From Flavobacteriaceae bacterium (GTDB lineage: Bacteria; Bacteroidota; Bacteroidia; Flavobacteriales; Flavobacteriaceae), in the NCBI GenBank assembly GCA_965224465.1, contig OZ245049.1, forward strand, positions 2,790,001-2,822,000: a stretch of 32,000 nt of DNA. The letters run 5' to 3'. This document shows, in pieces, positions 1 through 32,000 of the stretch (positions within the stretch are counted from its first letter, which is position 1; every line of letters begins with the position of its first letter). Below the pieces are notes generated by a model. It saw only the letters and a list, made by a program, of their open reading frames with translations, searched no databases and was not told the DNA's origin. Both the position numbers and the translations under genes were made by a program.

Positions 1-722
1 GGAAAGAGCTCTAAACCACTTGAAGCATCCTTTAATAACTGTTTATACAACAGAAATTGCTCCTCGTATTTTAATAAATTTACATACGATTTATAGCTCC
101 GATCTTGCTTCACTGCGGTTCTCAACCCAGCTAAACTCTTCTCCGGAAGATCTACATTGACTACGATATTATTTTTTGGAAGCAATCTTAGTAATAAATA
201 CTTTTTCAGAGAAGCGGTCCGCAAGGTTGCGTATGCATTGTCTTCTGCCTTTTTAATCAAATCCAAGGCGCGTTCTTCTTGCTTGTTTTTTATATATAAA
301 AGAATCAAAGCATCTACCTGTTTGGGAGAAATAGCTACTATTTTCTCTCTAATATTAATGGCATCAGCATACCTGTATTGTTTTGTATATACATTTGCTA
401 AGTGATCTAAGACCCATTTATTTTCAGGCTCTTTAGTTAACAACAGTTGGGCAAAATATACGGCATCATCATAGGATAAAAGCAAGGCATGGACTTTAGA
501 CAATTCAAACAAAGTTCCCGACTCTATTGAATCTAACTGATGTGCTTTCTCAAAACTCTGCAAAGCTTTTTGATAATTTCCAATACCTTTTTCTTTCAAT
601 CCTGTAAAAAACAACTCGTGGAAATCCACGTATTTAGACGCTGCTAATTCTAACTGCCCATAGCCCGTTAATGTGATCATAAAACAGCACAGCGTAAGGG
701 CTAAAAATTTATTCCAATTCAT
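1..722 (-). CDS. Secreted TPR-like protein; only the N-terminal 240 aa are present because the 3' end runs off the left window edge
   Basis: My own minus-strand translation from the ATG at 722-720 is open all the way to position 1: MNWNKFLALTLCCFMITLTGYGQLELAASKYVDFHELFF...KGIGNYQKALQSFEKAHQLD.... It has an N-terminal signal peptide and helical repeat-like content. It is absent from the ORF track because no stop codon lies in the window. Confidence 0.6.
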   Translation of the reverse strand, partial: MNWNKFLALTLCCFMITLTGYGQLELAASKYVDFHELFFTGLKEKGIGNYQKALQSFEKAHQLDSIESGTLFELSKVHALLLSYDDAVYFAQLLLTKEPENKWVLDHLANVYTKQYRYADAINIREKIVAISPKQVDALILLYIKNKQEERALDLIKKAEDNAYATLRTASLKKYLLLRLLPKNNIVVNVDLPEKSLAGLRTAVKQDRSYKSYVNLLKYEEQFLLYKQLLKDASSGLELF

Positions 723-973
723 AAACCATGTTTTATTTGCAATATACAATTTATCAATTGACAACAACCTAATTATCACCTTGCTTTGCTTTTTTACAGA
801 TTCAAAAAACAACAAATCACCCACGCACTACGACAAAAAACAAACCTCGAACTGGAAGAAGTCACATTCTCGTGTTTTTTAACTATTTTTGTCGAAAATC
901 AAGAAACAGTACACCAACGTTTCTTTGATAAAACCATTGGCACATTTGCCTATAGATTAAAAAAATACGAGTT

Positions 974-2848
974 GTGAATTATCTTTCAGTAGAAAACATA
1001 TCCAAAGCATACGGCGAACTGAGTTTATTTAGTGATATTACGTTTGGGATTAACAAGGATCAAAAAATTGCATTTATTGCAAAAAATGGAGCAGGAAAAA
1101 CGTCCATGCTAAATATTATCACTGGAAAAGAAACCACAGATAGCGGTAGAATTGTCCTTAGAAAAGGAATTAAAATGTCCTATTTATCTCAAGTGGACAA
1201 TTTAGACGAGACCCATACCATAGAAGAGTCTATCTTTAATTCGGACAATGATGTATTAAAAATAATTGCTCAATATGAAAAAGCATTAGAAAACCCAGAA
1301 AATGAGGATGCCTATCAAAAGGCGTTCGATTTAATGGATCATCACAATGCTTGGGATTTTGAAACACAATACAAACAGATTCTTTTTAAATTAAAGCTTG
1401 AAGATTTTACAAAAAAAGTAGGGGAATTATCTGGAGGGCAACGAAAAAGACTCGCATTGGCTGTTTTACTAATTCACAAACCAGACATCCTAATCCTTGA
1501 CGAACCAACAAATCATTTAGATTTAGAAATGATTGAATGGTTGGAAGAGTACTTTAGAAAGGAAAAAATAACCATTTTAATGGTTACACACGATCGTTAT
1601 TTCCTAGAACGTGTCTGTACAGAAATTATTGAACTAGACAATGGAAAACTATACACTTACAAGGGGAATTACTCTTATTATTTAGAGAAAAAAGACGAAC
1701 GTTTGGCTGCTGAGCAAGCTTCTGTTGACAAGGCGAAAAACCTTTTTAAAACAGAGTTGAATTGGATGCGTAGACAACCAAAAGCACGTACTACCAAATC
1801 CAAATCTAGGGTTGATGATTTTTACAAAATAAAGGAAGCCGCTCACCAACGTAGAGACGAACATAAAGTACAGCTAGAAATAGAAATGCACCGAATGGGG
1901 AGCAAGATTATGGAATTGCATAAAATTTCAAAATCGTTTGGAGATTTGGCAATTTTAGATCAATTTGAATATGTTTTCCAACGTGGAGAACGCATCGGAA
2001 TTATCGGAAAAAACGGAACAGGAAAATCTTCTTTCTTAAATATATTGAACGGAGATATCCCTTTAGACTCTGGAGAAGTTGTGGTTGGTGAAACTATCAA
2101 AATCGGCTATTACACCCAAGATGGAATTAAAGTAAAACCGGGTCAGAAAGTAATAGAAGTAATTCGTGAATTTGGAGAATACATCCCCTTGACCAAAGGA
2201 AGAAAAATTTCGGCAGCCCAATTACTAGAACGCTTTTTGTTCAGTCGTAAAAGGCAGTACGATTTTGTAGAAAAACTAAGTGGAGGAGAGCGCAAACGAC
2301 TGTATCTCTGTACCGTATTGATACAAAATCCCAATTTCCTGATTTTAGATGAGCCTACAAACGATTTAGACATTGTTACTTTAAATGTACTAGAAAGCTT
2401 TTTACTAGATTTCCCAGGCTGTTTATTAGTGGTCTCTCACGACCGTTATTTTATGGATAAAATTGTAGACCATTTATTTGTTTTTAGAGGAGACGCAGTA
2501 ATCGAAGATTTCCCTGGAAACTATTCTGATTACAGAATATATGAAGATTCTAAAGACGTAGTTCAAATAGAAGAAACTGGAAAGAAAAAATTACAAACTT
2601 CTGTGATTTCAGCACCCACAAAAAAAGGAGTGTTGACATATAAAGAGAAAACAGAATTTACCAATATTGAAAAAGATATTGAAAAATTAAACCTAGAGAA
2701 GAAACGTATAGAAACTGAATTCTCTACAGGAAACATAGAAGGCGAAGCAGTCACAGCACTTTCTAAGGAATTACAATCCATTATCGATCAAATAGACCAA
2801 AAAGAAGAACGCTGGTTTGAATTATCTGCAAAACTGGAAGGCGAATAG
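974..2848 (+). CDS. ABC-F family ATPase (Uup/EttA-like; two ABC domains, no transmembrane domain)
   Basis: Two Walker A motifs (AKNGAGKTS, GKNGTGKSS). Two ABC signatures (LSGGQRKR, LSGGERKR). Two Walker B motifs (ILILDEPTNHLD, FLILDEPTNDLD). Charged inter-domain linker and C-terminal coiled-coil tail. GTG start. Confidence 0.9.
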   Translation: MNYLSVENISKAYGELSLFSDITFGINKDQKIAFIAKNGAGKTSMLNIITGKETTDSGRIVLRKGIKMSYLSQVDNLDETHTIEESIFNSDNDVLKIIAQYEKALENPENEDAYQKAFDLMDHHNAWDFETQYKQILFKLKLEDFTKKVGELSGGQRKRLALAVLLIHKPDILILDEPTNHLDLEMIEWLEEYFRKEKITILMVTHDRYFLERVCTEIIELDNGKLYTYKGNYSYYLEKKDERLAAEQASVDKAKNLFKTELNWMRRQPKARTTKSKSRVDDFYKIKEAAHQRRDEHKVQLEIEMHRMGSKIMELHKISKSFGDLAILDQFEYVFQRGERIGIIGKNGTGKSSFLNILNGDIPLDSGEVVVGETIKIGYYTQDGIKVKPGQKVIEVIREFGEYIPLTKGRKISAAQLLERFLFSRKRQYDFVEKLSGGERKRLYLCTVLIQNPNFLILDEPTNDLDIVTLNVLESFLLDFPGCLLVVSHDRYFMDKIVDHLFVFRGDAVIEDFPGNYSDYRIYEDSKDVVQIEETGKKKLQTSVISAPTKKGVLTYKEKTEFTNIEKDIEKLNLEKKRIETEFSTGNIEGEAVTALSKELQSIIDQIDQKEERWFELSAKLEGE

Positions 2849-2870
2849 TCGTAAAAAAACCTATATCACA

Positions 2871-2903
2871 AAAAAGAGAGGCTTAAAACCTCTCTTTTTT
2901 TTT
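2871..2903. terminator. Rho-independent terminator hairpin shared by convergent genes
   Basis: AGAGAGG (2875-2881) pairs with CCTCTCT (2889-2895) around a 7-nt loop. An A-run lies on the left and a T-run on the right, so it can work in both directions between the convergent ABC-F and lipoprotein genes. Confidence 0.65.
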
Positions 2904-2968
2904 GCTTTTTTATCCAAAACAGCCTAGAAAAACCCTACACACTTTTTTAGATACAATATTTAATTTTA

Positions 2969-4369
2969 CTACTGTTTTTCCAGTATCAACTCAGCGGCAT
3001 TCACCACCGAATTCGCTACAATTTCAAGGGCAATTCTCCCATCTATCATTGTTACAAAACTCCAATTATTATTAAGTATATTCACAGGTTTTTGGGTCCC
3101 AAAAGAAAGCTGCAAACCCAATGTATTCGAATCTTCATACACCTCCCAATCACCTTTTATAGTACCTGTATCATTGGTAGCACTTAATGTTCCGTCACTA
3201 TTAAAATTGAATTCATAGCCTTGGTACATTTCTGTTTGATCGGCATTCCCAACACGGTGTTTTGCCACCATCCAATCACCCTCTTTAAGTTCCTCTATAA
3301 GCTTCGCTTTAGAAACAATACACTTTTTTCTTAATTTAAGACGATTTTCACCCTGTCTAAAATCAAACCGACCGTCATCTTCCATTTCGTACAAACGCCA
3401 AGTAACATTAAACTTCGGTAATTCAGGAACTATCATTGTTAAAAATATCCCTGCATCCGTAGTATCAATCTTCCATGCAGCAATATGTTCTTCACCATTC
3501 CCAACAATTGTAAGCTTTCCGTTTTCAAAAAAGTTTAAAACAACACCCGTATAACTCTCTGCAAAATCTTGATTATTCACCTTCAATTTATCAATTTTCA
3601 AGGGGCAAGCAAACAGCATTTCTAACAATTCCTCTTGGGTACAATCCTCACAATCATCATCGTCATAATCAAAATCATCATCTTCATCACACTGTCCATC
3701 TGACGCTTCAATTATCAAGCCTAGAGCAAGCATGTTTTTGACCACAACTTCAGTCCCATCATGTAATACAACACGTATTGGGAAATTAATTGTCGCCACG
3801 TGATAAGCTTCCATATTTTCTATAAATTGATAAAAACGCTTGTCGTCTTCAATGGAAACTGTATTTAATAATTGACGCGCACTATCATACACAGAAATGG
3901 CAATCGGATACACAAAATCCAAGCATTCTATATCATCATCTAGCGCATTCTCTTCCCCACATTTGTCAGTATATTTCTCCAGTTCGTCCGTATTATTAAT
4001 TACAAACTCATCATAATTACTCGTGATGATAGTTATAGGGAAAATAATTTCCAGTACATCTTCATCAAAATCTACTTTATCAAAAACAGCCTCGATGGTC
4101 TCAAAACCAGCAGCATCAACTATTGTGATTTTCAATCCATTTACAATTACAGAAACGGGTAATTGTACTTCCAAGCAACTTGCGCCATCAATAATATTAT
4201 CGGTAGAACCATCTTTCATGGCGGTTTTTTGAATAAGAGACGCTATTTTTGAAGCTACTTTTAAACTCGTTTCATTTGTTGGCTCAGTAATCTCATCAAT
4301 CTCCTTTTGACAGGACATGACAACAACTACAAAAAAGAAAGCCATTGCTATTCTAACTACGTATTTCAT
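2969..4369 (-). CDS. Hypothetical lipoprotein with an internal poly-acidic segment
   Basis: 466-aa ORF. Signal peptide ends in a Cys (MKYVVRIAMAFFFVVVVMSC). Asp/Glu/Cys-rich stretch QCDEDDDFDYDDDDCEDC. I do not recognise a family. Confidence 0.7.
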   Translation of the reverse strand: MKYVVRIAMAFFFVVVVMSCQKEIDEITEPTNETSLKVASKIASLIQKTAMKDGSTDNIIDGASCLEVQLPVSVIVNGLKITIVDAAGFETIEAVFDKVDFDEDVLEIIFPITIITSNYDEFVINNTDELEKYTDKCGEENALDDDIECLDFVYPIAISVYDSARQLLNTVSIEDDKRFYQFIENMEAYHVATINFPIRVVLHDGTEVVVKNMLALGLIIEASDGQCDEDDDFDYDDDDCEDCTQEELLEMLFACPLKIDKLKVNNQDFAESYTGVVLNFFENGKLTIVGNGEEHIAAWKIDTTDAGIFLTMIVPELPKFNVTWRLYEMEDDGRFDFRQGENRLKLRKKCIVSKAKLIEELKEGDWMVAKHRVGNADQTEMYQGYEFNFNSDGTLSATNDTGTIKGDWEVYEDSNTLGLQLSFGTQKPVNILNNNWSFVTMIDGRIALEIVANSVVNAAELILEKQ

Positions 4370-4476
4370 CCTACTATTTTATGTGGGTTCAAATATAGAA
4401 CAGTAAAATTTACTTTTACCCTACCTCCAAACTAAAAATAAATGCCTTACTTTGTATTTCTCTTATAAGCCCCAAT

Positions 4477-4992
4477 ATGAGTTCAAAAGAAATTTTACAT
4501 TTTTGCGACGAAAAGATATTCTCTTCGTTTTTTACCAAGCACATTTCTACACTCCATAGTTTTGTGTATTACAAATGTGGAAACCAAGCTTTGGCGAGTG
4601 ACATCTCACAAGAAGCATTTGTTAAATTCTGGGAAAACTGCAGCAAGATTATACCGAGCAAAGCCAAATCATATTTATTTACAATTGCCAATAATCTTTT
4701 TTTAAATGAGTATGCCAAACAAAAAGTACGATTGAAATTTGAAAAAATCCCACAATCAACAAGCACACTAGAATCACCTGAGTTTTTATTAGAAGTAGCA
4801 GAATTTGATCAGAAATTACAAACTGCGTTGAACAAGCTAACCGAGGCACAGCGGGTCGCATTTTTACTGCACAGAATAGACGGAAAAAGCTATAAAGAAA
4901 TTGCAGCGTTCTTAGAAATATCGGTAAAAGCGGTAGAGAAAAGGATTCACAAAGCCTTAAAATCACTGCGAGAACAAATAGACGAACTATAA
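4477..4992 (+). CDS. ECF-type RNA polymerase sigma-70 factor
   Basis: 171 aa. The region-4 HTH is typical of ECF sigmas (EAQRVAFLLHRIDGKSYKEIAAFLEISVKAVEKRIHKAL). A FecR-type gene follows directly. Confidence 0.85.
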   Translation: MSSKEILHFCDEKIFSSFFTKHISTLHSFVYYKCGNQALASDISQEAFVKFWENCSKIIPSKAKSYLFTIANNLFLNEYAKQKVRLKFEKIPQSTSTLESPEFLLEVAEFDQKLQTALNKLTEAQRVAFLLHRIDGKSYKEIAAFLEISVKAVEKRIHKALKSLREQIDEL

Positions 4993-5053
4993 AATTATCA
5001 CATAAGGTAGGGTAAAAGTACTTACAGATGTTATACGTATACAGCAACACAAA

Positions 5054-5947
5054 ATGGACAACGATTATTACTTAGCGAAATGGATGGACGGAACACTCAG
5101 TGAAGCCGAACTCCTAAAGTATGTGAGCAGCAAAGAAATTGCTTCCTACAAGCGTATTATTGCACATACAGATCAGTATAAAAAACCTGCTTTAAACAGT
5201 GCTGAAATACTTAAAAAAGTATTGAAAAAATCAAAGAAACCAAGCCTTTACAAAAAGCGTTCATTCGCTGTATTTTATCGTGTTGCTGCCTTATTGATTT
5301 TAAGTATTTCTGTGTATTATTTTACGCGAACAACAAGCACAACTTTCCGTATAAAGACTGAAAGAAAATTAGCATTTGTACTCCCCGATCAATCATCTGT
5401 AAAACTGAATGCAAAAAGTGAAGTAACCTATGATAAAAACAACTGGAAAAATCATCGCGACATACATTTAAAAGGCGAGGCCTATTTTAAGGTTACAAAA
5501 GGATCTAAATTTAATGTTCAAACCCCTTCAGGAACAGTTACCGTATTGGGAACTAAATTTAATGTACTCGCGAGAGAACATCGTTTTGAAGTCACCTGTT
5601 TTGAGGGTTTGGTAGCCGTCATATACCAAAACAAAAAATACTTAGTTCCTGCAAAAAACAGTTTTAAAATAGTCAAAGACCTTCCTGTTTTAACCTCAAA
5701 CATCACAAATAAAACCCCCTATTGGACAGAGAATAAATCACATTTTAAAAGTCGTCCATTCCACCTTGTAATAGCAGCGTTTGAACGTCAATACCATTTA
5801 GAAATATCCTACCCCAACAGTTTAAAAAACAAACTTTACACAGGAGAATTCCCTCATAACAACAAACAACAAGCACTCAATGCCATTGCTTTACCGTTTA
5901 ATTTATCAATCACACATAAAAAACAACAGGTGATATTGAGCAAGTAA
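5054..5947 (+). CDS. FecR-family anti-sigma factor / transmembrane sensor
   Basis: 297 aa. One central TM helix (FAVFYRVAALLILSISVYYF). FecR-like periplasmic segment (KGEAYFKVTKGSKFNVQTPSGTVTVLGTKFNV). The stop overlaps the next start (TAATG at 5945-5949). Confidence 0.8.
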   Translation: MDNDYYLAKWMDGTLSEAELLKYVSSKEIASYKRIIAHTDQYKKPALNSAEILKKVLKKSKKPSLYKKRSFAVFYRVAALLILSISVYYFTRTTSTTFRIKTERKLAFVLPDQSSVKLNAKSEVTYDKNNWKNHRDIHLKGEAYFKVTKGSKFNVQTPSGTVTVLGTKFNVLAREHRFEVTCFEGLVAVIYQNKKYLVPAKNSFKIVKDLPVLTSNITNKTPYWTENKSHFKSRPFHLVIAAFERQYHLEISYPNSLKNKLYTGEFPHNNKQQALNAIALPFNLSITHKKQQVILSK

Positions 5948-8499
5948 TGATATTTTTGAACTTTAGAAAACATCTATTTTTTACCTTCTTTTTTACGTTG
6001 TTTTGGATGCAAACCCAAGGACAAATTAATAAAGAAAAACCACTTGTTGCAGTTTTAAATACACTAACCATAAAATTTAATATTAGTTTCACCTATTCCG
6101 ATGCACTGATCCTTCCAATCCAAATACAGATGCCTTCTACAATGCACACCTTGGAACAGTACCTTGTATTCTTACGACAACACACAAGATTGGATTTTAA
6201 AAAAGTATCCAATTCCAATATTGCCATTCTTAAAAAAACAGCTCCTTCCCCACTCTGTGGCTACTTAATTAATGTACAAAATTCCAACGTTGTTACAGGC
6301 GCTCATATTCGCATTTTAAACCACACTATAACGGCAATTTCTGACGAAACTGGCTTTTTCTCCCTGCCTCCTATGCCTCAAAATGAAGTGATAGAAATTA
6401 GTCATATTTCCTATCCTACCATCTATTTGAACGCGACCGATTTTAAAAAAAGTAATTCCTGTTTTAAAATCTACCTCAACACAAAAACAGAAGTCCTCCA
6501 TAAAGTTGTCATCAATGCGATTCTAACCAAGGGAATTGAATGGACAAAGAACAACACTTTAAACATAGTTCCAGAGAAGCTAGGTGTATTACCCGGACTA
6601 ATAGAACCCGACATCTTACACCTAATTCAGCTACTCCCTGGAATACAAAGTGTAAATGAAACCATCAGTAATATAAACATAAGAGGAGGTTCTAATGATC
6701 AAAACTTAATGCTTTGGAACGGAATTAAAATGTATCATACAGGGCACTTTTTTGGGCTTATTTCTGCGTTCAATCCCTATTTAACAAAAAATGTAACTGT
6801 GGTAAAAAACGGAGTCGGTGCTCAATATGGTGATGCCGTTTCTGGACTTGTTGCAATACAAACACAAGACAAAATCAAGAAATCCACCTACGGAGGTCTC
6901 GGCATAAACCTACTCAATGTAGATGCGTATGTACACCTGCCGTTTTCAAACAGATTCGCCTTGCAATTATCAGGAAGAAGATCCATTACAGACATCTTAC
7001 AAACACCCACTTTTGACACGTATTTTAAACGCGCATTTCACGATTCAAAAATTACCAATAACACCGTTTATGCCCACAGTAAATTAAGAACAAATGCAAA
7101 TTTTAGCTTCTATGATTTTAGCGGAAAACTACTCTACGACATCAATAAAACACATCGATTTAGACTGAGTGGATTGCAAGTATCAAATCGACTTAAATAC
7201 CAAGAGACAATTATCAGCGAGCAATACGCAGAGCAAAAAGAAAGCCAATTAAGACAAGAAAACAGGGCGATTGGAGCTGAATTAAAAAGCAATTGGTCCG
7301 AAAAATTCTCCACAAGAATACATGCTTATATAAGTAACTACACCATCAAAGCTTCTAATTACACCCTACTTACAGAACAGCGTTTGCTTCAGGAAAACGA
7401 AGTCTTAGAAACCGTGTTTACCCTACAAGGAAAACTCCATTTAAACAAACACACAACGCTACTCACTGGTTATGATTTCTCAGAAATAGGGATTACAAAT
7501 TATGATGATGTAAACGAGCCTGTATATGTGAGAACTATAAAACATGTGATTAGAAACCATGCTGTTTACTGTCAATTTAAATACGCTTCTAAAGATGATA
7601 AACTCCACGGAAAAGCAGGATTTAGGCTGAATTACATCGAAAAGTTTACAGATTTCAAACTAGAACCTAGACTAAACATTCACTATCAATTAAATCCCCG
7701 CATTACTATCTATAGCGCAGGCGAACTTAGAAGTCAGTTTTCTACACAAACCATAGATTTACAAAAAGACTTCCTAGGGGTAGAAAAACGTCGCTGGGTT
7801 TTAACCGAAGAGCAAGAAGTTCCATTGTTAAAAAGCAGACAAATTTCGACAGGAATTACCTATAAAAAGCAACGTTTTTTAACTTCCATAGAAGGATTCT
7901 ACAAAAAAGTAACAGACATCACGGCGTCTAATCAAGGGTTTCAGAATCAAAATCAATATATAAAAGCCATTGGAAATTATACTGCAAAAGGCTTGGAAGT
8001 ATTTAGTCAGTACACGTTCCCCAGTATAAACACATGGATTAGCTATACGTATCTTAAAAACGATTATACCTTTAAAACATTTTTACCACCAAATTTCCCG
8101 AACAATATAGATGTAAGACATGCCCTGTTTATAGGAAGCACTATAGACATTCAACGGTTTAAAATTGGTATCGGACTGCAATGGAGAACAGGAAAACCGT
8201 ATACAAAACCAACCGAAATCAACCCCGTTTCTACAACTACCTTAGTACCGAGCATCAATTACCAAACCGCAAATAGCGCTAGATTGCCCAATTATATGAG
8301 AACTGACATCTCCTGTATGTACGACTTTAAAATTTCGAAAAGTGTAAACGGCCATATCGCTGTATCCATACTCAATACATTGAATCAACACAACATTCTC
8401 AATCAATATTACCAATTAAATAGCGAGCACACTATTATCACTATAAAAGATCCTGCCATTAAAAGCACTCCAAACATAAGTCTGAGACTCTTATTTTAA
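5947..8499 (+). CDS. TonB-dependent receptor / transducer with an N-terminal signalling extension
   Basis: 850 aa with a signal peptide and an STN-like N-terminal segment. Carboxypeptidase-regulatory-like segment (CGYLINVQNSNVVTGAHIRILNHTITAISDETGFFSLPP). Plug motif (NINIRGGSNDQNLMLWNGIKMY). C-terminal beta-barrel ending in Phe (ISLRLLF). Confidence 0.85.
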   Translation: MIFLNFRKHLFFTFFFTLFWMQTQGQINKEKPLVAVLNTLTIKFNISFTYSDALILPIQIQMPSTMHTLEQYLVFLRQHTRLDFKKVSNSNIAILKKTAPSPLCGYLINVQNSNVVTGAHIRILNHTITAISDETGFFSLPPMPQNEVIEISHISYPTIYLNATDFKKSNSCFKIYLNTKTEVLHKVVINAILTKGIEWTKNNTLNIVPEKLGVLPGLIEPDILHLIQLLPGIQSVNETISNINIRGGSNDQNLMLWNGIKMYHTGHFFGLISAFNPYLTKNVTVVKNGVGAQYGDAVSGLVAIQTQDKIKKSTYGGLGINLLNVDAYVHLPFSNRFALQLSGRRSITDILQTPTFDTYFKRAFHDSKITNNTVYAHSKLRTNANFSFYDFSGKLLYDINKTHRFRLSGLQVSNRLKYQETIISEQYAEQKESQLRQENRAIGAELKSNWSEKFSTRIHAYISNYTIKASNYTLLTEQRLLQENEVLETVFTLQGKLHLNKHTTLLTGYDFSEIGITNYDDVNEPVYVRTIKHVIRNHAVYCQFKYASKDDKLHGKAGFRLNYIEKFTDFKLEPRLNIHYQLNPRITIYSAGELRSQFSTQTIDLQKDFLGVEKRRWVLTEEQEVPLLKSRQISTGITYKKQRFLTSIEGFYKKVTDITASNQGFQNQNQYIKAIGNYTAKGLEVFSQYTFPSINTWISYTYLKNDYTFKTFLPPNFPNNIDVRHALFIGSTIDIQRFKIGIGLQWRTGKPYTKPTEINPVSTTTLVPSINYQTANSARLPNYMRTDISCMYDFKISKSVNGHIAVSILNTLNQHNILNQYYQLNSEHTIITIKDPAIKSTPNISLRLLF

Positions 8500-8683
8500 A
8501 AGGTTTTAATTAATTGTATATATGAACCGAAAACCTCACCCCAATAACAAGGAAATACTTCCGAAAGACTATTTTCTATATCGAGACAGAGCCTAGGGGA
8601 ATTAAACCCTCCATAAGGAATTAAAAAAATCACCCTTACGTTACTTTTTGAATGATAAAAACCACAATTAAGTGTAATTTTAA

Positions 8684-11914
<3,231 letters not shown>

Positions 11915-12000
11915 TTGGTTTTTAAAACTCATTTTAGATTCGTTGTCCTTCGGTTTCTATATATAGGACTTGGGATCTAAACTTTGAAAAGTTAAAATTA

Positions 12001-12040
12001 AAGAAAGCCTGATATTTAATAAATATCAGGCTTTCTTTTT
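12001..12040 (+). terminator. Strong Rho-independent terminator downstream of lacZ
   Basis: Perfect 17-bp stem: AAGAAAGCCTGATATTT (12001-12017) pairs with AAATATCAGGCTTTCTT (12021-12037). 3-nt loop, then a T-run. It marks the core/accessory boundary. Confidence 0.8.
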
Positions 12041-12068
12041 GATTACAACCTAGCACCAAACGTCTTTT

Positions 12069-12228
12069 ATACCAAACACATTTTTCAAGTGACGGTTTAG
12101 AAATGGAATTGTTTTTTGTTTTAGCTACGCGATAAATGGAAGGATAGCCTTACTATCATTCAGTTTTTTAACAACACTAGAACGAAAAATAAACGATTTA
12201 TATCGGTCATTTTGGATTGTAACTATAC
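12069..12228 (+). mobile_element. MITE-like 160-bp element, copy 1
   Basis: About 85 percent identical by eye to the reverse complement of 18296-18455. It starts ATACCAAACACATTT. It contains the internal inverted repeat GTT(T/C)TAGC...GCTAGAAC. Its right end is degenerate. Confidence 0.5.
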
Positions 12229-12255
12229 ATACGGCATATAAAACATGTTGGAATA

Positions 12256-12365
12256 CGCCTCTCTTAAAACAACAGGAAATCATACTAAAACCATCGAACT
12301 AAATAACAATAAAAATCGATGGACCGCTTGAAAATTTAAAAATTTTGAATACATTTAACAATAAA
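12256..12365 (+). pseudogene. Remnant of a tyrosine recombinase 3' end (degenerate copy)
   Basis: Reads ASLKTTGNHTKTIELNNNKN, then frameshifts. At the nucleotide level it is homologous to 13532-13655 (shared GGACCGCTTGAAAATTTAAAAA(T)TTTGAATACATTTAACAATAAAA). Confidence 0.45.
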
Positions 12366-12476
12366 ACAACACATACCCCGAAACTATTATAGACATAACG
12401 GAAATAACGTCAAGTCTTGGAAGTTTTTTGATGATATGTGGGTGTTAGCAATAAGCAAAGCAACCAAACTAGAATA

Positions 12477-12785
12477 ATGGATACTGGAGATTTATCAGAA
12501 GAGGCATATCGAGCAATATTAATAGAGTCGGAAAGATTTAATCACGATTTGACTTTACAATTTGGACTTCTTTCAGGAGAGTGTAAAAACGAAAAGGAAT
12601 TCATTGAAAAATCAGTCAAGCTTATAAACGAAATGAAAAACTATAATAATATCGACCTTGATGATATGTTTTTTGGAAATCCACCAAAAACAAAAGACTT
12701 TCAAATGACTTTAAAAAAGATACTTGATAATATTGACGATATTGGAGCTATTCCAATTGAAAAAAGGACTTATTTATATGGATAA
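12477..12785 (+). CDS. Hypothetical small protein (102 aa from the first ATG)
   Basis: ORF with an ATG at 12477 (MDTGDLSEEAYRAILIESERF...). Its stop overlaps the next ATG (ATGGATAA at 12778-12785), suggesting translational coupling. No recognisable motif. Confidence 0.45.
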   Translation: MDTGDLSEEAYRAILIESERFNHDLTLQFGLLSGECKNEKEFIEKSVKLINEMKNYNNIDLDDMFFGNPPKTKDFQMTLKKILDNIDDIGAIPIEKRTYLYG

Positions 12786-13281
12786 AACAATTATTAAAGA
12801 ACTAGAAAATAAGTTAGTAGAGATGAATGGAATGTTTTGTTCTCAAAAACTAGATGATGATTATTTTCAATTGCCTGAGAAATTAATAAAAAAAACGGGA
12901 AACAAAAGAGATGTGCCGTCTAAAAGAGGGAAACTTGAAATTTGGGCTGCGGCAATAATATATACAATTGGTTCGATTAATTTTCTTTTTGATGAATCCT
13001 TTGATCCTTATATTACAGCACAAGAGATAAGTGATTATTTTGGAACAAAAAATTCAACAGTATCAAATAAAGCTGGATAAATAAGAAAAATATTTGATTT
13101 GACAATGTTTGATAATGAATTTGCAACTGAACGTATGAATGAAACAAATCCGTTTAATGATTTAGTAATGGTTGACGGACTAATAGTTTCACTGTCTTCA
13201 ATTCCTGAAAATTTACAAGAATTGGTAAAAAAGGAAAGGGAGGAAGGACGAGATATCGAATTTACAACTGAAAGAGAATAA
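12778..13281 (+). pseudogene. Hypothetical protein split by a single in-frame TAA (13078-13080)
   Basis: ORFs 12724-13080 and 13099-13281 are in the same frame. The 18 nt between them contain no stop: ...STVSNKAG*IRKIFDLTMFDNEFATERMNE.... A 167-codon frame is therefore broken by one nonsense codon. Confidence 0.55.
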
Positions 13282-13298
13282 ACCCTATTCCTAATCGA

Positions 13299-13520
13299 GT
13301 AGACGGCTCCAACTAAAATAGTAGGAGTGCGCCTCTCACACCATGTACATACTAGAGCTTCGCTCGGTCATTTCTAATTATAAGTGTAAAAACACTTCTA
13401 ATTCTCATGAAGCTACACCGCGGTTCAAAAAATTGAAGTTTGCGTATTATTAATGGTTTCTATCAACCGTTTGTATCCTTTTCGTACAAGTCTAGATTTG
13501 GGTTTGGTAGTTTTTAAAAT
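13299..13520 (-). mobile_element. Group II intron 3' fragment (C-terminal IEP codons plus domain V/VI region)
   Basis: Homologous to 17741-17967 of the full intron copy. It encodes ...SILKTTKPKSRLVRKGYKRLIETINNTQTSIF* on the minus strand. It ends ...GTCTAC on the minus strand at 13299. Homology stops abruptly at 13520. Confidence 0.7.
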
Positions 13521-13655
13521 TGATTTTTTTCTTATTAAGCCATGCTTCTCCAAAAACCACAGAGATATACACCAAGACCATCGAAATAAACAATAAAAAA
13601 AATGTTGGACCGCTTGAAAATTTAAAAAATTTGAATACATTTAACAATAAAAAAA
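13521..13655 (+). pseudogene. Remnant of a tyrosine recombinase 3' end (better-preserved copy)
   Basis: Reads LLSHASPKTTEIYTKTIEINNKKNVGPLENLKNL. The H-x-S-x-K-T-T-E-I-Y-T pattern is the C-terminal catalytic-Tyr box of tyrosine recombinases. No upstream catalytic region remains; an intron fragment replaces it. Confidence 0.55.
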
Positions 13656-13870
13656 ATAATCACTCATTCTACTCTAGCTATGTTAGAAATAACATCTACT
13701 CTAAGAGTTCTATAGTAGATATACGGGTGTTAGCGTTCATTCAAAAAGACCAAACTAGTAAAGTAAACCGATGAAAAACCAGCGCACAAATAGCACATTT
13801 GCAAGCTCCGACACACATGCTGACACTTCAGCTTTCAAAAGAGCTATTTTTTGCCATCACACATAAGCCG

Positions 13871-16800
13871 ATGATTAAAATTGTTGAAATAGAAAATGCC
13901 TTAGAGCGGATTAATGGAGATATCTTTCAGGAGTTTTGTAATCATTTCTTGTATTTAAAACTTAATCCGAATTCAATAACGCCGATTGGAAGTGTGATTG
14001 GCAAAGAAAAGTCTAGAAAAGGGATTCCAGATTCCTATTTTACTAGTGCAGATAATGAATTGATTTTTGCTGAATATACAACACGAGAGAGACTTAAATC
14101 GGGCGAAAGCTTTTATAATAAGTTAAAATCAGATTTGGAAAATTGCTTTGACACCTCAAAAACTGGTTTGAAAAATGAGGAAATAAATAAGGTAATACTT
14201 TGCTTTACTGAACGTATTAAGCCCGAAGAAAGAAAAAACCTTGAAGAACTGTGCAAGAAGTATAACGCTAATTGCATCCTTGATTTAAAAGGTATTAGAG
14301 ATTTATCATTTGCCGTATTGGATTATCCAATTTTAGGAAGTTTTGTCGGGATTAAAATTGGAACTGGTCAAATTCAAGAACCATCAGAGTTTATTGCAAA
14401 TTATGAAAAGAATAGAATATCTACTCCATTAAGCAATTCTTTCAAGGGACGAGAAACAGAAATTAAAGATGGCTTGAATTATCTGGAAACCAACGATGTT
14501 TTATTAGTTTATGGAGCTGCTGGCACAGGGAAATCTAAATATGCCATTGAGTTAGCAAAACAGTTTTCAGATAAAAACGATTATACTTTTTTGTGCATAG
14601 GAAATAAAGGTATTTCGATATGGGAAGACTTAAAATCATTTATTAATAAGGATAAAAAATATGTACTATTAGTTGATGATGCAAATAGGCTTACTCAGAA
14701 TTTCCAATTGATTTTAAGTTTATTGGGAGAAAGAATATCAAACAGCTTAAAAATAATTGTAACAGTTCGGGATTATGCTTACCCACAAATAAAAACTATT
14801 GCTAATAATTGCGACTATTCATCCATAGAGATTAAAATTTTCTCTAATGATGAAATAAAGAGTATTATTCAATCAGAAGATTTTAAAATAAAAGAACCAT
14901 CCTATGTTGATAGGATTCTAAAGGTAGCACAAGGAAATGCTCGATTAGCAATAATGAGTGCCAAAGTGGCTCTTAAATCCAATAATATTACTCAACTAAA
15001 TGATGCTTCTCAGATATATGATGAGTATTTTGAACCTCTATTTACTGAAGTTCCTTTATTAAAAAAACCTATAACATTAAAAGCTTTAGCATTAATCGCA
15101 TTTTTCTCACGAATTGACAAAAGCAATAGAGAGTTTTGTGATTACATTTTTAGTTCACTAGAAATAGATGAAGAACAATTCTGGGAAATATGTTATTCTC
15201 TTCATGAAAGTGAATTAGTAGATCTTTTTGAACAACAGATTGTTAAAGTTTCAGACCAGATTTTTGCTACATACATTTTTTACAAAGCGGTTATTGAAAA
15301 TGAAACTTTAAGTTTCAATTTCTTTCTTGATAACTATCTAGATTATGAAAATAAGATTCAGGACACCATAGTCCCGATATTAAATACGTTTGATTATAAG
15401 AAAATTGAAGTCAAGTTAAAGCCAATAATTATTAATAAATGGATAGAAATAGAAAAGCAGAATGAATATAAAAATTCATTAATGTTTCTTGATTTATTTT
15501 GGTATTATTTAGGCTCACAAGTCTTTATTTTTCTCAAAAAACAAATTGACATACAAGTAAAAGAAATCACAAAGGAATATAGGTATACTTATGAAATGAA
15601 TGAATTTTCATCTGGCACAGGAAAAGACATTGAATTGCTTTCTAAGTATAGAAATCATAATGATGAATTATTCAAGGATGCATTAGAACTCTTATTTTAT
15701 TATGCTCTTAATGCTCCATCAAAAATGCCTGCCTTAGTATATACTTTAAAAGAAAAATTTAGTTTTTCTAGGTTCGGATATATGTACGGCGACCATGTTC
15801 AGCATTTACTTTTCGAATTCCTTTTTCAGAATGCTAAAGCAGGAGAAAATAAAGAGATTTATCAGAACATTATATGTGAGATTCTACCTCATTATCTAAA
15901 AATAGAATATCGGGAAAATGAAGGTAATGGAAGGTCAATCACATTATATACTTTTCATTTATGGCTTTCGAAATCAATAGAATCATTTAGAGGGAAATGC
16001 TTTGAATATTTATTATCTGTTGCAAATAAAACAGATATATTGGAAATATTATATAGACTCAATTTCTACGAATATAAAGACTCAAATGAGATACTTAATC
16101 ATGATAAAAAATATATTTTCCAAATAATTAATAACCATTTTCATCCTAGTGTATTTGAGGACTGTTTTGTCCTTCAACATATTTTAGAAGGATTCGATTA
16201 CTTAAAAGTAGATTACACAAAAGAGATAAGTGATGTAAGTGAAAGTCAACTATATCGACTTGCCGAAGTACTAAAAAAAGATAAACAAAGAAAAAAGGAA
16301 ATTGGTTGGAAAGAGGAAGAAAAGTTACATGAGAAAGAATTGCTCGAATACTGTTCTGACTTTGATGTTACACAGTATGATGCCCTATTTGAGAATGTTT
16401 CTTCGATATTGGGGAAAATTAAGAATATTAGTCGTGATAATTTAGAATGGCAATATGAAAATTCACTCAATATAATTTTAGGAAATATTGCAAAATCAGA
16501 CCCAAAATTATTTTTAGAGGTTATTACTATAAACTTTGATAAATATCAATTTAACCTTCATTTCGTTTTTATATTTAATCAGTTTTTTCAAAATAACCCG
16601 AAGTATTATTTCGAGTTATTTAAGCTCATCAAAGGGCTAAAAGAAAACATTAAGTTTAGCTTTTATCAAACCTTAAATATTGATTTTGCAAATGACGAAC
16701 ACTTGCCTTTGCTTTATGCAGCTTTACTAGATTCAATAAAATCATTATCCACACAATATGTTTTTTGGGATTTAACATTCGTAAGTAAGTTTGATACATT

Positions 16801-17617
16801 AAAGAGTGAGCAAGATATTTACAGTGAAATATTATTAATAGTATTAGCAAAAGTAAAAACAGAAGAAGCTAAGATTAGTGTTGGGCAACAATTTATTGAA
16901 AAGTGTGCTTCATTTGATAGTCTTCCTTATGAGTTACTAGTTGAAGCATATTTTTACTCCAACAAAATAGAAAATCATTTTGACCATGATAAAAAACTAT
17001 TTAGAATACTACTACAAAGAGACTTCAATTTTATTATTCGATTTTTAAAGTACAATTCTCCAAATCGTATTTCATATCACGACTTAGAGCATGAAAGATT
17101 TGATTTTATTTGGGAATTGGGCAATTCGACTAAAATAATTGACTCTGTATTTGAATTCTTTATTACAAATGAGCCGTTTTACTTTTCAGAAAGAGCAGTA
17201 GCTGCATTTTTTCCTCAAATAAACAGTAAATATGGAAATAAACCAATTGATTATTTAAGAGGTATTCTAGAAGACAAATACTTAAATGATAAATATGTAG
17301 ATGTGGTATTTAGTATAATATGCTATAAATACCCAAGTTTAAAAATGGAAATTTTAGAAATGTTTTTGACTTTAAATAATGATTTTGAGGTTTTTAGAAA
17401 ATTAGAGATTATCCAAAGAAGTAAAAGTTGGTCAGGCAGCTATATTCCAGTAGTTGAAGGAGAAAAAAAGATTTGGGAAAATGTTTTATCAGTTTTAGAA
17501 AGTTTACCAAATAGAATGGATTTCTATGAACACAAGGAATATACCACTAGACAAATTGGTTATTGTGACTTAAGGATTAAAGATGAAATGAAAAGAGAAT
17601 TTCATGAGGACTTTTAG
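13871..17617 (+). CDS. Large three-part protein: nuclease-like N-terminal domain, STAND/ORC-Cdc6-like P-loop NTPase, and ~850-aa all-helical C-terminal region. Candidate NLR-like (Avs-type) defence protein
   Basis: Walker A GAAGTGKS (14513-14536), preceded by GRETEIKDGL. Walker B VLLVDD (14663-14680). Sensor-like IIVTVRD. GNARLA (14933-14950) resembles the ORC/Cdc6 sensor-2 motif GDARxA. The N-terminus has GIPDSYF...LIFAEYTTRE, a possible PD-(D/E)xK-like pattern. The C-terminus is rich in L/F/Y/K/E/I. I prefer the ATG at 13871 (MIKIVEIENAL) to the TTG at 13799. Confidence 0.8.
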   Translation: MIKIVEIENALERINGDIFQEFCNHFLYLKLNPNSITPIGSVIGKEKSRKGIPDSYFTSADNELIFAEYTTRERLKSGESFYNKLKSDLENCFDTSKTGLKNEEINKVILCFTERIKPEERKNLEELCKKYNANCILDLKGIRDLSFAVLDYPILGSFVGIKIGTGQIQEPSEFIANYEKNRISTPLSNSFKGRETEIKDGLNYLETNDVLLVYGAAGTGKSKYAIELAKQFSDKNDYTFLCIGNKGISIWEDLKSFINKDKKYVLLVDDANRLTQNFQLILSLLGERISNSLKIIVTVRDYAYPQIKTIANNCDYSSIEIKIFSNDEIKSIIQSEDFKIKEPSYVDRILKVAQGNARLAIMSAKVALKSNNITQLNDASQIYDEYFEPLFTEVPLLKKPITLKALALIAFFSRIDKSNREFCDYIFSSLEIDEEQFWEICYSLHESELVDLFEQQIVKVSDQIFATYIFYKAVIENETLSFNFFLDNYLDYENKIQDTIVPILNTFDYKKIEVKLKPIIINKWIEIEKQNEYKNSLMFLDLFWYYLGSQVFIFLKKQIDIQVKEITKEYRYTYEMNEFSSGTGKDIELLSKYRNHNDELFKDALELLFYYALNAPSKMPALVYTLKEKFSFSRFGYMYGDHVQHLLFEFLFQNAKAGENKEIYQNIICEILPHYLKIEYRENEGNGRSITLYTFHLWLSKSIESFRGKCFEYLLSVANKTDILEILYRLNFYEYKDSNEILNHDKKYIFQIINNHFHPSVFEDCFVLQHILEGFDYLKVDYTKEISDVSESQLYRLAEVLKKDKQRKKEIGWKEEEKLHEKELLEYCSDFDVTQYDALFENVSSILGKIKNISRDNLEWQYENSLNIILGNIAKSDPKLFLEVITINFDKYQFNLHFVFIFNQFFQNNPKYYFELFKLIKGLKENIKFSFYQTLNIDFANDEHLPLLYAALLDSIKSLSTQYVFWDLTFVSKFDTLKSEQDIYSEILLIVLAKVKTEEAKISVGQQFIEKCASFDSLPYELLVEAYFYSNKIENHFDHDKKLFRILLQRDFNFIIRFLKYNSPNRISYHDLEHERFDFIWELGNSTKIIDSVFEFFITNEPFYFSERAVAAFFPQINSKYGNKPIDYLRGILEDKYLNDKYVDVVFSIICYKYPSLKMEILEMFLTLNNDFEVFRKLEIIQRSKSWSGSYIPVVEGEKKIWENVLSVLESLPNRMDFYEHKEYTTRQIGYCDLRIKDEMKREFHEDF

Positions 17618-17995
17618 ATCCTACCCGCAAAGTCAAGCACATTGTCTGGTCGCACAAGCTAGCACACGACCAAAACCAGTCAAAAAGCTTGCCTTGCCAA
17701 CGCATGAACTGACAGAAATAAAGCACGAAACGCTAATCGAGTAGACGGGTGACAACTGAATAGTTGCCACTGCGCCTCTCACACCACCGTACGTACGAGA
17801 GCTTCGCTCGGTCATTTCTAATTACAAGTGTAAAAACACTTCTAATTCTCATGAACCTATACGGCGGTTCAAAAAATTGAAGTCTGCGTATTATTAATGT
17901 AATCTATCAAAGGTTTATACCCTTTTCGTACAAGTCTAGATTTGGTAATGGTAGTCTTTAAAATTGGACTTTGGGCTACTGCCCATCCTCCCATT

Positions 17996-18035
17996 ATTCA
18001 TTTCTTTTTTATTTTAGGGGTATTCATGAAGTCGT
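17996..18035 (-). repeat. 40-nt insertion number 2 in the IEP C-terminal coding region
   Basis: Minus-strand CGACTTCATGAATACCCCTAAAATAAAAAAGAAATGAATA. Removing it rejoins ...AWSRTRTEE to MGGWAVAQSPIL... in frame. It is about 75 percent identical to the insertion at 18125-18164. Confidence 0.5.
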
Positions 18036-18124
18036 TCCTCCGTTCTGGTTCTACTCCAAGCGTATGCTTGTCCATTCTCTATTCCTAATCTGATTAGGTT
18101 TTTACGTATCCTTTCAAGCTTTTT

Positions 18125-18164
18125 ATTCACTCCCTTTTATTTTTTAGTGGTGTTCATGAGGTCA
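18125..18164 (-). repeat. 40-nt insertion number 1 in the IEP C-terminal coding region
   Basis: Minus-strand TGACCTCATGAACACCACTAAAAAATAAAAGGGAGTGAAT. Removing exactly these 40 nt rejoins ...CIWHDWNETK to KKLERIRKNLIRLG... in frame. Confidence 0.5.
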
Positions 18165-18293
18165 CTTCGTTTCGTTCCAATCGTGCCAAATACAATATCG
18201 CAACCGATTTCTTATCCACTCATCTAGCTTTTTAACTTTTGCATAGATGTTGGTTAAACGGTAATTATTCATCCAGCCTCGGCAGACTTGGTT

Positions 18294-18457
18294 TATACCA
18301 ATTACAATCCAAAATGACCAATATAAATAGTTTATTTTACGTTCTAGCGTTGTTAAAAAACAGAACGATAGCTATGGCTATCCTTAGGTTTTTAGCCTAG
18401 CTAGAACAAAAAATAATTCCATTTCTAATCCGTCACTTGGAAATGTATTTGGTATTA
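18294..18457 (-). mobile_element. MITE-like 160-bp element, copy 2, inserted in the intron IEP gene
   Basis: Removing 18296-18457 (the 160-bp element 18296-18455 plus one copy of the flanking TA) restores the minus-strand reading GAA CGG CTA AAC CAA GTC TGC CGA GGC TGG (ERLNQVCRGW). This is the expected RT-to-X-domain junction. TA dinucleotides flank the element (18294-95 and 18456-57). Terminal inverted repeats are TACCAA(T/A)T. Confidence 0.55.
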
Positions 18458-20160
18458 GCCGTTCTAAACGTTCCGACAATGACATTGGTTTGGTTTTCTT
18501 GGTAATACTCTTTAGGTTACGCTTAAACTTTGCCCAACTTTTCTTTGCTACTACTAGTATATATTGTCCTTTTACTCCCTTTTTGTAGACTGGCACAAAG
18601 CCATGTCCTAGTAACTCAAAGTTTACGGGTCTACGAATGCCACTTTTGGCTTTATTTATAGGTAGTTTTAATTTGTCTTTTAAGAAGACAAACAACGTAT
18701 TCCCTATTTGTTTCGCCTCACGTTTGGTCTTTGCGTAAATGCTAAAATCATCTGCGTAGCGGACGTACCGTAAACCCATTCTTTTCATTTCTTTATCCAA
18801 GACGTCTAACATTATGTTAGATAGTAAGGGACTAATTGGGCTTCCTTGCGGGATTCCTTTTCTACGCTTTTGAAGTTTCCCATTTATTAAAATAGGAACT
18901 CTAAGCCATTTTCGGATTAAACGCATGGTTGTTGGACATTTTACCCTGTGGTAAATAAGTTGTAGTAGGATACAATGGTCCACTTCATCAAAGAACCCTT
19001 TAAGGTCAATATCTACAATATCTTGGTAACCATTATTGATATACTGTTGAGCTTGTAGTACTGCTTTTTGAATGTTCTTTTGTGGTCTAAACCCAAAACT
19101 AAGTGGCTCAAAATCAAATTCGAACTGAACCATTAATTGTTGGCTTACCGCTTGCTGTAGCCATCTATCTACTACTGTTGGGATTCCTAAAAGTCTGGTT
19201 TTACCCTTGCCTTTTGGAATGCTTACTCCTAAGATTGAGTTTGGAACATAGCTATTCTTACGGATCGTTGTTAGTATGTCTGAACGGTTTTCAACTATAT
19301 AAGTTGAAAGTTCCGTTACTTTCATACCATCAACTCCGCTAGCTCCTTTATTTCGCTTCACTTGACGTGCTGCTTTAAAAAGGTTGGTAGCTTCTAGTAC
19401 TTTGTCAATCATAGGTTAAATAATTCGGGTACTCCTGTTGGTTTAAAACTAGGCTAGCTAGGCATCCTAATTGAATTTCAACGTAATTTAATGTTCTGTC
19501 CTTCCCTATTTGTGAGACCATCTGAGGTCTTTCCTCAACTCGTTTCCCATAGGTACTATGACGTCTGCTGACTTCTCCATAGAACCAACTCCTGGCTTTG
19601 GAGACCTCCCCAGGTAATGACATCTTCTTTCACTCAATCACTGCCGTATCTACATAACTACCCTTTTAGTATTCTTTTGGGCGTTGCAATGATGTGTTTA
19701 CTTACCCAAGTAATTATACCTCTGTATACGGTTTCTGTTCGTCAGTACCGAGCTTTGTAGTCTCGCTTCCTTCAGATAAAACCTCACGGTTTTCACCCTT
19801 GCGACTTACTAATGTTTCAGAACGTTACTCCTGCACATAAGGGACTTGCACCCTCTAGATTAATTAACTACCTTTCCGTAGTTAAAAGATGCCCATGCTG
19901 GGCACACACAATAAATATAGGTCATTTGGCGGATAGTGCTAAATTTGAAATGAGTACAATTAATAAAATATATAGCGGATTGATAGGTTGGAGCTTTGAA
20001 ATGCCAAACGCCCCATATTCGAGCCGTTATCTACAATTAGATAAAATAGTACACATGGATTCATCATTTTTCGTGATGTTTTATTAAAAAAGGGGTGTCG
20101 GGAGTCCAAATAAAACAGAGGAAGTTATTTTAAACATCTATGTTATAACGCAAGTTTGTA

Positions 20161-20340
20161 AAAACAGGGAAATACAATTAAAAAACAATTACCGCATATA
20201 ACTATTTTTTGTATATTTGAAGAACACTTATAGATATAGGCACCTAAACACTAATAACACAATGCTACTATGTGGAAACAAATAGAAATACCCATAGTTA
20301 GAGCTATTGTTATAGGTGATGGTGAGAAGATAAAAAGACA
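20161..20340 (+). repeat. Cassette leader repeat, copy A (promoter-proximal 180 bp only)
   Basis: Near-identical to 27590-27769, 24049-24228 and the matching part of 29990-30089. Homology continues about 60 nt into the CDS. Confidence 0.85.
20212..20219 (+). promoter_or_regulatory. Bacteroidota -7 promoter box TATATTTG (TAnnTTTG) of cassette A
   Basis: Exact match to the TAnnTTTG consensus inside an A/T-rich conserved block, about 120 nt upstream of the start codon. The same box occurs in all five cassettes. Confidence 0.55.
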
Positions 20341-21405
20341 ATGGAAACAAGAAAATTAAAAAAAACAGGTTTTAGAATAACATTTGAAGACGGAGAAACA
20401 ATGACAAAATATTTACAAGCAATTAGCCCTTGTTTTTGCAACAGAGACATTAAAGAGGATGAGCTTGAAGAAATAATCATTGAACTACGAAAAAAAAGCG
20501 GAAGATACGAAGTGTCAAACTTTCTAAATAAAATAAGAAAAACCGGTTTAATTGAAATTAACAAAAAGTACAAACCTAGCGATGACAAAAAGACAAGATT
20601 ATACATTAAAGAGAATGTCTACTATGCTAAATGGGGCAGTGAATTTTACCCAATAGTTGGTGATTTTAAAAAATACACTGGAAGTGAATCTCCTAAAAAA
20701 TATATTAGCAAAATAGATGGTGTTTTTAAAAAATCTATTCTTAAAGAAAAAATAAAAGAATCTGATTGCAACTACAAAACATTTGCAGATCATCTTAATT
20801 GCACATTCACTACAAATAGCATTAATACATGTATCCGTAAAATACATTTTATCGCTCAAACATTTCACGAAACAAATGGTTTTATAGATTCAAGTGAAAA
20901 AGGACAAGGAAAAAAATCATACGGAGGAGGTACGTGTTTTAAAGGCAGAGGCTTAATTCATATAACTCATGATTACAATTACCTTCCTTATTATGATGAA
21001 GCACTGAATACAGGAACCTATAAAGACTCGTCTACAGAGACAAATAAAAAATACCTTGATCTGTATGACGGAAAAAATAAAATTGGAGAAGATGTAACAG
21101 AATTTATTGAAAGAAAAGAAAAAGAAAAAAAAGCACATGGCTTCCCTGATGGTTTTATAAAAGATCACTTAAAGCCATTTGCAAAAGTATTAGCTTCTGA
21201 TTTACAACACGCCTGTTATAGTGCTGGATTCTTTTGGTACTTGAACGATATAAATGATGAAGCTGATTCAGACAATAGTGATGGAGTTTCTAATATAATA
21301 AATGCTGGTGACCAATTGTCCAAAAGAAAACAATACGTAAAATACTTAAAAGAAATTTTTGATTATGAAACTTGTAAGAAAAATCCAAAGAAAAACAAAA
21401 AGTAA
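20341..21405 (+). CDS. Toxin A: shared N-terminal tag plus a C-terminal GH19-like (chitinase/lysozyme-fold) peptidoglycan hydrolase domain
   Basis: The N-terminus METRKLKKTGFRITFEDGETMTKYLQ is shared with 27770. FIAQTFHETNGF (HET at 20866-20874) and FKGRGLIHITHDYNY (20944-20982) match the GH19 signatures (AQxxHET; GRGxxQ[IL][ST]xx[FY]NY). No signal peptide. Confidence 0.75.
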   Translation: METRKLKKTGFRITFEDGETMTKYLQAISPCFCNRDIKEDELEEIIIELRKKSGRYEVSNFLNKIRKTGLIEINKKYKPSDDKKTRLYIKENVYYAKWGSEFYPIVGDFKKYTGSESPKKYISKIDGVFKKSILKEKIKESDCNYKTFADHLNCTFTTNSINTCIRKIHFIAQTFHETNGFIDSSEKGQGKKSYGGGTCFKGRGLIHITHDYNYLPYYDEALNTGTYKDSSTETNKKYLDLYDGKNKIGEDVTEFIERKEKEKKAHGFPDGFIKDHLKPFAKVLASDLQHACYSAGFFWYLNDINDEADSDNSDGVSNIINAGDQLSKRKQYVKYLKEIFDYETCKKNPKKNKK

Positions 21406-22066
21406 TCTTTTATGTATAATTGCGATTACTTTATGCTCTTGTATATCTAGCAATAATGGCAAAAACATTACTAAAAAAAATAATTATGAAAATGTTGAAA
21501 CCAATAGCCTGTCTAATAACTTTTTAAAAAAGCTAATAGACACCCTCTCTGTTAAAGAAAGCGATACGTTATTATTCAGGAAATGGCGAGGATCAAGTAA
21601 TGATTCTGTATTCTTTAACATAAAAACATCAAAATTCATACTACTAAGAAAACCTTATTCGAAGTATTACAAAACAGGAACAAACAAATTTAGCACTTGT
21701 GAATTAACATTCAAAAACACAAAAACTAAAGAAATATTTAATTTTAAGACCTATTCTAATTTAGGCAAAGGTAATAATCCTTACAGTCAAAACAAACTAA
21801 GCAGCTATGTAGACATTGAAATTATATCTAAAAACAAAGGGAAGTTTTTGATTTCAGATCGTAACACAATAGAATATAGCTTGTTATTCGAATTAAAAGA
21901 AAATCAAATAGAAATTAACAAAATAAAAAGAATACCCCTAAGAACAAAATCTATTAAATATTGGTACGAATTAGACACATTAATTACAATTGATAAAAAT
22001 AAGAACCTCATAAACCTAACAGAAATTCAAAAATTTCTTTTTAATGAAAAAAATTTAATGAAATAA
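21365..22066 (+). CDS. Putative immunity lipoprotein for toxin A
   Basis: MKLVRKIQRKTKSNLLCIIAITLCSCISS is a signal peptide with a lipobox-like Cys. Its start overlaps the toxin 3' end by 41 nt. Its position directly downstream of the toxin fits an immunity role. Confidence 0.6.
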   Translation: MKLVRKIQRKTKSNLLCIIAITLCSCISSNNGKNITKKNNYENVETNSLSNNFLKKLIDTLSVKESDTLLFRKWRGSSNDSVFFNIKTSKFILLRKPYSKYYKTGTNKFSTCELTFKNTKTKEIFNFKTYSNLGKGNNPYSQNKLSSYVDIEIISKNKGKFLISDRNTIEYSLLFELKENQIEINKIKRIPLRTKSIKYWYELDTLITIDKNKNLINLTEIQKFLFNEKNLMK

Positions 22067-22155
22067 GCACTATTTATAACAGCTAAGATTAGTGCAATGC
22101 ATAATGCCCCTCCCAACACCTTGGTATCCATAGAAGATCACAACAGGAAACTATA

Positions 22156-22475
22156 GGATTGCGTACAATTAATTAAGAGGCTAGCGACAGCACTTGTTTT
22201 AGATCATTTACTTCTTCACTCTTTTGTGGGGACATGCCAATACAAGTTATTTCCTTCCTATTCAACAATAGATGCAGATAGCTCAACGTTATGACTAAGC
22301 GAATTGTAGTTTTAACCAGTAAAAACAGCTAAAAACAAGTATCTAGTTCTGAATTTTATGTTGTCGAAGCATTGTATGAACTGAGGTAACGGTTTTTAAG
22401 CATCAAAAAAAACAGGGGAATACAATTAAAAAACAATTATCGCATATAACTATTTTTTGTATATTTGAAGAACAC
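22156..22475 (+). repeat. Cassette leader repeat, copy B (upstream part plus promoter; diverges just after the -7 box)
   Basis: Homologous to 27339-27656, including the core AATTAAGAGGCTAGCGACA at 22171-22189. Homology ends at GAAGAACAC (22475). Confidence 0.85.
22460..22467 (+). promoter_or_regulatory. -7 promoter box TATATTTG of cassette B
   Basis: Same conserved TAnnTTTG box, about 115 nt upstream of the ATG at 22582. Confidence 0.5.
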
Positions 22476-22581
22476 ACAATGCCATATATAGAGAATTGAA
22501 AATTAAACAGAAAAACACACCGCTTTATGATTGCCATAACGGATATAGAAGTTTTACCAATAATAAAAGAACCAAGGAATA

Positions 22582-23199
22582 ATGGCATATTACAGCAAGA
22601 CAACAGACCGAATGGATATACATATCGAAGAATATAGAGGGACGGTTTTAATCAAGCAAAAATGGAAATATAATTGGCTAAATGCGATAGGAACTTCTTC
22701 TTGGACACATTCTGAAAAACAAAATTTTCATAACAAAGTAGATCGTTTAATTTGGAATAGTTGGGGGAATCATTTTTTTCTAAAAGTTAAAGGAACTTCG
22801 GACTTTGCTATAAAACACAAAACACTTAGATGGGATAATAATTTTGATATCGAATGGACGCTACACCAAGAACATTGGAAAGTTAATGTGACTAAATATC
22901 CTAATAATTACATTGGTAATCCAACAAGTTCTGTTAGCTGGAATGCAAAAGAGATAAAATTAGACACTAAAGACACCGCTCCACGTAAGAGACCAAGCAA
23001 CGGCGTAAATTACTTTCAATACCCTGTATTACAAGAGTTTGGGCATTCTGTTGGGAATTCAATATTTGCAAATTTAGGAATGCATGGAGATGAATATAAA
23101 ACTTCTAGCAGCCACTATGCGGATAGAAATAGACATTTAGATTTCCTATTGAAAGAATTAAACACAATGATTCCAAACACTCAATTTAGTAAATACTAA
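22582..23199 (+). CDS. Toxin B candidate: zincin-like metallopeptidase fold with a degenerate active site (QEFGH...GDEY)
   Basis: 205 aa with no signal peptide and no METRKL tag. QEFGHSVGN (23032-23046) followed by GMHGDEY resembles the HEFGHxxG...DEY metallopeptidase-effector motif, but Gln (CAA) replaces the first zinc-binding His. It is driven by the shared promoter and followed by a lipoprotein gene. Confidence 0.5.
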   Translation: MAYYSKTTDRMDIHIEEYRGTVLIKQKWKYNWLNAIGTSSWTHSEKQNFHNKVDRLIWNSWGNHFFLKVKGTSDFAIKHKTLRWDNNFDIEWTLHQEHWKVNVTKYPNNYIGNPTSSVSWNAKEIKLDTKDTAPRKRPSNGVNYFQYPVLQEFGHSVGNSIFANLGMHGDEYKTSSSHYADRNRHLDFLLKELNTMIPNTQFSKY

Positions 23200-23205
23200 A
23201 AAATT

Positions 23206-23607
23206 ATGAAAACATACACGATAATCCTTTGTTTATTATTACTTAATTGTACTCATACAATTTCAAAAAAAGAAAAAAACAATATAATGGATGCACCAAA
23301 GAAAACAATAATTATGAACAATCGTGATTTCAATGATATCATGAAATTAGAAAAATTAAAGGCCGTTAAAAAATATGGAAAACCACTTAAAGAAGAATCA
23401 CTCAGACTAGAGGATATGCAAGGAGAATTTTGGAATGGAATTCAAGATGTATACATTAGGAAAGATAAATTAAAGAAACCAGTTTTTATTGAAGAATTAA
23501 CTTGGGAAAAAGATTCTGTAAATTACATAACTGTTTGGTATCAAAACGAACAAAAAAAATCCTTACCAAAACACTTCCTAATATGGGATAAAGGAGCTGA
23601 GTTTTAA
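23206..23607 (+). CDS. Putative immunity lipoprotein for toxin B
   Basis: MKTYTIILCLLLLNCTHT is a signal peptide with Cys. 133 aa. It starts 6 nt after the toxin B stop. Confidence 0.55.
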   Translation: MKTYTIILCLLLLNCTHTISKKEKNNIMDAPKKTIIMNNRDFNDIMKLEKLKAVKKYGKPLKEESLRLEDMQGEFWNGIQDVYIRKDKLKKPVFIEELTWEKDSVNYITVWYQNEQKKSLPKHFLIWDKGAEF

Positions 23608-23624
23608 ATACTCTTTGTACTCGA

Positions 23625-23860
23625 GTAGACGGCTCCAACTAATTCAGGTGGTAGAAACCTCTCACACTAGCGTACCTACGAGAGCTCCGTTCGGTCATTT
23701 CTAACTATAACACCAATTAAAATCCAAAATGAGCGATATAAATAGTGTATATCCATTTCGTGCAAGTCTAGATTTGGGCTTGGCTACCACGGTTCTATTT
23801 GTGCCACCGATTATGGTCAACTTGTGCCACTCTAAAAAATCAAATTCAACTATATTGTTG
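23625..23860 (-). mobile_element. Group II intron 3' fragment (divergent subfamily)
   Basis: Shares CGAGTAGACGGCTCCAACTAA...CCTCTCACAC...GAGAGCT(T/C)CG(C/T)TCGGTCATTTCTAA with the other two copies. The minus strand encodes ...FLEWHKLTIIGGTNRTVVAKPKSRLARNGY, an IEP C-terminal-like sequence. The right boundary is approximate. Confidence 0.6.
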
Positions 23861-23877
23861 TCCAAAAAGCAATAGTT

Positions 23878-24228
23878 GCCAACACAAGTTATTTCCTTCC
23901 TTTTCAATAATAGATGCAGATAGCTCAACGTTATGCATAAGCGAATTGTAGTTTTAATCAGTAAAAACAGCTAAAAACAAGTATCTAGTTCTGAATTTTA
24001 TTTTCGAGAAGCATTGTAGGCATAGGTAACGGTTTTTAAGTACCCAAAAAAACAGGGAAATACAATTAAAAAACAATTATCACATATAACTGTTTTTTAT
24101 ATATTTGAAGAACACTTATAGATATAGGCACCTAAACACTAATAACACAATGCTACTACGTGGAAACAAATAGACATGCCCATAGTTAGAGCTATTGTTA
24201 TAGGTGATGGTGAGAAGATAAAAAGACA
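23878..24228 (+). repeat. Cassette leader repeat, copy C (left part replaced by the intron fragment)
   Basis: Near-identical to 27419-27769. Confidence 0.85.
24100..24107 (+). promoter_or_regulatory. -7 promoter box TATATTTG of cassette C
   Basis: Conserved TAnnTTTG box. Confidence 0.5.
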
Positions 24229-24297
24229 ATGGAAACAAGAAAATTAAAAAAAACAGGTTTTAGAATAACATTTGAAGACGGAGAAACGTTAACTAGG

Positions 24298-25422
24298 CTT
24301 AAATTCAACTAATAAACGCAACTTTTCGATTTGATTCTATGATGGTTATATTTTCAAAACAGAAAAGTAGGAAAACCTACCTTTCTTGTCTTGATGGATA
24401 TGTATCTTACGGTCTCAAATCTCGAAAAAAGAAGTTGTATGAAACACATCACCCAAGCGCAAAGATACACAATTTGTTGCATGTTAAAACAAGGTTATAA
24501 ACAGGTTGAGATAGCAGCTGCTATAGGAAAAGACAAGTCTGTTATTAGCAAAGAGATTAAGCGTAATTCAGACAAAAGAAATGGAGTTTACAAGCATGAA
24601 TTAGCCCAAAAAAAGTATGCTAAACGTCATAAAGAAAAGCCTAAAAGAAAACGCTTTACAGAAGATATTCAACAAGCAATAGAGTTGTTATTGCGAGACG
24701 ATTATAGTCCTGAGCAAGTAGTTGGTGTCCTAAAAAAACAAGGTAAAGAAACGGTGTCTATTGAGCGTATATATCAGCATATTAGGGAAGACAAGAGGAA
24801 TGATGGTGATTTACATACACACCTTCGCAGACAGGGAAGGAGATATAGAAAACGTGGCTCATCAAAGGATTCTAGAGGGGTTATAAAGAATCGTATTAGT
24901 ATAGAACAACGCCCTGAAGTTGTTGAACAAAGAAATCGATTTGGAGATTTAGAGGTCGATTTAATCATAGGTAAAAACCATAATCAAGCCATACTTACCG
25001 TAAATGATAGAGCTTCTGGAATGCTTAAAATGAAAAAAGTAAGCTCTAAAGAAGCAGTTGTTGTCACTAAAGCTATCAATGAAATATTAGAAGACTGGAA
25101 GCCTTATCTACATACTATAACAGCTGATAATGGAAAAGAATTTGCAGGCCATGAGCAGGTTGCAGAAAATTTATGTATTGATTACTTTTTTGCGCATCCA
25201 TATCACTCTTGGGAAAGAGGATCTAACGAAAATTTAAATGGTTTGATTAGACAATATTTTGCCAAAGGAAGTGACTTTACAAACCTAACAGATCAAAGAA
25301 TCAAAGAGGTAGAAACAAAATTAAATAACAGACCTAGGAAGAGACATAAATATCAAAACCCTATATTTGTAATGGAACAATTATTATTTAACTAAAAGTT
25401 GCGTTTGTGACTTGAATTCAGC
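24298..25422 (+). mobile_element. IS30-family insertion sequence (1125 bp)
   Basis: Imperfect ~29-bp terminal inverted repeats: CTTAAATTCAACTAATAAACGCAACTTTT at the left, and the reverse complement of AAAAGTTGCGTTTGTGACTTGAATTCAGC at the right. 3-bp direct duplication AGG (24295-97 and 25423-25). Single transposase ORF. The empty site can be reconstructed from the paralogue at 27830-27845. Confidence 0.85.
24439..25395 (+). CDS. IS30-family DDE transposase
   Basis: N-terminal HTH (MKHITQAQRYTICCMLKQGYKQVEIAAAIGKDKSVISKEIKRN). DDE region motifs DLEVDLIIGK, ITADNGKEF and HSWERGSNENLNGLIRQYF are typical of IS30. Confidence 0.85.
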   Translation: MKHITQAQRYTICCMLKQGYKQVEIAAAIGKDKSVISKEIKRNSDKRNGVYKHELAQKKYAKRHKEKPKRKRFTEDIQQAIELLLRDDYSPEQVVGVLKKQGKETVSIERIYQHIREDKRNDGDLHTHLRRQGRRYRKRGSSKDSRGVIKNRISIEQRPEVVEQRNRFGDLEVDLIIGKNHNQAILTVNDRASGMLKMKKVSSKEAVVVTKAINEILEDWKPYLHTITADNGKEFAGHEQVAENLCIDYFFAHPYHSWERGSNENLNGLIRQYFAKGSDFTNLTDQRIKEVETKLNNRPRKRHKYQNPIFVMEQLLFN

Positions 25423-26572
25423 AGGTATTTACAGCCAATTATTGATAAAAAATGCATTATTAGGTTTGAAGCAGATAGTCATGACAGAAAAAATGGACTT
25501 TTTGGTTTCGATGAAATACCATATAATAACAAAGACCCAAAGAAAACAATAAAAAAACTCTCTAAAATATGTTTATCCGACATTAATAAGTTGAAAGATG
25601 AATACACCCCTATTACTGTAGATAAAAAAGAATACTTTGTGCCTTGGGTAAGTATTAGACAAGGTCAAACGATTACTTTAGACTTAGGTACTACAATTAA
25701 AGAAGAAGACGAATACGAGAGTATTGCTTTTGAAGAACACCCCGACTTTACAATAACACCTACAGATAAAAAAGGTAATGAAGTTGATTTAAAAGAAGCA
25801 AAAAAAGTAAAAATAACCTGTAACAACACAAACCAAAATACCGCACAAATAAAAGTACTAGCAGATGGTAAAGAAGCAGGAGCCATAAATTTTTGGTATC
25901 CAAAACCAAAAAAAGTAAAATTAAAATGGGCGATTGCTGAATTTAATGAAGGTGAGTTTGACTATATTAATGATGATTTTATCTCTTCAAAATTACAAGA
26001 ATATTTCAAAAAAGCGTTTAATCCAGCCTTAATTGATATTGTTATTGAAAATAAAAAACCTTATAAAATAAACATACCTAAATTAGAAACAGCAACAAGC
26101 ACCGACGAAAACAAAGACAAAATTATTAAAATGCATATTACTAAAATGCGTAAAAACATGGATGGTACAACAAGAATTATTTCTACAAAATCTGATGAAA
26201 CAAGATTCACAACCAACCTATATCATATTGGTAAGTATAACAATAACTTAATTAATAATGAAACAATTATTATAATTCTAACTAATTTAAAATGTTCTCG
26301 AATTAATAAAGATGGTTTAACAGAGCGTACTAATGGGTTTTCACTAACAGCTCAGGGTATTTCTATAATGGCATTAGGAAATAAGGAAATTTCTCCATCA
26401 GTTGAAATACCACACGAAATAATGCATGCAATCTGCTTAGAACACACTTTTAATATAGATAGCGGGTTTGAAATATTAAGAGGTAAAACAGATAATTATA
26501 TGGATTATGACAACACTAAAAAACACACCTACAAATGGCAATGGGCTAAACTTCATAAATCTAAATATTCAA

Positions 26573-27226
26573 ATGAAATATAAATTAATTTATATACTAT
26601 TAATAAGCTTATCAGCTTGTAGTCTCCCCAGAAAATTCATTAAAAATGATGATATATGTTCTTTTAATGATAAAATAAATCCTAATGACTTTATTTTAGA
26701 CACCTCTTATATTAAATTAATACAAGATGAAAGACTTTATTATGATATTTATAATAACAAAACGAAACGAAAACGTATTATGTATGATGATGATAATGGT
26801 GAATATGTTTTAAATGAAAGAAATAAAAAAAGTAAAATTATAAAATGGCTTAACTATAATGACAGTTTACAATTAACAAAATCTCATTTTAATTATAAAT
26901 TAGATAATTATTTAGATATAGGTGTAAAAAAATATTATGATAAGAAAGGTAATATAATTAAAACTATAGATTACCGCCAAAAAAACAAGTACCCTATTTG
27001 CTATAGAGAAGCATATAGGATCGTTGAAAAATGGAAACCAAAAAGCTATATAATCAATCATCTAGAACGTGATTTTATTGTAGAAGGAAAAGACACTATT
27101 TATACTTGGGATATTCATATAAAAGATCTTGGAACACCTAAACGAAAAAGTTTTTTATACACTATTAATGCTAAGAATGGTAAAAAAATAAAAAAATCAC
27201 AAACGGTTGTAATCTGTAACGATTAA
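26573..27226 (+). CDS. Immunity lipoprotein, paralogue 1 (cognate of the M43-like toxin)
   Basis: MKYKLIYILLISLSACSLPRKF carries a classical LSAC lipobox. The start overlaps the toxin stop (ATGAAATATAA). Three paralogues are present in the window. Confidence 0.7.
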   Translation: MKYKLIYILLISLSACSLPRKFIKNDDICSFNDKINPNDFILDTSYIKLIQDERLYYDIYNNKTKRKRIMYDDDNGEYVLNERNKKSKIIKWLNYNDSLQLTKSHFNYKLDNYLDIGVKKYYDKKGNIIKTIDYRQKNKYPICYREAYRIVEKWKPKSYIINHLERDFIVEGKDTIYTWDIHIKDLGTPKRKSFLYTINAKNGKKIKKSQTVVICND

Positions 27227-27769
27227 TAACTTATTCTAAGTTAATGCAAAGCCCTATTGCCAATAACTAGGAATATTCGTGCCATGCGTAGCGCCCAGCA
27301 TAAATACCTATTGCTGATGGCGTATCAAAAGAGGGCACTTTGGGATTGCGAGTAATTAAGAGGCTAGCGACAGCACTTGTTTTAGATCATTTACTTCTTC
27401 ACTCTTTTGTGTGGATACGCCAACACAAGTTGTCCCCTTCCTTTTCAACAATAGATGCAGATAGCTCAACGTTATGCATAAGCGAATTGTAGTTTTAATC
27501 AGTAAAAACAGCTAAAAACAAGTATCTAGTTCTGAATTTTATTTTCGAGAAGCATTGTAGGCATAGGTAACGGTTTTTAAGTACCCAAAAAAACAGGGAA
27601 ATACAATTAAAAAACAATTATCACATATAACTGTTTTTTATATATTTGAAGAACACTTATAGATATAGGCACCTAAACACTAATAACACAATGCTACTAC
27701 GTGGAAACAAATAGAAATACCCATAGTTAGAGCTATTGTTATAGGTGATGGTGAGAAGATAAAAAGACA
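27227..27769 (+). repeat. Cassette leader repeat, copy D (full length, 543 bp)
   Basis: Reference copy: post-immunity segment, core AATTAAGAGGCTAGCGACA (27354-27372), about 270 nt of conserved non-coding sequence, promoter, and about 120-nt 5' UTR. Confidence 0.85.
27641..27648 (+). promoter_or_regulatory. -7 promoter box TATATTTG of cassette D
   Basis: Conserved TAnnTTTG box. I did not see a clean -33 TTTG. Confidence 0.5.
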
Positions 27770-28996
27770 ATGGAAACAAGAAAATTAAAAAAAACAGGTT
27801 TTAGAATAACATTTGAAGACGGAGAAACGTTAACTAGGTATTTACAGCCAATTATTGATAAAAAATGCATTATTAGGTTTGAAGCAGATAGTCATGACAG
27901 AAAAAATGGACTTTTTGGTTTCGATGAAATACCATATAATAACAAAGACCCAAAGAAAACAATAAAAAAACTCTCTAAAATATGTTTATCCGACATTAAT
28001 AAGTTGAAAGATGAATACACCCCTATTACTGTAGATAAAAAAGAATACTTTGTGCCTTGGGTAAGTATTAGAAAAGGTCAAACGATTACTTTAGACTTAG
28101 ATACTACAATTAAAGAAGAAGACGAATACGAGAGTATTGCTTTTGAAGAACACCCCGACTTTACAATAACACCTACAGATAAAAAAAGTAATGAAGTTGA
28201 TTTAAAAGAAGCAAAAAAAGTAAAAATAACCTGTAAAAACACAAACCAAAATACCGCACAAATAAAAGTACTAGCAGATGGTAAAGAAGCAGGAGCCATA
28301 AATTTTTGGTATCCAAAACCAAAAAAAGTAACGTTAAAATGGGCGATTGCTGAATTTAACAAAAAGGAGTTTGACGATATTAATGATGATTTTATCTCTT
28401 CAAAATTACAAGAATATTTTAAAAAAGCGTTTAATCCAGCCTTAATTGATATTGTTATTGAAAATGAAGACCCTTATGAAATCAATATTCCTATATTAGA
28501 AACGGCAACAAGCACCGACGAAAACAAAGACAAAATTATTAAAATGCATATTACTAAAATGCGTAAAAACATGGATGGTACAACAAGAATTATCTCTACA
28601 AAATCTGATGAAGCAAGATTCACAACCAACCTATATCATATTGGTAAGTATAACAATAACTTAATTAATAATGAAACAATTATTTTAATTCTAACTAATT
28701 TAAAATGTTCTCGAATTAATAAAGATGGTTTAACAGAGCATACTAATGGGTTTTCACTAACAGCTCAGGGTATTTCTATAATGGCATTAGGAAATAAGGA
28801 AATTTCTCCATCAGTTGAAATACCACACGAAATAATGCATGCAATCTGCTTAGAACACACTTTTAATATAGATAGCGGGTTTGAAATATTAAGAGGTAAA
28901 ACAGATAATTATATGGATTATGACAACACTAAAAAACACACCTACAAATGGCAATGGGCTAAACTTCATAAATCTAAATATTCAAATGAAATATAA
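27770..28996 (+). CDS. Toxin D (intact): shared N-terminal tag plus a C-terminal M43/pappalysin-like metzincin metallopeptidase domain
   Basis: 408 aa with no signal peptide. HEIMHAICLEHTF (28826-28858 covers HExxHxxxxxH) followed by NYMDY (Met-turn-like) resembles the M43 signature HExGHxLGLxHTF...N(F/Y)MDY. The N-terminus is METRKLKKTGFRITFEDGETLTRYLQ. Confidence 0.75.
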   Translation: METRKLKKTGFRITFEDGETLTRYLQPIIDKKCIIRFEADSHDRKNGLFGFDEIPYNNKDPKKTIKKLSKICLSDINKLKDEYTPITVDKKEYFVPWVSIRKGQTITLDLDTTIKEEDEYESIAFEEHPDFTITPTDKKSNEVDLKEAKKVKITCKNTNQNTAQIKVLADGKEAGAINFWYPKPKKVTLKWAIAEFNKKEFDDINDDFISSKLQEYFKKAFNPALIDIVIENEDPYEINIPILETATSTDENKDKIIKMHITKMRKNMDGTTRIISTKSDEARFTTNLYHIGKYNNNLINNETIILILTNLKCSRINKDGLTEHTNGFSLTAQGISIMALGNKEISPSVEIPHEIMHAICLEHTFNIDSGFEILRGKTDNYMDYDNTKKHTYKWQWAKLHKSKYSNEI

Positions 28997-29633
28997 ATTA
29001 ATTTATATAGTATTAATAAGCTTATCAGCTTGTAGTCTCCCCAGAAAATTCATTAAAAATGATGATATATGTTCTTTTAATGATAAAATAAATCCTAATG
29101 ATTTTATTTTAGACACCTCATATTATAACATTATAAAAAGAGAACGTCATTTTTATGATATTTATAATAACAAAACGAAACGAAAGCGTATTATGTCTCA
29201 TAATGGTGAATATGTTTTAAATGAAAGAAACAAAAAAACTAAAATTCTAAAATGGCTTACATATAACGATAGTTTACAATTAATAGAATCTCGTTTTGAT
29301 TATATATTAGATAATTATTTAGATATAGGTGTAGAAAATTATTTTGACAACAAAGGTAATATAATTAAAACTATAGATTACCGCCAAAAAAACAAGTACC
29401 CTATATGCTTTAAAGAAGCATATAGGATCGTTGAAAAATGGAAACCAAAAAGCTATATAATCAATCATCTAGAACGTGATTTTATTGTAGAAGGAAAAGA
29501 CACTATTTATACTTGGGATATTCATATAAAAGATCTTGGAACACCTAAACGAAAAAGTTTTTTATACACTATTAATGCTAAGAATGGTAAAAAAATAAAA
29601 AAATCACAAACGGTTGTAATCTGTAACGATTAA
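28986..29633 (+). CDS. Immunity lipoprotein, paralogue 2
   Basis: MKYKLIYIVLISLSAC lipobox. Overlaps the toxin D stop by 11 nt. 215 aa. Confidence 0.7.
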   Translation: MKYKLIYIVLISLSACSLPRKFIKNDDICSFNDKINPNDFILDTSYYNIIKRERHFYDIYNNKTKRKRIMSHNGEYVLNERNKKTKILKWLTYNDSLQLIESRFDYILDNYLDIGVENYFDNKGNIIKTIDYRQKNKYPICFKEAYRIVEKWKPKSYIINHLERDFIVEGKDTIYTWDIHIKDLGTPKRKSFLYTINAKNGKKIKKSQTVVICND

Positions 29634-30089
29634 TAACTTATTCTAAGTAATGCAAAGCCCTATTGCTTATAACTAGGAATATTCGCGCCATGCGTAGCGC
29701 CCTGCAGAAATACCTATTGCTGATGCCGTATCAAAAGAGGGCACTTTGGAATTGCGTGTAATTAAGAGACTAGCGACAGCACTTGTTTTAGATCATTTAC
29801 TTCTTCACTCTTTTGTGTGGATACGCCAACACAAGTTGTCCCCTTCCTTTTCAACAATAGATGCAGATAGCTCAACGTTATGCATAAGCGAATTGTAGTT
29901 TTAATCAGTAAAAACAGCTAAAAACAAGTATCTAGTTCTGAATTTTATTTTCGAGAAGCATTGTAGGCATAGGTAACGGTTTTTAAGTACCCAAAAAAAC
30001 AGGGAAATACAATTAAAAAACAATTGTCGCATATAACTATTTTTTATATATTTGAAGAACATTTATAGATATAGGCACCTAAACACTAA
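29634..30089 (+). repeat. Cassette leader repeat, copy E (truncated inside the 5' UTR)
   Basis: Homologous to 27227-27685. The core is at 29760-29778 (AATTAAGAGACTAGCGACA). Homology to the leader stops at ...AAACACTAA (30089). Confidence 0.85.
30047..30054 (+). promoter_or_regulatory. -7 promoter box TATATTTG of cassette E
   Basis: Conserved TAnnTTTG box, retained upstream of the truncated toxin stub. Confidence 0.5.
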
Positions 30090-30409
30090 CAATTATTTTA
30101 ATTCTAACTAATTTAAAATGTTCTCGAATTAATAAAGATGGTTTAACAGAGCGTACTAATGGGTTTTCACTAACAGCTCAGGGTATTTCTATAATGGCAT
30201 TAGGAAATAAGGAAATTTCTCCATCAGTTGAAATACCACACGAAATAATGCATGCAATCTGCTTAGAACACACTTTTAATATAGATAGTGGGTTTGAAAT
30301 ATTAAAAGGTAAAACAGATAATTATATGGATTATGACAACACTAAAAAACACACCTACAAATGGCAATGGGCTAAACTTCATAAATCTAAATATTCAAAT
30401 GAAATATAA
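30090..30409 (+). pseudogene. Orphan 3' stub of the M43-like toxin gene (last ~106 codons) fused to the leader
   Basis: 30090-30409 aligns with 28677-28996 of toxin D. The HEIMHAICLEH motif is still encoded (30239-30271). The only in-frame ATG is at 30194 (a 71-aa ORF). About 0.9 kb of the 5' coding sequence plus part of the UTR is deleted. Confidence 0.8.
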
Positions 30410-31046
30410 ATTTATTTATATACTCTTAATAAGCTTATCAGCTTGTAGTCTCCCCAGAAAATTCATTAAAAATAATGATATATGTTCTTTTAATGATAAA
30501 ATAAATCCTAATGACTTTATTTTAGACACCTCATATTTTAACATTATAAAAAGAGAACGTCATTTTTATGATATTTATAATAACAAAACGAAACGAAAAC
30601 GTATTATGTCTCATAATGGTGAATATGTTTTAAATGAAAGAAATAAAAAAACTAAAATTATAAAATGGCTTATCTATAATGACAGTTTACAATTAACAAA
30701 ATCTCATTTTAATTATATATTAGATAATTATTTAGATATAGGTGTAAAAAAATATTATGATAAGAAAGGTAATATAATTAAAACTATAGATTACCGCCAA
30801 AAAAACAAGTACCCTATTTGCTATAGAGAAGCATATAGGATCGTTGAAAAATGGAAACCAAAAAGCTATATAATCAATCATCTGGAACGTGATTTTATTG
30901 TAAAAGAAAAAGACACCATTTATACTTGGAATATTCATATAAAAGATCTCGGAACACCTAAACGAAAAAGTTTTTTATACACTATTAATGCTAAGAATGG
31001 TAAAAAAATAAAAAAATCACAAACGGTTGTAATCTGTAACGATTAA
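30399..31046 (+). CDS. Immunity lipoprotein, paralogue 3 (orphan immunity)
   Basis: MKYKFIYILLISLSAC lipobox. Intact 215-aa frame downstream of the toxin stub. Confidence 0.7.
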   Translation: MKYKFIYILLISLSACSLPRKFIKNNDICSFNDKINPNDFILDTSYFNIIKRERHFYDIYNNKTKRKRIMSHNGEYVLNERNKKTKIIKWLIYNDSLQLTKSHFNYILDNYLDIGVKKYYDKKGNIIKTIDYRQKNKYPICYREAYRIVEKWKPKSYIINHLERDFIVKEKDTIYTWNIHIKDLGTPKRKSFLYTINAKNGKKIKKSQTVVICND

Positions 31047-31192
31047 TAATTTACACTAAGTTAATGCAAAGCCCTATCACCAATAACTAGGAATATTCGT
31101 GCTGTGCGTAGCGTCCAGCATAAATACCTATTGCTGATGCCGTATCAAAAGAGGGCACTTTGGGATTGCGTGTAATTAAGAGGCTAGCGACA
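31047..31192 (+). repeat. Leader repeat, copy F (post-immunity segment only, ending at the core motif)
   Basis: Homologous to 27227-27372. Homology stops right after AATTAAGAGGCTAGCGACA (31174-31192), and different sequence follows. Confidence 0.8.
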
Positions 31193-31359
31193 ACTCCATT
31201 ACTGGACGTTGGGGCTATGTTTGGAGATGGGTAGAAATAAACACCCACCCTATAAACTGGGGATGGAATGGTAACTGGAATGGTTGGTATAATGGTCTAA
31301 ATAATTCAGCAGGTGATTTCAGTTACAAATCTGGTGTAATTTATAATATCAGAAAATAA
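31180..31359 (+). pseudogene. C-terminal remnant of a cysteine-peptidase-like (C10/papain-type NWGW motif) protein, with no start codon
   Basis: The frame reads EASDNSITGRWGYVWRWVEINTHPINWGWNGNWNGWYNGLNNSAGDFSYKSGVIYNIRK*. INWGWNGxxNGWY resembles the (F/Y)HxNWGWGGxxNGY(F/Y) C-terminal motif of C10-type peptidases. An in-frame stop at 31177-31179 lies directly upstream, and there is no ATG. Confidence 0.4.
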
Positions 31360-31367
31360 TAGAACGT

Positions 31368-31853
31368 ATGAAAAATATTTTAGTTACAGTTTTAGTTTTA
31401 GTGCTTTTTTCTTGTGACAACTACAAGGAAGAATGCTGCCAAAACATTGAGGCTGATTTACAAATTTCCATTACAAATAGTGAAGGAAAAGATTTATTAA
31501 ACCCTCTTAGTGGGGAAATAAACATGAATAACTTCAAGCTTTATTATAAAAATAAATCAGGAAATTTAATTTTATTTGACAAACCTAATTTAGATAATTC
31601 TAGAGGGTTTAAATTAGTAAGTCCAGAAGGTAGTGGACTTCAATTTTACACTATTATTTTAGCTCTAAATACAGAGTACTTAGAAAATAATACGTCATTG
31701 AATATTATTAGTTGGAGTAAAGAAAAAAAACATGAAATTAAAACCTTATTCTCAAAAGAAAACAATAATCTGATTGCTGAAAACATTTATATTGACAATA
31801 AATTAGTTATTAAGGTTGGAGAAAAACGTTTCACTACTATTATCGACTTGTAA
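31368..31853 (+). CDS. Hypothetical lipoprotein (possible inhibitor/immunity partner of the upstream remnant)
   Basis: MKNILVTVLVLVLFSCDNY carries an LFSC lipobox. 161 aa. Starts 8 nt after the remnant stop. Confidence 0.6.
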   Translation: MKNILVTVLVLVLFSCDNYKEECCQNIEADLQISITNSEGKDLLNPLSGEINMNNFKLYYKNKSGNLILFDKPNLDNSRGFKLVSPEGSGLQFYTIILALNTEYLENNTSLNIISWSKEKKHEIKTLFSKENNNLIAENIYIDNKLVIKVGEKRFTTIIDL

Positions 31854-31867
31854 CCCTTAAAATAAGA

Positions 31868-32000
31868 GTCACGTAATAAACTAATATTCGTGTGATGCAT
31901 AGCGAAATGCACGTATGTACTAGGGTCTGCAATTAATTAAGAGCCTCTCGACAACTTCTTTTACGAGACACCACCTGTTTTAGATTCTTTGATTCTACAC
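31868..32000 (+). repeat. Leader repeat, copy G (divergent post-cassette segment with core motif; cut by the window edge)
   Basis: AATATTCGTGTGATGCATAGCG...TGCAATTAATTAAGAGCCTCTCGACAAC parallels 27272-27375. The core variant is at 31935-31953. Confidence 0.55.

Follow-up and report, generated by a model that had tools for sequence, protein, structure and literature searches.

The gene at 13871-17617 (+ strand) of the window (the whole 32,000-nucleotide stretch of DNA analysed) probably encodes a stand-alone antiviral STAND protein, Avs-like and prokaryotic NLR-like. Most likely it is a gene for defence against phages, from a widespread family and carried on mobile DNA, and by analogy with the Avs systems it would most likely act as a single-gene abortive-infection sensor. 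The three-part layout proposed in the first-pass annotation was independently verified for each part: a restriction-endonuclease (REase)-fold N-terminus, a STAND NTPase centre and a helical solenoid C-terminus. The structure prediction and Foldseek comparison also proposed there were run for the N-terminal domain and for aa 191-1248, and Avs4 was among the matches.

A single + strand frame, from TTG at 13799 to 17617, covered the gene in the ORF listing. ATG 13871 was taken as the true start because all 46 diverse relatives begin there (M1 aligned in 46/46 as the shared first position), giving 1248 codons plus stop and an intact protein of 1248 aa; the 1249 aa given originally had counted the stop and were off by one. 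Every motif quoted at that stage was recovered in the translation and in the alignment with relatives: GIPDSYF (aa 51-57) and ELIFAEYTTRE (aa 63-73) in the N-terminal domain, KGRETE (aa 192-197, R194 invariant), GAAGTGKS (Walker A, aa 215-222), VLLVDD (Walker B, aa 265-270) and GNARLA (aa 355-360) in the lid/winged-helix module. A chance ORF was excluded: more than 120 database clusters aligned full-length, and relatives were encoded at 453 loci among the GTDB species representatives.

The family comprised about 900 clusters at 50% identity, sporadically spread over many phyla. Relatives ranged from Bacteroidota to archaea with protein length fixed near 1250 aa, and the architecture was unchanged in the top 150 of the ~900 clusters. 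The N-terminal domain was never exchanged for another effector among 105 aligned full-length relatives; many Avs families do exchange effectors. No relative was found in the 50,697 phage records searched. PADLOC v2 had no model for the protein and gave no Avs or other defence HMM match, the sole match being a P-loop match to mad8 (E 3.8e-4), and the family profile did not retrieve Avs3, Avs4 or Avs5 from the PDB sequences. Database relatives were automatically named “nSTAND3 domain-containing NTPase”, and the 2026 STAND census (PMC13581612; 589 clades, 684 sensor clusters) may already include the family.

The N-terminal domain (aa 1-185; 13871..14425, +) is a putative nuclease effector of PD-(D/E)xK restriction-endonuclease fold. 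Its AF2 model (pLDDT 86.6) had the topology a-a-b-b-b-a-b-a-b, from which the ~185 aa were confidently predicted to adopt this fold, with an alpha-beta-beta-beta-alpha-beta core. Foldseek matches in the PDB were EcoT38I (E 1.8e-4), Avs4 (8dgf_B, E 3.2e-3, TMq 0.49), Can2, Card1, LmuA, MunI and McrC, and those in BFVD were restriction endonucleases and RPB5; the PD-(D/E)xK-type core read originally was borne out by the model and these matches. Invariant residues in the 46 diverse relatives were G40, G51, P53, D54, E68, K84, D88 and C92, with Q20, K47 and T70/T71 invariant or nearly so across phyla and K84 kept in 46/46 and in 104/105 of a larger set. The candidate active site comprised Q20, D54 (14030-14032), E68 (14072-14074), T70, K84 (14120-14122) and D88. 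The canonical Lys had been described as missing, which holds for the (D/E)xK position (replaced by Thr, E-x-T), but its place has probably been taken by K84, which lies on the helix that follows the E-x-T strand. K84 was read in this way because a conserved Lys on the next helix fits the documented PD-ExX...K variant, whose Lys has moved onto the second core helix (PMC3424549), and we infer catalysis through K84 from its secondary-structure position alone. Thirteen of the 46 members weakly matched Pfam L_protein_N (bunyavirus L-protein N-terminus; best E 2.9e-5).

The gene stands alone, as originally described: no neighbour family was common to more than 4 of 80 loci, and no methyltransferase or other self-protection partner was conserved among the neighbours at these loci. 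The proposed mobile and defence context was recovered in relatives, which were carried by int/AlpA integrative elements, by Leptospira and B. cereus plasmids and, immediately behind its relaxase gene, by a CTnDOT-like ICE, some of them adjoining defence genes; the identical protein P0006 occurred in at least three contexts. A 70%-identical relative adjoined a dGTPase (E 1.9e-56) and SIR2, one neighboured SIR2_2 and an OLD/UvrD Gabija-like pair, one Multi_ubiq/ThiF, TIR-Mrr_cat and HNH, and one lay near a Schlafen AlbA_2 gene; Patatin, gasdermin and Lactamase_B were near the CTnDOT-like ICE relative. Nearest neighbours also included SoFic, Avs4-like, mads, Mokosh and AbiEi, and Fic was present in a few relatives as an N-terminal fusion (P0064) or as the gene immediately upstream. 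Many nearest neighbours were housekeeping genes, which alone flanked several loci, and a crude PADLOC comparison gave no difference between proximal (209 family matches/140 ORFs) and distal (150/100) genes. None of the 10 neighbouring ORFs in the window matched PADLOC or Pfam defence families.

Gene, conserved leader and 3' hairpin together form a self-contained unit (13771-17704) that travels as a whole and lies amid AT-rich mobile debris, nucleotide homology to ~72%-identical relatives beginning at 13771 and ending at 17704. The conserved 5' leader/promoter region (13771..13870, +) contains a 25-nt element, GCGCACAAATAGCACATTTGCAAGC (13782-13806, +), and a small palindrome (13819-13834, +). 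This 25-mer, at -90 from the ATG, was present with at most one mismatch in every relative at least 67% identical, and was not found elsewhere in the 96 loci searched. A 31-codon uORF in the leader was rejected because its substitutions, on inspection of the alignment, were mostly non-synonymous. The conserved 3' non-coding element (17618..17704, +) contains an imperfect hairpin (17634-17691), in which RNAalifold gave 13 pairs, 5 with two-sided compensatory changes, from two sequence lineages only; its single-sequence stability was unexceptional (z -0.29). The loop motif GCACACGACCAAAAC (0-2 mismatches) was essentially limited to the position after the gene, with one exception (L009, 2 mismatches), and looser matches (3 mismatches) were scattered.

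This unit is set in an AT-rich island made up of remains of recombinases, an intron and IS elements, and the gene itself was AT-rich as first noted (GC 0.27-0.31 vs. 0.34-0.38 in the core block 1-12000). Repeat “Y” is present upstream (13266..13522, +) and downstream (17707..17966, +, beginning 3 nt past the end of the unit), with 86% identity over 262 nt, and as a partial third copy (23605-23783). Repeat “R” (13544..13758, +), directly upstream of the unit, is the degraded 3' end of a gene for a tyrosine recombinase and is 74% identical to 12257-12472, the copy that precedes a DUF6398 cassette. The translated coding tail LLSHASPKTTEIYTKT (~13523-13570), just upstream of repeat “R”, was assigned to a recombinase because of the Box II signature of tyrosine recombinases (H-x-x-x-x-T-T-x-x-Y). 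The recombinase debris reported in the first-pass annotation corresponds to this decayed C-terminal tail and the second decayed copy at ~12257-12472, and the intron debris to a group II intron remnant (18384..19793, -), which is context and lies outside the system. The remnant carries Rfam group-II D1-D4 (19527-19793, -; RF02001, 126 bits; RF01998, 36 bits) and an RVT_1 ORF (18384-19412, -) of 342 aa vs. 420 aa for the intact RT at the relative locus L003; domains DV/DVI gave no Rfam match in it.

A role outside defence, as an accessory protein of mobile elements (for example in regulation, maintenance or exclusion), in which a catalytically dead REase fold would serve for DNA binding or oligomerisation and the STAND switch would control an MGE function, is unlikely, and is the best placed of three alternatives. 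It would agree with the absence of the canonical catalytic Lys, the RPB5-like non-catalytic REase folds among the structural neighbours, the location, in several elements, immediately 3' of an integrase or relaxase gene, the loci flanked by housekeeping genes alone and the crude PADLOC counts. The full or near invariance across phyla of the catalytic-type D54, E68, K84 and D88 (with Q20, K47 and T70/T71) is, however, atypical of a degenerate fold, and the protein also occurs outside recognisable MGEs and on very different element types, so that no single MGE function fits. Repeated co-localisation with bona fide defence genes and the lack of any HTH or other regulator output domain in Pfam searches also argue against this reading.

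The P-loop NTPase core (aa 186-325; 14426..14845, +), supported by the nSTAND3 match, invariant motifs and the AF2 model (five-stranded core), contains the lead-in R194/E197, Walker A G215-S222 (14513-14536), Walker B V265-D270 (14663-14680) and a sensor-1-like T298-V-R-D-Y-A303 (14762-14779), all on the + strand. Pfam nSTAND3 (PF20720) matched aa 198-328 above the curated cut-off (37.4 vs. 27.2 bits), which together with the two Walker motifs upheld the P-loop NTPase assignment; sub-threshold matches were to nSTAND5/6, ATPase_2, AAA_16, NACHT and NB-ARC. R194, G215, G218, G220, K221, D269, D270, V299, R300 and Y302 were invariant. The helical lid and winged-helix module (aa 326-470; 14846..15280, +), recognised from AF2 secondary structure and conservation (AF2 fragment residues 136-270, equal to aa 326-460), contains G355-N-A-R-L-A360 (14933-14950, +), in which N356 and R358 do not vary, and, at aa 460-463, a conserved ISDQ motif. 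The family profile aligned aa 206-365 with the small subunit of RFC, whose sensor-2 (GDMRRA) lay within the alignment. The initial “STAND/ORC-type” label held for STAND (nSTAND3) and less well for ORC: judged from sequence, the hhhhDD Walker B, the TVRD sensor-1 (cf. NB-ARC “TTRD”) and GNARLA at the GxP/sensor-2 position are better understood as STAND counterparts than as motifs peculiar to ORC/Cdc6.

The C-terminal alpha-solenoid (aa 471-1248 plus stop; 15281..17617, +) is a putative ligand sensor. The AF2 model of aa 191-1248 (pLDDT 89.4) consisted in this region of helices except for one beta-hairpin insert (aa 679-696), in line with the helix-rich C-terminus described before; R707, Y1027 and D1038 were invariant. 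Pfam searches of the region matched no repeat family and detected no ligand-binding domain of known type. The best Foldseek PDB match of aa 191-1248 was Avs4 bound to phage portal (8dgf, E 1.3e-9), with EfAvs5 third (9jap, E 2.6e-5) and then karyopherin/CAND1 solenoids; ORC, RFC and RuvB were also returned. Global TM-scores vs. Avs4 were low (0.24-0.27), and the likeness is therefore one of architecture and fold, with no shared sensor. In distant relatives the C-terminus was the most variable part (19-24% identity vs. 32-43% in the N-terminal domain, the most conserved), a pattern that fits effector, switch and sensor; the alignment displayed strict conservation of the PD54...E68-x-T70...K84/D88 constellation and the NTPase motifs.

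An NTP-dependent restriction-like enzyme sensing nucleic acid directly, as McrBC, Lamassu and OLD-type systems, in which the REase fold and AAA+-like motor would together recognise and cleave foreign DNA with the helical C-terminus as scaffold or DNA clamp, is improbable and ranks second among the alternatives. True restriction enzymes and McrC/LmuA among the N-domain neighbours, the clamp-loader subunit as top PDB sequence match with the sensor-2-like GNxR motif, the ORC, RFC and RuvB matches, the obligatory coupling of N-terminal domain and NTPase and the resemblance to generic HEAT/ARM solenoids (karyopherins, CAND1) are consistent with it. Nevertheless, the top structural matches, Avs4 and then Avs5, are protein-sensing STANDs, the NTPase falls in a STAND clade above the Pfam threshold with a STAND-like winged-helix module after the lid, the C-terminus evolves fastest, as a sensor engaged in an arms race should, and no methyltransferase or self-protection partner is conserved.

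The preferred antiviral STAND protein, by analogy with Avs3, Avs4 and Avs5, would be held in uninfected cells as a nucleotide-bound autoinhibited monomer, until its variable solenoid bound a conserved protein of a phage or other invader. Binding would drive NTP-dependent oligomerisation via the NTPase/winged-helix module, bringing N-terminal nuclease domains together for indiscriminate DNA degradation, and the loss of DNA would kill or arrest the cell ahead of phage release (abortive infection). Least probable is a guard-type defence STAND monitoring a host factor or general infection cue (e.g. host-protein modification or a nucleotide signal) and not directly binding a phage structural or replicative protein: the fixed C-terminal length and the invariant R707, Y1027 and D1038 from Bacteroidota to archaea are easier to explain by a conserved ligand, cellular or small-molecule, than by viruses that differ widely, and PMC13581612 offers a precedent in SeAvs7, which incorporates host EF-Tu, but also reports that Avs families detect conserved folds in unrelated phages, which equally permits conserved sensors, and the Pfam searches brought up no known kind of ligand-binding domain.

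Among known systems, Avs4 (AVAST type 4; EcAvs4, PDB 8dgf) is likewise single-gene, shares the order PD-(D/E)xK nuclease, STAND NTPase and long helical sensor, and came first among PDB structures for aa 191-1248 and within the top five for the N-terminal domain. The Avs4 nuclease is an N-terminal Mrr-like PD-(D/E)xK domain, and Avs4 senses the phage portal. There was no detectable sequence relation (the PADLOC Avs4 model gave no match and the family profile missed 8dgf), and the present protein is ~290 aa shorter, with an nSTAND3 NTPase and a PD...ExT...K nuclease motif vs. the canonical form in Avs4. Avs5 (SIR2-STAND; EfAvs5, PDB 9jap, and PaAvs5), also a single-gene tripartite STAND and the third-best structural match, has an NTPase of the same family, nSTAND3 (bioRxiv 10.1101/2025.07.08.663546), but its effector is a SIR2 (NADase), whereas the N-terminal domain here has a REase fold without SIR2 signal in Pfam or Foldseek, and the C-terminal region here is longer and unrelated in sequence. 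The Pfam nSTAND3 model (“novel STAND NTPase 3”) covers only ~140 aa of the NTPase, leaving the N-terminal domain and the 780-aa C-terminus unannotated, and the entry attaches no function to this architecture. With the relocated-lysine nucleases (Pa4535, PDB 1y0k; PD-EXX-K) the protein shares, by secondary-structure position alone, the D that opens core strand 2, the E on strand 3 and a conserved K on the following core helix in place of the canonical one (PMC3424549). ORC/Cdc6 and RFC AAA+ ATPases share the GRExE-type lead-in, Walker A/B and G-N-x-R at the sensor-2 position, and the RFC small subunit was the best PDB sequence-profile match of the family (E 1e-3), but RFC NCBIfam models matched far below threshold (33 vs. 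303 bits) and, unlike a clamp loader or initiator, the protein is a STAND by its effector and solenoid architecture and by its Pfam assignment.

Only one long open reading frame was found at the site in the ORF listing of the window, from 13799 (TTG) to 17617 on the forward strand. Relatives from many phyla begin at the methionine encoded by 13871 (M1 was invariant in the alignment of 46 N-terminal sequences), and this common start places the gene at 13871-17617 and gives a product of 1248 aa; the 1249 aa of the first-pass annotation had included the stop codon. The frame was not attributed to chance, because 1272 codons are open in DNA of 28% GC and more than 120 full-length clusters are present in the databases. 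All the motifs quoted in that annotation were found at their relative positions: GIPDSYF (aa 51-57), ELIFAEYTTRE (aa 63-73), KGRETE (aa 192-197), GAAGTGKS (aa 215-222), VLLVDD (aa 265-270) and GNARLA (aa 355-360). The gene was AT-rich, as claimed (GC 0.27-0.31 vs. 0.34-0.38 in the upstream core block, positions 1-12000, encoding an ABC-F protein, FecR, a TonB-dependent receptor and a GH2 beta-galactosidase).

The centre of the protein corresponded to a STAND NTPase. Pfam nSTAND3 (PF20720) matched aa 198-328 with 37.4 bits (gathering cut-off 27.2) and was precomputed on nearly all relatives in the database annotation; nSTAND5/6, ATPase_2, AAA_16, NACHT and NB-ARC matched below threshold. Walker A (G215-S222), Walker B (VLLVDD270) and the sensor-1 arginine (TVR300D) were followed by a lid and a winged helix, as in STAND cores, and the AF2 model showed a five-stranded P-loop core, a helical bundle lid and a helix/beta-hairpin winged-helix-like unit (aa 414-460). 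Among 90 full-length relatives, R194, G215/G218/G220/K221 of Walker A, D269/D270 of Walker B, V299-R300-x-Y302 and N356/R358 were invariant. We take VLLVDD to be the equivalent of the kinase-2 “hhhhDD” motif and K-I-I-V-T-V-R-D that of RNBS-B “TTRD” (sensor 1), GNARLA presumably occupying the position of GxP in STANDs or of the sensor-2 arginine in AAA+ proteins. The family profile paired the GNARLA stretch with GDMRRA of RFC and matched RFC in the PDB sequences over the ATPase module only (E 1e-3), and the NCBIfam model for the RFC small subunit scored 32.9 bits, its cut-off being 303. Of the “STAND/ORC-type” NTPase first proposed, the STAND part was upheld by the nSTAND3 match above cut-off; ORC/Cdc6-RFC membership, far below cut-off, was not.

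The N-terminal domain was modelled with a pLDDT of 86.6 (AF2, aa 1-195) and a helix-helix-strand-strand-strand-helix-strand topology (H16-31, E35-38, E55-58, E64-70, H81-92, E107-112), and contained, by AF2 and Foldseek, the alpha-beta-beta-beta-alpha-beta core of the PD-(D/E)xK superfamily. REase-fold nucleases dominated its Foldseek matches in both the PDB and BFVD: EcoT38I (E 1.8e-4), the N-terminal region of Avs4 (E 3.2e-3, TMq 0.49), Can2, Card1, LmuA, MunI, McrC, VRR-NUC, Mus81 and Shedu in the former, and phage restriction endonucleases together with RPB5 in the latter. Pfam L_protein_N, which we take to be the bunyaviral cap-snatching endonuclease, matched weakly in 13 of 46 family N domains (best E 2.9e-5), and VRR_NUC in one member. 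In the 46 relatives, which represent more than 10 phyla, G40, G51, P53, D54, E68, K84, D88 and C92 were invariant, and Q20, K47, T70, T71, K97 and T98 were at least 90% conserved. Core strand 2 begins with D54 and strand 3 carries E68-x-T70, with T70 at the position of the canonical lysine. The proposed nuclease core was reproduced as a modelled fold and the canonical lysine was indeed missing, yet the invariant K84 stands on the next helix, at the start of the core helix that follows the E68-x-T70 strand. In Pa4535, with the motif PD-EXX-K, the lysine has migrated to the second core helix (Steczkiewicz et al., PMC3424549), and on the sequence pattern K84 could stand in for the canonical lysine in the same way. 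The domain is probably catalytic, as judged from the positions of the secondary structure elements in the predicted site. Three to four cysteines of the domain (window 13871-14425) were also well conserved (C92 99%, C111 93%, C23 87%, C128 74%), and could form a metal site or have a structural role.

The remainder of the protein (aa 191-1248) was modelled on a 90-sequence alignment with a pLDDT of 89.4 and a pTM of 0.76, and ended in about 780 aa of helices interrupted by one beta-hairpin (aa 679-696), with R707, Y1027 and D1038 invariant in the 90 full-length relatives. The Avs4-portal complex ranked first in the Foldseek PDB search with this region (8dgf_B, E 1.3e-9; 8dgf_A, E 6.5e-9) and EfAvs5 third (9jap, E 2.6e-5), followed by karyopherin/CAND1 solenoids and ORC/RFC/RuvB AAA+ modules. 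Global TM-scores were only 0.24-0.27, low values being the rule when multidomain proteins are flexible, and the likeness to Avs4 is therefore claimed for architecture and fold, not for the sensor. Structure prediction and Foldseek thus returned a REase-fold head, a STAND NTPase and a helical solenoid for the three regions. The combination in one polypeptide of an N-terminal effector, a STAND NTPase and a solenoid sensor of at least 400 aa is the architectural definition of the Avs class, in agreement with the three-part NLR/Avs layout seen at first.

The family was large and its architecture fixed. The scan of GTDB species representatives gave 453 loci with relatives, and phmmer with the N domain alone against 1.84 billion 50%-identity representatives gave 903 proteins at E≤1e-3 (about 900 clusters); almost all of the best 150 of these 903 matches were 1240-1290 aa long or obvious fragments. 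Members were found in Bacteroidota, Cyanobacteria, Acidobacteriota, several proteobacterial classes, Chloroflexota, Deinococcota, Planctomycetota, Spirochaetota (13 Leptospira plasmids), Bacillota (a B. cereus megaplasmid) and methanogenic archaea of the Methanosaeta type, and no relative was found in 50,697 phage genome records. Every member aligned over the query from about residue 1 to residue 1247, and the N domain was retained in all 105 full-length relatives, each with D54. In each divergence bin, identity to the window protein was highest in the N domain and lowest at the C-terminus (for example 0.84 against 0.60, and 0.32 against 0.19), which is the expectation for a conserved effector and switch coupled to a fast-evolving sensor. 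Relatives are named “hypothetical”, “ATP-binding protein” or “nSTAND3 domain-containing NTPase” in the databases, and a literature search for six family accessions found no mention of them.

The only architectural variation seen involved Fic, in distant relatives (PADLOC SoFic-like AMPylase). In one protein, P0064, a Fic domain was fused ahead of the intact protein; a Fic gene lay directly upstream on the same strand in two relatives and nearby in one (8822-9988 in locus L022, 7033-8097 in L032 and 13871-14920 in L070). Fusion and adjacency constitute a Rosetta-stone-type link between the STAND family and Fic toxins. On the Leptospira interrogans plasmid pLiSL2 (locus L087, 8001-15675), the gene next after a 1242-aa member, on the same strand, encoded a 1264-aa hypothetical protein with no detectable relation to it at E 1e-5. 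Leptospira plasmids may thus carry two large genes of the sensor type in tandem.

No partner gene was conserved around the family: when the 698 ORFs flanking 80 loci were compared all-against-all by BLAST, no flanking family occurred in more than 4 loci, and those were close relatives. The absence of a shared flanking family indicates a single-gene system and bears out the stand-alone status assigned at first. The gene was also mobile. An identical protein (P0006, 70% identical to the window protein) occurred in at least three different neighbourhoods, relatives were carried as cargo by small int/AlpA integrative elements or lay on plasmids, and one immediately followed the relaxase gene of a CTnDOT-like ICE. 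Defence or mobile element genes lay within 8 kb in 9 of the 11 annotated contexts: a dGTPase (PADLOC E 1.9e-56) and SIR2 adjoined P0006, one context held SIR2_2 and an OLD-TOPRIM/UvrD (Gabija-like) pair within this distance, another Multi-ubiquitin/ThiF, TIR-Mrr_cat and HNH, the CTnDOT-like ICE patatin, gasdermin and metallo-beta-lactamase, another Schlafen-AlbA_2, and a prophage end carried a restriction endonuclease and AAA ATPases. PADLOC matches among the 140 nearest neighbours included SoFic (3), Avs4-like (2), mads (2), Mokosh, AbiEi and several PADLOC candidates. Nearest neighbours and neighbours at least 6.5 kb away both gave about 1.5 family matches per ORF, tallied by family only, and the ten neighbouring ORFs in the window matched no PADLOC model and no defence Pfam family. 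An association with defence is likely, though not statistically established. Many of the nearest neighbours were housekeeping genes and one context was purely metabolic. That the protein is a factor serving mobile elements outside defence, its nuclease fold being dead, is unlikely.

In the window, nucleotide homology to the relatives of about 72% identity extended over 13771-17704, from 100 nt upstream of the ATG to 87 nt past the stop codon. It included a 25-nt leader element (13782-13806, (A/G)CGCACAAATAGCACATTTGCAAGC), which was always located at -90 from the ATG, had at most one mismatch in all relatives of at least 67% identity and was not found elsewhere in 96 loci. This element could act as promoter or operator. 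It was virtually invariant even though the coding DNA of the same relatives was only about 72% identical, and its cAcaTTTG comes close to TAnnTTTG, the -7 promoter motif of Bacteroidota. A scan for sigma-70 promoters and terminators gave nothing above the shuffled expectation, the sigma-70 model being ill-suited to Bacteroidota, and an upstream ORF in the conserved leader was rejected, as the differences among relatives were mostly non-synonymous. Past the stop codon, an imperfect hairpin (17634-17691) showed compensatory changes in 5 of 13 pairs, between just two lineages; its stability was unexceptional in a thermodynamic test (z = -0.29) and by itself lent no support. The leader and the 3' element resemble a promoter/leader and a 3' structure that belong to the gene, rather than generic recombination sites.

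An integron cassette reading, prompted by the unidirectional gene arrays, the recombinase tails and the 3' hairpin, was rejected for the STAND gene. Integron attC sites carry RYYYAAC...GTTRRRY cores at the 3' end of the cassette and are common to the cassettes of an array. No such cores were found in the hairpin, and no IntI gene in the window, just recombinase tail remnants; moreover, the 25-mer occurred solely at relatives of the STAND gene, and the 3' loop motif (0-2 mismatches) was essentially specific to them and not generic to neighbouring cassettes.

The debris reported around the gene was recovered on both sides. Upstream lay decayed C-terminal tails of a tyrosine recombinase (repeat R), at 13544-13758 before the STAND unit (tail region about 13523-13758) and at about 12257-12472 before a DUF6398 cassette; the recombinase itself was gone. 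Downstream, on the reverse strand, was a truncated group II intron (18384-19793, Rfam D1-D4) with a reverse transcriptase ORF of 342 aa, compared with 420 aa for the intact one in locus L003, and without detectable DV/DVI (Rfam, even at E≤1). A 154-nt piece of its RT-3' region was duplicated in inverted orientation at 12069-12222 (forward strand), at the very start of the AT-rich island; the island opens immediately behind the terminator hairpin (12000-12038) of the GH2 gene. A repeat of about 260 nt (repeat Y) bracketed the STAND unit (13266-13522 and 17707-17966) and recurred at 23605-23783; its interpretation as the 3' end of the group II intron was unsupported, as Rfam gave no DV/DVI there even at E≤1. 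Two successive cassettes, DUF6398 (12477-13281) and the STAND unit, each followed a same-strand copy of repeat R and each preceded a copy of repeat Y. The pattern of the two repeats suggests a single locus that gained DNA repeatedly, through site-specific insertion or accretion.

The rest of the window (20160-32000) looks like a cassette array. It was a unidirectional series of ORFs without Pfam, NCBIfam or PADLOC matches, with intergenic repeats of about 480 nt (22059-22535, 27242-27718, 29648-30124 and partial copies) and segmental duplications (25423.., 27836.., 30088..) with spacings of 2413 and 1413 nt. Within it lay a compact IS30-like insertion sequence (24302-25418), which had a transposase ORF (24391-25395; HTH_38, weak rve) and terminal 25-nt inverted repeats (24302-24326 and 25394-25418). 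In the genome of the closest relative (locus L001, GCA_040772825.1), a highly structured repeat of about 250 nt (1955-2232, 5177-5426, 9576-9853) preceded three unrelated same-strand genes, the STAND gene among them, and contained 12-bp perfect inverted repeats (GTTGATGCGCAA/TTGCGCATCAAC and GGCTCGGGTGTA/TACACCCGAGCC). It had no attC cores and was longer than a typical attC (57-141 nt).

Prokaryotic NLR-like (Avs) proteins are pattern-recognition receptors and, to our knowledge, each characterised Avs family has revealed one conserved phage component sensed by cells. For the window gene, the architecture, the conservation of catalytic-type and of NTPase residues, the single-gene status and the mobility are matters of observation. 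It is, with reasonable probability, an Avs-like defence STAND that would work by ligand-triggered nuclease activation and abortive infection. The resting protein would be autoinhibited, the solenoid would bind a conserved invader protein, nucleotide-dependent oligomerisation would follow, and the clustered N-terminal nuclease domains would degrade DNA, leading to abortive infection. These steps were drawn by analogy with Avs3/4 (structure 8dgf; Gao et al. 2022), with Avs5 (PMC11897194) and with the 2026 survey (PMC13581612). Direct sensing of DNA by a restriction-like motor, favoured by the restriction endonucleases in the structural matches and opposed by the architectural likeness to Avs4, is unlikely, and so is guard-type sensing by a defence STAND. 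As a candidate for revealing such a sensed component, the family has in its favour its size, fixed architecture, confident models and the lack of a PADLOC v2 model, and it occurs commonly in Bacteroidota and Cyanobacteria and on Leptospira plasmids, settings with few tested defence systems. It might yield a new trigger-sensor pair and an active PD-(D/E)xK variant whose lysine has moved. Because this kind of system is well established, any advance would be incremental and not conceptual; the family is clean, abundant and well modelled, a candidate source of a new trigger-sensor pair whose predicted nuclease site is atypical, and not a conceptual surprise.

Compared with known systems, the window protein is a member of Pfam nSTAND3, as the profile searches established, and no named defence family could be assigned by sequence: PADLOC v2 has no model for the protein or its family, and PADLOC, NCBIfam and PDB sequence and profile searches gave only P-loop-level or sub-threshold matches (mad8, RFC). 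Avs4 had no HMM or profile relation to it (no PADLOC match at E≤1, and the family profile missed 8dgf in the PDB sequences at E≤10), so the protein is not a sequence member of Avs4. Avs5 has an N-terminal SIR2 effector, whereas the window protein had no SIR2 Pfam match and its N domain folds as a REase; it is therefore not Avs5. The survey by Lee et al. 2026 (PMC13581612) describes 589 STAND clades and 684 sensor clusters, about 30 of them tested, mostly from Enterobacteriaceae. Tentatively, on the comparison with PADLOC v2 models, Avs4 and Avs5, the window protein may be the first member to be noticed of a phylum-spanning Avs type outside the experimentally assigned Avs1-24/bNACHTs, with its own trigger and a putative, unusual PD...ExT...K nuclease site. 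The nuclease would be obligatorily coupled to the NTPase, never swapped and only supplemented by Fic in a few lineages, and the gene may have spread in Bacteroidota as a compact, self-contained unit with a nearly invariant 25-nt leader element and a structured 3' element.

Follow-up and report, generated by a model that had tools for sequence, protein, structure and literature searches.

Sequence evidence for an array of tagged toxin/immunity cassettes in a marine Flavobacteriaceae genome, with a probable link to type VI secretion

We analyzed a 32-kb stretch of DNA (the window) from a marine Flavobacteriaceae genome. Its gene content indicates an array of tandem, presumably antibacterial, toxin/immunity gene pairs. 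The following features were defined, using cassette D (27227-29660) as the reference for the repeat map:

20160..20340, + strand: leader of cassette A, 181 nt in common with D (95% to D 27589-27769; motif position)
20341..20418, + strand: tag-coding segment of toxin A (METRKLKKTGFRITFEDGETMTKYLQ), common to C and D, hairpin predicted
20341..21405, + strand: toxin A, 354 aa, tag and GH19 endolysin/chitinase-like muramidase (homologues; Foldseek)
21359..22066, + strand: immunity A, putative lipoprotein overlapping the 3' end of toxin A, lipobox-like LCSC
22137..22475, + strand: leader of cassette B, 89% to D, only the -7 box (22460-22467) and the sequence 5' of it in common
22582..23199, + strand: toxin B candidate, 205 aa (ORF), with QEFGH and not HExxH
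23206..23607, + strand: immunity B candidate, small lipoprotein of 133 aa, signal and lipobox-like N-terminus MKTYTIILCLLLLNC
23878..24228, + strand: leader of cassette C, 98.6% to D
24229..24297, + strand: tag of toxin C, first 23 codons, cut by an insertion sequence (IS) (repeat map, alignment)
24298-25422, + strand: IS30-family insertion sequence, 1125 nt (break in C/D collinearity; ends read directly)
24391-25395: transposase ORF of this IS
25423..26583, + strand: rest of the metzincin gene of toxin C, 96% identical to D in nucleotides
26507..27226, + strand: immunity C lipoprotein, probable start MKYKLIY at 26573
27227..27769, + strand: leader of cassette D, full length of 543 nt, -7 box at 27641-27648 (repeat map)
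27770..28996, + strand: toxin D, 408 aa, in which the tag precedes an Ig/filamin-like domain and an adamalysin/fragilysin-like metzincin (AlphaFold2, Foldseek)
28920..29633, + strand: immunity D lipoprotein, probable start at 28986, lipobox LSAC
29634..30092, + strand: leader of cassette E, shortened within the 5'UTR by a 988-nt deletion (repeat map)
30088..30409, + strand: 3' remnant of the cassette E metzincin toxin, comprising the final ~106 codons, tag and start context absent (repeat map)
30333..31046, + strand: orphan gene for the immunity E lipoprotein (ORF)
31047-31192, + strand: partial sixth unit F, the start of a leader unit, 93% to D 27227-27372

The extent of similarity to cassette D varies along the array. 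Cassette A matches D over 20160-20425 (D 27589-27854, 95%), which covers 181 nt of upstream sequence and 85 nt of coding sequence. The similarity of cassette B (22137-22475 against D 27324-27656, 89%) stops just past the putative -7 box and includes neither the 5'UTR nor the coding sequence. Cassette C matches D in two parts, 23878-24297 (98.6%) and 25423-27254 (96%), as does cassette E, with 29634-30092 corresponding to D 27227-27686 and 30088-31074 to D 28675-29660. The start of the leader unit is the sequence found 3' of each immunity gene. Cassettes C, D, and E are tandem copies that are 96-99% identical; we considered them as independent reuses and rejected this, as they are recent copies of a single cassette. 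Two of these copies are damaged. The toxin gene of C is broken after codon 23 by an IS with imperfect terminal inverted repeats and a 3-bp AGG target duplication, whose assignment to the IS30 family comes from inspection of the transposase ORF and not from a profile search; when the IS is removed in silico, the gene is open and collinear with D, with no internal stops. In cassette E, the 988-nt deletion extends from within the 5'UTR to about toxin codon 302 (~300 codons gone), which left this copy without tag and start codon. The tag therefore occurs three times, in cassettes A, C, and D, and not in four cassettes as an earlier note on this DNA had counted, and the only intact tagged toxins in the array are those of A and D.

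The same note described a common non-coding unit of up to 543 bp, which agrees with the full unit of cassette D, and ascribed a -7 box and a ~120-nt 5'UTR to all five units. The box TATATTTG is indeed found at the equivalent aligned position in five of five units (20212, 22460, 24100, 27641, and 30047), and in cassette A it lies at 20212-20219 followed by a 5'UTR of ~115 nt; the 5'UTR itself is missing from B and shortened in E. With 45 matches in the 32-kb window, where 53.5 would be expected, TAnnTTTG is not enriched, and the promoter call draws solely on this conserved position. We detected no similarity to the leader upstream of the tag in Lacinutrix, locus L003, or Aquimarina. Because the leader, with its putative promoter and 5'UTR, is not conserved in other genomes, its reuse points to recent intragenomic duplication and recombination.

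The predicted proteins are consistent with toxins and their immunity partners. Homologues of toxin A are annotated as GH19 or predicted chitinase, Foldseek matches it to the T6SS effector TseP as well as to GH19 endolysins, and residues E177 and E186 are invariant across the alignment. These GH19 homologues include a fusion to DUF4280 (PF14107), a PAAR-like family, and pairs of a homologous toxin and a ~239-aa downstream gene recur in L003. Toxin D carries the metzincin motif HEIMHAICLEH and was modeled by AlphaFold2 with a pLDDT of 92. Of its 72 homologues, about 30 have a TssD domain (PF17642) at the N-terminus, and a PAAR domain occurs in one. Toxin B matched nothing in Pfam, NCBIfam, or PDB sequences, and a generic tag profile gave no score at its N-terminus, where no tag is recognizable. 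None of the toxins shows a hydrophobic signal peptide when its sequence is inspected. A lipobox-bearing ORF lies 3' of each toxin, overlapping it or starting within 7 nt. Immunity C shares 88-91% amino acid identity with immunity D and E; immunity D resembles Pfam PepSY below the cutoff (E=0.025), and its orthologue in Tenacibaculum finnmarkense reaches E=5.8e-4 against PepSY. The toxin/immunity array proposed in the earlier note is thus upheld, including the GH19-like toxin A, the lack of signal peptides, and the lipoprotein gene after each toxin. Its M43-like metzincin remains a metzincin, with adamalysin/ADAMTS/fragilysin-like Foldseek matches and an Ig-like domain fitting better than M43 (Pfam E=0.017, below the curated cutoff); for cassette B, sharing of the promoter region only was borne out and the peptidase-like label was not.

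AlphaFold2 predicts an identical beta-hairpin (strands 10-14 and 20-24) in front of the GH19 muramidase and in front of the Ig and adamalysin-like metzincin domains, with a pLDDT of 83-87 for the first strand and of only 66-69 for the second strand and the linker. The tags have no Pfam match. Identical or near-identical tags occur in Lacinutrix, Aquimarina, and uncultured Flavobacteriaceae, and an exhaustive HMM search of 1.84e9 representatives yielded 18 protein clusters. In nearly all of these the tag begins at residue 1-3, and together they present at least seven different C-terminal domains or toxin types. Comparison of tag codons between genomes gave synonymous to non-synonymous ratios of 7:1, 7:3, 9:3, and 8:5. 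These counts indicate purifying selection on the tag. Across genera, conservation is confined to the peptide-coding part, where most changes are synonymous, which argues for selection on the peptide and not on DNA homology. Looking for both shared elements in other genomes, as the earlier note had suggested, recovered the tag peptide in several genera and no cross-genome similarity for the leader. On this comparative evidence, the tag is a real and portable N-terminal module on unrelated toxin domains.

No T6SS gene lies within the 32-kb window, in agreement with the earlier statement that secretion machinery is absent, and among the only 279 candidates screened with a TssD profile, none came from the 5.24-Mb source contig. 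The closest DNA homologue of toxin D and immunity D (77% identity) is found on two T. finnmarkense plasmids, in a T6SSiii cluster between the TssN/TssD and TssO/TssR/VgrG genes. We also collected 12 loci encoding a TssD with a C-terminal extension of ~85 aa (L002, L004, L005, L006-8, L009, L010, L011, L015/16, L017/18, L019, L020/21, and L022/23). In all 12, the next gene starts from 20 nt before to 22 nt after the TssD stop codon, its effector product has a short N-terminus of the hairpin type, and one to six lipoprotein genes follow. Three of the loci (L002, L011, and L020) carry a class-1 or diverged class-1 tag, and L010 is located within a T6SSiii cluster (TssC, gp25, ClpV, TssN, TssO). 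The TssD-metzincin fusions that were listed or read present neither extension nor tag. Tag similarity correlated with the similarity of the TssD extension (Mantel r=0.67, p~1e-4) and of its distal half (r=0.60, p=0.002), and weakly with that of the effector body; for the TssD core and the linker there was no correlation (r~0). These values come from 10 loci, of which L002 and L020 have the whole effector in common, and since the tag and the extension adjoin in DNA, physical linkage may explain part of the correlation. Among the possible delivery routes (T6SSiii, a contractile injection system, or another), this evidence favors T6SSiii, as do the TssD and PAAR fusions and the loci in T6SSiii clusters; the earlier note had put forward a T6SSiii loading signal as one possibility.

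Our results indicate that the tag may act in the Bacteroidota type VI secretion system as a minimal handle for loading. In our preferred reading, to which we assign a probability of roughly 0.6, the cassettes of this array are orphan T6SSiii effector/immunity units that lie apart from the secretion apparatus, and the tag hairpin docks on a specialized TssD. Each cassette would be driven by its own Bacteroidota-type promoter and its toxin produced without signal peptide. The first ~25 residues, predicted to fold as a beta-hairpin, would be recognized by a TssD/Hcp with the ~85-aa C-terminal extension encoded elsewhere in the genome, and T6SSiii would inject the toxin into neighboring bacteria. 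There, judging from the folds, the GH19 enzyme would cleave peptidoglycan glycan strands and the metzincin a periplasmic target, with sister cells shielded by the lipoprotein encoded directly 3'; for the metzincin, immunity might involve a PepSY-like inhibitor domain, as the weak matches hint. The 47-kDa metzincin is big for a lumen cargo, so that the geometry may differ from Bacteroides loading. The array itself may have grown by tandem duplication through ~0.5 kb of leader homology (C, D, and E), and recombination directly past the tag may have given the leader and tag a different toxin/immunity pair (A). IS insertion (C) and deletion (E) are its forms of decay, with immunity genes kept.

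Other readings were weighed against the same evidence. The tag could recognize another T6SSiii component (VgrG, PAAR-like, or an adaptor) or another machine such as an extracellular contractile injection system (eCIS). For some homologous toxin domains the fusion partner is PAAR or PF14107/DUF4280 and not TssD, the tagged cassettes of the window, L001, and L003 have no TssD neighbor, and eCIS cargos do use N-terminal signals. However, known eCIS signals are longer and disordered and not structured hairpins, eCIS genes were seen in none of the fetched loci, and the constant position of hairpin-type effectors after extended TssD genes, together with the co-variation of the two, makes a different target unlikely. 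It is also conceivable that the tag has no delivery role and that leader and tag form a recombination handle or duplication scar for swapping pairs into an expressed slot, comparable to orphan CdiA-CT or Rhs-CT modules. Indeed, identity in the window crosses from the non-coding leader into the coding sequence and then ends abruptly, three cassettes are recent tandem copies, and the leader is genome-specific. Recombination would be compatible with loading, but as a replacement for it we consider it distinctly unlikely given the mainly synonymous divergence of the peptide-coding part across genera, the constant placement of the tag at the very start of complete proteins whose bodies differ widely, and its co-variation with the neighboring TssD extension.

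A vestigial origin, in which the tag was left by a deletion in an ancestral TssD-toxin fusion and has no function or only a structural one, appears very improbable. Many homologues are TssD fusions, the short forms P0017, P0019, and P0032 clearly begin with TssD C-terminal strands (16-33 bits), and class-1 tags align weakly to the central TssD hairpin (1-3 bits, p 0.005-0.045). Nevertheless, tag scores against the TssD profile are near zero with inconsistent placement, no TssD remnant was found in the window DNA, and the tag codons show purifying selection; the upstream TssD of split loci is complete (Pfam profile positions 1-127), so the tag does not supply a part that it lacks. Least probable of all is that the 5' leader is the key feature, a regulatory RNA (riboswitch or sRNA target) coordinating all cassettes. 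Its ~115-nt 5'UTR is 95-99% identical among A, C, and D, and this UTR folds somewhat better than shuffled sequences (z=-2.7; 2 of 200 shuffles fold equally well). Recent duplication accounts for this identity, however, B shares the promoter and not the UTR, no Rfam match was obtained at E<=1, and similarity is absent 5' of the tag in the other genomes, which also speaks against the post-transcriptional control element raised in the earlier note.

Loading through T6SSiii has a close precedent, and the earlier description of the locus as an undescribed system was too strong. For the T6SSiii of the gut bacterium Bacteroides fragilis, experiments published in 2026 showed that an Hcp2-Hcp3 complex recognizes a pair of antiparallel beta-strands in the N-terminal region of effectors and that exchanging this pair switches specificity (PMC13035841); minor Hcps co-segregate with their own effectors (PMC13213661). 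The likeness to B. fragilis GA3 (Bte1, Bfe1, LysM; minor Hcp heterohexamers; PMC13035841, PMC13213661) includes the Bacteroidota T6SSiii proposed here, a sequence-variable N-terminal strand pair (here predicted) on unrelated toxin domains, and its co-variation with a dedicated Hcp/TssD encoded just upstream. In contrast, the Bacteroides loading region is a ~70-aa fold that binds within the Hcp ring, whereas the present module is one hairpin of ~25 aa that co-varies with the ~85-aa TssD extension and not with the TssD core or inner surface. Furthermore, the cassettes of the window have no linked TssD, carry their own putative promoter, and are known from sequence alone in a marine Flavobacteriaceae, whereas the B. 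fragilis mechanism is experimental. The minimal ~25-aa form, the pairing with the TssD extension, and the unlinked self-promoted cassettes may be new; we found no description of them in the literature searched.

Similarities to other families are looser. In many Flavobacteriaceae the same metzincin domain lies C-terminal to TssD, as in Hcp-toxin fusions (Hcp-ET, specialized or evolved Hcp), which suggests that its delivery depends on the tube protein. The window toxins differ from Hcp-ET in being unfused to TssD: the short tag would replace the covalent link, and relatives add the TssD extension on a separate gene. The MIX, FIX, and RIX domains of Proteobacteria likewise are common N-terminal elements of polymorphic effectors with diverse C-terminal toxins; they are several times as long as the ~25-aa tag and belong to T6SSi, with RIX loading via VgrG or adaptors. 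No sequence relationship of the tag to them was found with Pfam. Such elements, like the tag, help to find effectors unlinked to T6SS genes (for RIX, PMC10435454). Finally, orphan modules of Rhs, CdiA, and MafB resemble the array in their tandem toxin/immunity pairs, in degraded toxin fragments with immunity genes kept (here C and E), and in a short common 5' stretch able to mediate recombination. Unlike them, each cassette of the present type combines a promoter-like leader with a start codon and a small but complete module at the N-terminus. Stand-alone effector expression would be possible without recombining into a large delivery gene.

The array occupies positions 20160-31192 on the + strand of the AT-rich window (32% G+C), whose housekeeping proteins group with their counterparts in marine Flavobacteriaceae. 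It consists of five cassettes in succession (A to E), each with a candidate toxin gene and then a lipoprotein gene. The earlier note had described a repeated 543-nt leader, a non-coding unit with a promoter-like -7 box and a 5' UTR (27227-27769 in full). This repetition is real, because it is recovered in a BLAST map of cassette D (27227-29660) against the region.

Repeats of cassette D in the array and the inserted element
20160-20425, + strand, repeat in cassette A, 95% to D 27589-27854
22137-22475, + strand, repeat in cassette B, 89% to D 27324-27656
23878-24297, + strand, repeat in cassette C, part 1, 98.6% to D
24298-25422, IS30-family element of 1125 nt, transposase of 334 aa, imperfect terminal inverted repeats, 3-bp AGG target duplication
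25423-27254, + strand, repeat in cassette C, part 2 (after the IS30 element), 96% to D
29634-30092, + strand, repeat in cassette E, part 1, matching D 27227-27686
30088-31074, + strand, repeat in cassette E, part 2, matching D 28675-29660
31047-31192, + strand, partial sixth unit (F), BLAST match to D

Cassettes C, D and E arose recently as tandem copies of each other; A and D form the only pair in which the same leader and tag precede different toxins. Cassette E lacks the 3' part of the 5' UTR, the tag and ~300 codons. The gene of toxin C is broken after codon 23, with the IS30-family element placed exactly after this tag codon; since the remainder of the gene is intact, the insertion must be recent. 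The tag itself, METRKLKKTGFRITFEDGET[L/M]T[R/K]YLQ, is carried by toxins A, C and D and not by four cassettes as first thought. The proposed promoter box was found as TATATTTG at one and the same aligned position in all five cassettes, although the window as a whole shows no enrichment of this motif; a scan for sigma-70 promoters is uninformative for Bacteroidota.

Directly upstream of cassette A lies a group II intron on the - strand (18384-19800), with a reverse-transcriptase ORF of 342 aa (18384-19412) and Rfam D1-D4 matches at 19527-19793 (126 bits). Homology of the A leader to D ends at 20160, and the upstream unit of this cassette may therefore have been cut short there, by the intron or by its insertion site. 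After the last immunity gene, a 146-nt partial leader copy is followed by a lipoprotein gene of no family (31368-31853, 161 aa), which may be an orphan that once served as immunity gene in a sixth, now lost cassette.

Direct reading of the N-termini confirmed that the toxins have no Sec or lipoprotein signal, and a lipobox-bearing ORF does overlap each toxin gene or lie directly 3' of it. Homologues of toxin A carry the annotation GH19 or predicted chitinase. Its AF2 model (pLDDT 87) matches GH19 endolysins and chitinases, including phage endolysins (Foldseek, probability 1.0), and also the T6SS effector TseP; E177 and E186 are invariant in the alignment. Toxin A is thus predicted to have the lysozyme-like fold and the two catalytic glutamates of GH19 enzymes; it gave no match to Pfam PF00182 at E<=0.1. 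For toxin D, the AF2 model (pLDDT 92) combines an Ig/filamin-like domain with a metzincin domain like those of adamalysin, ADAMTS and fragilysin, with Foldseek matches to ADAMTS and fragilysin. The zinc site reads HEIMHAICLEH, with H353, E354, H357 and H363 invariant; the Gly of HExxHxxGxxH is replaced by Cys in toxin D and kept in its relatives. The model therefore places a metzincin-type HExxHxxGxxH zinc site on a predicted adamalysin-like catalytic fold. The M43 label initially given to this protein was not sustained (PF05572 scored 15.5 bits against a curated cutoff of 23). The metzincin immunity protein has weak PepSY matches (E=5.8e-4 for the orthologue of Tenacibaculum finnmarkense). 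Toxin B, earlier described as peptidase-like, has no detectable relatives in Pfam, NCBIfam or PDB sequences; the readings of it as a peptidase, for want of a family, and as a tagged effector (generic tag profile, p=0.84) were set aside. Its gene (22582-23199) encodes QEFGHSVGN, a zincin-like HExxH with the first His changed to Gln.

We then considered whether it is the DNA or the peptide that is conserved. Regions upstream of tagged genes in Lacinutrix, in an uncultured Flavobacteriaceae (L003) and in Aquimarina were aligned to the window. Similarity was confined to the tag-coding segment, and the leader had no counterpart upstream of the tag in these three. This indicates that leader identity in the window results from recent duplication and recombination. 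The leader folds modestly better than shuffled sequences; as a conserved RNA it was rejected, with no Rfam match and no similarity in the same three genomes. Differences between genomes in the tag codons are mostly synonymous and, as judged from these alignments, the tag peptide is under purifying selection. In both toxins A and D, AF2 models the tag as a hairpin with strands at residues 10-14 and 20-24. Ten tag peptides searched against Pfam gave no match. An origin of the tag as a fragment of TssD, the Hcp tube protein of T6SSiii (a hairpin from its N-terminal, central or C-terminal part), was also rejected for lack of support: the TssD profile gave 0-3 bits with inconsistent placement, against 16-33 bits for truncated TssD forms used as positive control. 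No TssD remnant was found in the window DNA by tblastn with TssD domains (best E~0.06).

Tags of this type (class 1) were recovered in relatives at the extreme N-terminus of very different proteins. Word-indexed searches identified them on the GH19 proteins toxin A, P0077 and P0074, and on the metzincins toxin D, P0002, P0006, P0011 and P0014, of which P0006 is encoded on the window's own source contig. When 1.84e9 representative proteins were searched exhaustively with a profile, 18 tag clusters were obtained at E<=1e-3, and the match begins at residue 1-3 in nearly all of them. At least seven different kinds of bodies stand behind the tag across these clusters: GH19, Ig plus metzincin, a 545-aa Reprolysin-like protein, two other zincins, a Peptidase_C15-like protein of 578 aa and small unknowns. 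Among the N-termini listed for both toxin families, there are at least eight further classes of hairpin-like peptides of 18-35 aa, several of them common to GH19 and metzincin proteins. The back-translated tag pattern was found only in Lacinutrix and Aquimarina among GTDB representatives, and JGI metagenomes gave no match. In the species representative of Lacinutrix mariniflava, the only class-1 tagged gene is frameshifted (L001 1858-2984; 112 aa + 275 aa) and stands with its immunity gene alone among housekeeping genes.

Several observations connect these effectors to T6SSiii. About 30 of the 72 homologues of toxin D carry an N-terminal TssD (PF17642) and one a PAAR domain. The closest DNA homologue of toxin D and its immunity gene (77% identity) is found on two plasmids of T. 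finnmarkense, where the pair lies inside a T6SSiii cluster, between the TssF/TssN/TssD and TssO/TssR/TssD/VgrG genes. In an Aquimarina MAG, the start of a class-1-tagged effector gene overlaps at ATGA the gene of a TssD (Pfam E=1.5e-11) with a C-terminal extension of ~85 aa. We collected all reachable loci with such an extended TssD, 12 in total (L002, L004, L005, L006-8, L009, L010, L011, L015/16, L017/18, L019, L020/21 and L022/23). In each of the 12, the gene that comes next begins within a range from 20 nt before to 22 nt after the stop codon of TssD; its product is an effector whose N-terminus is short and of hairpin type, and one to six lipoprotein genes come after it. In L002, L011 and L020, the tag behind the extended TssD is class-1 or class-1-like, and L010 lies within a T6SSiii cluster with TssC, ClpV, TssN and TssO adjoining. 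Covalent TssD-toxin fusions possess neither extension nor tag. The 32-kb window contains no T6SS genes and its cassettes no TssD neighbor; a TssD profile search of low sensitivity returned no protein from the source contig. No eCIS genes were noticed incidentally in the fetched loci.

The plasmids of T. finnmarkense also supplied a candidate that we discarded. In CP116296, a further indel has joined the TssD extension in one ORF to the class-2 tagged effector downstream; in CP116298, the two genes are separate, 4 nt apart. In both plasmids, the extended TssD gene of the T6SSiii cluster loses its reading frame after codon ~58 (L022 8777-10068 and L023 5775-6505, respectively). Because the 5' part of TssD is frameshifted, the CP116296 ORF was not counted as a functional "Rosetta-stone" fusion of extension and tag. 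The metzincin orthologue of the CP116298 strain is split as well (319 + 90 aa).

The extension is conserved on otherwise unrelated TssD cores (L002, L004, L005, L009, L010, L011, L015, L018, L020 and L022), with the approximate consensus YY.TDL.G..I...G..IYLVIET.N.IG....I.L.D...DF.Y.G..LK.D.L....I..D..KI.L.VI. It has no meaningful match in Pfam, NCBIfam or PDB sequences (profile search for PDB), and an NCBIfam search of the toxins, immunity proteins and extended TssD gave no match. Shuffling seems to have moved the extension between TssD genes without regard to the core. We compared pairwise segment similarities across ten loci, in which tag and extension are adjacent in DNA, with Mantel tests. 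The tag correlates with the whole extension (r 0.67, p ~1e-4) and with its distal (N-terminal) half (r 0.60, p 0.002), and not with the TssD core or linker (r ~0, not significant). The extension correlates less strongly with the body of the effector (r 0.2-0.3), and not at all with the TssD core. This pattern suggests that extension and tag constitute one co-inherited module with recombination points on both sides. Such co-variation would be expected of a receptor/ligand pair, although physical adjacency confounds it and the sample of ten loci is small.

These results bear on whether the system is new. In Bacteroides fragilis, cryo-EM and mutagenesis showed in 2026 that Hcp2-Hcp3 heterohexamers recognize an N-terminal loading region of effectors, in which a sequence-variable pair of antiparallel beta-strands co-evolves with Hcp3 and switches specificity when swapped (PMC13035841). 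Minor Hcps co-segregate with their effectors (PMC13213661). Toxins A and D resemble the Bte1/Bfe1 type in the antiparallel beta-strand pair predicted at their N-terminus (AF2). Unlike that type, they have a single hairpin of ~25 aa and no N-terminal fold of ~70 residues: the toxin domains start at ~residue 30, which is also where TssD fusions pass into their toxin. The co-varying partner is the TssD C-terminal extension rather than the ring surface, and the window cassettes are unlinked and would be driven by promoters of their own. They also differ from Hcp-toxin fusions (specialized Hcp), in that no TssD/Hcp domain is fused to the toxin, and from polymorphic toxins of the Rhs/CdiA/MafB type, since the common part is ~26 residues and not a large delivery region. 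What the earlier note observed is largely real, and there is support for its central idea, a minimal N-terminal delivery tag carried by polymorphic toxins; the proposed mechanism would be a variation on the one recently described in B. fragilis and not an undescribed system. Our literature search found no description of the TssD extension or of these tags in Flavobacteriaceae.

On the genomic evidence, we favor delivery through T6SSiii by a specialized TssD, and infer for the cassettes all functional steps (promoter use, binding, secretion, toxicity and immunity). More specifically, the hairpin could be a sufficient, portable T6SSiii secretion tag that docks on the so far undescribed ~85-aa domain of TssD, perhaps by beta-strand complementation, with matching tag classes (at least 8) and extension classes acting as a specificity code; we assign this reading a probability of roughly 0.35. 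If it is true, a cassette with a matched class could supply the apparatus with its effector from any place in the genome. We know of no T6SS cargo-loading element shorter than the ~25-aa tag, which would then be the smallest known. A short peptide with a defined receptor domain is directly testable and might be used to load foreign cargo. It could also help explain how large Bacteroidota effectors are coupled to the tube, as the 47-kDa metzincin looks big for a lumen cargo. Tag families would further serve as a sequence signature with which to find T6SSiii effectors encoded away from the apparatus in marine Flavobacteriaceae, including fish pathogens (Tenacibaculum, for which our literature search found no catalogue of such effectors).

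The array also illustrates how such arsenals turn over: cassettes are duplicated, toxins are swapped behind the tag and genes are broken by an IS, while immunity genes are kept as orphans. Many T. finnmarkense assemblies contain annotated C-terminal metzincin fragments of 53-90 aa, equivalent to the cassette E remnant, so that toxin remnants with orphan immunity genes are apparently common in this family. At L009, a single 651-aa tagged effector downstream of an extended TssD gene is followed by six paralogous immunity genes in tandem, each for a lipoprotein of 170-182 aa (8666-11867). The tag codons of all three window copies contain an A8 homopolymer (TTA AAA AAA ACA; 20355-20362, 24243-24250 and 27784-27791), a run that other genomes break (AAG AAA); speculatively, slipped-strand events in such a run might turn the toxins on and off. 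Finally, the region 12438-17617 just upstream of the toxin array may be a conflict or defense locus: it encodes a protein of 1272 aa that has a novel STAND NTPase domain (nSTAND3, E=2.8e-9) and, beside it, a DUF6398 protein (E=9e-30) and the product of a small ORF of unknown kind.
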